Numbered from the stretch's first letter, positions 1 to 54,878 are shown. The stretch: 54,878 bases of DNA from a virus (IMGVR_UViG_3300030099_002160:1-54878); one strand, 5' to 3'. Translations and numbers: made by a program. The notes: generated by a model from the sequence alone, not told the origin.

Positions 1-10
1 AAATAATATT

Positions 11-352
11 ATGGCTTCGGGTGGTAGGAAAAGAAAATATGTTCAAGCTAGAAACATGTTATGCTATATGATGTATAGCAAATTAGACTATAAGCTTGAA
101 GAAATAGCTGTCAAGATAGGATACAAAAATCATACTTCAGTTATGCACTGCATTCAAATGCACGATGTAGATCTAAAGTTTGACTTATCTTATGCTGACA
201 AATACAAGTACGTGGTGGAAAATCTAAGGATAGATGATCCCCATGATACGGGTGTTGATTACACCAACACTCAAGGAACTCTAAAGTCTTTCCATTATAA
301 AATTCTAGCATTAGAAAGCAGAATGGAAGCTTTGGAGAAATTTATTAATTAA
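11..352 (+). CDS. DnaA C-terminal (domain IV)-like helix-turn-helix protein; may extend upstream of the window
   Basis: RKRKYVQARNMLCY...LEEIAVKIGYKNHTSVMH matches the DnaA domain IV pattern (R..aRqiamY...l.eIG..fg.rdHtTV.h); no AAA+ domain visible. Confidence 0.7.
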   Translation: MASGGRKRKYVQARNMLCYMMYSKLDYKLEEIAVKIGYKNHTSVMHCIQMHDVDLKFDLSYADKYKYVVENLRIDDPHDTGVDYTNTQGTLKSFHYKILALESRMEALEKFIN

Positions 353-371
353 CTAACTAATTTTTTTTATT

Positions 372-638
372 ATGAATAATGAAAACATTTACTGCGGAAG
401 CGGTACAGAAAAGGTCTTCGATGAAGGAAGATCGCTAATTAACTTTTCACTTGATCTAGCAAAACTAAAGGATCATGTGTATGAGTATAATGGCAAAAAA
501 TATGTCAACCTAACTATTGGTGCCAACAGAGACGGTGCTAATGAATATGGCAAGACTCACTATGTTAAAATAAATACTTTCAAACCTGAACCTCAGACTG
601 AAAAAAAGGAGACTAAAAAAGAACCTTTACCATTTTAA
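372..638 (+). CDS. small single-stranded DNA-binding-like protein
   Basis: 88 aa beta-rich body, flexible tail ending LPF (SSB-type C-terminus), inside the replication cluster. Confidence 0.55.
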   Translation: MNNENIYCGSGTEKVFDEGRSLINFSLDLAKLKDHVYEYNGKKYVNLTIGANRDGANEYGKTHYVKINTFKPEPQTEKKETKKEPLPF

Positions 639-648
639 CATAACAACT

Positions 649-673
649 GGGGGAAATAGGGGTTTCCCCCTTT
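649..673 (+). terminator. putative intrinsic terminator
   Basis: GGGGGAAA-tagggg-TTTCCCCC 8-bp stem followed by TTT, just after the SSB-like gene. Confidence 0.6.
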
Positions 674-689
674 AATAAAACATGAAACT

Positions 690-1187
690 ATGTATTTAAA
701 AATATCCGAACACACATCTATTGACAGCAACTCAATCGCAGGTTTTTCTTGTGAAGGTAGAATCCTATACATAATTAGGAAAAGTCATGACAAACCTCTG
801 GATATTATATACGATACTGAACAGGAATGTAGCCGAGTTTTTCAAAACCTAAACACACACTTCAAGTGCAAAGATCTAGTCACACTATTATCAAGCACAG
901 AAACTAAAAGCGACAGAGAAACAAAGCTAGCCATGTTCAGAGCATTTTGGAATCTGTATAACAAAAAAACTGGTATGCAGAAATGTCAGGACAAGTTTCT
1001 TAAGTATGGGGTAGCCACGATGCAGACCATAATAGATGCTGTACCTACATATGTAAAAGAAACTCCTGACCCAAAATTTAGAAAGAATCCACTGACATGG
1101 TTGAATGGAGAATATTGGAAAGATGAAAAAGAAATAGTGGCGGAGAAAAAGAAACAAGAATTTAATGTAAACGATTTATTTAAATGA
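690..1187 (+). CDS. replisome organizer / replication initiation-like protein
   Basis: C-terminal FRAFWNLYNKK...KNPLTWLNGEYWKDE motif typical of phage replication initiators; ATGA overlap with the primase-helicase. Confidence 0.6.
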   Translation: MYLKISEHTSIDSNSIAGFSCEGRILYIIRKSHDKPLDIIYDTEQECSRVFQNLNTHFKCKDLVTLLSSTETKSDRETKLAMFRAFWNLYNKKTGMQKCQDKFLKYGVATMQTIIDAVPTYVKETPDPKFRKNPLTWLNGEYWKDEKEIVAEKKKQEFNVNDLFK

Positions 1188-2932
1188 GCCTAAATAATGA
1201 TAGAATACGAATTAATAAAACACAAGGGGAGGTAAGACATATATGTCATAATTGTTCTGGGGATCGCAAGAAACCCAACGAGAAATGTCTAGCAATAAAC
1301 GCAGAGACTGGAGCATATTTGTGTCACCACTGCGGAGATAGTGGAATTATTAATCAGTACAAAACATACGAAAAGAAAAAAGATATAGAATATTCTAGAC
1401 CCGTAATGACTAACTCCACTGGATTATCAGATGATATGTTAGAATGGTTTAAGTCTAGAGGTATATCTCAAAAGATATTAATAAAAAATAAAATAACACA
1501 GAAAAAGGAATATATGCCACAAGCTTCCGAAAATAGAAATGTTATATGCTTCAACTATTTTAGAGATGGAGAGCTTGTAAATGTGAAATACAGAGACGCA
1601 GAAAAAAACTTTAAGCAACACAAAGATGCTGAAAAGATATTCTACGGTCTTGATGACATACAAGATCACAAAGAGGTATATATAGTAGAGGGTGAGATGG
1701 ACAAGCTTTCCCTCAATGAAATAGGTATAGAGAACTGTTTGTCGGTTCCTGACGGTGCACCAAATCCTGGAACTAAAAACTATGACAATAAGTTCTCTTA
1801 CCTAGACAACTGCTGGGAATATTTTAAGGACATAGAAAAAGTATACATATGTTCCGACAACGATGTAAACGGAAGAGTTCTGTTAGAAGAACTTAGTAGA
1901 AGGATAGGTAGAGAGAGATGTTACGTTGTAAAGTTCCCAGACGAGATCAAAGATGCTAACCAAATGCTTGTAGATCAAGGTGTGTTAGCTCTTGAAAAAG
2001 TATTGAAAGATGCTGAACCATATCCAGTAGACGGTATATTTACTGTTAGATCTGAGCAAGACTACATGATAGATGTATTCAATAACGGTAAGAAGAAAGG
2101 ACTAACTACAGGATATCAAATTTTAGACAATCACTATACCCTCAGAACTTCAGAGTTAGATGTGTGGACAGGGATCCCAGGCTCAGGTAAAACAATGATG
2201 GCTATGCAGATAATGTTAAATGCCTCTGTTTTATACGGATGGAAGTGGGGAATATTTTCTCCAGAAAACTATCCTGTGGGAGACCTGTTCGACACTCTAG
2301 CTGAAATGTATATTGGTAACACATCTGATGTAGATGTGCAAGATAGGATGAGCATATACGAATATGAAAAAGCTATAGAGTTTTTGAATGATCATTTTTT
2401 TGCTATATATCCTGAAGACGATTTTAGTCTAGACAATATACTATCTAAGTTTAAACATTTAGTTTTGAGACATGGTATAAAAGGCTGTCTGTTAGATCCG
2501 TTCAATCAGCTGGATCATAAGTTTCAGGGTAAAGATGAAACAACTTACATAGGTGAATGCTTGACTCAGATACGTAGGTTTGAACAGGTTAATGATCTAA
2601 AGTTTATAATTATAGCACACCCCAGGAAAATGGATAGAGATGACTCTGGTGGATATAAAAAGCCTACAGCTTACGATATTAGCGGTAGTCAAAACTGGTT
2701 CAACAAAGCTGACAATGTTATATGTATACACAGAGATGACTCCATGGATATAAACAATACATCAGTGGCTTTCAGTGTCCAAAAGGTTAAGTTTCAAAAG
2801 CTAGTAGGTGTGCCAGGAGAAGAGTCATTAAAATATGACAGAAGATCTGGTAGGTATTTAGATTATCAAATGAGCTGTCCGTTGGATAGTGTTAGTCAAA
2901 CCCACAGCTTGTGGATCAAAAATACGTACTGA
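1184..2932 (+). CDS. T7 gp4/Twinkle-like DNA primase-helicase
   Basis: Zn-binding CHNC...CHHC, TOPRIM EGEMD and DND, Walker A GIPGSGKT, SF4 motifs LLDPFN, AHPRK, DISGS. Confidence 0.93.
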   Translation: MSLNNDRIRINKTQGEVRHICHNCSGDRKKPNEKCLAINAETGAYLCHHCGDSGIINQYKTYEKKKDIEYSRPVMTNSTGLSDDMLEWFKSRGISQKILIKNKITQKKEYMPQASENRNVICFNYFRDGELVNVKYRDAEKNFKQHKDAEKIFYGLDDIQDHKEVYIVEGEMDKLSLNEIGIENCLSVPDGAPNPGTKNYDNKFSYLDNCWEYFKDIEKVYICSDNDVNGRVLLEELSRRIGRERCYVVKFPDEIKDANQMLVDQGVLALEKVLKDAEPYPVDGIFTVRSEQDYMIDVFNNGKKKGLTTGYQILDNHYTLRTSELDVWTGIPGSGKTMMAMQIMLNASVLYGWKWGIFSPENYPVGDLFDTLAEMYIGNTSDVDVQDRMSIYEYEKAIEFLNDHFFAIYPEDDFSLDNILSKFKHLVLRHGIKGCLLDPFNQLDHKFQGKDETTYIGECLTQIRRFEQVNDLKFIIIAHPRKMDRDDSGGYKKPTAYDISGSQNWFNKADNVICIHRDDSMDINNTSVAFSVQKVKFQKLVGVPGEESLKYDRRSGRYLDYQMSCPLDSVSQTHSLWIKNTY

Positions 2933-3204
2933 TGAGAAAGACAATATACTTACTAACACTTAATTGTTATTACCAAAATGTAAATGTGAATAGATTGGGA
3001 AAAAAAATGGTTAGTAAGAATAAAAATAATATAGTGATAGAGAAATGTTTTACAGAGAATAACATAAAGAATCTTATGAACTGTAAGAGATCTATGGATA
3101 AGATAAGGTTTGAAATATCTAAGAAAACAAAAAAGGAAGTTGAAGTAACTATAGAAGAGATAGTTAGCTCTATAGACCTAGGTCTGAGTAATGATATATA
3201 TTAA
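2911..3204 (+). CDS. hypothetical protein (start probably ATG at 2932)
   Basis: ORF in operon context; TGATG overlap with the helicase stop. Confidence 0.6.
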   Translation: MDQKYVLMRKTIYLLTLNCYYQNVNVNRLGKKMVSKNKNNIVIEKCFTENNIKNLMNCKRSMDKIRFEISKKTKKEVEVTIEEIVSSIDLGLSNDIY

Positions 3205-3219
3205 CTAAAATTAATTATT

Positions 3220-3633
3220 ATGGATAGAATATTTTTTATTGTGGTTATGCTGACGTTACAGCTATCCGCACAGATTCAAAACGGTTTGTATTACTCAAAG
3301 GATATATACACATCAGATGTTAATAACTACGAGACTTACAATACAGAAAAGATTGACGCAAAGCAATACATAAGAATAACAGATAATGGTATAAGAATAT
3401 ACAGTAGAGGTGGCATAGGTGTTTACCATGCCTGGATAAATATAGGTATGTTTGATAAGCATTATACCTACGTTCTTAGCAACGGATCTAAAGTATGTTA
3501 TGGACCAGAGATCAAGGGTATATATTACTTCTACGATAACGAATATGATCCTATTGAATATAAAAAAGTTATTGAGTTCAGGAATCTAAAGAAAGTTAAA
3601 AGATCTAATAACTACCTTATGAATATAAGATGA
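3220..3633 (+). CDS. exported hypothetical protein with signal peptide
   Basis: MDRIFFIVVMLTLQLSA|Q hydrophobic leader with Gln after the predicted cleavage site. Confidence 0.65.
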   Translation: MDRIFFIVVMLTLQLSAQIQNGLYYSKDIYTSDVNNYETYNTEKIDAKQYIRITDNGIRIYSRGGIGVYHAWINIGMFDKHYTYVLSNGSKVCYGPEIKGIYYFYDNEYDPIEYKKVIEFRNLKKVKRSNNYLMNIR

Positions 3634-4226
3634 AAAAAAAATATAACAAAAAGATAAGGAATGCCACAGCCACTACCTTCAACGGAATTAAATTTAAATC
3701 AAAGCTAGAGAAGTTCACTTACCAGTGTCTAAAAGTGGCTGGCATACCCTTTAACTACGAGAAAGATAGGTTTATACTGATAGATAAGTTTACCTACAAA
3801 GGAGAATCTATAGAGAAGAAAAAGAGTAAAGGCAAGAATGTATTTGTCAAAGCCTCCAAGAATATATCTCAAGCTACATACCTGCCTGACTTTACCAATC
3901 TTGATCAAGGTTGGATCATAGAATGTAAGGGTCTTAGAACAGAGGCGTTCAATCTCAGATGGAAATTATTTAAAAGTAGTCTTGCAAAACAGAAAAAAAA
4001 TTACGATCTTTACATGCCTGGCACTCAAAAACAAATAATGGAAGTTATTAATTCTATAAAAGAAAAAACAATGATTTCAAATGAGGACAAGGAGAAACTA
4101 AACAAAAAGATAAGAAGAGATTCTCAGTTGGAGGCAGAACAAAACGGAATGGATCTTAGATCTAAACCGTATAAGAATAAAAAAAAATACACAAGAAAAA
4201 ACAAACATGCTAAAGACAGTTTTTAA
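3630..4226 (+). CDS. T7 endonuclease I-like PD-(D/E)xK nuclease / resolvase with basic C-terminal extension
   Basis: FKSKLE, YLPDF and IIECKG motifs. Confidence 0.8.
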   Translation: MKKKYNKKIRNATATTFNGIKFKSKLEKFTYQCLKVAGIPFNYEKDRFILIDKFTYKGESIEKKKSKGKNVFVKASKNISQATYLPDFTNLDQGWIIECKGLRTEAFNLRWKLFKSSLAKQKKNYDLYMPGTQKQIMEVINSIKEKTMISNEDKEKLNKKIRRDSQLEAEQNGMDLRSKPYKNKKKYTRKNKHAKDSF

Positions 4227-4617
4227 ATCATTACTTGGTGACGCTTCAAAGATCATAGACGATGTGGTTACGACCAAAGAAGAAAAGATGTCACTTAAGT
4301 TACAAATGAAAGAGATGATTGAGAATGCGAAAGCAAATGCTCAAGAACAAGTAACAAGAAGATGGGAGGCTGACTCTAAAGCTGGATGGTTGCCAGCTAA
4401 TATAAGACCTATGATACTAGCTTTTTTAACGATCATGCTGGTGGTTATGTCATTCTTTGACGGTAACGTAGGAGACTTTAAAATGAATCCAATGTACGGT
4501 CCAATATATACTCAGCTCCTACTTGTCGTATACTCAGCGTATTTCGCTGGTAGATCAATCGAGAAAATAAAAAATAATAACAATAAAAATAAATTAAATG
4601 GAAACGAAAAAAATTGA
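4207..4617 (+). CDS. holin (GTA/3TM holin-like)
   Basis: IDDVVTTKEEK, RWEAD...WLPANIRP, two hydrophobic segments, YFAGRSIEK. Confidence 0.8.
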   Translation: MLKTVFKSLLGDASKIIDDVVTTKEEKMSLKLQMKEMIENAKANAQEQVTRRWEADSKAGWLPANIRPMILAFLTIMLVVMSFFDGNVGDFKMNPMYGPIYTQLLLVVYSAYFAGRSIEKIKNNNNKNKLNGNEKN

Positions 4618-4873
4618 CGAAAAAGATCTTCAACAAATAAAAACTTTAAATGAAGAGAAAAACCGAATGGTAGTAGACTTTGGTAGATTAAAAACAGATA
4701 TCATAATGGTAGAAGCTAAATTAAAAGAGCTTGTTAAAATGGAAGAGGATATGGTAGCTGAGTTTAAAGGTAACGAAACTAAAGCCAGTAAACTTATATC
4801 TAAACTAAACAAAAAATATGGTGGTGGTCAAATAGATATTGACAAAGGCACGTTTACTCCATCCCCTAAATAA
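4598..4873 (+). CDS. small coiled-coil hypothetical protein
   Basis: heptad-rich, ends KYGGGQIDIDKGTF, a recurrent small phage protein type. Confidence 0.7.
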   Translation: METKKIDEKDLQQIKTLNEEKNRMVVDFGRLKTDIIMVEAKLKELVKMEEDMVAEFKGNETKASKLISKLNKKYGGGQIDIDKGTFTPSPK

Positions 4874-4877
4874 TGAT

Positions 4878-4900
4878 AAACCCACCGCATGGGTGGGCTT
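4878..4900. terminator. hairpin between convergent gene blocks, probable terminator
   Basis: CCCACC-gcatg-GGTGGG stem flanked by AAA and CTT. Confidence 0.55.
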
Positions 4901-4999
4901 ACCGAAACCAAAAAACTTAAATTATGAACTATGAAAGTTCACATGATTTACTAATATACAAAAATATATTTAAATCCTAAAAAATTATACTGTAATTTA

Positions 5000-5470
5000 T
5001 TAACAACTATGATCGTAATAACTTATGGTAACATCCTCTCCATTCTTTATAGCCTGTGCTATCTTGGGATATATACGCATGTAGGCTCTTGTTGATGATC
5101 CTACAAAACCGTTCTTCTTGATTTGATTGTTCTCCTGTGAGTCCCCAACAAGTAAACACCCAGCGGTGTCTTCATCAGTATTACCACAGTGAATAAGAAT
5201 ATACTCAAAACCAGGGACATCAAGAACATGAAGCATGCCGATATGAATATCAGCGAAACGACCAGAATATTTTTTATGGTATCCACCAACCGTTCTGAGA
5301 CCCAACTTGTAAGTCCCTTCAGGTATTCTTGTCTCGCCATATACTTTTGAATCTCTTTGTTCATCTTCTAAAGTGTAGCACAAAAAGTTTCTCTTACCGT
5401 CTTCTACAGAAAACAAAAGACCATTAGTAGAATCAGGCTCACTAGAGAACCTTATTACCTCAAGTTTCAT
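5000..5470 (-). CDS. DUF5675-like protein (L,D-transpeptidase-like fold), candidate endolysin
   Basis: STNGLL, CYTLED, IPEGTY, ILIHCGNTDEDTAGCLLVG (His...Cys pattern). Confidence 0.75.
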   Translation of the reverse strand: MKLEVIRFSSEPDSTNGLLFSVEDGKRNFLCYTLEDEQRDSKVYGETRIPEGTYKLGLRTVGGYHKKYSGRFADIHIGMLHVLDVPGFEYILIHCGNTDEDTAGCLLVGDSQENNQIKKNGFVGSSTRAYMRIYPKIAQAIKNGEDVTISYYDHSC

Positions 5471-5884
5471 TTACGCAGATATGAATAACATGTACTCTAC
5501 AGTCAAGCTTGTTGCTACGCTTGGTGTATACACAATGTCATTATTGTCATCGTGAGCACTCCAAGGCATAAACATCCAATCTCCAGCGTATAATCTACCT
5601 ATTTCTTCTCCATTTATTTTAATAGTAACAAACTCTGATCTAGTTGTAGAACAGTTTTTAATATATAGTTTGTGAGCTTTGTTAGCACCGTAAGTTGTAG
5701 CTGGAGTCGCATCAAACAAGTTAACATCAGCAGTTGCTGTAGTTGTCTTTCTAGACAATCCCTCTAACTGAGTAATACCTGTAGTTGTGCCAGCATCAAA
5801 CAAAGTAGCTGTAGCTGTTAAGCTAAGAGCATCTGATGTTAAATCACTAGAAGATAGTGTAATTTGTGCAGTTGTTGTTGCCAT
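5471..5884 (-). CDS. hypothetical protein, probably virion structural (Thr/Ala-rich beta protein)
   Basis: composition; own TATATTTG promoter upstream. Confidence 0.6.
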   Translation of the reverse strand: MATTTAQITLSSSDLTSDALSLTATATLFDAGTTTGITQLEGLSRKTTTATADVNLFDATPATTYGANKAHKLYIKNCSTTRSEFVTIKINGEEIGRLYAGDWMFMPWSAHDDNNDIVYTPSVATSLTVEYMLFISA

Positions 5885-5915
5885 TTATTTTTTATTTATT
5901 GTTAATAATTTTTAT

Positions 5916-5923
5916 CAAATATA
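5916..5923 (-). promoter_or_regulatory. Bacteroidota primary-sigma -7 element
   Basis: TATATTTG (TAnnTTTG) about 30 nt upstream of ATG 5884. Confidence 0.65.
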
Positions 5924-5929
5924 ATCATT

Positions 5930-6103
5930 TTATATCTCAAAACCAAAGTTGAATATCATAAATCTAAATTTTGAGCAATTAGTTTTTTCGCATATATAGC
6001 AAGGACAATATTTTATTTCTAATAAAGTTATAGTTCCAAGTCTTAGCGATATACCATACTTTTCTTTTTTATTTCCTGCGTTCCAAGAATTAATCCAATT
6101 CAT
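5930..6103 (-). CDS. 57-aa protein missing from the ORF track
   Basis: MNWINSWNAGNKKEKYGISLRLGTITLLEIKYCPCYICEKTNCSKFRFMIFNFGFEI; fills the gap, A-rich start context, four Cys. Confidence 0.7.
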   Translation of the reverse strand: MNWINSWNAGNKKEKYGISLRLGTITLLEIKYCPCYICEKTNCSKFRFMIFNFGFEI

Positions 6104-6114
6104 ATTTTTTATTT

Positions 6115-6507
6115 TTAATTAAACTTTGCTAGCATTATTTGATCAATGCTTTTCTGTATTTTCTTTTTATCTGCCTCCAGCTGAAACATTATGTTAGCTG
6201 AAAACCTTTCTTTTTCTTTGCCACTTTCAAATATGATGATCGTAGGCACACTTAGCACATCATAGTCGTTCTGCAAGCTAGTGCAGTGCATTATATCTAC
6301 TCTGTAAACAGTAGCGTCTTTTAAAGATCCTAACTCGCTAAACTCATTACTTTTGTTCCAGTCAGCCCAGAACTCTACAGCTACTATATCTTTGGCTATT
6401 TTTTCATTAAAATTATTTACGTTCAAAAAGTCTTGAGACTTTGATTTACCTGCTAATATTAAAAAAAATATAAATAATAATAATAATTTTAAATCTATAT
6501 ATTTCAT
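6115..6507 (-). CDS. exported thioredoxin-fold protein lacking CxxC
   Basis: signal peptide; VAVEFWADWN replaces vdFwAxWCxxC; YRVDI, YDVLSVPTIIIF cis-Pro loop. Confidence 0.75.
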   Translation of the reverse strand: MKYIDLKLLLLFIFFLILAGKSKSQDFLNVNNFNEKIAKDIVAVEFWADWNKSNEFSELGSLKDATVYRVDIMHCTSLQNDYDVLSVPTIIIFESGKEKERFSANIMFQLEADKKKIQKSIDQIMLAKFN

Positions 6508-6508
6508 G

Positions 6509-6790
6509 CTACTCTAATTTATCTATCTTATCTCTAAGATACTTAATATCTTCTTTTATTTCAGTAACATCCTCCTGGGTCGTAAGTATAGTTTGACGGA
6601 TCATACGATCCTTCATATCAAACTCCATCTTAGTAACCTCTGGCTTTGGTGGTTCTGGAAGCTCTTTAGCTTCCTGTATGTCAGCCTGTAGGGTAAACCA
6701 CATTCCTACGAATGCAAATATTAAAACTGATATACCTCCTAAGGTTTTTAGACTCACTTCAAATTTAGAGTCCTCCGATAATTCTTTCAT
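6509..6790 (-). CDS. single-pass membrane protein with coiled coil
   Basis: TM LGGISVLIFAFVGMWFTL; C-terminal heptads. Confidence 0.75.
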   Translation of the reverse strand: MKELSEDSKFEVSLKTLGGISVLIFAFVGMWFTLQADIQEAKELPEPPKPEVTKMEFDMKDRMIRQTILTTQEDVTEIKEDIKYLRDKIDKLE

Positions 6791-6792
6791 AA

Positions 6793-7074
6793 TTAACTTT
6801 TTTTATTAACTCTGCATTTCCATTTTCTTAGTGCCAACGCTTTTCTTGTTGGTCTTCCTTTTTTATCTTTTAGTGGACCTTTCATTCCACTCATTCTAGC
6901 ACAAAAAGACTTACGTCTCTTAGCTGCTTTACTACCCTTTTTAACCTTACCAGTAACAGGGGCACCCAGTTTACTTCCAGGATTAGCTCTTCTATAAGAA
7001 GCTCTACCCTTTTTGTTTAAACCGCCAGTGGGACTCTTGCCCTCTTTTCTCTGCCATGCTGGTGTCTTTGCCAT
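6793..7074 (-). CDS. small basic protein (DUF6321-like)
   Basis: AWQRKEGKSPTGGLN...RRKSFCARMSG...LRKWKC pattern. Confidence 0.75.
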   Translation of the reverse strand: MAKTPAWQRKEGKSPTGGLNKKGRASYRRANPGSKLGAPVTGKVKKGSKAAKRRKSFCARMSGMKGPLKDKKGRPTRKALALRKWKCRVNKKS

Positions 7075-7376
7075 TACTTTTTCTTTTTGTTTACCTTAAC
7101 CCCCCTTTGTCTTCTAAGAGCTTCTTTAGCCCTTTTAAATATAGAAGCCTGCTTAGGCTTGCCACCATACTTAGATCTTTGCTCACCTACAGTTAATATC
7201 TGTATCTTTCTAGCGTAAGGTTTATTTATTCTTTTTACCTTGGCTACAGTGGCTCTAGCATCAGACTCAGTAGCGTACTTTATACTAACTGTATCTTTAG
7301 GATTCTCATCCGTATATAATCTTCTACCTGAGCCCTTTGGCTTTTTACCTGTTCCTACAACTGGATCTTTAGCCAT
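7074..7376 (-). CDS. small basic conserved phage protein
   Basis: GTGKKPKGSGRRLYTDENPKDTV motif; TAATG coupling. Confidence 0.75.
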   Translation of the reverse strand: MAKDPVVGTGKKPKGSGRRLYTDENPKDTVSIKYATESDARATVAKVKRINKPYARKIQILTVGEQRSKYGGKPKQASIFKRAKEALRRQRGVKVNKKKK

Positions 7377-7645
7377 TACTTCTTCTTTTTTCTTTTGTTA
7401 ATTCTAGTCCCTTTCTTTCTCTTATATCTACTAACTCTACCCTTAACATTTTTTTCTTTCTGTGCTCTTCTTCTCTCAGACTTACTTAACTCACTCCAAG
7501 TTGCTGGAGTATCTTTACTAACTCTTTTTGTAGGTCTAAAAGTATTTTCTCCGCCACTGTAATCCTTCTTACCCTTAGGTGTTCTCCAATCTTCCTTAAA
7601 CCATCTTTTGAGTCTAAGCCCCGCTTTTGTTTTACGGACAGCCAT
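7376..7645 (-). CDS. small basic protein (DUF5872-like)
   Basis: LKRWFKEDW...RPTKRVSKDTPATWSEL. Confidence 0.7.
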   Translation of the reverse strand: MAVRKTKAGLRLKRWFKEDWRTPKGKKDYSGGENTFRPTKRVSKDTPATWSELSKSERRRAQKEKNVKGRVSRYKRKKGTRINKRKKKK

Positions 7646-7848
7646 TATCTTCTCTTTTTCTTTTTCTTTTTACCTCCTTCGCCCCAGTTTCTTACACCAA
7701 CTTTTCTACACTTAGCCATGGCTCCACTTCTATACGCAGAAGTTTTAGGTCCATATCTACGAACCACCTTATAGTAACAAGCATCTTTCTTAGATGTTTT
7801 GCCACCTTTCTTATATTTTTTTACAACTCTTTTATTTACTCGGGTCAT
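7645..7848 (-). CDS. small basic protein
   Basis: KKDACYYKV...SAYRSGAMAKCRK; TAATG coupling. Confidence 0.7.
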   Translation of the reverse strand: MTRVNKRVVKKYKKGGKTSKKDACYYKVVRRYGPKTSAYRSGAMAKCRKVGVRNWGEGGKKKKKKRR

Positions 7849-8087
7849 TAGTTTCCAACTTGTTTTTTAGCTGCATTATGAGCTTGAGTAAAAGTCTTTC
7901 CCTGCTTCATAAGCTTAATCATAAGATTCATATGTTTTTTAGTATGATGTTTGCTATGTTTTTTCAGAGTGTCCTTTTGTCTATCAGTTAGACCGTCTGT
8001 TCTTTTAACTAATTTAACTTTAGATCCAGTTCTAGACATTGCTGGTCTTCCGACCTTATTACCGTAAGTTCCTTTTCCGCTTGGCAT
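7848..8087 (-). CDS. small basic His-rich protein
   Basis: MPSGKGTYG.KVGRP and LKKHSKHHTKKHM...FTQAH. Confidence 0.7.
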   Translation of the reverse strand: MPSGKGTYGNKVGRPAMSRTGSKVKLVKRTDGLTDRQKDTLKKHSKHHTKKHMNLMIKLMKQGKTFTQAHNAAKKQVGN

Positions 8088-8091
8088 ATTT

Positions 8092-8304
8092 TTATTTTTT
8101 AGAGAATTTTTCTACGCCACTTATTCCGAAGCATCCTAAGACAACCCAAACAAAAGAGTCGTATACAAATTCATTTATTACTAGATCTTTACCAATCCAG
8201 CCTGTTACCAGATCAGCGACCATTATTATACACATTATTATAAAAGCTACAAAACCAACTATAGCCTTCTCATTCCAATCATTATTGTCTTTAAATATAT
8301 TCAT
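8092..8304 (-). CDS. small two-TM membrane protein
   Basis: two hydrophobic segments, ends GCFGISGVEKF. Confidence 0.75.
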   Translation of the reverse strand: MNIFKDNNDWNEKAIVGFVAFIIMCIIMVADLVTGWIGKDLVINEFVYDSFVWVVLGCFGISGVEKFSKK

Positions 8305-8906
8305 TACATTCCACCTCTCATTGGGTCATACATACTGATATCAGGTGCCCCTCTCTTATCCGTTTCATTAACTTTTTTTATAAAATCTTCAAACTCTTCA
8401 CGATATTCTTGTGCGAATTTTTCTAAGAGATCGATGTTTTTTTGTCTTTCCTCTGCATTTTTGTCTCTAGTTTCAACTGTTTCTGCTACTCTACCTGGTA
8501 TTTCCGCTGTTCCTGTCCTTTCTCTTTCTGGCATTTCCGCCCCCTCCTGAGGAATTGTTTTCTTTTTTAATGGCACTCCCCCTTCTTGCATAATTATAAG
8601 AGCATCCATAGTATCATCTTCACGCATTTTAAACTTAGGCATCTTAGATCCCATCTCCATGAATCCAGTTCTCTTCATCATTTCTCCACCCTCTTCCATG
8701 CTATACATTTTGTTTTTACCTCCTTTACCATATTTCATCTTCATTCCTTTTTCAGCTTTTCTAAGCATAGCTAGATCTTGAGCATCGATGTCTCCATCAT
8801 TATCTTTATCCATTTCCCTAGATTGAGCTTTTGATAATCCACCCACTCTATAAGTCATTCTGGGCTTGTTCATTCCTCCGCCCATATATTTTTTTCTCAT
8901 TTTCAT
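8304..8906 (-). CDS. Met/Lys/Gly-rich protein with an EF-hand-like loop, probable internal virion protein
   Basis: DKDNDGDIDAQD loop; many xxxG[GMSA] motifs. Confidence 0.65.
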   Translation of the reverse strand: MKMRKKYMGGGMNKPRMTYRVGGLSKAQSREMDKDNDGDIDAQDLAMLRKAEKGMKMKYGKGGKNKMYSMEEGGEMMKRTGFMEMGSKMPKFKMREDDTMDALIIMQEGGVPLKKKTIPQEGAEMPERERTGTAEIPGRVAETVETRDKNAEERQKNIDLLEKFAQEYREEFEDFIKKVNETDKRGAPDISMYDPMRGGM

Positions 8907-9583
8907 TTTGTTAAGTATTTAATTTTACCATTTTCTATATATATGTCTTCAGGCTTTCTTATGACCTGACCTTGTAAATTATATAGTAATCCAGATTTTT
9001 TTGACTCATCTAATATTTCTTCAATACTAGATCCGCAGGGCATTCCTGTTTCACAGTCTACATATTCTGTGCTTACTACTTCAACGTATTCTATTTCAGT
9101 TACTGTGTCTGTCACTATCACATCTACGTATTCAATTACATCAATATACAAAGTATCTAAAACATCTGCGTAAACAGTATCTGTTACATATATATATTGT
9201 GTCTCAACAACAGTTTCGTACTCTATAACAGTCTCATATTCTACTATAGTGTCATACTCTGTTATGTACTCAGTAATATACTCTATTACTGGTATGTCTA
9301 TAAAAACTGTATCACATCCTATCGGTATAGGAGGTAAACAATCTGTAGGTAAAGTTGGACCTTCTGTGTTTTCATCAGCAGCATCTACACAATCTTCCCA
9401 GCTATCATTTATCCAATCAGCTTGAACGCAACCATTTGGAGAATACTGAGTCCAGTTTGATGGATCATCTCCACAGTAAAACCCTCCTTGCTGTGCACAC
9501 TCTAAACACAAAGCTTGAAAATCAAATTGCTGAGAATAACTTAGTGATCCTATAAACGCAAATAAAAATATCAACCTATTCAT
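8903..9583 (-). CDS. exported protein with LDLa-like Cys motif, TEY/DTV repeats and T9SS-CTD-like tail
   Basis: signal peptide ...SYS|QQ; CVQADWINDSWEDCVDAADE; C-terminal LYNLQGQ...IYIENGKIK. Confidence 0.7.
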   Translation of the reverse strand: MNRLIFLFAFIGSLSYSQQFDFQALCLECAQQGGFYCGDDPSNWTQYSPNGCVQADWINDSWEDCVDAADENTEGPTLPTDCLPPIPIGCDTVFIDIPVIEYITEYITEYDTIVEYETVIEYETVVETQYIYVTDTVYADVLDTLYIDVIEYVDVIVTDTVTEIEYVEVVSTEYVDCETGMPCGSSIEEILDESKKSGLLYNLQGQVIRKPEDIYIENGKIKYLTK

Positions 9584-9586
9584 AAC

Positions 9587-10660
9587 CTAAAATATTAAAT
9601 AATTAAAACCAAACTTTACTTCATATACTGGCTTCATCCAGTATCTCATGTGCGTTCCTTCCACAAACATACCTAAGTGTTTAGTTATTCTTGATCCAAG
9701 CACTATGCCAGCATCCCATTCTATATTATCCCATTCTTCGACTCCGTACTCAAAAGAGTATTCGTCAAGACCAAAGTGAAAAGGCATGCAGTTAGCCCAT
9801 AAGTGTATCCACATCTTATCCGTATATTTATAATACGCTAAACCTAACACAGCACTTAACTCTTTTTGTAGTCCAAGTTTGTCCAACTCCTTTTCGTTAT
9901 ATCTAGCAACAGCATCTCCGAAGTAGTGGTTGAAGAACTCATCATTTGAGGTAGCGACTAAAATAGAGTCCCCACCACTAACATCGTACCAATTTTGGTT
10001 CACGTAAAAACCTTGAACCCATTGTTCTGGAGCGTACCCAAAGTCTTGAGCCAACTGTTGAAAAGTGGACTCGCCAGGCACCCAGAAGTCTTCTATGGGG
10101 GTAACACCATAGACAGGATGAATACGAAAAACTCCTCCGATTGTAAAATCCCAGTTTCCTTTGTTTATTCTAATTCTATTATCAAGCGATGCGTATCTTA
10201 AGTTAACTCTCTGATTATCAGTAAACTGAGCCTTAGACACAAACTTGTCACCTAAATACCTTAACCATAATTTTTGATCTACAAACTTCTCGCCCCTACT
10301 TCTTATAAAAGAAAAGTTAAGCAAGTATTCCCATCCCACAGCATTACCAAGTGTAACATTGTCTGCTACAGCCTTTTCTGTTCCGTAATACCAAGTCTTC
10401 ACTTTGTACTCATAATCAAACCTAGCTATCTTTCTAAGACCTACAGTTAAGTTATAATCGTAAGGATGTACAATGGTAACATCTTCATAACCTTTAGACA
10501 CAGCGATATAGTCACCTCTTTCGCTAAAAGGTGTGTTCATTGTCATAGATGTATAAAAGGTAGAGTATTTAAAGAAGTTTCCTTGACCAAAGACGGTTGA
10601 AATGCCGAACACTAAAACCATCATTAGAATATATAGTATGTTAGTTACATCTTTTTTCAT
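9587..10660 (-). CDS. probable outer-membrane beta-barrel protein (start reassigned to MKKD at 10660)
   Basis: signal peptide ...VFG|Q; amphipathic aromatic-rich strands; C-terminal VYEVKFGFNYLIF beta-signal ending in Phe. Confidence 0.7.
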   Translation of the reverse strand: MKKDVTNILYILMMVLVFGISTVFGQGNFFKYSTFYTSMTMNTPFSERGDYIAVSKGYEDVTIVHPYDYNLTVGLRKIARFDYEYKVKTWYYGTEKAVADNVTLGNAVGWEYLLNFSFIRSRGEKFVDQKLWLRYLGDKFVSKAQFTDNQRVNLRYASLDNRIRINKGNWDFTIGGVFRIHPVYGVTPIEDFWVPGESTFQQLAQDFGYAPEQWVQGFYVNQNWYDVSGGDSILVATSNDEFFNHYFGDAVARYNEKELDKLGLQKELSAVLGLAYYKYTDKMWIHLWANCMPFHFGLDEYSFEYGVEEWDNIEWDAGIVLGSRITKHLGMFVEGTHMRYWMKPVYEVKFGFNYLIF

Positions 10661-10664
10661 TACA

Positions 10665-10672
10665 CAAATATA
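10665..10672 (-). promoter_or_regulatory. Bacteroidota -7 promoter element
   Basis: TATATTTG 4 nt upstream of ATG 10660. Confidence 0.6.
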
Positions 10673-10683
10673 ATTAAAAATCA

Positions 10684-13600
10684 TTAATCTAGAGGTATAT
10701 TAACATCTTTTATCAGATCTTCAAAGAAAAATCCAGTAGCTAGTGGAAGCTTTTTAATAGAGTCTAATTTTTTCTCTTGACCATCTGGCATTCTTAAAAC
10801 ATCTTTATACTCTCTAAAAACTTTTCTAGCATTTTTATAATATCTATTATACTCCTCGTCTTTAGTAATCTCAATACCCATACTATCAAAAGCTCTACCT
10901 ATTGCAACATTAATTTCCCCTGGTTTGTCAGAAGTTTCCTGTAGCAAGACTCTAGTTATAGCTGATCTATTTTTATCGCCATCTCTATATTGTCTAACTA
11001 ATTCGACTATAGTTGGATCTCCTATAGAAGCATAAGTTATATTATTATGATAACCTGTGAGCCACCTCTTCCAATCATTTTTGTCAAAAACATGTGTTTC
11101 TATAAATCCAGGTTCCTTGCTTAACTCTTTTACTGACTTCTTTACAGCTTCAACAACCATCACATTATCTAATGTTTGCATTATTTCAGGTAGGGTTTTA
11201 TCTCTATATTCTTCCCTAAGCTCACCATTGTCATCTAATGGTAATGTGAAAATATTACCCTCTTTATCTACGTAAGTTTTGTTTTGGCTATCGTATGTTA
11301 CACCCATATCTTTAGCAACTTGTCTAAAATATTGATCAAACACATAATTCACGTTTGCATTTTCATTAACTAAAGTCTTAGTATTTTCAACTAATGGATC
11401 TACATCTCTCTCTGTTAGATCAACCTTACCTATAAATCTATCTTTAGCTGGTCCAAAGAAGTCTTCAGTAAATTCAATAAAAGCTTTGTCTGTTTCTATC
11501 TTGTCCGCATCAGGTCTAAGTACATTGCCGCCTACAGTATATACATTATTAAATGTTTGATACCAAGGATTTCTATCAAGATTAGTAAATACAGATCCCA
11601 GTCCCTCTTTTAAGTTTTGAGTGTTAGCAAGGGGATCAACAACATTTCTAACCATTCTACCGTCACCAAGAAAATCACTAGCATAGTCAAATGTTGTTGC
11701 TAAAGCTTTTATCAACTGATCCTCTTCTGAGCTTAAATTTCTCATTCTTAAAGGACCTATCACATTTGGATCCCCCCTCCAAACTTGTTCTTCTCTCCAA
11801 AGATCATAGTTTTTGTATATTTTATAAAAGGCTGATATACCTGGATTCGAAGCTAAGACACCCTCGGTTGGAATAGGCATAGACTTTTTAAACATGTCTA
11901 AATAATCCTTTCTGGTATTTGCAGATGGTCTTCCAGTTATGTTTTGATAAGCCAAGTCCTGAGCAGGAAGTTTAATAAAATCTAATGAAAGATCAGTAGG
12001 CAGTTTTAAATAAGAAGGATTAGTCACTGTATTTTGTCTCCTTTCCTTTTCTAAAGCTCTGATTCTCTCAGACAACTCAATAGTGGGATTTTCAAGATAT
12101 TCTAACCTCATATTTTCAATAGCAATTTTGAGATTTTGTTCTTTTTCAGGATCTAAATAATCATGCCCCGACCAAGGAAGCATAACAACAGTGTGATTTT
12201 TCTTATCATACTCACTAACTTTGTCATAAAGATATTCAGTGTTTTCTTTGTCTTGCCTTAGTAAATCTTCTTCTTGCTCTCTTAACTTTATCAAATCATT
12301 TATTATCTCAGCGTCTGTTGTGTTTCCTGAAGTTATAGCTTTGTCATACATTTTTTCAAGCTTCTTAACACTTCTAATATTATTAAATTTATTTTGATTT
12401 TGATCCATGAAGTTTTTATCCAACTCCTTATCTATTCTTTCTTTTTCGTCTTCATCACGATATAGTCTAAACGCTGCTGATAAAGAGAATGCTGTTGCTG
12501 CATAAAATATAAATTGAGACTGTGCAAGATCCCAAAAGAACTGAGCTTTATTTTTCTTAGCGTACTTTAAACGAGAATACATAACTTGAAGACCTGCGTT
12601 TAGATAAGCAAAACCTGCTTTTTTATCAAGAGACTTTATTTCATTACCACCCCCATTAAAGTTAGCGTAATCAACAGCATTTCCTACAGCCAACCTTACA
12701 ATTTCTTTGTACTCTTCTTCATTAGGATCTCTACCATTTTCTTTTTTAAACTTCTTTATATAGGTGGATTTCCATCTTTGCGTATTAGCTAACCTACCCA
12801 TTAACTCACTCCATTGATTTAAAGAACCGAAATATTCCATTGTTTTTCTAAGAGCATTAACTTTATTTGGATCTGAAAATGGCTGATCGTCAGGGTCTAA
12901 AACTATTTGACCGCTCAAAGATGCTTGATTAGCAGCCTCTACAGCTTGATTATACGTTAATCCCTGTTCTTTTTGTAATTTATCTATATACTGCTCTAAA
13001 GGATCTTTGTAGGCTTTTACGTTTCCATTTTCTGAGTTTATACCTTGAGTGTTAAAAAAATCAAGATTACCTCCACCAAGCATATATTCATCAACCAAAG
13101 GTGTGGGAACATCCGTCCCCTTAGCTAGCCTACCTCTGACATTTAAAACATGAGAAAAAGCTTCACTAGAAACACTCGCCCAATCAACAACAGCATTAAA
13201 ATATTTTAGAGGTAAAAATAATCTGTTCCAAAAATTGTAATTATAACTGTCACTAAACTGAACTTGTTGAGTCATATCTAATCTAGCATTATTCAAGAAA
13301 AAGAATATTCCTAAATTTCCAGTAGCAAAAGTTTTTAAGTAATTAGCCAGCGTAGCATTAAATCTAAGAGCAGCACCCACTCCTGGAACTGTTAATAGAC
13401 TGTCAATATTTTGACTCAAACCAGGTCTGTTAAATAAGGATTGATACGCCTCTTCTGTCAACGCCATTTTTTTAACATCTCCATTTATACGAACAGGGAC
13501 TAAGTAGTATTGATTTGTAGCACCATTTATACTATTAGTATACTCAGGAACATAAGGTCTATCTTTAGTAACTGTGTATCCAACAACTTCACTAACAGGT

Positions 13601-16600
13601 ATAGGATTGTTTTCGTATTCTCCAAAGATACGTCTAGCTAAACCAAACCTCTTAGGATTTGTTTCTGATTGAGCCTTTTCAATTATACTTATAGTATTGT
13701 ATATACTATTTATAGCTTCATTAGTGGCTAGAATACTAAATGTAGATCCTATATTACCTTCTAATAGTTTTACTGGATCTGTAAACAATACTTCATCACT
13801 ACCAAGACCTATCTCTTTTAGTGGGTTAGCTACGTTGTGCACTTTAACGGTGCCAGGCATTTTTATATTTATAACATTGTCTTCCGATATAACAGAGTGA
13901 TGTATAAATCTTCTTGGAATATAATCTAGATCTTTTAGATTTGCGTAAGTAATATTGTCTATCAACCCTCCTTCCCACTTTCTCTTTAACAAATCTTTAT
14001 GTACTGAAAATACTTCATCGGCTTTTTTATTCAAAAATTCAAAGTCGGGCTTTGTTTTTTTACTGTCTAGTATAGCCTGTGCGGTTTCTTTAGATAATAC
14101 TTCACCCGTTCTTGGCTGTCCGTCTAAACTTAGCTTAGGATGAAGAAGTCTCCAAGGATTTATATTTAAATCACCCTCTATGTTTTTCATTTCTAATCCA
14201 GGGGGTACTTCTACCTCCATAAATCCATCTTTGACATACTCACCATTTTCTACTAATACTAATTTATATTCTGAAGGTCTGAATCCAAAATCTGATTTTT
14301 CAAAAACTAAATCCATCTTTACTCTTTTGTCTTTGATCTTTCCATCTTCTCCCTTTTCTGAGAATGGATATAAATTTTTAGCTTGTGTTACCAAAATTCT
14401 TATATCTCTTTCTGTTTGTCTGATCTGCCTAGTAATATCTTTACTTTCTTCAGTAGGAGGACCCATAATTCCTTTTGCCTCGTCCCTAGAATCTTTTAAA
14501 GTATTTATATCTTCATATTTTTGATTTATCTCTTTTATCACCTCATCTAAAACCAACTTTCTTCTATCAAACTCATCATCCAAAACTATAACTCTTCTAA
14601 GTAACATTATTGTACCCAGCTCTCTAATTTGATCGTTAGACATCTTGTAAAATATAGGATTAGAAAACTTATCAGCATAATGTCTAGCAGTTCCAGGAGA
14701 GTTGTTCCACCTTATTAATGACATTAGGTTGTCCATAGCTTGAGGCTCTAAGTCATATTTTCTAGCTGCTAATTCTAAGCTTTTTCTAATAAAATATCTA
14801 GAGTCAACCGACCCCTCCATAAGTTTAGATCTTAAACTTCCCACTTGACCAGCTTTGAATTTCGCAACTGCTTGTTGAGCCTGACTCAAAAAGTACGTAA
14901 AGATAGCGTTAGTAGATTTGTTTCTATAGCTGTTATCAATATTAGATTCTAATACTTTATCAAGTTTGTTTACTTCTTCGCTTGTATAACCATCTGGTTT
15001 TGAGGAGTTTATAGAAGGCACAGATTGTTGATCTAACAAAGTTTCTTTTTCATCAAGTTCTTTTTGCTCCTCTTCTGTTAGTGCAGATTCTTCCGTAACT
15101 TCAACATCACCTATGGACGTTTTTGGATTTTGTTCGTGAAGATGGTAGTCATCAAATATTTCATTCTTAAAAAATTCTTTTATAGAAAACTCTAGTTCAG
15201 AAGTGTGCTGTCCTGTGTCTTTTAAATATTTTATAGCCCTATCTATAGCATGACCAACATTAGCTGTTGTTCTAAGACTGATAGAAGCTAACTTAATAGC
15301 TGTCATAAAAGCCTGTCTAAATCCAAAGTCTGAATAAAGATGACCTTCTTTAAGCATGCTATTGTACAGTGCATCTAGTTTTTCTGCTAGTGTAATTAGC
15401 TTCTGAAATCTCGGAACGCTTCTAGCATCTTCTCCATGTCTTTTTCTGACATCCGAGATGTCTTCGGCTGCGAAACCAAGATCAAGCGTTGATTGTCTTC
15501 TGGTAAGTTCGGATCTGAGATCTGTGTCGAAGGATTTGTCTTTTTCTTTAATTGTTTTATATTCTCCATTTGTAAATACTTTAGTGTTAACGTAATTTTT
15601 TTCGAAATAATTAATTTTTATATTGTTGTTTTCAAGTTTTTCTCTAACAGATTCTGCATCTTGATCAAACTTATTTTGTGAGTTTATCCAGTTTTCTTCT
15701 CCTATAATATCATCTATATTATTGAAAGACTTAGTATTCATAGCATACTCTGGTACAAGCTGAAACTCTACTCCTACTATCTGCTTTTGCTGATTATAGT
15801 TAAATGAATATCCAGATATATCAGAAGTATTTAAAGCGTTTACTAAGAACTCTTTATCAGTGTCAGTTAGGGGTGAGTCAAACTCTATTCTTCTATACGG
15901 TCTTGCGTTGGGATGATCTTGACTTGTTGTCCTAGAAACAAACACAGATGTCTGACCGTTGTAGTAACCTATGTCCATAGCTTGATTTACAATAACAGAT
16001 ATATCGGCACCCTTAGGTATAACAGCTTCTGTAGTAATGTTTGGTTCAGCTTGATTATTATATACCCCTTCAGTAATCTCTACTCTTGACATCAAAGGAT
16101 TTAAAGATCTTATAGCTTCTTCCATGTTCTTTTTAGCTTGATCAAATCTAACAGACCCCTTCAAAGTTTGCATAGATATTTGTATAAGCTCTTCATCCGT
16201 AGCTCCTCTTTCTATGGCTGGATACAATTTATTATACACATTAGCCATGTGCATCTCTTTATCTTGACCTATAAAAGCACTAGCTCCAACAGAAAGTCTT
16301 TCTACTGTGCCATTAGCTTTTATCTTAGAGTCCATAGTAGTAAGTTTCTCTATGTTTCTAAAACCCATAGTGTCCCACAGAGTCTGTTCATACTGCCATA
16401 TTATAGCTTGAACGTCTTCTATCTCTATATTATCAACTCCAAACAGTGAACTCAGGTCTCTGGTAGAAGTAAGATCTCTAAGAACATCTTGCATAAATTT
16501 AAAGTCTGGATCAGAAACCCCACGCTCTTGTGGTTGTCTACGTCTCCAGTATACTGGACCTGTAGGTTGTGAACCAGTTTGTTTATAGGCTGAGTCATAC

Positions 16601-19600
16601 AATGCCCTTCTACCAAATCTACCCATCCAAACATCTATAGTCGCATTGTGATCTCTTTGAGATAAGTTGTTGTAAAATTGAGCTGTCTTTAGAGCAGGCT
16701 TGCTTAACATCTCTGGAGTCCCTGTTTTGTCAGCAAACTCAAATCCTATCCAGTTACCGTATAGAACTCTTATGATGGCTCCGTTAACAGCTCCAAAAGA
16801 AGTTGGTCTACCATTAGATCCTAAAACATTTCTAGCCTTTTCTATTTCTTCTACTATTCTAGCATCATTAGAAGCACTTATCATTTTATTTTGAGCATTT
16901 ATCAGAGTCATACCACCCAGTTCATACTCTTTCAGAATGTAGTTTACGCTTTCATCATATATCTCAAGAGCTTTGTTTAGCTTGCCCTGTGAGTATAATC
17001 TTAGAGCTTCATCAGTTTTTTGTACGTTAACTTCTGGTGTCACCTGTGCAGAGCTAGCTCCAAGTAGTTCAAAATACATATTAGCAAAAGGACCAAACTT
17101 TTCTTGAACAATCTCTCTAGTATTTCTATACCATCCAACAGAATCATTCATAAAGTCATTTAAGTTCATACCAGATTGACTAACTACAGCGGGTAAATTT
17201 TGTAACTCACTAAATATAACATTAGAAGTAAATTTAACCTTTTGTTGATATTGCTGTTCTGAAGTTAATGTTCTATCTATATTTTGATTAAATATAGGTG
17301 CATCTAGTAATTCAAAACCAAAGTCTTTAAAAGCAACTTTACCACCCTTGGTAAATTTAGGGTATCCAGCTTGATTTAATACTATTTCCTCTGGCTGTAG
17401 CTGCTTGTCTGGATTATTTTCGTTATATGTATTAGAGTCTTCTACTTTCTTTAATGCTGATTGATACTTCTTTAACCTAGATCCTGAATACATATTTTCA
17501 TAAGTCTTAGGATTCTTAGATCTTTTTATCATTTTATGCAACTCAGTAACATCTTCAACTCTAAACTGCTTAGGATATTTTTTCTCCATAGCACTTATAA
17601 ACTTCTTTTTGTTACCTTTTACTAGCTCGTATTCTTTTACTGACTTATTGTATATATTACTTTGACCCCATAGGAAATAATTTTTAAGATCTGTTTTACT
17701 TATCCTTGATCCATCAGGCATCTTAAGTTTGCTTACAGCATCATTTACAGCTTTGGAAAAACCTTTACCTAATTTAAGACCAGATCTTATAGATCTAAGC
17801 AAAGCCTCAGCTAAAGCAATCCAGTTGTCTTTGGTGCCTAGCCCCATTAATATATCTGACTTGATAGTATTGTCTCTGTTTCTAGCTAGCCATTCTAATC
17901 TTTCATCTATCCATTTTAGCATAGAATCAATAGCTTCAGTAGAGTTATTAGGCTCAAAAGGATCCTTGATTGAAGATTGATTAGCGGATCTAGCAGAACC
18001 CAACAAGTCCATGAGTTTACCCGCTTCAGTAGACGAGAAAGACTTTCTACCAAGAGCTTCAGCAAAAGAAGTAAATGTTGTAGTGTTTTTGTCCAGCAAA
18101 GACACAAGGTTTTGATATGCTTCGTTTTTGGTTCTACCCATAGTTATACCTGTCCTTGTTTCTACAAAAGCAGGCTCTCCAGGTTTTTTTGTCAACTCTA
18201 TGTTTAGATTGTTTATAATACCTTTATATGTCTTGGTTCTGTAATCGTAAGAAAACATTTTATTGACAGTTTTAGGCATACCTTTTATGTCACGCATCCA
18301 GTCCTGGACAGGTGTAAAAGTTTTCAATAGGTCAACAGGGTCAGAAACATTTAATCCTCCATCTTCTACTTCTAGAGCCATAACCTCAGATATATTATAT
18401 ATAGTAGGCTCTTTTACTAAGGCGTTTACTATTACGCTTTGTTGTTCTGTTAAGGAAACTTCTATAGGCTTGCCTTCTAGCGAGTTAGCTGCTGCCTCTA
18501 ATACTATAGTGCTTTCTACATCTGGATACCTTGACTTTACCTTTTCAGTTATATTTCTAAATATATTTGTAGGCAAATCATTATTATAGAATAAATCATA
18601 GTTTGTTTTTATGTTAAGATCTTGGTAGAACTTATCTAAAGCATCAGCATAGTTTCTAGAGTCTGTTTTGTCTGGAAACAAATCTTTCTTTTCTTTCCTG
18701 TTATATTCTGCTTCTTCTTCTACATCTGAGTCAAACCTATCTTTTAGCTCGTCTAGCTGATCTTTAGTAAAATTAAAAGTGTTATTAACAAAGTTATTAA
18801 CAGAATCCCAGTCTCCTGATTTTACTCCTGCGTAGTACACCTTATACAAGTCCTCAGTGTTTGCCATTCTAAGATACAACTCATCTTTACTGTATTGATC
18901 TATAGATTCTTTTACAGGTCTACTAAGTGATTCTTTGATTAATTTATCAGCGGCATTTATATCTTTCTTTTCTTGTTCGTTAGCTTCTAACGCTGTCAGT
19001 CCATAGTCTGTTCCATCCTTGTCTGTTCTAATCATCATGGTATTCTGAAACTTTTCATCAATTTGTTTTTCAAGATCCAGATCATCATCTATTCTCAAGT
19101 TTATAGAACCGTTTTTTATTTTCTGTATAAAGGTAGGATCGTTAATCAAACTCTCCATAGCTCTTTTAGTAACATCTTTACCATTTACACTATATCTACC
19201 AGAAGGTGCGTTTAATAATTTTAAAGCATCTGGAGTCCCTTCTTTTGCTGTTTGATAGTCACTGTCAAGTAATGCCTTTACCTCTTCTCCAAAAGCTGAG
19301 TTTTTATACTGTTCAACAGACTCTAAGTATTTTGTTATAGCAGTGTAGTCTACGTCAGATAAATCTATGTTACCATCGTTATAGTCCTGTATCATCTGTT
19401 CTAGCTGTGCGTCTATACCTCTAGCTGTTGCAAGAGTAAACGCAGATGACATACCATAACACATAATAGCAGTGGTAATTAATTTATTTATTTTTTCATC
19501 TTTAGTTTCACCTATAGTTTTTGCAAAAGCCTTTTTGTAGTCAAAACCCATTTTGTCTAGGTTGTCTGTAAACTCACCAGCATATTCAGCAAATAGTTCA

Positions 19601-22548
19601 GCAGTACCACCGACACCCACTCTAGTACCTACTACACCTAATGCAAGACCACCCTTACCAACCTTTTCATATACAGACATAAGTGCTTTAGTATATTTAT
19701 TAGACTTAACCATCTGCTTAAACATGTTCTGAACAAAACCTTCAGCAGCACCCATTCTCCAATTTACAACATCTCCAGACGTAGCTTCAAATGCAGCGGC
19801 ACCTGTAATCATGTCCTTAGCCATGTCAAATACAAAAGCCCCAACAGGTGTTGATGTGGCTGCATTCTCTAGTTTTGCAAACTTAGGTATCTTTGATAAA
19901 GATGTTATACCAGCTCTAGCCAATGGGTATGTCAACAAAAGTTCACCCATAATATAAAATGTAGATCCAGCACCTTGACCCAACATATCTGTAAGATCAG
20001 TTTCTCCAGCTTTACTTTGTAGTTCGGTAACAGGAATGTTTTTTTGTCTAGCTATATTAGCGTAATTGTTTTGAACATCGTTATCGGTAAAAATAGGAGA
20101 CTTAGTAAAAGATTCTTTGAATGACTCACCAATTTGACTAAGTAATCTAGAGTTTTTTATAGAGCCTTTTCTATTGTTCCAAGCTTTACCAGGATCTACA
20201 TTATAAGCTAATACATTTTCTACAGCCATCAAAGATGTTATGTTATTGTTATATTTACCTCTGAAGTTTACAAGGTAGTTTAACATAGCTTTAACATCTT
20301 CCTTTGAGCTACCTTTTAACGGTCCTATAATGTTTTTTATGATAGCACCCTGAAAGTTATTATCTAACTGTCTAAGTTTATTAAAAGCACCTATAGCGAT
20401 ACCTTCATCCTCTAATGATCTGTCTAAATACTCTTGTTGCATAGGTGTGCCAGCGTAAGGACCAGATCTAACTTTTTCTCTTAAACCTGCATCAAACAGA
20501 AAGTCTCTCATCTCGCTCAAAGTCATTTTAGCACCACTAGGTAGAGTCATTTTGTTATTAGCAAAAACATCTTCCATAAGTTGTTTCTGAGCGTAAAAGT
20601 CGTTACTCTGCTCGGTAAGCATACTAGCTATCGTGCCCTCATCATATCCAGTGTCATACAGTTTAAGATATTCTTTTTCTTTTAGACTTACACCTTGACC
20701 TATTTCTTTTAATCCTGGATCTACAGCTGCACCAGACTCATCAAATAAAGCTTCATCTTTTGTTCTTTTTTCTAGTCTTAGCTGTTCAATTCTAGAGTCT
20801 ATATCAGAGAGTGTGGTTGTTAGATTTGATAATCTTTTAGCGTCATCGCCTGTTTGCTCACCTTCACTAAGCTCTTGTATCTGTGATCTTATTTGATTTC
20901 TTCTATCAACAAGACCTTTTATCTTAAAGTAACTATTTTCTGTATAATCATCAACAGAAGCAACTGAGCCTATTAGTGTTATTTGATCGTTTATAGTAAA
21001 CAGTGTAGATACTACTTTTGTTTTTTGATCGTCATATCTATCCTGCATAGAGTTTAATCCTGTGATGTAAGCTTCATTACCAAGCATATCCTCCTTACTA
21101 GAAAACTTACCATTTTCTTTTATGAAGTCTGTTGTATAGTTATTTAGCTTTGTATTTATTTTGTAAGGATCTAACAACTCATTATTTGCAGCTCTTCTAG
21201 GAGTTTCTAAATCTACATCTCTATATATGTTTTCATTAGGATCAACTAAGTTTTTATATAAATCATCTGGTGTAAACACTAAGTCTACCTGTGTATCTTT
21301 TAATTTTAAATTAGAAGTTTTTGGATGATTAACAAAGTATCTAGCAGAAGTAGAACTAGCATTATCTAATATATTTTTGTATAAGTTTTCCTTGTGTAAG
21401 TTATACACTTCTAATACCTTTTGATTATCAAGATATTTATTTTGGTTTTCAGTAGACAAGTCATCAATACTACCTTCAGCTAGTAATTCTTTTTGTTGTT
21501 TCTCTAGTCTACTTATTTCCGCATTCATATTCATGTAAGACTCAAACTGAGCTAGTCCTTTAGAATTAACAGGTAGTGACCCATCATCCTCTATCTCATC
21601 GCTCATCAAATCTTTTAACATGCTTACACCACTTTTTCTTAGTGGTTTTAATATTTTACCTACCGTAGTTTTAGCTTGATTTGGATAGATACCTATTTTG
21701 TTTTTAGGTATCATAAATATATCATCATCTGAGTTGTTGTCGTACAATCTCATTATGTTCTTACCTCTGTCAGATATTTTTAAAGAGTTGTCAAACTCTA
21801 TATCAACAGATTCAGCTGGCTCAAAGAAATTACCTGGCTTAGTGATTACTTTAGCATTTGTCTTAGTAGGACTTTCAGGATCCTCATCCTCTAATAAATA
21901 ATCAAAGTTTGCGTTTGGTGCCTTAGAGTAAAGATCTAGAGACTTAAATACAGATGTTGTGTCCTTTGGGTTTTCGTAATATTTTTTAAAGTCAGTATCG
22001 TCTTTTATTTTGTTAAGATTATTTTTAACCTCTTCACTTTTTCGTGACTTGTTTAGGTTTTTAATATCTATTTCTTCTTGATACTTTAGTTTTAAAGACT
22101 CTTTGATAGCTTGCGGCACTAGATCTTCGAATACTATAACACCATCCTTGGAGTAGTTACCACCTATGGGGTCGTAGTCCCACACGTCTTGATCACTATC
22201 ATCAAGTGGACCAATGGGTCTTGTATCTACAGAAGCTCCTTCCTGTGCCTTAAACGGTTTTTTTGTTGCCGACTGCCCCGATTCTCCAGTTGCCGATCCT
22301 AATAAACCATTTGCCGAATCTTTTTTTTTTAACCCATACCTGTTTTTGATTTGATTCATTTGATCTTTAGTAGGGTGTTTACCTACTAATCCTGAGTACA
22401 TGCCCATGATCATATTGTCATAGTCACCATCAAAATTCATTAATATTGAATCAATCTGGTATTGGTTTGGAGTTTTCTTGGTTAATTGCTTGTAAAAGTC
22501 TTTTATAAACTTTACAGCTCTTTTATCATTTTGATAAACTATTGCCAT
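10684..22548 (-). CDS. giant (3954 aa) polyvalent virion cargo / ejection protein
   Basis: last of three genes after the tail genes; Gly/Ala hydrophobic segment near aa 850-1050; HhH-like domain; LPD38-like helical C-terminal region (ELMGRLA...DYANFNGGG...AYLNAGLQ). Confidence 0.75.
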   Translation of the reverse strand: MAIVYQNDKRAVKFIKDFYKQLTKKTPNQYQIDSILMNFDGDYDNMIMGMYSGLVGKHPTKDQMNQIKNRYGLKKKDSANGLLGSATGESGQSATKKPFKAQEGASVDTRPIGPLDDSDQDVWDYDPIGGNYSKDGVIVFEDLVPQAIKESLKLKYQEEIDIKNLNKSRKSEEVKNNLNKIKDDTDFKKYYENPKDTTSVFKSLDLYSKAPNANFDYLLEDEDPESPTKTNAKVITKPGNFFEPAESVDIEFDNSLKISDRGKNIMRLYDNNSDDDIFMIPKNKIGIYPNQAKTTVGKILKPLRKSGVSMLKDLMSDEIEDDGSLPVNSKGLAQFESYMNMNAEISRLEKQQKELLAEGSIDDLSTENQNKYLDNQKVLEVYNLHKENLYKNILDNASSTSARYFVNHPKTSNLKLKDTQVDLVFTPDDLYKNLVDPNENIYRDVDLETPRRAANNELLDPYKINTKLNNYTTDFIKENGKFSSKEDMLGNEAYITGLNSMQDRYDDQKTKVVSTLFTINDQITLIGSVASVDDYTENSYFKIKGLVDRRNQIRSQIQELSEGEQTGDDAKRLSNLTTTLSDIDSRIEQLRLEKRTKDEALFDESGAAVDPGLKEIGQGVSLKEKEYLKLYDTGYDEGTIASMLTEQSNDFYAQKQLMEDVFANNKMTLPSGAKMTLSEMRDFLFDAGLREKVRSGPYAGTPMQQEYLDRSLEDEGIAIGAFNKLRQLDNNFQGAIIKNIIGPLKGSSKEDVKAMLNYLVNFRGKYNNNITSLMAVENVLAYNVDPGKAWNNRKGSIKNSRLLSQIGESFKESFTKSPIFTDNDVQNNYANIARQKNIPVTELQSKAGETDLTDMLGQGAGSTFYIMGELLLTYPLARAGITSLSKIPKFAKLENAATSTPVGAFVFDMAKDMITGAAAFEATSGDVVNWRMGAAEGFVQNMFKQMVKSNKYTKALMSVYEKVGKGGLALGVVGTRVGVGGTAELFAEYAGEFTDNLDKMGFDYKKAFAKTIGETKDEKINKLITTAIMCYGMSSAFTLATARGIDAQLEQMIQDYNDGNIDLSDVDYTAITKYLESVEQYKNSAFGEEVKALLDSDYQTAKEGTPDALKLLNAPSGRYSVNGKDVTKRAMESLINDPTFIQKIKNGSINLRIDDDLDLEKQIDEKFQNTMMIRTDKDGTDYGLTALEANEQEKKDINAADKLIKESLSRPVKESIDQYSKDELYLRMANTEDLYKVYYAGVKSGDWDSVNNFVNNTFNFTKDQLDELKDRFDSDVEEEAEYNRKEKKDLFPDKTDSRNYADALDKFYQDLNIKTNYDLFYNNDLPTNIFRNITEKVKSRYPDVESTIVLEAAANSLEGKPIEVSLTEQQSVIVNALVKEPTIYNISEVMALEVEDGGLNVSDPVDLLKTFTPVQDWMRDIKGMPKTVNKMFSYDYRTKTYKGIINNLNIELTKKPGEPAFVETRTGITMGRTKNEAYQNLVSLLDKNTTTFTSFAEALGRKSFSSTEAGKLMDLLGSARSANQSSIKDPFEPNNSTEAIDSMLKWIDERLEWLARNRDNTIKSDILMGLGTKDNWIALAEALLRSIRSGLKLGKGFSKAVNDAVSKLKMPDGSRISKTDLKNYFLWGQSNIYNKSVKEYELVKGNKKKFISAMEKKYPKQFRVEDVTELHKMIKRSKNPKTYENMYSGSRLKKYQSALKKVEDSNTYNENNPDKQLQPEEIVLNQAGYPKFTKGGKVAFKDFGFELLDAPIFNQNIDRTLTSEQQYQQKVKFTSNVIFSELQNLPAVVSQSGMNLNDFMNDSVGWYRNTREIVQEKFGPFANMYFELLGASSAQVTPEVNVQKTDEALRLYSQGKLNKALEIYDESVNYILKEYELGGMTLINAQNKMISASNDARIVEEIEKARNVLGSNGRPTSFGAVNGAIIRVLYGNWIGFEFADKTGTPEMLSKPALKTAQFYNNLSQRDHNATIDVWMGRFGRRALYDSAYKQTGSQPTGPVYWRRRQPQERGVSDPDFKFMQDVLRDLTSTRDLSSLFGVDNIEIEDVQAIIWQYEQTLWDTMGFRNIEKLTTMDSKIKANGTVERLSVGASAFIGQDKEMHMANVYNKLYPAIERGATDEELIQISMQTLKGSVRFDQAKKNMEEAIRSLNPLMSRVEITEGVYNNQAEPNITTEAVIPKGADISVIVNQAMDIGYYNGQTSVFVSRTTSQDHPNARPYRRIEFDSPLTDTDKEFLVNALNTSDISGYSFNYNQQKQIVGVEFQLVPEYAMNTKSFNNIDDIIGEENWINSQNKFDQDAESVREKLENNNIKINYFEKNYVNTKVFTNGEYKTIKEKDKSFDTDLRSELTRRQSTLDLGFAAEDISDVRKRHGEDARSVPRFQKLITLAEKLDALYNSMLKEGHLYSDFGFRQAFMTAIKLASISLRTTANVGHAIDRAIKYLKDTGQHTSELEFSIKEFFKNEIFDDYHLHEQNPKTSIGDVEVTEESALTEEEQKELDEKETLLDQQSVPSINSSKPDGYTSEEVNKLDKVLESNIDNSYRNKSTNAIFTYFLSQAQQAVAKFKAGQVGSLRSKLMEGSVDSRYFIRKSLELAARKYDLEPQAMDNLMSLIRWNNSPGTARHYADKFSNPIFYKMSNDQIRELGTIMLLRRVIVLDDEFDRRKLVLDEVIKEINQKYEDINTLKDSRDEAKGIMGPPTEESKDITRQIRQTERDIRILVTQAKNLYPFSEKGEDGKIKDKRVKMDLVFEKSDFGFRPSEYKLVLVENGEYVKDGFMEVEVPPGLEMKNIEGDLNINPWRLLHPKLSLDGQPRTGEVLSKETAQAILDSKKTKPDFEFLNKKADEVFSVHKDLLKRKWEGGLIDNITYANLKDLDYIPRRFIHHSVISEDNVINIKMPGTVKVHNVANPLKEIGLGSDEVLFTDPVKLLEGNIGSTFSILATNEAINSIYNTISIIEKAQSETNPKRFGLARRIFGEYENNPIPVSEVVGYTVTKDRPYVPEYTNSINGATNQYYLVPVRINGDVKKMALTEEAYQSLFNRPGLSQNIDSLLTVPGVGAALRFNATLANYLKTFATGNLGIFFFLNNARLDMTQQVQFSDSYNYNFWNRLFLPLKYFNAVVDWASVSSEAFSHVLNVRGRLAKGTDVPTPLVDEYMLGGGNLDFFNTQGINSENGNVKAYKDPLEQYIDKLQKEQGLTYNQAVEAANQASLSGQIVLDPDDQPFSDPNKVNALRKTMEYFGSLNQWSELMGRLANTQRWKSTYIKKFKKENGRDPNEEEYKEIVRLAVGNAVDYANFNGGGNEIKSLDKKAGFAYLNAGLQVMYSRLKYAKKNKAQFFWDLAQSQFIFYAATAFSLSAAFRLYRDEDEKERIDKELDKNFMDQNQNKFNNIRSVKKLEKMYDKAITSGNTTDAEIINDLIKLREQEEDLLRQDKENTEYLYDKVSEYDKKNHTVVMLPWSGHDYLDPEKEQNLKIAIENMRLEYLENPTIELSERIRALEKERRQNTVTNPSYLKLPTDLSLDFIKLPAQDLAYQNITGRPSANTRKDYLDMFKKSMPIPTEGVLASNPGISAFYKIYKNYDLWREEQVWRGDPNVIGPLRMRNLSSEEDQLIKALATTFDYASDFLGDGRMVRNVVDPLANTQNLKEGLGSVFTNLDRNPWYQTFNNVYTVGGNVLRPDADKIETDKAFIEFTEDFFGPAKDRFIGKVDLTERDVDPLVENTKTLVNENANVNYVFDQYFRQVAKDMGVTYDSQNKTYVDKEGNIFTLPLDDNGELREEYRDKTLPEIMQTLDNVMVVEAVKKSVKELSKEPGFIETHVFDKNDWKRWLTGYHNNITYASIGDPTIVELVRQYRDGDKNRSAITRVLLQETSDKPGEINVAIGRAFDSMGIEITKDEEYNRYYKNARKVFREYKDVLRMPDGQEKKLDSIKKLPLATGFFFEDLIKDVNIPLD

Positions 22549-22574
22549 AATTTTATTTTAAATAATTAATATTT

Positions 22575-24725
22575 TTATCCTACGTTACCACCAAAGGTAA
22601 AGTCAAATACTGCGTCAGAAGTAATTTCATCACCCTTTTTTCTTTTAGTTCCACTTTCATCTAAGTAAAATATTCCAGTTTCATTAAGTCCTTCTATATA
22701 ATCTATATAATTTTTATAATCTTCATCAGTAGAAACTCTATTGTTTAGTGGGAAGAACATGTCTGCATTTCTAACAGTGTTTAATATAATGTCCATATCT
22801 TGAGCGTCCAAAGGTTGACCATTTATAATTATTTTACCATCTGGTCTTATGTCAGCCTCAATATTTTCTTTAAGTTTATCTTCATCTCTAGGTGTAAACT
22901 TACCAAACAAAGCAGGTATAATGATAGCATTATCAGCCTGTTCTTGACTGTCAAACACAAAGCTTGATCTACTGTTCTGCATATCCTCTGGTCTTCCTTG
23001 ATAAGCATCTGTATCATACTTAATAATTTCACCTGTTCTTTTATCTACAGCTATAGCTACAATAGCACCAGCATTTACTTTTCCAGAAACACCATTTAAG
23101 AGATCTCTGCTAAACTCTTCACCGCTAAACACAAAGCCAACATCATCTTTATTTCTTAACAATCTTTCATTACCAACATTAACAAAGTTATGAGTTCCAA
23201 ATGTAACATCTTGACCTTTTAATTGATCTCTACTTTCTAGTCTAAACTCTTGAATACCAACTGTGTTGCCTAATATTGAAGATCTACTACCCTTATTTTC
23301 ATTCCATTTAAATGTAGCTGGCACAGTACCTTGAGGAGCTGAACCCTGATCAAACTGAGCGTAACCAGTCATAAAGTCATTAAGAATCATTTCTGCTACT
23401 ACGTCTCTAGCATTTTCTATTCTCTGTCCCTTTTTCTCACCCCACTGATATTCTACATTATAATCACTAAACAGTTCACTATTTGACAATTTACCCAAAT
23501 CTCCATCTCCTTCTTTTACCATCTGTAAAAACACTCGAGTAAAACCTTCAGGCATCTGACCATTAGGATTAGCATCTCTATACATTCTTTCAGCAGCTTC
23601 CAATACAGCCCTGTTCATTACTCTATCTGTAAAAGAGTTTATTTCTTCGCCAAATGTTGCTTGTGTCACAGCTTGTTGTCTTAAATCAGATACTGCCTGA
23701 TTAGTCAAGTATTTATTAGGACTTATTTCGTTTGGTTGATCTAAAATATTACTGTAACTTAATTTATCTGCAAAATGAGATATGCCAAGTAGCTGTGTAG
23801 CTTGCTTACTTAGTTTTGCCTTATCAAATTTGCCCAGACTAAAGTAGTCGAAAAAATTTTCACCACCGTATTGAGGCACGTTTTTATCAGTAAAAGAAAA
23901 TTTGGTAGGATCCACCACCTCGTCCATTAAATCTTGATAAGCATATCTTATGGTGCCATCTTCATTTCTTAATGCCACTGGTTCTACACGTCCCCTACCA
24001 CCTTCTATACCTCCTCTATTCTTAAAAGCTCTAATTGGATTTCCATCCACGTCTACCATTACCTCTTCTCCTGTAGCTTCATCTTTAACAAAAACATATT
24101 GTTTGTTTTCTTCTGTACTACCCTCTGCTAGAGCGGCTTCTTGGTAGTAATCTTTATTACCACTATCGTGACCATACCACATGTAGCTTAGGTCTTGATA
24201 AGTTTGACCCTCTTTTAAATTAGCATCTAACATTGATTTGGTTAAAGGCACATCTATAGTTTTTAAGTTACTAAGATCATATACGGGCAGACCGTATTCA
24301 TCTACCTCAATAACCATAGCGTGGAACTCATTCATGTTCTTAACATAAGCCTGAGTGTGTAGTCCTATCTTATTTATTTCTATATCTCTAGTGTCACTGG
24401 CTGCACCTTTTATGGGGTCATATTCTCCAAAGTAGTTATCATCAGGAGTGTTTTTATCATATAACTCATTAACATTTTCTTTGTTATAAACATACTGAGC
24501 CTCTATAAGAGTGTTGTATAAGTCATTGAATTTTGCGTCAGCGTTTTCTTCTATATTAGGAGTCTTAAACGGAGAGTTCTTCATTTCTTTCTCACTCGGC
24601 TTTTTATCCTGAGCATACCTCTTCTTCATTAGAGCAAGTTTTTCCTTCTCTATGTCATTCAACTTAAAATTAGGTATCTGAAAACCGTCAGTTTTTACAA
24701 AAGCACCTCCTCCGTATAATCCCAT
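22575..24725 (-). CDS. probable ejected/internal virion protein (716 aa)
   Basis: synteny between tail genes and giant cargo gene; no motif recognised. Confidence 0.6.
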   Translation of the reverse strand: MGLYGGGAFVKTDGFQIPNFKLNDIEKEKLALMKKRYAQDKKPSEKEMKNSPFKTPNIEENADAKFNDLYNTLIEAQYVYNKENVNELYDKNTPDDNYFGEYDPIKGAASDTRDIEINKIGLHTQAYVKNMNEFHAMVIEVDEYGLPVYDLSNLKTIDVPLTKSMLDANLKEGQTYQDLSYMWYGHDSGNKDYYQEAALAEGSTEENKQYVFVKDEATGEEVMVDVDGNPIRAFKNRGGIEGGRGRVEPVALRNEDGTIRYAYQDLMDEVVDPTKFSFTDKNVPQYGGENFFDYFSLGKFDKAKLSKQATQLLGISHFADKLSYSNILDQPNEISPNKYLTNQAVSDLRQQAVTQATFGEEINSFTDRVMNRAVLEAAERMYRDANPNGQMPEGFTRVFLQMVKEGDGDLGKLSNSELFSDYNVEYQWGEKKGQRIENARDVVAEMILNDFMTGYAQFDQGSAPQGTVPATFKWNENKGSRSSILGNTVGIQEFRLESRDQLKGQDVTFGTHNFVNVGNERLLRNKDDVGFVFSGEEFSRDLLNGVSGKVNAGAIVAIAVDKRTGEIIKYDTDAYQGRPEDMQNSRSSFVFDSQEQADNAIIIPALFGKFTPRDEDKLKENIEADIRPDGKIIINGQPLDAQDMDIILNTVRNADMFFPLNNRVSTDEDYKNYIDYIEGLNETGIFYLDESGTKRKKGDEITSDAVFDFTFGGNVG

Positions 24726-24726
24726 A

Positions 24727-25905
24727 TTAGTATGTCATTTTAGATTTAGGCTTGTAAACCCTAGAGCCTTTTTTAGCTTTCATAGATTCTTTGCCCATCA
24801 TTTTTTCTTTATGTTCTTTAGCTTTTTGTTCATATTTAACAAATAGTCCTTTTAGCTTATTAAAAACACCTTTAGCATCATTATTAGCTATTAGAGATTC
24901 AAACTCTTCTACATCGTCTGGAGGCATTATAATCTCTCCACCTGTCATCTCTCCTATCTTTTCATCTTTACCACTAGGTCTTTTTTGTACTAAGTCTATA
25001 GGGTTCTCTTTGTGAGAAAACTTACCTGGAGATATATCTGGCTCACCAGCCTTTATCATATCCGAGTCACCCCCTTCTTCATAGTTCTTCATGTTAGCCC
25101 CTTCTTCCATGTTAGGAACTTTTGATCCCTCTTCACTCAAAGGAGTTAGAACATCTGCTGCTGCTGTCATTAGACCACTCACTACATCACCATAGGCTTC
25201 AGCTTGTTGTCCAAATAGATTTACCTGAGCTTCTAATATATCTCCTTGAACCGTTCCATATGCCTCTGTTAAGTCTCCAAAAACACCAGCTTCTCCTTGA
25301 AACTGAGCTATACCAGCTTGAGTGTCTTGTGCCGAGCCAGCAGTGGTAGCACCTACTATTTGTTGTAAAGCTGTCATGTCTTGTTTTGACTGAAGTGCTT
25401 TATCTTTCTGCTCTATCTGAGCTCCCACCTGTTGAGTCTTTAACGCTCCTGTGTCAGCAGCATCTAAAACACCTTTTAGACCACCCGTTCTACCAGTTCT
25501 ACTAAGAGCCTGCACACCAGTTCCAGCTAATCTTTCTTGCATGTCTGTACGATCCTCAACAAACTCCGTAGACGTGGGCTTTATAGGCTTTAACATACCA
25601 GGTATTTTACCAGGTAAATCCTGAAGTTCAGCTGAAGCTCCTGGAGGAGATGTCACGTTGGTATTAAAAGCGTCCATACCTGTCTGAAGTATTCCCTCTT
25701 CTCCACTCAAACTTATTTCACCTTGAAGATCTTCAAGTTTACCTTCTAAAATTTCAGCACTAAGAAGATTACCTACAGGATTACCTATAACATTTAGAAA
25801 AGACGCTAAATTAAAATAATTATCATCACCACTTTTCATCTTTTTGCCCTTATAAGACTTACCTCCCATTCTGTAATTAGGTGTATATGTTTTTTTCTTT
25901 TTCAT
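24727..25905 (-). CDS. probable ejected/pilot virion protein (392 aa)
   Basis: Gly/Ala/Gln-rich helices; GKFSHKENPID...GEMTGGEII motif; synteny. Confidence 0.65.
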   Translation of the reverse strand: MKKKKTYTPNYRMGGKSYKGKKMKSGDDNYFNLASFLNVIGNPVGNLLSAEILEGKLEDLQGEISLSGEEGILQTGMDAFNTNVTSPPGASAELQDLPGKIPGMLKPIKPTSTEFVEDRTDMQERLAGTGVQALSRTGRTGGLKGVLDAADTGALKTQQVGAQIEQKDKALQSKQDMTALQQIVGATTAGSAQDTQAGIAQFQGEAGVFGDLTEAYGTVQGDILEAQVNLFGQQAEAYGDVVSGLMTAAADVLTPLSEEGSKVPNMEEGANMKNYEEGGDSDMIKAGEPDISPGKFSHKENPIDLVQKRPSGKDEKIGEMTGGEIIMPPDDVEEFESLIANNDAKGVFNKLKGLFVKYEQKAKEHKEKMMGKESMKAKKGSRVYKPKSKMTY

Positions 25906-25910
25906 TTTTA

Positions 25911-25918
25911 CAAATATA
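25911..25918 (-). promoter_or_regulatory. Bacteroidota -7 promoter element
   Basis: TATATTTG 5 nt upstream of ATG 25905. Confidence 0.6.
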
Positions 25919-25941
25919 TTTATATTTTTTTACAATTCCTA

Positions 25942-28900
25942 TTAATCGTCACTTAGTTCACTGTTGAATATAGTAGCACTACCGCTAAATATTTCTAGTA
26001 GCTTTTTAGATCTTTTCTTTAACTTAACTTCCATAAATCTACCTTTCATTCTGTCACCTTCAGATATTGCTGGTCTTTTTATAAACAAAAACTGATTATC
26101 AAAAGGATCTACAGAAGAAGAAAGAACTAACACATTATCACTATTTATGTCAGATATAGTACCTACTAAAACATCTGAGGTGCCATCATTAAAAAATAAT
26201 TGATCTCCGTAGTCAGGACTGGTAACATCTGTAGATGTACCTAAAATTATATTGGCAGCTCCAAAGTTTGTGTTAGATCCAGCTATGACACCAATACCAG
26301 CGTCATTGTTAAGTCCAGTGCCAGCACCTAGTCCTATAATCTCTGATCCTGTGCTGTTAGTAGTTACAAAAGGTATTTGTGCGTACTGCTTGTTTTCTCT
26401 TTCATCAAAGACTCTTCTGTCAATAGATGTTTCTGTCATGTCCGTAATAAGGGTTAGATCATAACTACTTTTATCTTCTTCTTCTACTCCGTCTTCTGTT
26501 GACTCCACTTCTTGATTAGCTTCTAAAGTTATAGACTTAAAACCTTTTACCGTTGAAGGACCTTCATTAATAAAAAAGTCTAACTCTGTATTGTATGTGA
26601 CACCATAAAATGTATTGTGATTTTGATCGTCCATGTCATGTAGAAACAAAGCACCATTTTCCCAAGATGTAAATAATACATTTATCTTACCGTAGTAATC
26701 TGCTACGTGAGAATAGAATGTAATCCATCTTTTCTGTAACTCAGCCCAAGATACTACTTCTCCTGGAGCTAAAACATCTAAATCCTTATCCTCTGATTCC
26801 CAAGTGTCTACAGTTCCTAATACATCCCACTGTAATGGAGTATTGTCAAACTCATCACGTCTTCTTACAATTCTAGGAAACTGAATTATATATTCATCAT
26901 GCTTAGGGTTGAATCCACCTTTTATTCTAAAGTCCTTATGATTATCCTGTAGCATGGATCCAGTCACGTCACCATAACTTTCTTCCCACTTATATTCTGG
27001 ATTAAACACTTTGTATTCTTCAGACTTGTCTCTAAAGTAATCTATCATCTTGGCACTAGATATAGTGGTTATGCCATTTTGTTTTAGCCTTAGAGAAACA
27101 CCACTTCTTATATCTGTCCAGTAACATACGTTACCATCCACAACAAATGACTCTGGATTTTTACTTATACCATAATGCTCTGAATAAGCTTGTCTCTGAC
27201 CAAGAACTTTATTTGACACAGTAACATTTTTCTGATTGTCTGCTGTTAAAAGTATGTCTTTAGCTACAGGCACATTATATGTTTTGTCTTCGTGTATAAC
27301 TAACATGTTTGTGTCTCTAGCATATATCTTTTGTATACTGCCATCTATTTCGCTGTAGTGTTTTACATTATCAGTATTAGGATCAAAAGTGCTCAGACCA
27401 TTAAAACTTGTAGCTGGCTGATAAACATCAGAGTATGTGATAGAAGATATATTGTTAAACTCTTTAAAATATGGTGAGAACAAGTTGGCTCTACCAATGC
27501 TAAAGTGATTTGTGTTTATAAGATCATTACAGAAATAATCTTCTATGTAGAAGTTATTTGCTGGAGTCAACATATCTCTACTCTTGTAATAAACATCGCC
27601 TGTTAAAAACTGACCAGTAGCTGGACTGTTTGAAGTAAAGTTTCCAAAAGCATCCGCAGTACCACTAAAGCTTTGATCTGATGTGTCACCTAGGTGAGTT
27701 CCAAGAGGTTGTTGTACTTCATACAATTTACTAAACTCAAAGTATACTGTCTCATCTGGATCTGGCTCTTGCTTAGGTCTATATATCTCTACTATAGATC
27801 TAGTTATATTTGAAAAGTTTGATTTATTATATCCATCTACAACATTACCATCTGAGTCTAATACTTCATCTATTATCAAAAACCAAGCATCTTGTGAGCC
27901 ATCAGATGGAAGAGCGTTTAAACCAGAAGCATTAAGAATGGGAGCTGTAGGATCAGACTGTGAATAATATTCAAAAGCAGCTATTTTTACATCTATATAA
28001 GAAGGTGCTACATTTGCGTCTGTTGTATTTTCTCCTGCTGGACCTGGACCAGTTATAAATCTAATTCTATCTCCCTTTACAAAGTCATAATCAAATATTT
28101 CTTTCATAGGGTTAGGAACATTGTTTTCCGATAAAGGACTCGTAGATATATAAGATTCATCAGCACCTTTTAAGTTTCTTAAGCTAATAAATATTCTTGT
28201 ATCTGAAGATACAAAGTTGTTAACAAAGACATCACTAAGTCTAAACTGAACAAACTCATCTACAGTGTTGTTTCTAGAGTAATACCACCTGTAATATTTA
28301 GCCCAGCTAGGAGCTTTGTGAAATATACTCCATCCTATTGTTACCGCACCATAAAGACCTGCATCATTCGTACCACCAGGAGGATTGTCAGAAGAAGTTC
28401 TTTCACTAGGAAACTTAACATAAACTTGAGACTCATCATCTATCAAGACTGTTGAACATCTACCTCTTTCGTCAAAATAGACTAAACCAAAACTGTGAAA
28501 AGCTCCACTCTTAAAAGAAGAAACTCCACCACCTTCTAAAGAAATATCTACATCATCTTGATATGTTGGACCACCATAAGTCTTTGGATCTCCTTGAACA
28601 TAACCATACTGAGGCGTGGTTTTAATGTTTATCTTAGGCACATCAAATCCCTGTGTGTAGTTTCCGTAAGCTAATCTAGTGTTTCCAATAATAGTTTGTG
28701 TGTTTGCAGATCTAGGTACAGAGTCAAAAAGTCTATCTCCTGATCCAGCATCTATAAATCTATATAGTTGATCGTTGTAGAACGATATAGTTTGCTCTGA
28801 TAAATTGTCTATCTGCCAAGCACTAAAATCATTATTTATTTTTGCTATAGTGAAAAACTCACCTCTGTTACCCCTAGCTAAGTTGCCAAGATCTTTACAC

Positions 28901-30813
28901 TTAAGTCCAGCTAGTTCTATCTCCTTCACTATACCTGACGAGTTCTTAACAGCTACATCTATCCTATTGTGGACAAATGGATCTATACTATTTTGAGGGT
29001 GTTTTCTTTTATCATGTATGGATGGTACAACATCACTTATAGGGGACCATGGACTAACTTCATTATCGTAATAGTGATACCTGTATCTAAACTGATACAT
29101 GTGTCCATATAAGTTGTTTTTACTGTAGTTTGCATCATCGACATACGTATATGTAGGTGCATATAGTGAGTTTCTTTTTAGTACCTCTACATAGTGTCTT
29201 TTCTTTTCATAAGGGTAATCAGCATCATATAAACTATGTGGGTAATAATCTTCTAAGCTAATGTTGCCTGTTCCACCCTCTTCATCAAGGACATATGGCT
29301 CAGTAGAACTGTCTATAAGTGCTATACTGTTTTTTGACTTTCTAACATTTATAGAGCAAGGTTCGCCATATTGTCTAGATGTCCAGTATAACACATCACC
29401 TACTTTATTTATATCGTTTATCAAGAACTCTTTTCTCCAGTTGAACACAGCAGATGACGAGTTGCCACAATCTCTAAATACAGTGGATATGATATCAGTT
29501 CTAAGATCATATTCTAATATTAAATGAAAGTCAATATTGCTAGCAACCATCCAATATATCTTATTGTCCTTTTTGTCCTCATATGTCCCAATGGTGTCAA
29601 AAGTAGCCTCTACAGTATCTATTGTGTCATTTACTATGGTAGCGTTGGCTCTAATAATTGTCTTAGAAAGAAAAGTAGGATGACCCAGTACATCAACAGT
29701 TTCACCAAAATTAATAGTCCAACCCACAGACTCTACTTGATTAATATATTCAGTTAAAACTAAATCTCCTTCAGATGTGTCAGCAACGGACCAATCTGTA
29801 GAATCATTCAAAACGCTAGGCTCATTAGCATATCCATATCCATCTTCTACATCTACAAGTTCTGGTAATAAAAAGTAAGGGGATAGTCCATTTGAATCAG
29901 CTGTAAATAAACTGCCAGTTATAGAGTCTGAGGCACCTAAATACAATGGTTGAATCGATGATGACTTTTTTAAATCTACGTAAAATATACCCTCTTCGTT
30001 TCCTAATCCATCTGTAGAATAAGCTCCTTCAAATAAAAGAGCGTGAGCCCAAACTTGACCTGGAGTATAATCTGGGTGATTAGTTATGTTGTTTAAAGTA
30101 GATTGCCCAAAGAAATATTCGTTATCAAAATAAGGACTGTTGTTATCTATAACACTAACCGCTATTCCTAAATTAGCAAAAGCATTTTGATTTTGACTAA
30201 CCCAAAAGGTTAAATAATTCAACATGTTAATGTGCGTTTCCCCGTTGTAAGCTATTTGAAAATTGTTAGTAGGATTCTGCATTTCAGCTAATGAAAATCC
30301 TATAGATATATCAAAGTTTATAACAGTATCATCAAAGGTAGCTGGAATACCAGAGGGTAAATAAAATGCGGGAAACGGAAATGTTGTCTGCTCAACTAAT
30401 ACATTATATGCTAATCCATTTTCGTCTAAATTTATGTTGCCAGTTTCCACATCAATAGCGGGTTCTGATTCTATGATCGTGTGAGGATCGTTTTCATCTC
30501 TTAGATGTCCATCAAAATTTTCTAACACGATTGATTGATCGACTAGGAGACTACTTCCTCCATAATTAAAAAAATAGCTTCTAGAGGGCATAAACAAAGT
30601 TATTCTTCTCTTTCCAGAAGTTGGAGGCTTTGGAAAATCGTAGTCTATCTTTTTAGTGCCTTTGATGTTTTCAATAACACCCTGTGTTTGACCCTCTGAA
30701 GATATATTCCTTATGTTTAAACCATGATGATAATCACCATTCTTAACAAGTCTAGGGTCTACATCTTTATCTAAACCACCTACAAATATTCTTTTTGACT
30801 GTTTACTAGGCAT
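25942..30813 (-). CDS. tail stabilisation / nozzle protein (P22 gp10-like, crAss-type)
   Basis: GGLDKDVDPRLVKNGDY..GLNIR, FRYRYHYYDNEVSPWSP, RLAYGNYTQG, GSIQKI, YGISKNPESF, GDRMKGRFM. Confidence 0.8.
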   Translation of the reverse strand: MPSKQSKRIFVGGLDKDVDPRLVKNGDYHHGLNIRNISSEGQTQGVIENIKGTKKIDYDFPKPPTSGKRRITLFMPSRSYFFNYGGSSLLVDQSIVLENFDGHLRDENDPHTIIESEPAIDVETGNINLDENGLAYNVLVEQTTFPFPAFYLPSGIPATFDDTVINFDISIGFSLAEMQNPTNNFQIAYNGETHINMLNYLTFWVSQNQNAFANLGIAVSVIDNNSPYFDNEYFFGQSTLNNITNHPDYTPGQVWAHALLFEGAYSTDGLGNEEGIFYVDLKKSSSIQPLYLGASDSITGSLFTADSNGLSPYFLLPELVDVEDGYGYANEPSVLNDSTDWSVADTSEGDLVLTEYINQVESVGWTINFGETVDVLGHPTFLSKTIIRANATIVNDTIDTVEATFDTIGTYEDKKDNKIYWMVASNIDFHLILEYDLRTDIISTVFRDCGNSSSAVFNWRKEFLINDINKVGDVLYWTSRQYGEPCSINVRKSKNSIALIDSSTEPYVLDEEGGTGNISLEDYYPHSLYDADYPYEKKRHYVEVLKRNSLYAPTYTYVDDANYSKNNLYGHMYQFRYRYHYYDNEVSPWSPISDVVPSIHDKRKHPQNSIDPFVHNRIDVAVKNSSGIVKEIELAGLKCKDLGNLARGNRGEFFTIAKINNDFSAWQIDNLSEQTISFYNDQLYRFIDAGSGDRLFDSVPRSANTQTIIGNTRLAYGNYTQGFDVPKINIKTTPQYGYVQGDPKTYGGPTYQDDVDISLEGGGVSSFKSGAFHSFGLVYFDERGRCSTVLIDDESQVYVKFPSERTSSDNPPGGTNDAGLYGAVTIGWSIFHKAPSWAKYYRWYYSRNNTVDEFVQFRLSDVFVNNFVSSDTRIFISLRNLKGADESYISTSPLSENNVPNPMKEIFDYDFVKGDRIRFITGPGPAGENTTDANVAPSYIDVKIAAFEYYSQSDPTAPILNASGLNALPSDGSQDAWFLIIDEVLDSDGNVVDGYNKSNFSNITRSIVEIYRPKQEPDPDETVYFEFSKLYEVQQPLGTHLGDTSDQSFSGTADAFGNFTSNSPATGQFLTGDVYYKSRDMLTPANNFYIEDYFCNDLINTNHFSIGRANLFSPYFKEFNNISSITYSDVYQPATSFNGLSTFDPNTDNVKHYSEIDGSIQKIYARDTNMLVIHEDKTYNVPVAKDILLTADNQKNVTVSNKVLGQRQAYSEHYGISKNPESFVVDGNVCYWTDIRSGVSLRLKQNGITTISSAKMIDYFRDKSEEYKVFNPEYKWEESYGDVTGSMLQDNHKDFRIKGGFNPKHDEYIIQFPRIVRRRDEFDNTPLQWDVLGTVDTWESEDKDLDVLAPGEVVSWAELQKRWITFYSHVADYYGKINVLFTSWENGALFLHDMDDQNHNTFYGVTYNTELDFFINEGPSTVKGFKSITLEANQEVESTEDGVEEEDKSSYDLTLITDMTETSIDRRVFDERENKQYAQIPFVTTNSTGSEIIGLGAGTGLNNDAGIGVIAGSNTNFGAANIILGTSTDVTSPDYGDQLFFNDGTSDVLVGTISDINSDNVLVLSSSVDPFDNQFLFIKRPAISEGDRMKGRFMEVKLKKRSKKLLEIFSGSATIFNSELSDD

Positions 30814-30817
30814 CTAA

Positions 30818-31543
30818 TTAAAGTTTAGGAGCCTGCTTGAAAGCTTTTCTTGTAGTCTGTAACGCTTCTTCTTTGTTAAATGACTGCATTCTAGCTCTAG
30901 CAAGTCTCTTTTGATTATAATATTCTTTTCTTGCTAACATCTTTTCATTCATGTTTATAGCTCTCTTTCTAAATATTGACTTCCAATATATATAAGACTT
31001 AAGAGCCTCCTGTGCAAAAGAATGTATTTTTATTTGTTCACCCTCAAGATCTGTAGATCCATCAGATATATATTCTATTATGACACTACCTGACAACTCA
31101 GAGAACTCTATTGTTCCCTCATCTAAATTTTCTCTGTAGTAACCATTTACATTGTTTCCTCCTCCTTCTCCAAACCTAGCATACAAACCATCTCCAGGAA
31201 CATTATCTGTAAAAACTGGATGTTGAGTTTTATCTTCTGTGACAGAGCTCGTAGTTCCATGAACTAAATTTATTCTATCTCTTCTGCCTAGATAGTTCAT
31301 TTCTCCATCATTATCTGTAATACCTATCTTTGTAAAAGACACATAATCTGATGGCAGCTTAACAGTATTCTTATGATCCAAGTTTAGCTCTATACTTTTT
31401 ATCTGCCTAACCGTATCAAAATTTAACTCCTTCAATCCTTGAAGTGCTAAGTTAAAATATCTAAGATACTCATGCTCACTAGACTTGCCCTCTTCTATAA
31501 ACAGATCCTGTATTATTTCTTCAACTGATATAAACTGTGCCAT
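30818..31543 (-). CDS. tail ring / adaptor protein
   Basis: GLKELNFD, LPSDYV, IEYISDG, FAQEALKSYI; synteny. Confidence 0.7.
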   Translation of the reverse strand: MAQFISVEEIIQDLFIEEGKSSEHEYLRYFNLALQGLKELNFDTVRQIKSIELNLDHKNTVKLPSDYVSFTKIGITDNDGEMNYLGRRDRINLVHGTTSSVTEDKTQHPVFTDNVPGDGLYARFGEGGGNNVNGYYRENLDEGTIEFSELSGSVIIEYISDGSTDLEGEQIKIHSFAQEALKSYIYWKSIFRKRAINMNEKMLARKEYYNQKRLARARMQSFNKEEALQTTRKAFKQAPKL

Positions 31544-31545
31544 TA

Positions 31546-33171
31546 TTAATCTATATTATCATTAGCCATATCATCATTAGCGTTCTTCATTACAGCTAAC
31601 AACTCAACTAAGTTTCTTATTATTATTTTTTCGTAGTCTGCTGGTATAGGATAAAGACTATGATCTTCTATTTTACTAGATGTTCCTATATAACTAACTC
31701 TAAGGTTTTTACCATACTTATCTGTAAAAGAATCAAAATCATATCTTTTATATAGATATATTGCTGCTCCCCCTTGAAGACCTGTTGATGCTCCAAAGTT
31801 TACAAGATTTTCTATATAGTAGTATTGTCTGCCTGTTTTATTTACAGTTTTGTCGTAAAGAGAGTTGTGCTCACCTCCTGATGGCATTCTATGAAATATT
31901 ATTTGCTCATACGCCTCTGCCGCTGGTGAGGGTTTTGGACTGACGTTTTCATTTTTTGTTATTGTAAAAGTATTACCTGGAGTAAATGGTTGTATATTAT
32001 ATCCTCCCTGTGGCTTTATTTCTTCAAAGGTTAAAGTAAATACATTAAAACCAAGACCTAAAGTTCCTTTTTGACAGATTATATTTTGTTCTTTAGATAG
32101 CTTATAAGCGTTTTCTAAAATAAATTTATCTATAATATCTTCGTGAGTTATCTCTGTTGTTGGTGCCACAAACTCACTACTATACATGGTGTCATTAATC
32201 ATAAATGCTATACCATGAGAGTTTTCTTCACCTTTTAAGAAAGGGTCTTGAGAAATAAAATGATCACTTTTATCACTAAATATATTAATATTAAATCCTA
32301 TATTACCATTATTAGTACCATCGAGAAAGGCAGTGTTAGTAGAATTATCATCAGGGCTAGAAGAAGTAGAACCAACGCCATTAACTCTAAAATCTGTTAT
32401 TTTGGAACCATATAGGGTTTCCAGTAAGATTGAGGTATTATGTGATATAACAGTGCTACCAACAGAAGTTGAATTTAAAGTTTCACCCTGAACAAAACCA
32501 TATTTAATATCAAAGTCTTTAACAAATTTTTGAAAACCAGGACTATTTACTAAAGATTTTATAAAGTCTCTATGTGTGTTTTCATAACTGTTATTTTCAG
32601 AGGTATCAACATTAAACTGTATTTTGTGAGTTTTTACCCCCTCATGTGTATTTGCAAAAGTAGATTCATTGGACATTAATGTTTTCGTTATTTCAAAGTC
32701 AATCTCTACAAAATATTTTTTATCTAAAACCTTTGGTCCTCTACTAAAAGTTATGGTTATTTTATTTGGCTTGTATGTAGCAGGTTTTGCACCGCCTTTT
32801 ATCTTGAATACATCACCTTGTTTTGTAAATCTAGTGAGAACATTTTCCACTCTCTGTATACCCATGTCATTAGGTAAAGAAACATAGCTAAAATCTAGAG
32901 CAGCTACTAGAGCACCATTTCTAGAGACATCCCTTGATATTGGAACAGTTGCCTGAGATATCCATCCTCCATCTATTTCTAATTCACCTTTTGCTGTAGT
33001 AGTAGACTTGGTATACATCCAGTCCATTATCTCAGACTTTATTAGAGAGTCTCTTTCTTGATCAACAAGGATCATAACTTCTCTTATGTCTATAGAGCTG
33101 TCTTCAGTAGGATCCCCACCGTTAACGATTCTTAATACTTGTTCTGCTATTTTATATCTTGTTGTTGCCAT
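31546..33171 (-). CDS. tail ring / adaptor protein with large central insertion
   Basis: ring-like N-terminus (GGDPTEDSSIDIRE) and C-terminus (YPIPADYEKIII); synteny. Confidence 0.6.
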   Translation of the reverse strand: MATTRYKIAEQVLRIVNGGDPTEDSSIDIREVMILVDQERDSLIKSEIMDWMYTKSTTTAKGELEIDGGWISQATVPISRDVSRNGALVAALDFSYVSLPNDMGIQRVENVLTRFTKQGDVFKIKGGAKPATYKPNKITITFSRGPKVLDKKYFVEIDFEITKTLMSNESTFANTHEGVKTHKIQFNVDTSENNSYENTHRDFIKSLVNSPGFQKFVKDFDIKYGFVQGETLNSTSVGSTVISHNTSILLETLYGSKITDFRVNGVGSTSSSPDDNSTNTAFLDGTNNGNIGFNINIFSDKSDHFISQDPFLKGEENSHGIAFMINDTMYSSEFVAPTTEITHEDIIDKFILENAYKLSKEQNIICQKGTLGLGFNVFTLTFEEIKPQGGYNIQPFTPGNTFTITKNENVSPKPSPAAEAYEQIIFHRMPSGGEHNSLYDKTVNKTGRQYYYIENLVNFGASTGLQGGAAIYLYKRYDFDSFTDKYGKNLRVSYIGTSSKIEDHSLYPIPADYEKIIIRNLVELLAVMKNANDDMANDNID

Positions 33172-34013
33172 TATTTATTAACAGTTTGATCTTTTTCTTT
33201 TTTCTCAGCATAATTTAATGGTTCCGCATCTCTTAAAGAGATTCCAATATAAGAAAGCATTCTTTGAGATATTTCTCTGTGAGTTTTACTAGGTAAAGTA
33301 AGCTCTTGAGTATTTTCATTTGAAGGATCAAAAATAGGATTGCCATTTATTATAACATGACCCCACTGTGGTGAAGGTGGTTTAGCTATGTAAACAAGGA
33401 ATACATTATCAATGTCATCTGACTTAAACTCTATTATTTCACCACTCCCAACACCTTTTCCGTATATCTCAAATCCTTTGTCAAACATTACAGCCACCTT
33501 GTGATGAGGACCTGGATATAGCACTTCACTATGAAGCCTGTAAGATAGTTGATCATGTGTTATTAGATCTATTCTACCCCTTCTAAGTTCTTTATTTGGC
33601 TCTCCACCGTCATCATTTGTGTGAATTTGTCCAGGCAAAACATCGCTTGAGCTATTTGCAGAAGATCCATGATAAAGTCTTAAAAAGTGCAAGTATTCAC
33701 CACTCTTCTTTTTTGTTACACTATCAAATTCATTTACAGGATACTTCCACACTCCTAGACCAGAATCGTCATACTCAAGTTTTTTCCTAAACACCACACT
33801 TCTTATATCATCAAGAACAGAATGGTTTTGCACAAGAGCTGTGGATGCCTTAGTTCTAGACTCTGCTTCAGTCTTATACCTTGCAACTCTGTCATGTATC
33901 AAATCTAATTGAGCCTGTTGTGCTAATAAGTTAAACTCAGATGGTTTTATGAACCCTCTTTGCTCTTTGTTAGCCATGAACTGAACAAACCTGTATAACT
34001 CATCTATTGTCAT
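33171..34013 (-). CDS. tail tubular / head-tail connector protein
   Basis: IDELYRFVQFMANKEQRGFIKPSEFN, YIAKP..PQWG, LSYIGISLRD. Confidence 0.75.
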   Translation of the reverse strand: MTIDELYRFVQFMANKEQRGFIKPSEFNLLAQQAQLDLIHDRVARYKTEAESRTKASTALVQNHSVLDDIRSVVFRKKLEYDDSGLGVWKYPVNEFDSVTKKKSGEYLHFLRLYHGSSANSSSDVLPGQIHTNDDGGEPNKELRRGRIDLITHDQLSYRLHSEVLYPGPHHKVAVMFDKGFEIYGKGVGSGEIIEFKSDDIDNVFLVYIAKPPSPQWGHVIINGNPIFDPSNENTQELTLPSKTHREISQRMLSYIGISLRDAEPLNYAEKKEKDQTVNK

Positions 34014-34030
34014 CTTAAATCCTTTTCAGA

Positions 34031-34038
34031 CAAATATA
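34031..34038 (-). promoter_or_regulatory. Bacteroidota -7 promoter element
   Basis: TATATTTG just downstream of a terminator and upstream of the tail operon. Confidence 0.65.
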
Positions 34039-34040
34039 GC

Positions 34041-34074
34041 AAAAAAAAAGGAGGTAACAACAATGTACCCCCTT
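34041..34074 (-). terminator. intrinsic terminator
   Basis: minus strand AAAGGGGGTA-cattgttgt-TACCTCC-T9 (one G-U pair). Confidence 0.75.
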
Positions 34075-34098
34075 TAAATACTGATATGTATATATCTG

Positions 34099-34989
34099 TT
34101 ATCCTAAAACTTTCATTTTAGTTTTTATCTGATCAATGATACCGCTACCTTTATCAGTCATGCACATATCAGCTAAACAGTCAACTGGCTTGACACCAAG
34201 AGGTATGTGAGTGATCACAGGTCTTTGATCCCCTTGCACCCAGCTTATCTTTTGGCTGTCCCAATCTATAACACCAGATTCTTTACCTCTCATTATGGTT
34301 TGTTTGATATCCATCTTTGGATCGTCAAGTCCAGCTATAAAAGATACAGGATCTTTCTCTGCTAAAACTTTCATATCATATCTAATCTCATCAGTAGACT
34401 TTTTAGTATTTACTCCTAATACTGTAGCGTAACCGATAAGTTTATCAAGTTCCATTTCAAATACAGTTCTGATAGCATCCATTTCCTTCATACTCTTCTG
34501 CATCTTTTCTTGTGCTTTCTTTTCGTTGTCAACCATATAGAAAACTGCTCTAGAATTAGACATTCTGTTTGGATTGCTTCTATTAGCATTACAAGCATCC
34601 ATAAACTTTCTAAGAGTAGGATTAGTTCTATCAACAATTAAGAATCCATTAGTAAAGGTAATAGGTGACTTTACTTTTGAGTCTTCTTTTTGTTCATCTT
34701 CGTATATTGATGATTCACCAGGTATGTATCTTATTTTTCTGTTTACACCTGTTTCTGGATCATATATAATGTCCTCAGCTTTTAACATATAAACAAGAGA
34801 GAACTTAACTCTACCTTTGCTATCTCTACTTTCTTTTACAAGTCTATAGGTAACAGGCTTATTAAGATCCTTACCCTTGTTTAAATTATTTATACCATGT
34901 GTGTTTGATTTTTTTGCTGTAGGAGTCTCAACAGTTTTCTTAACAGCTGGTTCTACAGTCTTTGTGGGATTGTTTTTTTTCTTTGTCAT
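34099..34989 (-). CDS. conserved capsid-module protein of unknown function
   Basis: downstream of MCP; RKIRYIPGESSIYEDEQ, ITFTNGFLIV..TNPTL. Confidence 0.7.
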   Translation of the reverse strand: MTKKKNNPTKTVEPAVKKTVETPTAKKSNTHGINNLNKGKDLNKPVTYRLVKESRDSKGRVKFSLVYMLKAEDIIYDPETGVNRKIRYIPGESSIYEDEQKEDSKVKSPITFTNGFLIVDRTNPTLRKFMDACNANRSNPNRMSNSRAVFYMVDNEKKAQEKMQKSMKEMDAIRTVFEMELDKLIGYATVLGVNTKKSTDEIRYDMKVLAEKDPVSFIAGLDDPKMDIKQTIMRGKESGVIDWDSQKISWVQGDQRPVITHIPLGVKPVDCLADMCMTDKGSGIIDQIKTKMKVLG

Positions 34990-35027
34990 TTCTAAAATTA
35001 AATTAAAATTATTATTAAAATACCCTT

Positions 35028-35050
35028 GGAGGGAGAGATACTCCCCCTCC
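35028..35050 (-). terminator. hairpin after capsid genes (terminator or mRNA stabiliser)
   Basis: minus strand GGAGGGGGAG-tat-CTCTCCCTCC; U-tract is weak. Confidence 0.55.
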
Positions 35051-35107
35051 TTAGATATGTTCTTTATACTGCCTGTATATCATTTCAAGACAGTTAACAG
35101 TTAATTA

Positions 35108-35542
35108 CTAAACTTGTGCGTCCTGAATTACTATTGCACTACAACTTGTAATATGTGAAGAAATATATTCAGCACTTACAGTCTCGTTATTTAAGTTTGT
35201 AGTAACATCATCAGCAACAACAATAAGTCCATTATCTCTAGATACTGGTTCATTGATTTTGTCGATGACTGCTGCCATAACTTCACGAATTCTACCCGCT
35301 GTAACATTCACTAAAACCACATCAGACTTGTTATCTGCATTAGCAGCACTACCATCACCATGAGTGTTCTGTAGTCCTCTAAAATAAAATTTTAATGATG
35401 TTGAAGTAGCAGCTTGCATTCCTAGTAAAGAACTAACAGGATAACAAGCACTAGTTTTAGCATCGACAGCACCCGCTGAACCAGCGTCACCATCATCGTT
35501 GTCTACATCAGCAACTGTTCTAAAATATAAATATTTATCCAT
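35108..35542 (-). CDS. probable auxiliary capsid / decoration protein
   Basis: directly after MCP, before the hairpin; Ala/Asp/Ser-rich. Confidence 0.55.
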   Translation of the reverse strand: MDKYLYFRTVADVDNDDGDAGSAGAVDAKTSACYPVSSLLGMQAATSTSLKFYFRGLQNTHGDGSAANADNKSDVVLVNVTAGRIREVMAAVIDKINEPVSRDNGLIVVADDVTTNLNNETVSAEYISSHITSCSAIVIQDAQV

Positions 35543-35571
35543 TTTTTATAAAACTTTTATAAGGTTAATAA

Positions 35572-37035
35572 TTATGATTTCTTGATCAACATGTAACGGT
35601 TAGCCGCAAATCCTTCAAAACCTCTTTCACATCTGTAGTGTGATTGTAACACGTCAGAAGTATTAGTTTTGTTTTGTAGAACAGCAGAACCTGTTAACCA
35701 GTGCTCCATGTCTCTCGAATAACCGTTAGCAGCTTTAAATCGTATTCTCAACGATGGGATACTCTCTCCAGTTCTAGCATCTCTCTGTGTATCCATAGGA
35801 ATACAAAGACCGTAGCCAGGGAAGTGATGTCCTGAAGCTCCTAATAAGTTAGGGTGATTAAACAAATCATAAGTTTTCTTATGGAATGTGTATCCACCTC
35901 TTGTGAAAGAATTAAACCCTAAGTTTAACGCCATGTCTTTATTGTTTTGGAAAGTACCAAAGTTAGCACCACCAGCAGCGTAAGCACCTTGAGCAGCTAA
36001 TAAATCATCAATATCTAAAGATAAGTTGATACCAGCGTAAAGAGCGTACTCTTTTGCACCTCGGAATTTATCTAAAGACTTAACGATAGCGTCAAAGTCA
36101 GCCATTGTGATAGATGCAGAACCTAAGTCCATAGACTGTCCATCCTCCTCAATAAATGGTAATAAACCTTTTGTTCCTCTAATAGTAGAAGAGTTTATAG
36201 ATTCACCGTTTTTAAAGGTTAGTGTTTGAGATGCTGAGTCACCATTAAGGTTGTCATTATCTATGTCTTCACCTAAAAGCATCATAATCTCAGAGTAGTC
36301 TAAGAATCTCTTATGAGTGTCCGCCTCACCTTTTAAGTACCATACGTATCCTGAGCCCATTTTTTCATTATCAACTTTTACGTATACAATGTTTGTAGCC
36401 TCAGAACCTGTTACTTCAAAAGATTCTTTTAAGATCATACACTTGTTAGAGTATTCGTGAACTCTTGGAGATAAACCATCTGGCTGTGGACCACCCTCTG
36501 GGTGAGCATTACCAATGATAGCCATCTCATAGTCAGTTCCAGTAGTTTTAGCAGTTGTTAAACCGTTTTGACTAACTGAGAACATAGTGAACTCTCTAGT
36601 AGAAGCAGAAGGCATAGCAGATGCTGTTACATACACCATATCCCCATCAGGGAATCTTAGTATGTCACCAACACGTACTGCTGAAAAGTCATCTGTTCCA
36701 ATAAAGTCTTCAACAAAAGATCCTGTTTGTATAGTAGCTGTCATAGCATCTTCATAACCAACAGCTCTGTCTGAGCCAATTTGAATTTTTATACTATTGT
36801 GTAAGAACGCTTCTTCATAGTGTTCAAACGTAGTATTGCTTGTAGGAGCTTTAGCTCCCATAAGTTCGAGTAGTCCTGTAATCCCTTGCTCGCCATAACG
36901 CTTAACAAGCTTTTCAGAAACATCTCTTTTTCTTAACGAGTTTGTCGTTAAAGCACTCACATAGTTCTCGTTGGTAGCAACCTGAAGAGCTGTGGGTTTT
37001 AACGTCATTCCCGAAGGTATATTAACTGTAGCCAT
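35572..37035 (-). CDS. major capsid protein
   Basis: 487 aa after portal and scaffold; YGEQGITGLL, ILKESFEVTGS, GYVWYLKGE, LNLGFNSFTRGGYTFHK, HYRCERG motifs of crAss-like Bacteroidota phage MCPs. Confidence 0.85.
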   Translation of the reverse strand: MATVNIPSGMTLKPTALQVATNENYVSALTTNSLRKRDVSEKLVKRYGEQGITGLLELMGAKAPTSNTTFEHYEEAFLHNSIKIQIGSDRAVGYEDAMTATIQTGSFVEDFIGTDDFSAVRVGDILRFPDGDMVYVTASAMPSASTREFTMFSVSQNGLTTAKTTGTDYEMAIIGNAHPEGGPQPDGLSPRVHEYSNKCMILKESFEVTGSEATNIVYVKVDNEKMGSGYVWYLKGEADTHKRFLDYSEIMMLLGEDIDNDNLNGDSASQTLTFKNGESINSSTIRGTKGLLPFIEEDGQSMDLGSASITMADFDAIVKSLDKFRGAKEYALYAGINLSLDIDDLLAAQGAYAAGGANFGTFQNNKDMALNLGFNSFTRGGYTFHKKTYDLFNHPNLLGASGHHFPGYGLCIPMDTQRDARTGESIPSLRIRFKAANGYSRDMEHWLTGSAVLQNKTNTSDVLQSHYRCERGFEGFAANRYMLIKKS

Positions 37036-37067
37036 TTTTTTATTATTTTAACTAATTTATATATTTA

Positions 37068-38204
37068 TTATCGATTCCACATTGAACCTTTCCCGTACAT
37101 TTGATCATCTAACTCATCTAAAACAGATCTTTCTTTTGATGTAGCAACTTTATTTGTGTTGTCAAACGAAGGATTTTTAATATCTTTTACTACCTGCTCG
37201 GTACCTTTAGATCTATATTGATTTGCTACACTTCTTATAATGTCTTGAAAGTTGTTTAAGACAAACATTTCAGTGTTTAACCTATCAAAGTCCCAGTTTC
37301 CGTCTTCATCAATATACCTATCAAAATAATTATTAAGATCAGAGTTGGAATCTACTAACCCCTGCCTGTGTTCATCAGTCAGTTGGAAAGTAAACTCTTC
37401 TCCATTCTCATTCATTTCAAATGTTATTGACTCAACTTCATCAACTTCATTAGACATTGTTTCAACCCATTCCTTTCTTACGGACTCAGATTCCTCGCTA
37501 GAGGCTTCATTGTTTTCAACAGGCATTCTATATTTTTCCTGCATGTCCATAAGATCTTTCCTGGCTTGAGAAACATCTTTTTTTAGTTCAATCTTTCCCA
37601 GAGTTTGATCTGCTTCACTGTTCTTACCCTTGTCTAGTTTGTACTTAGATTCTATCAAGACATTTATTTCATCCCTACTTAATTCAGGATTATTTTGTGC
37701 CATGTGTATCCTCATAACGTCCTCATTAGACATTTTAGAATAATCAACAGTTTGAGTTCTTATATAGTCAGCAATAGTTCTGCCTGTCTCGCTAACAAAT
37801 TGATTCATCTTTTCTAACTGCTCGTTAGCAAATTCTGATTTTTTACGAGTCAAAGCATCTCTAAAGGAGCTTACGTCTTCAAATTCTGTTCCAAACTGAT
37901 CGTTTATAAAATTTAAAAAACGTCCTTGAGCTTCTTCTGGAGATTCTTCGCTGACTTCACTCTGTTGAGATTGGTCATTAGATTCACTATGTAAAGAACG
38001 GTCATTAGTATCTTGCGATTCTACTGGTTGCTCACTAGGAGTTTGAGTAGCTTCACTAGATTCTTCTTTTATTTCTGTAGTTTCTTGTTGAACTTCTGAA
38101 CCTCCTGTTAGATCTACAACTTCTTTTTGTAGTTCTTTAGGCTGTTCTTGAACAACTTCACCACTTAATTGTTCAGCGATTAAATCGCCCATATCATCTG
38201 CCAT
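37068..38204 (-). CDS. probable capsid scaffolding protein
   Basis: acidic low-complexity N-terminus, helical body, between portal and MCP. Confidence 0.65.
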   Translation of the reverse strand: MADDMGDLIAEQLSGEVVQEQPKELQKEVVDLTGGSEVQQETTEIKEESSEATQTPSEQPVESQDTNDRSLHSESNDQSQQSEVSEESPEEAQGRFLNFINDQFGTEFEDVSSFRDALTRKKSEFANEQLEKMNQFVSETGRTIADYIRTQTVDYSKMSNEDVMRIHMAQNNPELSRDEINVLIESKYKLDKGKNSEADQTLGKIELKKDVSQARKDLMDMQEKYRMPVENNEASSEESESVRKEWVETMSNEVDEVESITFEMNENGEEFTFQLTDEHRQGLVDSNSDLNNYFDRYIDEDGNWDFDRLNTEMFVLNNFQDIIRSVANQYRSKGTEQVVKDIKNPSFDNTNKVATSKERSVLDELDDQMYGKGSMWNR

Positions 38205-38233
38205 ATTTTATTGTATTAAATTAAACCTTGTTG

Positions 38234-38241
38234 CAAAAATA
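38234..38241 (-). promoter_or_regulatory. Bacteroidota -7 promoter element
   Basis: TATTTTTG about 30 nt upstream of the scaffold ATG. Confidence 0.55.
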
Positions 38242-38282
38242 GTGTATTTATAATTATAAACACAAAATCTAAACAATTTTTT

Positions 38283-40670
38283 TTACATCATTATATCTGG
38301 ATCTTCTATAGGTGCTTCATTACCTTTTCTCTGTTCAATCATTTTTGATTGGAAATGTGCACTCTTGGCAACAGTTTTTTCTCTAGATTTACCCTGAGTT
38401 CTGTTAGCCTCAATCTTACCCAGATTATTTATTTGTATTTTTTCAAGCTCTCTTTGATGTGCAGCTTGTTCATACTGATTTTTCATTTCAAACTCTATCT
38501 GCATTTTTCTTATCTCTAACTCAGCATCTAACTGTTTCATTTTAGCGTCTAACTGAGATTGCATATTCATCTCTCCTTGTTTTAGTTGAGCTGTAACTTG
38601 TGCTGATTGCTGTTGTTGTTGAGAGTTTGCTTGTATTTGTTGTTGAGCTATAGCCATCTGTTCTTTCTGATATTTCTTTCTTCTTAAAATTAACATTCTG
38701 TTTGCTAACTTAACATTGTTAATATCTCTTATTATTATAGCATCTTCTAGCCTAAGTTCTTTTTGTGCTAAAGATAACTGTATAGACTGCTCCAACTGTG
38801 CTCTCTCCTCCTCATCAGGCTCTACCTGAATATCTATACCAAACTCATGCAAGGATATATCTTTGTTTAAGTTAACCGTTTTCATAACAGCTTGACCCAA
38901 AGCTTTCATATATCCACTAAATGGCTTATCATACTTAACTATGTCTTGTAGCTTTAAACATATAGACTCGCCAGTATCTTCAATTATTTTTAGATACCCA
39001 TCATTAACAGATCTAGTAGCATTATTTGAAGCCATTAGCTGCATCTTCTGTATACCAACAAGTGCATCGCTAGAAGGTTTAGCACCATCTCTAGCTTCGT
39101 TTACTCCAGTCACATCACGTATCATATTTAGATTATGTTGATATATCTGTATCAACTGCATCATATCCCTACCTATACCATTTTCCAACTCTTGAACTGG
39201 AAAAGCATTAGTGGCATTACCCTCATCATCAGTTCTCCTATAATATATATTACCAGTTTGATCAAATATCTCCTGTAGTTCAAGTGGTGTAAAAGTACCT
39301 CCATCACCTTTAGATACATTCTCTAAAGATCCTATTTCAAAAGCAGCTCCTTTTGGTCTAGCCTTAGCCATAACTTGTTGCATCTTAAGATGTGCTAGTT
39401 GTATCTGATCTGCAAAGGGTATCATTCTCTGAACCATAGAAACATTACGCATCTTGTTTAAGTTCGGTGAATATATTGTATATGACAGCTTTGTTTCAGC
39501 TAAATTATTTTTTGGTCTAGACATATTCTTTGCAAGACCGTAGTTAAATATATAATCTGATCCTACAATGTATTTACCACTATATACAGCTTTTACAGTG
39601 CTGCTTACTTTTTCTCTTTTGTATTTAGAGTTTTTAGGAGTTTTGTATTTACCTTCTTTCTTCCTAAGAGAGAACCCTCCAAAAGCATTTTCTTTCTTTT
39701 CATAATTTAACTCATATGTACTAATAAATTCAGCATCCATAATTTCTACAGAAAATTTATCGTACTCATTAGAATAATCTCCACTGTTAGAAAAAGACTT
39801 TCCATATAAAGTATCATCATCTACTTTCTTTCCATACTTTTCAGCAATCTCTTTATATTCATCTTCTGTAAACTCATCCCCAGCTATTCTTTTTAGCTCA
39901 GATATACTAATAGTGTATATCTCTCCAGCATGATTTATATTTTTGTAACTAGGAGAATCAGAATATGAAGTTATTAGCTGTGTAGGATTTACATATTTAA
40001 TTTTTATACCATGAGAAGCGTCTATGTAAGTTTTCACAGCTGCTGTTCCAATAACAACTAAATCTCTAATTATTCTTTTCCTGGTTTCACTGAAATCATT
40101 ATTTTGCAATACATACTCTATACCATTTTCAAGAGATATTTCTTGAGCTAGTTTAAAGTGCATATCCATATATACTTGTAACTCTTGTATACTTTCAGGA
40201 ACAAATCCCTTTTTGGTAAAATCTTGACCTGTAATTTTTGACATACTAGCTCTAAGAGGTGCTGTCTTCATGTCAGCAAATAGTCCTCTAGCCTTATCAT
40301 CTCTTTGATCTATAGATAGCTTGTCTACTCCGTTTGCTCTAACTTTAAATTCTTGATTAAACATACCACCAGAAATAACATCAACAAACTTAGGGACTAT
40401 ACAAACTGGAGTCCAGTCTATATTCATGTAAGAAGTATCACCCTCTACGTCAAGAATATCTTTATATTTAGATACACTTTGGGTGCCTTCTGCGTAAGCA
40501 CGCATTTTTTCATATTGTCTTTTTCTATCCTGGTAGCTTAAGTCAGTATTACTCTTATAATCATAATACATTCTTTTTAAATATTGAAGACCATACTCTT
40601 TCGTAGCTTTTTCTTCATTGGTAGCAAAGACCGTTGGATATCCTCCTATAGTTTCAAATTGAGTTTTCAT
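38283..40670 (-). CDS. portal protein
   Basis: 795 aa after TerL; YAEGTQSVSKYK..SYMNIDWTPVCIVPKFVDV, IRDVTGVNEARDG; Gln-rich coiled-coil barrel. Confidence 0.88.
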   Translation of the reverse strand: MKTQFETIGGYPTVFATNEEKATKEYGLQYLKRMYYDYKSNTDLSYQDRKRQYEKMRAYAEGTQSVSKYKDILDVEGDTSYMNIDWTPVCIVPKFVDVISGGMFNQEFKVRANGVDKLSIDQRDDKARGLFADMKTAPLRASMSKITGQDFTKKGFVPESIQELQVYMDMHFKLAQEISLENGIEYVLQNNDFSETRKRIIRDLVVIGTAAVKTYIDASHGIKIKYVNPTQLITSYSDSPSYKNINHAGEIYTISISELKRIAGDEFTEDEYKEIAEKYGKKVDDDTLYGKSFSNSGDYSNEYDKFSVEIMDAEFISTYELNYEKKENAFGGFSLRKKEGKYKTPKNSKYKREKVSSTVKAVYSGKYIVGSDYIFNYGLAKNMSRPKNNLAETKLSYTIYSPNLNKMRNVSMVQRMIPFADQIQLAHLKMQQVMAKARPKGAAFEIGSLENVSKGDGGTFTPLELQEIFDQTGNIYYRRTDDEGNATNAFPVQELENGIGRDMMQLIQIYQHNLNMIRDVTGVNEARDGAKPSSDALVGIQKMQLMASNNATRSVNDGYLKIIEDTGESICLKLQDIVKYDKPFSGYMKALGQAVMKTVNLNKDISLHEFGIDIQVEPDEEERAQLEQSIQLSLAQKELRLEDAIIIRDINNVKLANRMLILRRKKYQKEQMAIAQQQIQANSQQQQQSAQVTAQLKQGEMNMQSQLDAKMKQLDAELEIRKMQIEFEMKNQYEQAAHQRELEKIQINNLGKIEANRTQGKSREKTVAKSAHFQSKMIEQRKGNEAPIEDPDIMM

Positions 40671-42695
40671 TTATATTCTCTTAGATATTATTCCTGTATT
40701 ATTATATTTTTTTACAAAGTTAAGATTTATTTTTCTAACTTTCTTTTGTCTAACGTGTTTTTGTGAAGCTAACAGAGCTAAACTAGAAGCAACAGTAGCA
40801 TCATACTTTGTTCTATTGTCTGGCTCAAACCTGCTCCAGTCATTTAGTAGTCTGTTAAAATAACATTTACCCATCTCTCCAGTATCCTCGTTGTAACCTA
40901 TATGATCATAAACATAGCTAGCCACAGCCTCTGTCTGAGCATTTAAGACAGCTACACCAGTAGATGGTATACCTTTTGTTTTTTGAGATCTACTATTACT
41001 AGTGTGAGTAGACTCTGGTCGATCCATCAAGTATTCATAGTATCCTCTTCTTTCAAAATACTTTATTATACCGACCTTGTTATTTTCTATAAGTATTGGA
41101 CATCCATAGTATACACAAGTTTTTATCACATCCTCGTAAAACATCTCAGCCTTAGGAGGTCTAGCTATGTATTCACAAACAAACTGATTTGAGAAGTCAT
41201 CCATCATGCTAAACTTTTTGTAAACATAACAAGCAGCATCAGATCTTCTACCGTCAGTAGTAGTGTCGTGATCATAAGGGTCACAACCAGCCACCATCTC
41301 CATACTATTAGCAGGAGCTTTTCTGTTTCCAACTTCTTTTATTTTGTTTCTCCTATCTTCTGGCGGCAACCAAGATATTCTCCACCTGCCTTTTGAATTA
41401 GGAACCCACTGAACTTTTCCATCTTGAGTTCCACCCTTCCATATAAAGTCTCCTTTTACCACTAGATTTGTAGCTTGTTCGTTATAATCCATCTGCTGGT
41501 ATATCTTTTCAACATCAAAGGGACTATGTCTAGAATCACTTCTAAAAGCTTCATCTATAGTAAAGGGTCTTTGTCTTTTTTCTTCAGACAATTTAGTAGT
41601 ATTATTTTTATAGGCATCTCTTATGTTTTGTAAATACTCTTTAGATCCAATACTTTTACCTATAAATTTAGACTGTTCTTTTGTTGGTGTATCAATCACA
41701 GAAAATCCGTACTCATCTATGAATCCTTCGTACCCATCATAAGCTGGAGTAAAGTAAGAATACATACCAGATCTAGTTCTTCCGTTAGCATCTCTGTCTT
41801 TTACATCGCTGTCATACCATATATTTTTAAAGTTCTCACCACCTGAAACCTCAAGCTCATTGACAGTGGAAGGCATAAAACATTTCCCTATGATTCTATC
41901 TCCTAGTGTTAAACAAGATCTTACAACTTCCCAGTTTTTTTCTACACTAGCCTCTGTCCACTTACCAGCCTCGTCACATAGATACCTTATTAACTTTACT
42001 GAGTCATAAGAGTTTTCTCTAGTGTTTCTCCAGTCTATTTTACTATTCAAAGCCTCTGACTTTGTAACTTTGGAAAAGTTCTTAGTTATCTTCTGACCTG
42101 GTGTGTTAAAACTAAGTGTGCTTTTAGGATTGTCACTACCATCTATTATAGGCTGAAAAAAGAAAGGCAAACTTCTAAACATATAAACTAATTTGTCTGT
42201 AAACAAAGATTTAGCGTCAGCACCAGTTTTGCTAGTTATGCCTCCATGAGAATTGTATCTTGATGTTATTTCATGTAGCAACATAGCAGCCCCTTTGTAG
42301 GAAGCACCCTCTCTTCTATGCTTTACCATTACCATCCCAAAAGAATTAGGATCTTGCTTGCATATTTCCCAGAATATAAAAAACCTTCTGTCTCTATCTC
42401 TGTACTCAGGATATCCTACGTCCATCTTGCACCAGTTTAAATAATAGTAATGCTCTCCAGTTATGTAGGTAGGCACACCATTATTCATAAACCAGACCCC
42501 TTCTTCTCTTCGTTTAAACTCTTGGTCTATAAACCAAGAATATTTTGAAACAGTTTCTTGACTGAGACCATCTGGCATTTCTGTTCTTTTCCACTTCTGG
42601 TCTTTCTTTTTTAAATCTGAAAACAGTATTTCTTTTTTCTTAGGCTTTACGGGAAGTTTAAACTTCAAACTATTTACTTGTATATACTCCGACAT
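40671..42695 (-). CDS. terL: terminase large subunit (start likely MSEY at 42695)
   Basis: KHRREGAS (Walker A variant), YLCDEAGK (Walker B), MPST, nuclease AGCDPYD, IENNK, KYDATVASSLAL. Confidence 0.92.
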   Translation of the reverse strand: MSEYIQVNSLKFKLPVKPKKKEILFSDLKKKDQKWKRTEMPDGLSQETVSKYSWFIDQEFKRREEGVWFMNNGVPTYITGEHYYYLNWCKMDVGYPEYRDRDRRFFIFWEICKQDPNSFGMVMVKHRREGASYKGAAMLLHEITSRYNSHGGITSKTGADAKSLFTDKLVYMFRSLPFFFQPIIDGSDNPKSTLSFNTPGQKITKNFSKVTKSEALNSKIDWRNTRENSYDSVKLIRYLCDEAGKWTEASVEKNWEVVRSCLTLGDRIIGKCFMPSTVNELEVSGGENFKNIWYDSDVKDRDANGRTRSGMYSYFTPAYDGYEGFIDEYGFSVIDTPTKEQSKFIGKSIGSKEYLQNIRDAYKNNTTKLSEEKRQRPFTIDEAFRSDSRHSPFDVEKIYQQMDYNEQATNLVVKGDFIWKGGTQDGKVQWVPNSKGRWRISWLPPEDRRNKIKEVGNRKAPANSMEMVAGCDPYDHDTTTDGRRSDAACYVYKKFSMMDDFSNQFVCEYIARPPKAEMFYEDVIKTCVYYGCPILIENNKVGIIKYFERRGYYEYLMDRPESTHTSNSRSQKTKGIPSTGVAVLNAQTEAVASYVYDHIGYNEDTGEMGKCYFNRLLNDWSRFEPDNRTKYDATVASSLALLASQKHVRQKKVRKINLNFVKKYNNTGIISKRI

Positions 42696-42716
42696 AATAA
42701 ATTTTAGCCAATTATG

Positions 42717-42724
42717 CAAATATA
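42717..42724 (-). promoter_or_regulatory. Bacteroidota -7 promoter element
   Basis: TATATTTG upstream of terL. Confidence 0.6.
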
Positions 42725-42743
42725 ATAAAATAAATCTTACTCT

Positions 42744-43037
42744 CTATTTTTTGGCATACTTTTCTGAGAAGCCAGCTTTGAACGATTTCTCCTCTAAATC
42801 CATATCATCTTCAATAGATTCACCTTCTTTTATTTGATTTTGTATCTTGTTGATAGCCATGAGTATATCTTGAGCGTCCATAAAACACTCCTTCTTGGCT
42901 TTCATAGCATTTCTAGCTTTGTCATCCTGAAGATCTGGATCTATAGGTTTCTTAACTTCCTCCAGCAAAAGATCAAAAGCTTTGTTCCCAGAGTCTATAA
43001 GACTTTGTAGCTTTTTATTAACATCTACTTCTTTCAT
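42744..43037 (-). CDS. candidate terminase small subunit
   Basis: 97-aa helical protein directly upstream of terL. Confidence 0.5.
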   Translation of the reverse strand: MKEVDVNKKLQSLIDSGNKAFDLLLEEVKKPIDPDLQDDKARNAMKAKKECFMDAQDILMAINKIQNQIKEGESIEDDMDLEEKSFKAGFSEKYAKK

Positions 43038-43275
43038 TTACTTTCATATTTAGCAACACAGAGCACCTTTCATATTCCTCTAAGTCTTCATAATACTCTA
43101 TCATAAAGTCTATGCACTCATCTAGGTCTTGTTCTGTTAAGTCTTCCTCTACCATATTCCACAAAAAACAAGCTGGACTTTTTGAAGTTAATATCTGATC
43201 TATAGTTTTTCTACCCGTTAATATATCATATGAGTTTGAAACGCACATATCTAATATTTCTTCTTTAGTCATCAT
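43018..43275 (-). CDS. hypothetical protein with UVR-like C-terminal motif
   Basis: YYEDLEEYERCSVL; overlaps both neighbours. Confidence 0.6.
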   Translation of the reverse strand: MMTKEEILDMCVSNSYDILTGRKTIDQILTSKSPACFLWNMVEEDLTEQDLDECIDFMIEYYEDLEEYERCSVLLNMKVNERSRC

Positions 43276-43853
43276 TTTTCTACTTTTGCTAATATGTCAA
43301 AGTTACGCATTCTTAACAACTTATCACCCTCTATCTTCATATCATATTCAGAATTTTTAGAAAATATAACCTCATCTCCTTTTTTTAAGCCCATTTTTTT
43401 CATTTCGTCATTCATATATTCTATGTATCCATATAGCTCTTCATCTTCTGCTTCTGGCTTTATGTATATACCAGACTCTGTGATATAGTTAGATTCGTCC
43501 TCTATTTTCTGTCTAACAAAGTTCCAGTGATTTAACATCTTAAGTTTACCTTTTCTAACTCTAGCATACACATGAGCACAGTGAACTTTAAAAACTTTTT
43601 CTTCATCATGATATGTTAACTCATTCTCTTCGCTTATTAAAAAGTGATGACAATAAACTTTATCGCCTTCTTTTACATCCATAGATATACCGTTGGACAA
43701 AGCTATAGGTACTCCAACAACTGTGCCATACTGTCTGGCGTGGTGCATATGGTTATAACTTGTTTCTAAAAATAACTCTCTACCATTTAACTCTATGGTG
43801 TCTTCGTGAGTCTTTTCTACTTTTACAAAAAAATAATCTCTTATAGGTTTCAT
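43272..43853 (-). CDS. GroES-like co-chaperonin with two tandem domains
   Basis: MKPIRDYFFVK...GTVVGV...VKEGDKV, then ITESGIYI...LKKGDEVIFS..SEYDMKIEG.KLLRMRNFDILAKV. Confidence 0.8.
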   Translation of the reverse strand: MKPIRDYFFVKVEKTHEDTIELNGRELFLETSYNHMHHARQYGTVVGVPIALSNGISMDVKEGDKVYCHHFLISEENELTYHDEEKVFKVHCAHVYARVRKGKLKMLNHWNFVRQKIEDESNYITESGIYIKPEAEDEELYGYIEYMNDEMKKMGLKKGDEVIFSKNSEYDMKIEGDKLLRMRNFDILAKVEK

Positions 43854-44137
43854 ATCACTTCGTATTTTTCTCGTTCTTCAATATCATACTCTATCGCTGT
43901 TGGTTGACCAAAAAACCTTTTCCATGGCTTTGAAAACTCATCGTCTTTGGTTTTTACGTAAACATCATACACTACTTGTTGATGCTTGTACCAAGCAGCT
44001 TCGTCCTGTATTATAGCAGTTATCTCTATATAACCACCGTTCATTAACTGTCCAACCTTATAAGTTAGCCCCTGTTTCAAATCCCCTATAGTTATCTTTC
44101 TAATAATAGGATTTATAGATTCTATTTCACTCATCAT
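43850..44137 (-). CDS. conserved hypothetical protein (start likely 44137 or 44134)
   Basis: IIRKITIG...YKVGQ...PWKRF...IEYD. Confidence 0.65.
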   Translation of the reverse strand: MMSEIESINPIIRKITIGDLKQGLTYKVGQLMNGGYIEITAIIQDEAAWYKHQQVVYDVYVKTKDDEFSKPWKRFFGQPTAIEYDIEEREKYEVI

Positions 44138-44474
44138 CTTTTGTATTAGTATTATATTCAGAATCAAACTCATAAGTATAAACTTGCTGATCTGATGAAA
44201 TATCTTGAGACTTTTCTTTTTTTAACGCAACCTTAAGAAGTATTAAGTATCCTATAAGATCTGATATTGTGTCTTCTGTTTTATCATTTATACCCTTGTT
44301 CTGTATACGCATAAGCTTATCATTTATACGTGCACACAAAGAGTCCACTGGAGATCTTGAAGGAAATACTGTTGATGGGTTGGTGGCTGAATCGCCATAG
44401 TCTCGATTCTTCTTTATAAGAAGATTTTTCATAGATTCGCACATCTCCTCTATGAGTTGTTCTGTTGTTTTCAT
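44127..44474 (-). CDS. DUF1599 / nucleotide-modification-associated domain 1 protein
   Basis: KKNRDYGDS, RINDKLMRI, EDTISDLIGY. Confidence 0.8.
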   Translation of the reverse strand: MKTTEQLIEEMCESMKNLLIKKNRDYGDSATNPSTVFPSRSPVDSLCARINDKLMRIQNKGINDKTEDTISDLIGYLILLKVALKKEKSQDISSDQQVYTYEFDSEYNTNTKDDE

Positions 44475-44531
44475 GGTATTGTATTAAATTAAATTGTCAC
44501 TAATATAGTGAAAAATTTTTATTAACACAAA

Positions 44532-45926
44532 TTACCCAATAATTCTACTTAATTTTATGTAAGCTACAGATATATACCTAGCTGCCGCACTAAGAGTTTT
44601 AGCCCCAATAAAAGAAAATAAAGGAACCCCATTAGTAAGAGCGTTTGATTTTGTTGTTGACAAACTTTGAGTAGCACCACCAGCTGTTGCTGAAGTTACT
44701 AAACCATACTGAACCTCGTTGACAAATGCAGACACTTGCCTGTTGGAGTCTATTTCTATTCTTAATCTGTAGGAAGTAGTGTCAGCAACCGCTATGCCTA
44801 GGTCCGTAACAAAATGAACTCCATCTACAGAATATATAAAGTGTAAATTAGCATTTGTTGTTAGAGCTGTAGTAACGGGACCATCATCACTGGTGTAAAG
44901 AAAATACGCCTGATCAGAATCTGTGTAATCATCAGAACCACTTTTTTTAAGACCTCCCCAAAAGGCAAAGTTATCTTTATCATTAACATATATAGACGTT
45001 TCCCATTCAAGTTCTTTTTGTGTTAGAAAAGAGTTTTGATCCCATAATGTCTGACTAGATTCCTGATGTGCTTGCAATAAAATCTCATCATCATCTGAGC
45101 TTCCAGTTTGTAGTTTAACACCACCTATAGCTGTGTCCCAAGACACAGAAGATGTTCCAGCAACATCTGAATATTCAAAATTAACATTAGCTTTTGCTCT
45201 AGCGGTAATAATAGCATCATTATCACTATGACTAGCATCAGCATTAGTTAAAGGTGCATGAAGTGTATCGTGAAGAGAAGGTAGTTGTGAAAAATATTCT
45301 TCAAGCTGTATTCTTTGAGTTGATTGTCTAAAAGAACCTTTCCCTGTCATTTCTATATCACCATTAACTATAATTTTATCATTGATATTATCCACAACAA
45401 ATAAAGTATTATTGCTACTGCTAGTAATTTTAAATGCTTCAAATCCTGGACCTAAAGAGAAAAGTGCAGACCCTGAATTAGATCCAACATGTAAAGAACA
45501 GGTAGGTACAGTCTGAGATATACCAAAATAAGTAGAGTTAGAAACAACTCTACCCTCAGAGTCTTCTACGTAAAAATAAGTATTGTTACCACTAGACGCT
45601 GTGTCTATATCTCCAAGCTTAACATTATAAGCCCCTAAGAAGTCTCCAACATAAAACTTATTGTAACCATTAGGATTCTGAACTAAAAGATTTTGAACAC
45701 CCGTTCCAACTATATGCAAGTTAGCTCTAGGAGTTGATGTAGAAGACAAGTTTAAAGATAGATTACCTGATATATTAGCTCTGGTCTCGCTAAGAGACAA
45801 AGAACTATTGTTGCCATCACCATCTTCTATTACAGTTGGTGTAGATCCGTTAAAACCTACAGTGGACTCTGTCTTTAATAAAGTCTTATATGTATCTTTT
45901 ATGTTTTGTCCTGTTAATGTTGCCAT
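44532..45926 (-). CDS. tail fibre/spike-like protein with C-terminal lectin-like beta domain
   Basis: MATLTGQNIKDTYKTLLK N-terminus; P.ANLHI / PTCSLHV fibre repeats; YRLRIEID...AFVNEV. Confidence 0.65.
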   Translation of the reverse strand: MATLTGQNIKDTYKTLLKTESTVGFNGSTPTVIEDGDGNNSSLSLSETRANISGNLSLNLSSTSTPRANLHIVGTGVQNLLVQNPNGYNKFYVGDFLGAYNVKLGDIDTASSGNNTYFYVEDSEGRVVSNSTYFGISQTVPTCSLHVGSNSGSALFSLGPGFEAFKITSSSNNTLFVVDNINDKIIVNGDIEMTGKGSFRQSTQRIQLEEYFSQLPSLHDTLHAPLTNADASHSDNDAIITARAKANVNFEYSDVAGTSSVSWDTAIGGVKLQTGSSDDDEILLQAHQESSQTLWDQNSFLTQKELEWETSIYVNDKDNFAFWGGLKKSGSDDYTDSDQAYFLYTSDDGPVTTALTTNANLHFIYSVDGVHFVTDLGIAVADTTSYRLRIEIDSNRQVSAFVNEVQYGLVTSATAGGATQSLSTTKSNALTNGVPLFSFIGAKTLSAAARYISVAYIKLSRIIG

Positions 45927-45938
45927 GTTATTTATTTA

Positions 45939-47633
45939 TTAAAATAATCCGTAATAGTCTAAATAGACAAGAATCCTACCCGCTGTAGCGTCTGTTGTTC
46001 CGTTTGATGTTCCTTCACTAACAATATAAAGAAAGCTGTCTGCTGAAAGCTCACCATTAGTCTGGAGAACATCCTCTCTTCCTCTACCACTAAAAAATTG
46101 TTTTTTAAGGTTTCCAGATCCAGATCCAATGTTAGGTCCAACATCACTTAGGACATCATCGGTTCCGTAACTAAATATACTGGGAGTGGAGCCATCTAGT
46201 AGAGGTTTATAATTAGCAGGTACAGTTCCAGCAGAAACACCATTATTTGTCCCTAGTCCCAACTCAAAATTATAAGTTGCTAAGTTACTAAGTTCTTTTA
46301 CTATTATTGTCACTGATTTTATCCTTGCAAACTGAGGTATCTGTACTGTTCCTATTTGCTTTATGACACCATGATCAGTAGTGTTGGCATCAAAAATATC
46401 TACTTCTGCTACGATAGTAACAAAACCAGTACCCATCTTTACCACTCTTACAACATCGTTTGAGTTATTGCCAGTTACGTCAGTAAAAATCAGATCACCA
46501 TCTGGCTGAAGTGCCAAAATAGCTCTTTGAGACCCAGCACCATCAACAGTTTTGATTGTAGTAACACCCCTATCTAAAACCTGGATCTCACAGTAATCAT
46601 CTGTGGTTGCACCAGCTTTTTCGTATATTCTTAATTTGGAATCTACGCCATCTTCTCCAAAAAATTCAAAAGCAGGATTAGATGCAGTTGTGGTTTGCAC
46701 AGCAAAAGTGTTAGTAGTAGATCCACTACCGATTATAGCCTTAGTTTTACCATCAGCAATAAAATTTATATCAGCATCAGTACCTGCCGCATCTGTAGTT
46801 GAAAAATCAGCACCTCCACTAGAAGTTATACGTAACTTTAAAAAATCATCTGTATTACCATTATTATAAAAGAATGTGTCACCTCCAGCATTGTCTATTG
46901 CAAGATCTCCATCTATATCAAATGTTAAGTTAGCGGCTGTCCCATCATCATCTACTGTAGTTATTGTTGTTGCTCCAGCAGCACCTGTAGCTATACTAAA
47001 GTAATCTCCAGTATCAGCAGTGCTAACGAATTTAACATCCATACCTCCATCCGCAACCTGTGAATACAAACCTACATTGTTAGCTACTGTACCCATTAGA
47101 ACTGTATTATGTATTCCTATTTGAGTTATATTATTGTTGTCATTTATACCCCCATTATTAAGAATGGCTAAATTGTTATTTAGACCTGTATAATTAATCG
47201 TACCACTATTACCACTACCTACATTATCCATAGAGAGCTCAAGGTTTGTTTTTGTTGAGGTGACAGATGATACTGTACTTACAGTGGTCTTATACTCCAT
47301 TTGATTACTAGTCGTAACCTGAGTATTAGGTTGACCATCAAGGTGAAGAATATGAAATAGTCTACCATCAGACTCTAAAGAGTTACCCCCATGTACTAAA
47401 TATAAACCTTTTCCAGTTGTTAATGATGAGGTTGAGATATCTATAACGTTACCTGTTGTGTTTGCAGTAGCATTTATATCTAAAGCTATCTCATCTACAT
47501 CAAGATTTGATATTCTAGCTGCGGAAGTACCTCCACTTGTTGGATTTTCTATAAACAGTTTTCCCCAGGATTTTGATGGGGTTCCAAGACCTCCTTCTTG
47601 ATCTGCTCTGGGGACTATATTTGGTGTTGCCAT
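45939..47633 (-). CDS. tail fibre-like protein with internal repeats
   Basis: IVPRADQEGGLGTPSKSW N-terminus; Thr/Gly/Asn-rich; three ~38-aa repeats. Confidence 0.65.
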   Translation of the reverse strand: MATPNIVPRADQEGGLGTPSKSWGKLFIENPTSGGTSAARISNLDVDEIALDINATANTTGNVIDISTSSLTTGKGLYLVHGGNSLESDGRLFHILHLDGQPNTQVTTSNQMEYKTTVSTVSSVTSTKTNLELSMDNVGSGNSGTINYTGLNNNLAILNNGGINDNNNITQIGIHNTVLMGTVANNVGLYSQVADGGMDVKFVSTADTGDYFSIATGAAGATTITTVDDDGTAANLTFDIDGDLAIDNAGGDTFFYNNGNTDDFLKLRITSSGGADFSTTDAAGTDADINFIADGKTKAIIGSGSTTNTFAVQTTTASNPAFEFFGEDGVDSKLRIYEKAGATTDDYCEIQVLDRGVTTIKTVDGAGSQRAILALQPDGDLIFTDVTGNNSNDVVRVVKMGTGFVTIVAEVDIFDANTTDHGVIKQIGTVQIPQFARIKSVTIIVKELSNLATYNFELGLGTNNGVSAGTVPANYKPLLDGSTPSIFSYGTDDVLSDVGPNIGSGSGNLKKQFFSGRGREDVLQTNGELSADSFLYIVSEGTSNGTTDATAGRILVYLDYYGLF

Positions 47634-47652
47634 GTTTTTTCTTTTTTATATT

Positions 47653-47994
47653 TTAATTATAAGGATTTGGGAATACTGTATCGTCTATAGGCTGAATGTC
47701 ACCATTAGCATCTACGTTCCAGTATCCTTCATCATATGTTTGTTCTAGTTCTGCATCAGGATCAGCAGGCTGATAATCGTATACTCCATTTACCAATCCT
47801 GTAGTTATATCTAAATCCCAAGAGTCATTGAAATCATATAGAGTTGGTATAGGTGTCACCGCATCATACGTGCTTCCAGAACCTGTTGAGGTAGCAGCTT
47901 CCCACATGTAGTCTTCTATGACTACTCCCGCAGAAGAAGATCCAGCACCCGCTAAATCTCCAAAGACTAATGAAGCTCCTAATCCTAACGCCAT
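47653..47994 (-). CDS. acidic hypothetical virion-associated protein
   Basis: MALGLG.SL start; two WD/WN..D..G..QP repeats. Confidence 0.6.
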   Translation of the reverse strand: MALGLGASLVFGDLAGAGSSSAGVVIEDYMWEAATSTGSGSTYDAVTPIPTLYDFNDSWDLDITTGLVNGVYDYQPADPDAELEQTYDEGYWNVDANGDIQPIDDTVFPNPYN

Positions 47995-47997
47995 ATC

Positions 47998-48375
47998 TTA
48001 ATGTTTTGGTGCTAGGTAACATATTACCCCTCCATCAGCATCTCCTGCTGCCATCTGAAAAGTTGTCCATCTACCATAAATAGTTAAACCTTTAGGAAAT
48101 ATAGTTGTTCCAGATCCAGCGTTAATCTCTTCTCCCCCTGTACCTTCATCACCTGTTCCTGAAGAATGAGAACCAGTTCCTGTTGTTGTTATGTAAATCT
48201 GAGAGTTTTCATCTTCGTTCTCACAAGTCATAGCAGAAACAGTTGTGTCCGCCATAAATGTTATAGCACATATAATTTTGTCAGAAGGTGGAGTTACCAA
48301 GTCAGTATCATTTACAAATATTGATCCGTACTGTCCAAGGGTAGCTTCTTGTGCTTTCGTTCCTGATAATGCCAT
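47998..48375 (-). CDS. hypothetical structural protein (start likely MALSG at 48375)
   Basis: GQYGS, FPKGLTIYGRWT, VICY; promoter at 48402-48409 lies inside the longer track ORF. Confidence 0.65.
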   Translation of the reverse strand: MALSGTKAQEATLGQYGSIFVNDTDLVTPPSDKIICAITFMADTTVSAMTCENEDENSQIYITTTGTGSHSSGTGDEGTGGEEINAGSGTTIFPKGLTIYGRWTTFQMAAGDADGGVICYLAPKH

Positions 48376-48401
48376 TTTATTTTCTTTTAAATTGTTCCGT
48401 A

Positions 48402-48448
48402 CAAATATAGTAATTAATTCCAAATATAAGAAATATTTAGTATATTTG
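48402..48448. promoter_or_regulatory. divergent promoter region
   Basis: TATATTTG on - at 48402-48409 and 48421-48428, and on + at 48441-48448, at the strand switch. Confidence 0.7.
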
Positions 48449-48473
48449 ATCTATTGTAATAAAATTAAAAGTT

Positions 48474-48803
48474 TTGAGTAGAGATAATTACTTGAAAAAC
48501 TACAGGAATATACTGTTTGATTTTAGAGACAGTTACGGTCTTAAAATATCAGACATTGAGTTTTTGTTTTTTGTATACGATATGGAAAACTTTACAACCA
48601 AATACATCTCTGTAGACTACAGATGTTCAAATTCATTTGTAACGAGAAATTTGCCTGAACTGCTAAAAAAGGGATATATAAAAATATATTTAGAGAGAGC
48701 TCATGGTAGATCTAGAAAGTATATGATATCTCAAAATGGTAAATTATTAGTAACTAGGTTTTATAGACTATTAAAAGAAACAACATATGGCACGTTTAAA
48801 TAG
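48474..48803 (+). CDS. MarR-like winged-helix DNA-binding protein (TTG start)
   Basis: LKISDIEFLFFV...LPELLKKGYI...RKYMISQNGK. Confidence 0.65.
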   Translation: MSRDNYLKNYRNILFDFRDSYGLKISDIEFLFFVYDMENFTTKYISVDYRCSNSFVTRNLPELLKKGYIKIYLERAHGRSRKYMISQNGKLLVTRFYRLLKETTYGTFK

Positions 48804-51087
48804 AAGAAGGCTAAAAGATTTTAAGATAGAAGAAGATGAATTAGGAAATGTAACCGTAGAGGACACATCAGTGCCTGCAAATAAGTATACTAAAATGACT
48901 ACCGCTGATCTGCAAAAAGCTTTTGGTCAGTTTTATGATTTTGAAGGAGACAAGTTTACAGACTCTCAAAGAAGATTTGCTACTGGAAGACCACAAAACT
49001 GGGCTAGATTATTCGAGACTCCTGAAATAACTAACTTTAATTTTAACCCTAGAAAAGCTACGAGTCCATTCTATCGTGGAAGTCAAGATAAAGGAGTTAA
49101 TCAACATCCATATAGTCTTAGTGCTGTATTGCTAGATCAAAGTCCTGAAGTTTTAGAGAGGCTTTTAGCTATGGAATATCAAAGAGCTCCTAGAAAATTA
49201 GAATCTAACGAATCAATAAAGAAAAGATTTGGCTTAGAAGGCAAAACAATATCTGCTGCTGACAGGATGCAGATGAAAAAAATAGATCAGAAAAAATTAG
49301 AAAAAGAATTTGAAAAATTAAAAAAGAATCCAAACTACAAGGGTCACGCTGCTGATCTTCAGTTGATGAGAAAACTTTTAAACATGCCTAATCTTAACAG
49401 CACTGAAGCTGATCTTATAGGTGAACAACTAAAGAGTGCTAAAATAAGAGACGCTATAGTAGCAAAATATCCTCAGTTCGAAAAAGACGCTGCTGAAGGT
49501 AAGGCTCCTTACAGAAGAAGATCTGGAACTAGAGGCAAGGGTGGTGAATTTATAAACGCACCGCAAAACTATCAGATGAATCTACAGGCTTCTAATATAA
49601 AAGGAGATCCTAGCAAAGAATGGTTAAAAGTTCAAAGCGTATCTAATAGAGGTGCTACAGAACAGGGTACTGGCGGATTAGACAAACCACAAATAGTGCA
49701 AGAGCTATCTAAGGATAATGAGTTCTTCTCTGGTTTAGATATCGGGAGGGGAGATCTACGGTTCGATCCAAAGATAACTAGACTAGGTGAAGAAGGTAAT
49801 CAATTATTTAACTTTGGTGTTAGGTATGATGAAGAGTCTGGTAGGCACTTTTCTGAAGGAAGAAAAAGATTCTTAACACAAGAGGAAGAACAAATATATA
49901 GAAATGCGGCTGCTAACAAGTACGTAGAGGATTCTGGTTGGACCATGTTTGAACCAAGTTCAGATATAGAATCTACTCCTTCTCCTACTTCCGTTCCTTC
50001 TGGCAAGACGCAAGATATGAATATTGTAAGAGAAACAAGGGTTGATCCTGAGTCTCAACTATCAATGACCCCTGTATCTAGTGATCCTTTAGAAATAACT
50101 CAAGACTTGTCACTGCCCCCTCAGCCCGATGCTAAAAAAGAAAAAGAGGGAAAAGTAGAAGCAGAGTTTCCTACGATGAAGTTTCAAGATGGTGATGATG
50201 ATCCAGTAGGTAGCTTTTTAAAAGAAGACGAATCTATAGATGCTATACTTAAATCTTTAGAGACAGGTAAAAATGTTCAAGATAAATCTGAGTACACTGA
50301 AAAAGATCTGGAAAGAGATAAGAAAATCATAGAAGAAACATACGGTAAGGATGCCGCTAGTGAGCTTCAAGATAAGATAGATGAACAAAAACAAAAGCTA
50401 AAAGCCTTAAAAGAAGAAAAGGAAAAAGATGAAGAAGATAGTGATGAAGAAGGTGATGATGATACAGTAGGAACCATGGACAATGATGTTGATGATGACA
50501 TAGAATCTACTGAAAGGGAGATAAGAGATCTAGAATCTGAACTGGACTACACACCTCAGACAATAGCAGGTGTTCCTGACTACACCCCACAAACAGAGGA
50601 TATAGATATGGCTTTCAAAGGTCTTAAGATACCTAAGTATCAAGAGGGGGGTAAAGACTTTATTCTTATGCCTCAAGGTAAAGACAATCAAAGTGCTAGA
50701 CAAAAAGAAGCAGACTTCTTTAATAATCTATACAAAAACTTCGGAGAAAATTTTTCCGCTTCAGACATAGTTCTAAGTATGGTGCCAGGAGTTGGTCCGT
50801 TAAGCAAGGCTAGAAAAGCTGTAAAAGCAAGTAAACAATTAAAGATACCTTTTCCTAAGCTAACTAAGGGGACTAAGAATCTTAGCAATCAGCGTATGAA
50901 AAATATGACCCCTACACAGCAGAGAAAGGCAGATGAACAAATAATAGATGAAATAATAAAAAAGCATGGTAAAGACTCCAAGCAGTATAAAGATGCTTTT
51001 AATCAATATTCAGACAATACAATGAAAGGGTTTTATATGGAAGTTCCAAAAAAGGGAGATCCATTTTATGAATATCAACTTAGATAA
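48787..51087 (+). CDS. 766-aa hypothetical protein with acidic/coiled-coil region, possibly internal virion protein
   Basis: long ORF; D/E tract; DYTPQT twice; KYQEGG motif. Confidence 0.7.
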   Translation: MARLNRRRLKDFKIEEDELGNVTVEDTSVPANKYTKMTTADLQKAFGQFYDFEGDKFTDSQRRFATGRPQNWARLFETPEITNFNFNPRKATSPFYRGSQDKGVNQHPYSLSAVLLDQSPEVLERLLAMEYQRAPRKLESNESIKKRFGLEGKTISAADRMQMKKIDQKKLEKEFEKLKKNPNYKGHAADLQLMRKLLNMPNLNSTEADLIGEQLKSAKIRDAIVAKYPQFEKDAAEGKAPYRRRSGTRGKGGEFINAPQNYQMNLQASNIKGDPSKEWLKVQSVSNRGATEQGTGGLDKPQIVQELSKDNEFFSGLDIGRGDLRFDPKITRLGEEGNQLFNFGVRYDEESGRHFSEGRKRFLTQEEEQIYRNAAANKYVEDSGWTMFEPSSDIESTPSPTSVPSGKTQDMNIVRETRVDPESQLSMTPVSSDPLEITQDLSLPPQPDAKKEKEGKVEAEFPTMKFQDGDDDPVGSFLKEDESIDAILKSLETGKNVQDKSEYTEKDLERDKKIIEETYGKDAASELQDKIDEQKQKLKALKEEKEKDEEDSDEEGDDDTVGTMDNDVDDDIESTEREIRDLESELDYTPQTIAGVPDYTPQTEDIDMAFKGLKIPKYQEGGKDFILMPQGKDNQSARQKEADFFNNLYKNFGENFSASDIVLSMVPGVGPLSKARKAVKASKQLKIPFPKLTKGTKNLSNQRMKNMTPTQQRKADEQIIDEIIKKHGKDSKQYKDAFNQYSDNTMKGFYMEVPKKGDPFYEYQLR

Positions 51088-51093
51088 TATATT

Positions 51094-51534
51094 ATGAAAA
51101 AAGGAATGATGATAATAATAGAAGGTGCAAGTGATCACTCTATGCAGAGCGGAGGTGAAGAAATAGATGTTTATGGATATCAAACAGAAAATTTTCATAT
51201 ATGTCCTGGAGCTAAAGAGTCTTTTGAAAAACTTGTAAAAGCTGGGTATAGAGGAGAAGAGATGGAAAAGGTTTCTAATATGGCTATGCTGGTAGATGAT
51301 TACTTAGGATTAGAAATACATATATTAAAAAATGGAGCTAACCAAGAAAACATAAGGGAAATGATAGACAAGGGTAACGCAGTTATGTTTTATGTGGGCT
51401 GTTTGGCTGAAAAAATTCAAGACGAAACAATCATTAGATTATTTGATTTTATGCCCGATCATTTATTAGTGGCTATGGGTATGAAAGATAATGAATTTAA
51501 TGACATGCAACCAATGCAAGATCAGTCTTGTTAA
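51094..51534 (+). CDS. hypothetical protein
   Basis: YQTENFHICPGA motif; MQSGG. Confidence 0.7.
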   Translation: MKKGMMIIIEGASDHSMQSGGEEIDVYGYQTENFHICPGAKESFEKLVKAGYRGEEMEKVSNMAMLVDDYLGLEIHILKNGANQENIREMIDKGNAVMFYVGCLAEKIQDETIIRLFDFMPDHLLVAMGMKDNEFNDMQPMQDQSC

Positions 51535-51557
51535 ATTAACTATTAAAACAAAAAATT

Positions 51558-51857
51558 ATGGCATTAGCAACAAGAAAATCAGGAAACATACATTCAAAAA
51601 CAGGTAGCGATCTATTAGCTATGAAAGCAAAGTACGATGCAAACGCATTAGACATTATGCCAAAGTATGATGACTTTCAAGCACTACTATATCAATTACA
51701 ATTATTAAGAGAGGATATTGACGAGCTTAGAAGATTTATTGCAAGTGATGAATTTTTAGAGTCAAACCCAGTAGGAGGAAGATTACCAACTAGCGATCCA
51801 AGGTCTGCTGGTAGACTATGGAATAATAATGGAGTATTGAGTGTTAGTCGAGGCTAA
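51558..51857 (+). CDS. small coiled-coil protein with LPTSDP..AG.LW tail motif, probably structural
   Basis: C-terminal LPTSDPRSAGRLWNNNGVLSVSRG, a motif recurrent in phage fibre-associated proteins. Confidence 0.65.
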   Translation: MALATRKSGNIHSKTGSDLLAMKAKYDANALDIMPKYDDFQALLYQLQLLREDIDELRRFIASDEFLESNPVGGRLPTSDPRSAGRLWNNNGVLSVSRG

Positions 51858-52237
51858 GTTCTTACCTTAGATCTATTTCTTCTGTATTCACGCCTTACAG
51901 CTTTACAGCCTTCACACCTACATCCGTTTCTATAAGCAGTAGCAGATGGACAGGGAACAGCCTCCTTTTGTCTAGCGGCAGCGTAGTTGCAAGAAGCGTG
52001 TGAGAAAGCTATATTATCCAGATCAAAAAAATTACCCACAGGATCGTCAGAGTCTAACCAAGGTGTCTTGTGCTCTACAGTCATATGCTTAGAGCTTTCT
52101 ATCTCTGCACCACACTGATAGCACCAGTTGATCTTCAAACGCCTAGCTAAACTAAATAATAACTCTTTCTTTAATCGGTGTGCGGCAGTGCCAGGGTTCA
52201 TCCCTAGCTGTTTAGTTTTTTTGGTTTTAATACACAT
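51854..52237 (-). CDS. HNH endonuclease-like protein with extra C-terminal Cys motif
   Basis: CYQCG...VEHKTP...NIAFSHASCN; YRNGCRCEGC. Confidence 0.75.
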   Translation of the reverse strand: MCIKTKKTKQLGMNPGTAAHRLKKELLFSLARRLKINWCYQCGAEIESSKHMTVEHKTPWLDSDDPVGNFFDLDNIAFSHASCNYAAARQKEAVPCPSATAYRNGCRCEGCKAVRREYRRNRSKVRT

Positions 52238-52482
52238 TACTTACGTTTTTTGTTTAACTTAACGCCCCTAGCTCTACGATCACCAGGAGTCCTAGTCTTG
52301 TTGCCCCTGTTCTTAGAAGGATCTTCCATGATCACAGTACCATCAGCCATGTGAGAAACATCTTTGCCGCCCTTGCCATATATCCTTTTCTTTCTGCGGA
52401 TCTTGTTGAGCTTGGCACGCTTTTTCTTAGACTTAGAATCGCTGTGAAACTTCTTGTATTCTTTTTTGTAATTCCTAGGCAT
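52237..52482 (-). CDS. small basic protein, degenerate HNH-like (start reassigned to MPRNY)
   Basis: RNYKKEY...GKDVSH...PSKNRG; promoter directly upstream of 52482. Confidence 0.7.
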   Translation of the reverse strand: MPRNYKKEYKKFHSDSKSKKKRAKLNKIRRKKRIYGKGGKDVSHMADGTVIMEDPSKNRGNKTRTPGDRRARGVKLNKKRK

Positions 52483-52486
52483 AAGG

Positions 52487-52494
52487 CAAATATA
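52487..52494 (-). promoter_or_regulatory. Bacteroidota -7 promoter element
   Basis: TATATTTG 4 nt upstream of ATG 52482. Confidence 0.6.
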
Positions 52495-52864
52495 ATAAAA
52501 ATGATGAGATATGCAAAGATTTGGGATAACTATACAATATACAGGGTAACAGCTGTCACACCAAATCAACATTATGCAAGGGGGTACCCTAGACCAGAAC
52601 AACAATAACAAATACAAACGTCGTTTTTTGCCCTGCCCGTACAATTTTGTATGTCGTTTTTAGCACTACCCCAACCTGTACAGAATTTTTTTGGGGGGTC
52701 ACAGCTCTTCGTCCTAATTCAATTTTATTTTGAGTGTGAGGTGTGAATAAATCCGAGACAATCCTACCTACATTTCCCATTATGACTCTGTTAACAATCT
52801 GAAGTGTATTTAGTTTTTTGTGTGATCATAATTAAAAATCTAATAACGAGAGTGAACGGGGCAT

Positions 52865-52888
52865 AAAAAAAGGGGGCAAAACCCCCTT
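52865..52888 (-). terminator. intrinsic terminator
   Basis: minus strand AAGGGGG-ttttg-CCCCC-T7. Confidence 0.75.
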
Positions 52889-52908
52889 CAAAAATTTAGT
52901 AGTTAATT

Positions 52909-53193
52909 TTATATTCTCGGTAGAAAGTGTTCATCGTTACGAATCAAACCTCCGACATCGTGCATTAATGTCTGTGCAATCATTTTTCTATACCCAAATG
53001 ACTCATAACACTCTTTGTCTTGTTCGTGAGTTTCTACAAATCGAATCATTTCCTTTGTCCAATTTGGATTGTCCAACATTACTCCGAGAATCATCCATCC
53101 GTAGTTGTCAGAGTTCCAGAATGTAGGGATGTACTCTCTCATTATTTTCTGTCCTCTTTTTAGTGTTTTCGCTTTAAGTTTTTTAGTCTCCAT
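52909..53193 (-). CDS. hypothetical protein
   Basis: 94-aa ORF with AACTATG start context and downstream terminator. Confidence 0.7.
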   Translation of the reverse strand: METKKLKAKTLKRGQKIMREYIPTFWNSDNYGWMILGVMLDNPNWTKEMIRFVETHEQDKECYESFGYRKMIAQTLMHDVGGLIRNDEHFLPRI

Positions 53194-53209
53194 AGTTAGT
53201 TAATTTTAG

Positions 53210-53299
53210 TTAGTATTTTGTGCTTAGTTTAATGTAAGTAAATAGTATTATACAAAATATATATTGTACCCATATTAAGTTGTTAATTAATTCAATCAT
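53210..53299 (-). CDS. 29-aa hydrophobic peptide missing from the ORF track
   Basis: MIELINNLIWVQYIFCIILFTYIKLSTKY; AACTATG start context; follows a promoter-like motif. Confidence 0.5.
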   Translation of the reverse strand: MIELINNLIWVQYIFCIILFTYIKLSTKY

Positions 53300-53349
53300 A
53301 GTTATAAATTTTTTGGTTATTTCCAGCAATATACAAAAATTACACAAAT

Positions 53350-53372
53350 AAAAAAAGGGAGCATCTGCTCCC
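53350..53372 (-). terminator. intrinsic terminator
   Basis: minus strand GGGAGC-agat-GCTCCC-T7. Confidence 0.75.
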
Positions 53373-53400
53373 CCCTTTCACTATCATAATTCACTATCAT

Positions 53401-53685
53401 CTAATCGTCTGACAGAAAATATTTGATTTGCTCTAGTTGGTCTAATACTTTAGCTGTATTACCTTCAATGTTAAAATAGTCCTTGACAATTTTTAATGTC
53501 CAATCTCTATAAGGTTTTAATCCTTCGCTAAACAATCTGACATCCCTAATACATATAGCTAAATTATATTCTGCTTTAGTTCGCATCCTTCCGTTTATAT
53601 TCATTGGTTTGTCAAAATCTTTTGCCCATCGACTGTCCAACATTCTGTAATAAGTTTCTTTTAAAATTAGTTTTTCGGTATTCAT
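53401..53685 (-). CDS. hypothetical protein
   Basis: 94-aa ORF bracketed by a promoter-like motif and a terminator. Confidence 0.7.
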   Translation of the reverse strand: MNTEKLILKETYYRMLDSRWAKDFDKPMNINGRMRTKAEYNLAICIRDVRLFSEGLKPYRDWTLKIVKDYFNIEGNTAKVLDQLEQIKYFLSDD

Positions 53686-53723
53686 TTTTTATAATTTTTT
53701 TTGGTTAAGTCTGCAATATATAT

Positions 53724-53750
53724 AAAAAAAATGGGAGTACAAAACTCCCA
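53724..53750 (-). terminator. intrinsic terminator
   Basis: minus strand TGGGAGT-tttgt-ACTCCCA-T8. Confidence 0.75.
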
Positions 53751-53792
53751 CCAAAAATAATTTTTTACCGATATGTTTTAAATAGATCTATT

Positions 53793-54065
53793 CTAAAATC
53801 TAAATATGAGAGAGAACAAACTCCTCTTTTTTTTAGTTAGTAACTCAGGGTATTTGTCACATATATGTCTGTAAGTATTTATTTGATTTTCTTTATTTTC
53901 TAAATTCATTTGTAAATCATCTATATTACCATCTTTATCAAACCTTGGATACTTGGTCCATAAGTAATGATTCTTACCATTTTTATCTATCCAATGAACT
54001 TTAGACTTGTAATATATTAATTCTTTTTTCCATTCATTGAAACAAGTGAAATCTTTATTCTTCAT
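53793..54065 (-). CDS. hypothetical protein
   Basis: 90-aa ORF bracketed by promoter and terminator. Confidence 0.65.
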   Translation of the reverse strand: MKNKDFTCFNEWKKELIYYKSKVHWIDKNGKNHYLWTKYPRFDKDGNIDDLQMNLENKENQINTYRHICDKYPELLTKKKRSLFSLIFRF

Positions 54066-54123
54066 AGTAGTAGTTTAAGGTTTATATTTAATTGTGCAAT
54101 ATAACTGCACAGTTTCTTTAATG

Positions 54124-54131
54124 CAAATATA
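54124..54131 (-). promoter_or_regulatory. Bacteroidota -7 promoter element
   Basis: TATATTTG in the intergenic region upstream of ATG 54065. Confidence 0.6.
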
Positions 54132-54361
54132 TACAAATTTATTATATAAAAAAATTTTTCACTTTTATTTGGTATTAATTATAATTTGTGTAATTTTACG
54201 ACATAAGGCACTTGTGGATAAGATTAAAAGACAAGCAGTCAAAATTTATATTAACCCTCTGAGTATGATAATAAATACAGAGTATAAACAAACAGAATTA
54301 TCTGAAAGAAAAACAGTAATCTTATCTACGAGTGTATAATGTTAAACTAAAAAACAATACT

Positions 54362-54574
54362 ATGGAACTATACACATTAGAATACTACAGACACAAATCT
54401 AAAGTACAACAATTACAAATTGATTGGTTAGATGAACTATGCAACTACGAGAGAGAGGGTTGGAATGAATTTAATGACGATGAAGACAGAGATGAAAGGA
54501 GAGAAGACATAGATAATCTGTACAAACTTTTCACTGAAGAACAAAAGAAATTTAAAGAACTTTATAACCTATAA
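54362..54574 (+). CDS. acidic hypothetical protein (start likely MELY at 54362)
   Basis: A-rich ACTATG start context. Confidence 0.6.
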   Translation: MELYTLEYYRHKSKVQQLQIDWLDELCNYEREGWNEFNDDEDRDERREDIDNLYKLFTEEQKKFKELYNL

Positions 54575-54597
54575 TTATTAACTAAAAAACTATAACT

Positions 54598-54878
54598 ATG
54601 GAAACAAAATGTAAACTCAAGATGTTTAAAAATCAAACACTAATTTTAAAGAAACTAATAGAACTTATAGAACATAACACCCACAATATGTGGGACTCCA
54701 ATCTACAAGACACAACTGATTGTATAATACTTGAAGACAAGGAACTTAAAGACATGGTACACGAAGAAGATACTATGGAAAAAGATTTTAAGAATCATAA
54801 GTTTAATGGCTCCGAGATATTAAAAATCGTAGATCTGCTAAAAAAAGACTTGTATAATTCTTCTGATTGGGAAGAGGA
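54598..54878 (+). CDS. hypothetical protein, truncated by the window end
   Basis: METKCKLKMFKNQ... stays open to position 54878; AACTATG context. Confidence 0.65.
   Translation, partial: METKCKLKMFKNQTLILKKLIELIEHNTHNMWDSNLQDTTDCIILEDKELKDMVHEEDTMEKDFKNHKFNGSEILKIVDLLKKDLYNSSDWEE

Follow-up and report, generated by a model that had tools for sequence, protein, structure and literature searches.

What is the role of a run of genes, several of them encoding exported or membrane proteins, in the genome of an uncultured marine Flavobacteriia-type phage? The window, which here denotes the whole stretch of DNA analysed (54,878 nt), carries this run on its minus strand, with a structural block and a 3954-aa ORF immediately upstream. 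[quoted passage not shown] All five ORFs are present on the minus strand with the boundaries given to them, though as a run of five the description is incomplete: six further genes without an export signal, namely those for the 200-aa protein and the five small basic proteins, had been left out. From 10660 to 5930, neighbouring genes either overlap or are separated by at most 11 bases. Table 1 presents an overview of the features of the run and its surroundings.

Table 1. Features of the run and of the adjoining region, in order of decreasing position.
Position	Strand	Feature	Basis or occurrence
10665..10672	-	TATATTTG octamer, promoter-like (-7 type) motif	4 bases upstream of barrel gene ATG
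9587..10660	-	357-aa signal-peptide outer-membrane beta-barrel, 12-stranded type, ~80-residue insertion (residues 182-264)	AF2, Foldseek, VIA
8903..9583	-	226-aa secreted protein with a leader, an LDL-receptor-A-like module rich in Cys, acidic beta-prone repeats that vary, and a conserved C-terminal block of ~45 aa	family alignment
8304..8906	-	200-aa Met/Gly/Lys-rich protein, no export signal, EF-hand-like loop below Pfam cut-offs	in 6/80 related loci only
8092..8304	-	70-aa protein, two hydrophobic segments, holin-sized	without family match
6793..8087	-	five small, highly basic proteins (79, 67, 89, 100, 93 aa), among them DUF5872 and DUF6321	
6509..6790	-	93-aa type-II membrane protein arranged like an i-spanin, with a short N-terminus, a single TM, a linker rich in Pro and a helical tail at the C-terminus	alignment
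6115..6507	-	130-aa exported thioredoxin-fold protein, W-N-x-x-N replacing W-C-x-x-C, conserved cis-Pro	Pfam, alignment
5930..6103	-	57-aa Cys-containing protein	in 35/80 loci
5471..5884	-	137-aa Thr/Ala-rich protein	second TATATTTG upstream at 5916-5923
5000..5470	-	DUF5675 protein, candidate endolysin (C82-like peptidase)	Pfam DUF5675 8.9e-28
4875..4903	.	12-bp-stem hairpin between convergent units, terminator-like on minus strand	
4207..4617	+	136-aa holin candidate	PHROG 3427 'holin' E 1.2e-21

The octamer reported at the head of the run is found there on the minus strand, and it also precedes other minus-strand gene starts (5916, 25911, 34031 and 42717). The count of TANNTTTG is 96, as against 70.6 +/- 8.5 in shuffles, with none of 100 shuffles reaching 96. 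Since the giant upstream gene stops 24 bases before the region of the octamer and barrel start, and no terminator-like site was found between that gene and the barrel unit, transcription of the unit from its own candidate promoter and read-through from the giant gene are equally possible on the sequence.

By tblastn of TerL, the best cultured matches are Flavobacterium and Cellulophaga podophages (39-42%), the nearest being the Flavobacterium 'elemo' podophages (39%) and the Cellulophaga phages. Complete relatives of the window phage are 55-63 kb in size, and 4 of 138 TerL-matching records bear names that we take to be crAss-like. With such relatives and genome sizes, the earlier label 'crAss-like' holds only loosely, as judged by TerL tblastn.

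The first gene of the run encodes the 357-aa protein. Its predicted signal peptide and C-terminal beta-signal are both supported by a hydrophobic leader and an aromatic last residue: among 31 aligned members a basic stretch and a hydrophobic stretch keep their position at the N-terminus, and in the last strand G351 and N353 are nearly invariant, with a terminal F in most members. The protein models as a transmembrane beta-barrel (AF2, pLDDT 77.4, pTM 0.69) whose strands alternate hydrophobic and polar faces. Foldseek returns 67 PDB matches at E<=0.001, the top ranks shown being outer-membrane barrels, and the VIA comparison places Tsx first (Z 14.6, rmsd 3.6, 184 aligned), followed by EstA (13.0), KdgM (12.8) and NanC (12.6), with LpxR (Z 10.5) and OMPLA (Z 10.1) lower. 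The strand count is given as 12-14 because residues 79-106 are modelled at a pLDDT of ~30. From the model, the protein is presumably a BAM-type outer-membrane protein inserted by the host BAM machinery. No match was found in Pfam, PHROG or NCBIfam, and the family is virus-only, with 212 clusters at 50% identity. It is a core gene of the window's phage clade, being present in 9 of the 11 TerL-related records searched and in all six of those at least 90% complete.

One reading of these structural neighbours is metabolic: the barrel may be an uptake channel of the Tsx, KdgM or NanC kind, or may export or display the acidic 226-aa protein in the manner of an autotransporter. The best matches are indeed 12-stranded specific channels and autotransporter beta-domains, and the polar residues that are conserved in the barrel (R76, E111, R134, K143, R162, R179, H181, S269, H286, E334 and N353) all fall on the lumen-facing register, so that Arg, Lys, His and Glu line the predicted lumen and suit a specific channel no less than a role in lysis. 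The 226-aa gene also follows the barrel directly in the window's clade (77/80 loci). A common fold does not make a common function, however. The likeness to Tsx, KdgM/NanC, autotransporter beta-domains and OMPLA/LpxR is one of fold only, no sequence relative was found when the barrel profile was compared with solved structures (best E 0.17), and identity to the 12-stranded bacterial barrels is 5-13%, from which the window barrel differs further in its ~80-residue insertion and in a conserved, basic/aromatic, poorly modelled segment (residues 74-95). Moreover, distant loci keep the barrel without the 226-aa gene, the related loci examined hold no nutrient-related neighbours, and a late site beside lysis genes leaves little time for a gain in uptake. 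We therefore consider a metabolic or display function quite doubtful.

Turning to the 226-aa protein, its signal peptide and conserved C-terminal block with a basic-residue end resemble T9SS type A cargo, and the first-pass annotation had assigned it a T9SS-like tail. The type A C-terminal domain (CTD) is a beta-sandwich of about 70-100 residues, whereas the conserved block here covers only ~45, modelled at low confidence as a helix and two short hairpins. None of 20 family members matches Por_Secre_tail at E<=10, and the window protein has no CTD match in Pfam (E<=0.1) or NCBIfam (E<=1; TIGR04183). On the Por_Secre_tail result and the length of the block, T9SS cargo identity is not supported, and neither is the wider proposal of host T9SS use, the gene being also missing from more distant loci that retain the barrel. 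An envelope module with a BAM-type barrel, conserved in phages, is the part of the original proposal that stands. The AF2 model of the 226-aa protein (pLDDT 46 overall, 51-72 in the C-terminal block) is too poor for a judgement of fold. Ldl_recept_a matches 18 of the 20 family members (best E 1.8e-4), the window copy not being among the matches listed. In the three of the 80 loci where the gene is not next after the barrel, no more than 92 bases lie downstream of the barrel.

Towards the end of the run lie genes for an inner-membrane candidate and a periplasmic one. As previously annotated, the 93-aa protein has a single hydrophobic segment followed by a helical tail; the window copy lacks a periplasmic cysteine, and its clusters in the atlas are virus-only. 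Of the 79 loci anchored on the thioredoxin-like (Trx-like) gene, 78 have the 93-aa gene immediately upstream of it. The claim of an exported thioredoxin fold for the Trx-like protein is likewise upheld: a leader peptide is followed by a Pfam Thioredoxin match (E 2.7e-9; 37.4 bits, cut-off 23.5), and the profile hits 217 sequences of solved thioredoxin folds at E<=0.01. The alignment gives F46, N51, N54 and P88 as invariant. The protein thus shares with thioredoxin a fold-level sequence match and the conserved cis-Pro loop, but it is exported and has invariant asparagines where thioredoxin has its two active-site cysteines, N51 and N54 occupying the CxxC positions in 28 of 28 aligned members. 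Judged from these residues, the protein is predicted to be redox-dead and cannot carry out thiol-disulfide exchange at that site.

The two hydrophobic segments attributed to the 70-aa protein are seen; the protein has no match in Pfam, PHROG or NCBIfam, and its gene occurs between the 226-aa and coiled-coil (93-aa) genes in 47 of 80 loci. The DNA of the five basic genes resembles pelagiphage and cyanophage genes, and their products probably lie outside any envelope function.

Since the run follows a giant virion-type gene, its products could also be virion proteins or internal proteins ejected with the DNA. The run comes straight after the structural block, and packaging of the basic proteins is conceivable. 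However, the barrel, 226-aa and Trx-like proteins carry cleavable-type leaders whose position is conserved across alignments, the barrel fold requires an outer membrane, and the virions of tailed phages assemble in the cytoplasm, all of which makes a virion role very improbable.

The strongest contextual signal for the run, one absent from the first-pass annotation, is its co-location with endolysin and holin genes. In the window, the candidate lysin and holin adjoin the run just outside 5930-10672. The holin candidate also matches Pfam GTA_holin_3TM (E 0.0018, below cut-off), and a preprint, in the portion available, groups DUF5675 with C82 peptidases by structure. Two sets of loci were counted, 80 anchored on the barrel and, separately, 79 anchored on the Trx-like gene; since the loci are phylogenetically related, counts over the 80 are not independent events. 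Of the 80, 75 have the coiled-coil gene and 73 the Trx-like gene, and in 67 both lie downstream of the barrel on the same strand within 6 kb. A same-strand candidate endolysin flanks this trio in 63/80 loci, either downstream of the Trx-like gene by at most 2.5 kb (51/80) or upstream of the barrel by at most 1.5 kb (12/80); in 30 loci it comes immediately after the Trx-like gene, with a holin directly next in 27. Four relatives read gene by gene (L066, 9944-13366; L052; L053; L047) present one strand with overlapping stops and starts in the order barrel, 226-aa, (70-aa), coiled-coil, Trx-like, Peptidase_M15_3 lysin and holin. The lysin at the equivalent position may be Peptidase_M15_3, DUF5675, a PHROG 33083 'endolysin' type or PG_binding_1 with Amidase_2. 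The barrel, coiled-coil and Trx-like genes occur together across several phage lineages, including distant loci borne on MAGs where the 226-aa gene is absent, and in most cases an endolysin and a holin are close by. The broadly conserved core is the barrel, the 93-aa coiled-coil protein and the NxxN thioredoxin fold.

This neighbourhood could be read in a narrower way, in which the coiled-coil and Trx-like proteins control the timing of lysis, as an antiholin, a lysis-inhibition sensor or a holin partner, while the barrel and 226-aa protein form a separate unit that shares the operon. T4 RI, a small periplasmic antiholin, offers a precedent, and the pair is intact in all but one of the Trx-anchored loci. 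In an unrelated phage type (L129-131), which lacks the 357-aa barrel, the pair adjoins a holin and an M15 lysin, and the barrel block and pair lie apart in 6/80 loci. Against such a division, barrel and pair share a strand in most barrel-anchored loci and in 62 of the 79 Trx-anchored ones (12 of the 15 without a barrel match have less than 2.6 kb upstream), and the L129-131 cassette ends in another candidate outer-membrane protein, a different small beta-rich protein with a signal peptide. On balance, timing control is quite unlikely.

Barrels encoded by phages invite a further explanation. A survey of huge phages counts, in the part available, 1,603 barrels in 1,303 huge phages, some of them marine, and cites Lom as an exclusion factor that binds LamB (bioRxiv 10.64898/2026.10.24.761521). 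Like λ Lom and these barrels, the window barrel has a signal peptide and is presumably inserted by host BAM. It belongs to another family without a Pfam match, however, and is of the 12-stranded type where Lom has eight strands; it occurs in phages of 55-63 kb and roughly 88-90 kb rather than >200 kb, and its place is fixed in an operon that also encodes a coiled-coil protein with a TM, a thioredoxin fold of the NxxN type and lysis functions. By analogy with Lom, the barrel, alone or together with the 226-aa protein, may alter or block a surface receptor, while the small membrane proteins stop DNA or lysozyme from entering, or progeny are shielded from cell debris. Such barrels are common and exclusion is their proposed function in the part of the survey available, further phage porin-like proteins are listed in BFVD, and the repeat region of the 226-aa protein is hypervariable, as is often the case in surface-exposed proteins. 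The 70-aa and 93-aa proteins also resemble in size and topology T4 Imm and Sp, small membrane proteins that block incoming DNA or lysozyme. Yet the barrel is no sporadic moron but a core gene, with 61-94% identity between close relatives. Early expression is usual for exclusion genes, whereas the barrel closes the late structural unit, and in many relatives its translation is coupled to that of the lysin and holin; the partners kept across lineages are periplasmic or inner-membrane proteins rather than surface ones. Taken together, its several parts included, exclusion is an unlikely function for the run.

Since the run sits with the genes by which the phage bursts the cell, it probably helps to break the outer layers of the host. 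From this gene context, our tentative first choice is a late accessory of the lysis cassette, one that spans the envelope and takes part in the periplasm/outer-membrane step. Two-component spanins of the λ Rz/Rz1 type provide the closest comparison. The 93-aa protein, as read from the alignment, has an N-terminal TM and a periplasmic helical domain, its gene adjoins a second exported-protein gene beside the lysin and holin genes, and by analogy the pair could link both membranes and act after peptidoglycan removal. The second gene, however, encodes a thioredoxin fold instead of a small Pro-rich lipoprotein, and an integral barrel accompanies the pair. With a strict lipobox in just 2 of 127 distinct Trx-like proteins and no periplasmic cysteine in the window 93-aa copy, the pair fails the defining features of spanins, and no sequence relation to spanins was found in Pfam, PHROG or NCBIfam. 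A strict-lipobox scan of the window for an o-spanin-type small lipoprotein gave three rows that represent two reading frames, neither of them plausible.

As a lysis accessory, the run would operate as follows. Late in infection the barrel would enter the outer membrane, while the 93-aa protein would sit in the inner membrane and span the periplasm, with the Trx-fold protein serving as a peptide-binding adaptor between the two. Once the holin has fired and the lysin has removed the peptidoglycan, the assembly may destabilise or fuse the outer membrane, a step performed elsewhere by spanins or disruptins. The acidic, calcium-module 226-aa protein and the two-TM protein of 70 aa would be lineage-specific helpers; the former may chelate cations at the outer membrane, and the latter may be a second holin or assist the holin. 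The 200-aa protein and the five basic ones would be unrelated passengers of the same transcript. Several observations speak against this reading. In the 6/80 loci where barrel block and pair lie apart, the Trx-like gene is on the opposite strand at ~8 kb from the barrel, and those six, of which one (L028) was read gene by gene, gave no lysin candidate. In the window itself, the six genes without an export signal split the barrel block from the pair. In λ, bor and lom are envelope accessory genes located near late/lysis genes, and they are not known to act in lysis. The literature searched holds no precedent for a barrel that acts in outer-membrane disruption. Barrels encoded by phages are already known; what is new is the context, in which one such barrel accompanies lysis genes, a coiled-coil protein with a TM and a thioredoxin fold of the NxxN type.

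The window record (CheckV completeness 91%) contains a long minus-strand block that begins with the large terminase (TerL), takes in the portal and a number of 'virion structural protein' families, and reaches a single 3954-aa ORF. The first-pass annotation had called the phage crAss-like, a label that applies only loosely since the closest cultured TerL relatives are the Flavobacterium 'elemo' podophages (39%) and also Cellulophaga phages; among 138 TerL-matching records, four bear names that we take to be crAss-like. Near-complete relatives are 55-63 kb in length, and one has direct terminal repeats. Based on the TerL kinship and the traits of these relatives, the host is probably a member of the marine Flavobacteriia. 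Sequence of the window has been recovered from marine, seawater and estuary runs in 12 studies.

Features of the envelope module and its surroundings (window coordinates unless a locus is named)
Feature	Coordinates	Strand	Remark
Large terminase (TerL)	40671-42719	minus	start of long minus-strand block
Single 3954-aa ORF	10684-22548	minus	directly precedes barrel module
Octamer TATATTTG	10665-10672	minus	4 bases 5' of barrel ATG
Barrel, 357 aa	9587-10660	minus	
226-aa protein	8903-9583	minus	
200-aa protein	8304-8906	minus	
70-aa protein	8092-8304	minus	
Five small basic proteins	6793-8087	minus	
93-aa protein	6509-6790	minus	
Trx-like protein, 130 aa	6115-6507	minus	
57-aa protein	5930-6103	minus	
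DUF5675 protein, candidate lysin	5000-5470	minus	
Strong hairpin	4875-4903		closes minus-strand unit
Holin candidate	4207-4617		far side of terminator hairpin from run
130-aa signal-peptide beta-rich protein	L129:7134-7526, L130:6478-6870, L131:7161-7553		3' of lysin; cassette without 357-aa barrel

The 357-aa product at the head of the run is an outer membrane (OM) beta-barrel, as first proposed, and the assignment stands on a structural model, fold matches, the strand pattern and the C-terminal strand. The AF2 model, built from a 31-row alignment, has a pLDDT of 77.4 and a pTM of 0.69. Its top Foldseek matches in the PDB are NanC, FapF, DcaP, OmpG and autotransporter barrels; in VIA-align the highest score goes to Tsx (Z 14.6, rmsd 3.6, 184 aligned), with EstA, KdgM and NanC next. 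Hydrophobic and polar faces alternate along the strands, all conserved polar residues fall on the lumen-facing register, and the last strand, with Gly/Asn, closes on a terminal Phe. As residues 79-106 are modelled at a pLDDT of ~30, the strand count is given as 12-14, and an ~80-residue insertion may face either side. A channel role for the barrel is a live alternative to the part in lysis proposed below. An OM lipase of the OMPLA, LpxR or PagL type was considered and set aside, as the conserved Ser, His and Glu lie on the lumen-facing register and not on the outer face.

By sequence, the barrel has no match in Pfam, PHROG or NCBIfam, none by tblastn among cultured phages, and none by profile among solved structures (best E 0.17). 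A word-indexed search recovered 468 homologues at E<=0.001, the family counts 212 clusters at 50% identity, and the barrel clusters in the Atlas are 100% viral. The gene is present in nine of the 11 TerL-related records searched, including all six that are at least 90% complete. When genome contigs were searched with a profile from a 12-row barrel alignment, the 12 matches (L082-L093) were all MAG contigs with discordant labels, including Pelagibacter, Nitrosopelagicus, Woesearchaeota, Flavobacteriales, Parvibaculum, Rickettsiales and Maricaulis; these contigs are likely mis-binned phage DNA.

Two side observations concern the barrel family. A strict-lipobox leader with a Lys-Lys-Cys-Cys stretch heads eight of 122 distinct barrels (L033, L079, L080, L149, L162, L179, L192 and L205), the Trx-like protein of locus L083 bears the same leader, and the pattern suggests an exchange of a leader cassette between barrel and Trx-like genes. 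Calcium-type motifs occur in three successive genes: the barrel homologues, many of which have Asp/Asn/Gly-rich loops in the insertion (columns ~320-345 of barrel alignment A1), the 226-aa family with its LDL-A module, and the 200-aa protein, whose EF-hand/dockerin-like loop scores below the cut-off.

In all lineages, the barrel is accompanied by the 93-aa and 130-aa proteins. The former has a short N-terminus and one transmembrane segment, after which a linker rich in Pro leads to a helical tail. The latter adopts a thioredoxin fold in which both active-site Cys positions are invariably Asn (NxxN) and the cis-Pro is retained in 28 of 28 aligned members. Searching cultured phages by tblastn returned nothing for the 93-aa protein and only four weak thioredoxin-type matches for the Trx-like protein; named Atlas look-alikes of the 93-aa protein, with scores of 0.88 or lower, were set aside. 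A profile scan gave at least 471 confirmed Trx-like relatives, the best 80 of which were taken forward. Among 79 loci from this best-scoring set, the 93-aa gene is directly upstream of the Trx-like gene in 78, the lone miss having no upstream sequence, and 62 have the barrel upstream in the same orientation. Fifteen loci are without any barrel match, and 12 of them have less than 2.6 kb upstream. Complex prediction for barrel residues 26-357, the 93-aa tail (34-93) and Trx-like residues 26-130 as the partner returned an ipSAE of 0.00 twice, in runs without controls, an output that counts neither for nor against contact.

The 226-aa gene comes next after the barrel in 77 of the 80 barrel-anchored loci, and the remaining three have at most 92 bases downstream. 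Together with the pairing of the 93-aa and Trx-like genes, this recurrence bears out the earlier expectation that the envelope genes co-occur in other phages. Since the distant loci L083-L086 have the barrel but no 226-aa gene, this gene is a lineage-specific addition and not an obligate partner of the barrel. Its product comprises a leader, a Cys-rich module, acidic repeats of variable length and a conserved C-terminal block of ~45 residues. Of 20 family members, 18 score against Pfam Ldl_recept_a in the Cys-rich module (best E 1.8e-4); the window copy does not. The T9SS-like tail that had been assigned to this protein finds no support: the T9SS CTD model matches none of the 20 family members, and the window protein has no T9SS CTD match in Pfam or NCBIfam. 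Its AF2 model (pLDDT 46.3) is too poor for a fold search, and tblastn against cultured phages gave no match.

Neighboring genes of the run overlap or lie at most 11 bases apart, in keeping with the tight coupling noted at first pass. The octamer matches TAnnTTTG, the -7 element of Bacteroidota. Exact minus-strand copies of TATATTTG at 5916 (5916-5923), 10665, 25911, 34031, 42717, 48402 and 48421 each lie shortly before a gene start, some only 4-5 bases from the ATG, which suggests that leaders at these genes are very short or absent. The degenerate motif is enriched in the window, with 96 copies versus 70.6 +/- 8.5 in shuffled sequence, and 0 of 100 shuffles reach 96. Judged by sequence, the copy before the barrel is a putative promoter; read-through from the giant gene is also possible because no terminator-like site separates the two. 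Seawater RNA contigs of 117-279 bases (three libraries from three studies; unstranded, maybe DNA carry-over) cover parts of the barrel, 226-aa, 200-aa, Trx-like, 57-aa, 137-aa and DUF5675 genes, from which neither units nor timing can be read.

Within the run, the five successive, very basic proteins include DUF6321 and DUF5872, and theirs is the sole DNA of the region with similarity to cultured phages (pelagiphages, Methylophilales phages and cyanophages). Several such proteins in loci L078-L080 end in a common short tail. In a rearranged lineage (L028:3454-7146, minus strand), the Met/Gly/Lys-rich 200-aa protein gives way to two proteins rich in repeats, of 585 and 643 aa, beside the 93-aa and Trx-like genes.

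The module is closely associated with lysis genes. Four loci (L066, L052, L053 and L047) have end-to-end overlapping genes in the order barrel, 226-aa, (70-aa), 93-aa, Trx-like, Peptidase_M15_3 and PHROG 3427 holin. Of the 80 barrel-anchored loci, 30 have a lysin candidate immediately 3' of the Trx-like gene, followed by a holin in 27, and in 63 the module is flanked by a lysin on its own strand (51 downstream of the Trx-like gene, 12 upstream of the barrel). The other 17 comprise two with a lysin elsewhere in the locus and 15 with none; in nine of these 15 the sequence past the barrel is shorter than 4 kb, and six have the Trx-like gene on the opposite strand ~8 kb away, L028 being the one read gene by gene. 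The lysin type varies among lineages, with M15_3 in 31 loci, DUF5675 in 26, the PHROG 33083 type in eight, and PG_binding_1 plus Amidase_2 in L085. In a different phage type (L129-L131), the order is 93-aa, Trx-like, holin, M15 lysin and then a small beta-rich protein with a signal peptide, which has no match in Pfam or PHROG and is possibly a small or oligomeric OM protein.

A preprint places DUF5675 with C82 peptidases on structure; a sequence search of solved structures found nothing (E 0.55). Embedded in another frame of the window's DUF5675 gene is an 87-codon ORF (5101-5364, minus strand) of holin-like shape, hydrophobic at its core and basic at its C-terminus. Matches by tblastn occur in 79 of 83 DUF5675 loci, 68 covering at least 80 of the 87 residues and eight having a stop, and the ORF may be a genuine embedded gene or may simply follow from conservation of the main frame.

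The module's products have recognizable folds and export signals, and their genes are linked. Our leading interpretation, held at slightly less than an even chance, is a lysis-linked envelope assembly acting at the periplasm/OM step. The barrel would be inserted into the OM by host BAM, and the NxxN thioredoxin fold would serve as an adaptor coupling a 12-stranded barrel to the inner-membrane coiled-coil protein; the three proteins would be in contact and could breach the membrane. Envelope accessory genes adjoin lysis genes in other phages, and both exclusion of the Lom type and control of lysis timing are live alternatives to this lysis-linked assembly. The 93-aa and Trx-like pair may work like a spanin, to which it is only likened because two defining features, the lipobox and the periplasmic cysteines, are missing. 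The Trx-like protein as an analogue of lipoprotein o-spanins was rejected as a general rule, with a strict lipobox in only two of 127 distinct Trx-like proteins. That the assembly is a third OM-breaching device beside spanins and disruptins, used by marine Bacteroidota phages without lipoprotein o-spanins, is a possible though rather unlikely proposal.

Phage-encoded barrels are already known from λ Lom and from porin-like proteins in BFVD, one of which is a 28%-identical relative. A preprint reports 1,603 barrels in huge phages (bioRxiv 10.64898/2026.10.24.761521). Literature searches found no paper that describes phage lysis cassettes with a beta-barrel or a thioredoxin fold, although the family may still be listed in the supplementary tables of the barrel preprint. 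Little has been described of how Bacteroidota phages pass the OM at lysis. The module is abundant by its 468 barrel homologues, at least 471 Trx-like relatives and 12 studies, and it offers three defined proteins open to testing. Whether the role is in lysis or exclusion, a thioredoxin fold with an invariant NxxN has yet to be explained as a protein module. Were exclusion the function of the barrel, the Lom idea would reach virulent marine phages; were it lysis, the barrel would represent both a new mechanism and a new viral use of host BAM.

What the first reader, a model, noticed from the sequence alone, without database searches (positions are those of the whole stretch)
22250..22332. Candidate programmed -1 frameshift or slippage at A10 in the giant cargo gene, giving a ~99-aa alternative product
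Seen: the minus strand reads TTA AAA AAA AAA GAT (10 A, codons 73-76). The next ~65 nt use TCG four times and CCG once, which is unusual for this AT-rich gene, and repeat TCGGCAA three times. The zero frame there is a bland linker (DSANGLLGSATGESGQSA), whereas the -1 frame reads RFGKWFIRIGNWRIGAVGNKKTV-stop (TAA 22252-22250), a patterned R-[FI]-G-x-W cationic/aromatic peptide. Known: A_AAA_AAA is a slippery heptamer and runs of 9 or more A promote bacterial RNAP slippage. Inference: dual coding produces a short protein sharing the 76-aa N-terminal domain with an amphipathic tail, which could set stoichiometry or act as a chaperone or anchor for the 3954-aa protein.
Basis: partly seen in the sequence, partly recalled or inferred. 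Interest (0 to 1): 0.72.

Follow-up and report, generated by a model that had tools for sequence, protein, structure and literature searches.

The report
Conserved poly-A recoding site in phage giant gene
A run of ten A's near the start of a marine phage's giant virion-protein gene opens a short overlapping reading frame that evolution has clearly preserved, so the gene very probably makes a ~99-residue protein as well as the 3954-residue one.

Summary
Comparative evidence supports dual coding.

- **Run conservation:** of 34 homologous loci that reach the site, 33 keep exactly A10 in the same phase and one has A9.
- **The -1 frame:** it stays open for 22-23 codons (26 in one low-coverage contig). 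It encodes a conserved Arg/Lys-, Trp/Phe/Tyr- and Gly-rich tail.
- **Substitution pattern:** Fitch steps by zero-frame codon position are 135/91/252 upstream and 213/142/349 downstream. Between the run and the -1 stop they are 17/44/21, so the wobble moves to the -1 frame (p = 8e-14).
- **Alternatives ruled out:** an antisense ORF, a conserved RNA structure and a terminator.
- **Other lineages:** syntenic giant genes of Elemovirus, Callevirus/phi38:1, MW202828.1 and one further lineage also carry A10 or A11 followed by an unusually long, cationic-aromatic -1 frame.

No RNA or protein data show the shift itself. I favour RNA-polymerase slippage over ribosomal frameshifting. The function of the short protein is inferred only. 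The mechanism is of a known kind, but I found no report of this site.

The parts
22321..22330 (-). A10 slippery run (TTA AAA AAA AAA, codons 73-76 of the giant ORF)
   Evidence: It is the longest homopolymer in the window. A10 is kept in 33 of 34 homologous loci that reach the site.
22250..22321 (-). Overlapping -1 frame ORF. It has 23 sense codons (first codon AGA at 22321..22319) and stops at TAA 22252..22250. It encodes a cationic, aromatic, Gly-rich tail with a 7-residue (21-nt) repeat.
   Evidence: Fitch steps by zero-frame codon position are 17/44/21 here, against 348/233/601 in the flanks. Rare TCG codons are explained by [FI]-G in the -1 frame.
22321..22548 (-). Codons 1-76: the N-terminal domain shared by the giant protein and the predicted short product. 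It is predicted as a four-helix bundle.
   Evidence: Normal zero-frame substitution pattern of 135/91/252. AlphaFold2 with alignment A3 gives helices 9-23, 29-39, 43-54 and 61-71 at pLDDT about 80. No fold or Pfam match.
10684..22548 (-). Giant ORF (3954 aa), the last large gene of the structural module. It is the zero-frame product.
   Evidence: No Pfam, PHROG or PDB sequence match. Full-length homologues of 3967-4137 aa exist.
25942..30813 (-). Context: 1623-aa ORF with a crassvirus muzzle C-terminal domain, two genes upstream of the giant gene.
   Evidence: PF25729 crAss_MUZ_C, E = 8.2e-07; phrog_14478 virion structural protein.

Best explanation
The A10 run is a programmed recoding site. 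Standard decoding gives the 3954-aa virion protein. On a fraction of messages, RNA polymerase stutters on the ten-A tract and adds one A (or removes two). Ribosomes then leave the zero frame after Lys76, read 23 codons of a conserved overlapping ORF and stop. The result is a ~99-aa protein: the shared 76-aa four-helix N-terminal domain plus a cationic Trp/Phe/Gly-rich tail.

Shown: conservation of the run, and purifying selection on the -1 frame. Inferred: that the shift happens at transcription, how efficient it is, and what the short protein does. My guess at function is a membrane- or nucleic-acid-binding partner that is packaged or targeted through the same N-terminal domain as the giant ejected protein.

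I put about 0.85 on 'the -1 ORF is expressed and functional' and about 0.55 on the transcriptional route specifically.
For: 1. Run conservation. A10 sits in the same phase in 33 of 34 loci that reach the site, across N-terminal identities down to about 43%. In the 50 codons upstream, 49 of 50 third positions vary among the 22 unique sequences.

2. Selection on the -1 frame. Mean entropy by -1-frame codon position is 0.38/0.35/0.83, against 0.81/0.57/1.31 by zero-frame position upstream. Fitch steps on a tree of 21 unique sequences are 17/44/21 in the overlap, 135/91/252 upstream and 213/142/349 downstream. The switch is confined to alignment codons 78-99. Chi-square p = 8e-14.

3. Replacements in the -1 peptide are conservative (K/R, W/F, F/Y, I/F/V), and its length is fixed at 22-23. 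The +1 frame varies from 6 to 48 codons.

4. Length rather than phase looks selected. In the Elemovirus lineage the run is A10 both as GAA/CAA AAA AAA AAT and as TCA AAA AAA AAA G, with different flanking amino acids. Ten A's exceed the seven that a ribosomal heptamer needs.

5. No stimulatory RNA element. RNAalifold finds 0 pairs in 16 sequences, and the window's fold has z = -0.85. The 12 nt upstream are not conserved.

6. Parallel cases. A10 or A11 is the only A run of 8 or more in the giant genes of elemoE, MW202828.1 and the Calle_1 5' part. Each is followed by a -1 frame open for 43, 25 and 24 codons. The per-gene chance is 0.001, 0.032 and 0.065; the joint chance with the window is about 7e-8. 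L058, a further lineage, has A10 and a -1 tail that shares FYIRFGR.

7. Precedent. A tssM1 A11 tract gives 20-25% transcriptional frameshifting without SD or structure signals (PMC4256274, passages read).
Against: There is no direct evidence of shifted RNA or of the peptide. The only RNA-library record across the site is one 151-nt Logan contig at depth 2.8. It shows plain A10, and contigs drop minor variants.

Which polymerase transcribes this gene is unknown.

A_AAA_AAA is also a valid ribosomal slippery heptamer, and ribosomes are reported to slide on poly-A (recalled). The comparative data therefore cannot separate transcription from translation.

Outside the window's lineage the selection signal is absent or untestable. 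The Elemovirus lineage has 16/17/19 variable columns of 44 per codon position in 5 sequences. Calle_1 versus phi38:1 shows 3 differences in the overlap, all zero-frame synonymous.

Short database proteins that fuse the N-domain to the tail in one frame (P0003, P0011, P0015) come from contigs whose sister entries carry other indels. +1-frame versions (P0016, P0018, P0024) are about as common. These look like assembly noise, not support.
Confidence: 0.55

Rival explanations
1. The product and the dual coding are the same, but the shift is made by the ribosome. This would be -1 programmed frameshifting on A_AAA_AAA, or ribosome sliding on the poly-A Lys codons, on unedited A10 mRNA.
For: The run contains in-phase A_AAA_AAA heptamers in every lineage and phase seen. 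All the comparative evidence for a selected -1 ORF applies equally here.
Against: There is no conserved downstream structure and no conserved upstream element. Known efficient bacterial -1 sites usually need these (PMC4256274 passages). Seven A's would suffice, yet ten (eleven in MW202828.1) are kept, including the synonymous TTA Leu codon (usage 0.41).
Confidence: 0.27
2. The A-run acts as a DNA-level contingency (phase-variation) tract. Replication slippage makes sub-populations of genomes with A8 or A11 that encode only the short protein. The conserved -1 ORF serves those genomes.
For: One locus has A9 (L040). Database proteins imply contigs with A8 (P0003, P0015) and A11 (P0011).
Against: 33 of 34 assembled loci from many samples have exactly A10. 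The variant contigs also carry unrelated indels (P0005, P0011, P0012, P0013). A genome without the 3954-aa virion protein should not be viable alone (inference).
Confidence: 0.05
3. There is no recoding. The run and the following 66 nt are conserved for another reason: a DNA or RNA signal, an antisense gene, or a zero-frame peptide motif. The -1 ORF is then a by-product.
For: LKKKD is also invariant at protein level and recurs in distant N-domain relatives (P0025, P0027, P0040, P0048, P0052), so a zero-frame motif exists. No expression data are available.
Against: In the overlap the most variable position is zero-frame position 2, which no zero-frame constraint predicts. The antisense frame that shares that wobble position is broken by a stop inside the overlap in the L007/L009/L017/L027/L036/L039 versions. 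There is no consensus RNA structure and no terminator-like site. A sequence signal would not produce a 3-nt periodicity with conservative amino-acid replacements.
Confidence: 0.08

Closest known systems
tssM1/tssM3 transcriptional frameshifting in Citrobacter rodentium and Yersinia pseudotuberculosis type VI secretion (PMC4256274; passages read)
   Same: A poly-A tract (A11 there) inside a large structural gene. RNA polymerase adds A's. Two size variants share the N-terminus. No SD-like or structural stimulator is present. Efficiency is 15-25%, and both forms are needed.
   Different: There the zero frame stops early and slippage restores the long form. Here the zero frame is the 3954-aa form, and slippage would give a 99-aa form with a conserved, selected 23-codon overlapping ORF. 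The gene family differs, and the host here is a phage.
dnaX tau/gamma: -1 ribosomal frameshift at A AAA AAG in E. coli, transcriptional slippage at an A9 run in Thermus thermophilus (dnaX is named in PMC4256274; the Thermus details are recalled, not read here)
   Same: A lysine-codon A-run yields a truncated product that shares the N-terminus and carries a short alternative C-terminus.
   Different: The gamma tail is 1-2 residues and is not a selected ORF. E. coli dnaX needs an upstream SD-like element and a downstream hairpin, and neither is found here. Here the split lies at 2% of the gene length.
Potyvirus P3N-PIPO and paramyxovirus or ebolavirus editing sites (recalled, not read here)
   Same: A short overlapping ORF is embedded in a very long ORF and reached by polymerase stuttering at an A-rich run. 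It was first recognised by the same kind of comparative signature, with synonymous-site variation moved to another frame.
   Different: Those are RNA viruses with their own RdRp and shorter runs (GA6, A7). This is a dsDNA phage, and the polymerase is unknown.
Phage lambda G/GT and T7 10A/10B -1 frameshifts (G/GT is named in PMC4256274; T7 is recalled)
   Same: Programmed -1 shift in a phage structural or assembly gene that sets a ratio of two products sharing an N-terminus.
   Different: Those shifts extend the protein and are ribosomal at heptamers with stimulators. G/GT lies between the tail tube and tape measure genes of long-tailed phages. Here the shift truncates, in a crAss-like podovirus module.
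PhicrAss001 cargo proteins gp45, gp46 and gp47/49/50 (PMC10172136; passages read)
   Same: Large genes downstream of the muzzle gene. Their products are stored in the virion and are thought to be ejected N-terminus first to form a channel. The window has a muzzle-like gene two ORFs upstream of the giant gene.
   Different: There is no sequence match of the giant protein to any Pfam, PHROG or PDB entry. The paper's main text has 0 occurrences of 'frameshift'.

Membership tests
Programmed transcriptional slippage sites (tssM, Thermus dnaX, Shigella mxiE type) | Homopolymeric A or T run of about 9 or more in the sense strand of a coding region | tested here: met
   A10 at 22330..22321, kept in 33 of 34 loci.
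Programmed transcriptional slippage sites (tssM, Thermus dnaX, Shigella mxiE type) | The alternative frame downstream gives a defined, conserved product | tested here: met
   The -1 frame runs 22-23 codons and is under purifying selection.
Programmed transcriptional slippage sites (tssM, Thermus dnaX, Shigella mxiE type) | mRNA population heterogeneous in run length while the DNA is homogeneous | tested here: inconclusive
   Only Logan contigs were available. One RNA-library contig (depth 2.8) shows A10, and minor variants cannot be seen.
-1 programmed ribosomal frameshifting (E. coli dnaX, IS element, phage G/GT type) | X_XXY_YYZ slippery heptamer in the zero frame | tested here: met
   TT[A AAA AAA] and AA[A AAA AAA] G.
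-1 programmed ribosomal frameshifting (E. coli dnaX, IS element, phage G/GT type) | Downstream stimulatory hairpin or pseudoknot | tested here: not met
   RNAalifold finds 0 pairs over 16 sequences. The single-sequence fold has z = -0.85, with 36 of 200 shuffles as stable.
-1 programmed ribosomal frameshifting (E. coli dnaX, IS element, phage G/GT type) | Upstream SD-like stimulator | tested here: not met
   The 12 nt before the run differ between clades (caggtatgggtt, tcactacgggtt, ccgttacgcttt and others) with no shared purine-rich motif (by inspection).
Phage tail assembly chaperone G/GT frameshift | Gene pair between the tail tube and tape measure genes of a long-tailed phage, with a shift that extends the product | tested here: not met
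   The module has a terminase, portal, capsid and muzzle-like gene. The shift truncates a 3954-aa ORF.
Contingency (phase-variable) homopolymer loci | Run length polymorphic at DNA level among isolates | tested here: not met
   33 of 34 loci have A10 and one has A9. Other lengths are seen only in indel-ridden short contigs.
Crassvirus-type virion cargo (ejected) proteins | Encoded downstream of the muzzle gene in the structural module | tested here: met
   crAss_MUZ_C lies in ORF 25942..30813, and the giant ORF is the third gene downstream. Terminase is 39-42% identical to Elemovirus and MW202828.1, with weaker matches to crAss-like phages.
Crassvirus-type virion cargo (ejected) proteins | Sequence or fold homology to known cargo proteins, or detection in virions | tested here: not met
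   No Pfam, PHROG or PDB match and no DxDGD motif. There is only a weak Atlas lead to LPD22, found on 12% of one cluster's members. Virion presence cannot be tested here. Syntenic genes of elemoE and Calle_1 are annotated 'structural protein', which is annotation only.

The most novel reading that the evidence does not exclude
An ancient recoding module is shared by several deep lineages of marine and freshwater Flavobacteriia-type crAss-like podophages: the window's clade, Elemovirus, Callevirus/phi38:1, MW202828.1 and the L058 clade. In each, polymerase stuttering on an A10-A11 tract at the 5' end of the giant ejected-protein gene makes a small second protein. This protein combines the giant protein's packaging or targeting domain with a Trp/Arg/Gly-rich membrane-active tail. 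It would act as a pilot or channel-priming partner during genome and cargo ejection. That would be the first programmed slippage known in a phage cargo gene, and it is testable in cultured phages.
Probability: 0.3. Interest if true: 0.8.

Novelty: new member of a known kind. Interest (0 to 1): 0.64.

Why it matters
Giant virion or ejected proteins of crAss-like and related Bacteroidota phages are among the least understood phage genes. A hidden, conserved second product at their 5' end would add a component to the ejection or assembly machinery. Gene callers miss it: the databases hold it only as accidental products of indel-bearing contigs.

The site also gives a clean, multi-lineage natural example of poly-A slippage in phages of Bacteroidota, a phylum whose translation initiation largely lacks Shine-Dalgarno signals (recalled). 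It can be tested directly in cultured systems, including Cellulophaga phages phi38:1 and Calle and the Flavobacterium elemo phages, for which RNA-seq already exists (SRP066570, named in PMC5335546).

In practice, annotation pipelines should flag A10 tracts at the start of such genes.

Tried and rejected
- **RNA evidence.** The look-up of sequencing runs listed 24 runs, all kept as Logan contigs. 20 rows hold the stretch or a part of it, in 12 studies, and 3 are flagged as a possible source. I laid 4 RNA-library runs. Only X17 covers the site, with one 151-nt contig at depth 2.8, no indel and A10. This cannot show or exclude minor A11 species.
- **DNA similarity.** blastn of the region and tblastn of the first 300 aa against 50,697 phage records gave no match. 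tblastn of the C-terminal 2954 aa gave one weak hit, Maribacter phage Panino at 22% over 16%. The upstream 716-aa gene used as an anchor in IMG/VR found no relative.
- **Giant protein identity.** Pfam, PHROGs and PDB sequence searches found nothing. BLASTP against elemoE gp18 gave E = 0.68. The Atlas gave only unnamed viral clusters and LPD22 on 12% of one cluster.
- **Structure of the short product.** Foldseek of the AlphaFold2 model against PDB and BFVD found nothing at E <= 0.001. The tail is modelled at pLDDT 42-48, so its drawn beta-hairpin is not to be trusted.
- **Amphipathic helix.** The helical hydrophobic moment beats shuffles at p < 0.05 in only 2 of 11 tails. The strongest periodicity is about 2.4 residues, which reflects the 7-residue repeat.
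- **Antisense ORF** rejected. **Terminator:** none found. **Conserved RNA structure:** none found.
- **Second in-frame A7** (ACA AAA AAA CCG, 22264..22258). It is not conserved outside the window clade and L022, so I do not count it as part of the signal.
- **Short database proteins** (P0003, P0005, P0011-13, P0015, P0016, P0018, P0024). I judged these products of indel-bearing contigs, not evidence.
- **Profile search.** Only the 76 N-domain positions entered the profile, so it could not find tails.
- **Literature.** 'Cellulophaga phage' + 'frameshift' returned 12 papers; from the 10 titles and abstract openings listed, none is about this site. 'transcriptional slippage' / 'bacteriophage' / 'poly-A' showed nothing on these phages in its listing. 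The terms phi38 1 + Cellulophaga + proteom returned 0 papers.
- **Not seen.** Supplements are closed, so the virion proteomics tables of the Cellulophaga phage papers and Data set S1 of PMC5335546 were not seen. They may hold relevant peptides or coverage.
- **Earlier findings** of this scan were not open.

Full report
**1. The observation**

On the minus strand the window reads ...GGG TTA AAA AAA AAA GAT TCG GCA AAT GGT.... The ten A's occupy 22330..22321. They are the third base of Leu73 plus Lys74-76 of ORF 10684..22548(-), 3954 aa.

The zero frame continues as DSANGLLGSATGESGQSATKK. The -1 frame, entered at the last A, reads RFGKWFIRIGNWRIGAVGNKKTV and stops at TAA 22252..22250.

The codon anomaly is real. 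TCG is 11 of 256 Ser codons in the gene. Four of these lie in the 23 overlap codons, and P(4 of 4) = 6e-7 from the usage elsewhere. CpG density is six times the gene's mean.

The A10 is the longest homopolymer in the window. Of 15 KKK tripeptides in the large ORFs, 12 are interrupted by AAG. The -1 frame of this gene is full of stops (density 0.14), and only 3.5% of codons are followed by 23 or more open -1 codons.

**2. What the element sits in**

The surrounding genes form a phage structural module:
- large terminase (phrog_6681)
- portal (phrog_6547)
- capsid-like phrog_13704
- several 'virion structural' PHROGs
- a 1623-aa protein with the crassvirus muzzle C-terminal domain (PF25729)

The terminase is 42% identical to an uncultured podovirus (MW202828.1) and 39% identical to Flavobacterium phages of the genus Elemovirus. 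It is 31-37% identical to Maribacter and Cellulophaga phages and more weakly related to gut crAss-like phages.

The stretch occurs in marine and estuary metagenome runs: 20 rows in 12 studies, 3 of them flagged as a possible source.

The giant protein matches nothing in Pfam, PHROGs or PDB sequences. Its place, third gene after the muzzle-like gene, parallels the cargo genes of PhicrAss001 (PMC10172136, passages read). Reading it as an ejected cargo protein rests on that synteny and on 'structural protein' annotations in relatives. It is inference.

**3. Homologues**

Three independent routes gave DNA of relatives:
- an N-terminal protein alignment against IMG/VR (L007-L017)
- the same alignment against metagenome contigs (L018-L041)
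- a degenerate pattern for the -1 peptide (L002-L006; all five contigs recur among L012-L016)

Of the 35 loci L007-L041, one ends before the site (L035). Of the 34 others, 33 have exactly A10 in the same phase, always TTA AAA AAA AAA G, and one (L040) has A9, which breaks the frame. With the window there are 22 distinct versions of the 140 nt around the site.

One of the metagenome search patterns was LKKKD[SL]A[ND]. This favours KKK at protein level but not the codon choice.

The four long homologues from the protein collection (35-93% identical over the first 300 residues) all read LKKKD.

**4. The -1 frame is the selected frame**

In all versions the -1 frame is open for 22-23 codons. The exception is L038, at 26 codons: a contig labelled coverage 2.8, with extra A-runs. 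The -1 frame encodes variants of one pattern:
- RFGKWFIRIGNWRIGAVGNKKTV
- RLGRFYIRFGRWYIGFIRNENR
- RFGKWFIRFGNWRIGVVGNKRTV
- RFGKWFIRIGNWRIGAIRNRRK
- RFGKWFVRIGSWRIGAIRSEKDI
- RFGRFYIRFGGWYIGAIRNENR

The +1 frame is open for anything from 6 to 48 codons.

*Entropy.* Among 22 unique sequences (33 loci; L035, L038 and L040 left out), mean entropy by zero-frame codon position is 0.81/0.57/1.31 in the 50 codons upstream. In the overlap it is 0.32/0.81/0.40. That equals 0.38/0.35/0.83 in the -1 frame.

*Fitch steps.* I used a FastTree tree built from the flanks. It held 21 unique 600-nt sequences from 30 loci; loci shorter than 600 nt, L038 and L040 were left out.

| Region | Fitch steps at zero-frame position 1/2/3 |
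|---|---|
| Codons 1-72 | 135/91/252 |
| 20 codons after the run | 17/44/21 |
| From 25 codons after the run onward | 213/142/349 |

In 11-codon bins the inverted pattern occupies exactly alignment codons 78-99. Bins 78-88 and 89-99 give 9/23/6 and 12/24/15, and bin 100-110 returns to 21/10/24. The departure from the flank proportions has chi-square p = 8e-14.

A region whose most variable position is the second codon position cannot be explained by zero-frame selection.

*Alternatives checked.* The antisense frame that shares the same wobble position carries a stop inside the overlap in the L007/L009/L017/L027/L036/L039 versions, so an antisense gene is excluded. There is no terminator-like site and no consensus RNA structure.

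The rare TCG and CCG codons and the thrice-repeated TCGGCAA are what [FI]-G-N/K looks like in the -1 frame. They reflect a 21-nt (7-residue) repeat.

**5. The same arrangement in other lineages**

The syntenic last gene of the structural module was examined in five further phages.

| Phage and gene | Run | -1 frame after the run | Chance of that open length in the same gene |
|---|---|---|---|
| Flavobacterium phage elemoE gp18 (3694 aa) | A10 at nt 170-179 | 43 codons, ending ...YIGWRKTKNNWGFGIFCWER | 0.001 |
| MW202828.1 giant gene (3859 aa) | A11 at nt 188-198 | 25 codons, net charge +9 | 0.032 |
| Cellulophaga phage Calle_1 gp001 | TTA AAA AAA AAA G at nt 99-108 | 24 codons, RKRRAFGIEFYLWSGSIKLGWFRL | 0.065 |
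| Cellulophaga phage phi46:3 gp120/121 | no run | none | not applicable |
| Maribacter phage Panino CDS69 | no run | none | not applicable |

In the first three, the run is the only A run of 8 or more in the gene or part examined. Together with the window the joint chance is about 7e-8.

Five IMG/VR relatives of the Elemovirus gene (L051-L056, two of them on one contig; 51-72% identical) all keep A10 and a -1 tail ending [YF][IF]GWRKT..NWGFGIFCW[ER][KR]. Their +1 frame runs 1-72 codons. The run sits in two different phases with different flanking residues (E/Q-KK-N or S-KKK-V), yet its length stays ten.

A further lineage with an acidic N-terminal extension (L058) has A10 and the -1 tail SWFGIGSFYIRFGRCSFGCIKSDF, which shares FYIRFGR with the L007 clade.

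All tails are cationic (+3 to +9) and rich in aromatic residues (4-13) and Gly.

*Caveats.*
- These giant proteins are not detectably homologous to the window's (BLASTP E = 0.68).
- The Elemovirus sample does not discriminate between frames: 16/17/19 variable columns of 44.
- The three Calle_1 versus phi38:1 differences in the overlap are all zero-frame synonymous.
- For these lineages the case therefore rests on the run, the open frame and the composition.
- The N-terminal domain family also has members without KKK (P0030, P0033, P0034, P0037, P0038, P0042, P0044, P0046, P0049, P0050). The site is not universal.

**6. Mechanism**

*Shown:* a conserved A10 and a conserved, selected -1 ORF that begins at it. 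*Not shown:* the shift itself.

I favour RNA-polymerase slippage (about 0.55) over ribosomal -1 frameshifting or sliding (about 0.27), for four reasons:
- Ten or eleven A's are kept where seven would serve a ribosome, including the synonymous TTA (usage 0.41).
- The length is kept across two codon phases.
- No downstream structure or upstream element is conserved.
- An A11 tract in tssM1 gives 20-25% transcriptional frameshifting without such elements (PMC4256274).

That bacterial polymerases slip efficiently on runs of about nine or more is recalled knowledge.

The single RNA-library contig over the site shows A10 at depth 2.8 and decides nothing.

Insertion of one A or loss of two gives the tail frame. 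Loss of one A gives a 7-residue extension (KIRQMVY) in the window.

**7. The product**

An AlphaFold2 model was built from the database protein P0003. This is the N-domain and tail in one frame, taken from a contig with two fewer A's. The model was aligned with N-domains and tails translated separately from 16 loci (alignment A3).

The model gives a four-helix bundle for residues 9-71 (pLDDT about 80) and an unreliable tail (pLDDT 42-48). No fold relative was found.

My functional proposal is inference from composition and context only. I propose a small partner that shares the giant protein's N-terminal targeting domain and binds membrane or nucleic acid through the Trp/Arg/Gly tail.

**8. 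Comparison and novelty**

The mechanism belongs to a known kind: poly-A slippage giving two products with a common N-terminus, as in tssM, dnaX and, among RNA viruses, P3N-PIPO.

As a case I found it unreported. Two searches returned nothing on it in their listings. The phi38:1 transcriptome paper has 0 occurrences of frameshift or slippage, and the PhicrAss001 atlas has 0 of frameshift. Supplementary proteomics tables could not be seen.

It is a new member of a known kind, with unusually strong comparative support and cultured relatives in which it can be tested.

Noticed in passing
window 3630-4226 (+): The DUF1064 ORF carries the window's two other sense-strand all-AAA KKK runs. One is A9 at 3633-3641, directly after the ATG. 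The other is A9 at 4179-4187, near the 3' end. These could be further slippage-prone sites.
   Followed up: no
window 34041-34049: An A9 on the + strand (T9 on the coding minus strand) lies in the gap between ORFs 33171-34013 and 34099-34989. It may be part of an intergenic signal.
   Followed up: no
window 22258-22264 (-): A second in-frame A_AAA_AAA heptamer (ACA AAA AAA CCG) sits just before the -1 stop, so a shift there would end at the same TAA. It is present only in the window clade and L022 at this place. One noisy database protein (P0013) is frameshifted there.
   Followed up: partly
L043:14352-25436, L045:741-12320 (-), L047:1-2235 (-), L058:1022-1031: Giant or large last genes of the structural module in Elemovirus, MW202828.1, Callevirus/phi38:1 and a further IMG/VR lineage each carry one A10-A11 run 100-220 nt into the gene (about 340 nt in L058). 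Each is followed by an unusually long cationic-aromatic -1 frame.
   Followed up: partly
window 25942-30813 (-): The 1623-aa structural protein has a crassvirus muzzle C-terminal domain (PF25729, E = 8.2e-07). This suggests that this marine phage group shares tail architecture with Crassvirales.
   Followed up: no
window 22321-22548 (-) and proteins P0025-P0054: The 76-aa N-terminal domain defines a wider unnamed family at the start of many large phage proteins; 41 representatives score E <= 1e-3. Some keep ...YGLKKKD and others have no Lys run. Some proteins carry the domain twice, for example P0052.
   Followed up: partly
window 18049-20448 (-), giant protein residues 701-1500: This stretch contains Gly/Ala-rich hydrophobic segments (seen in the translation). 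Its nearest Atlas clusters are unnamed viral proteins, one with LPD22 (a large polyvalent protein domain) on 12% of members.
   Followed up: no
L046:24119-28758 and L044:9007-14496: Cellulophaga phage phi46:3 and Maribacter phage Panino lack the A-run. In phi46:3 a 102-aa 'structural protein' gene (gp119) lies immediately upstream of gp120, which is annotated with a TTG start. This might be a split or differently recoded version of the same arrangement.
   Followed up: no
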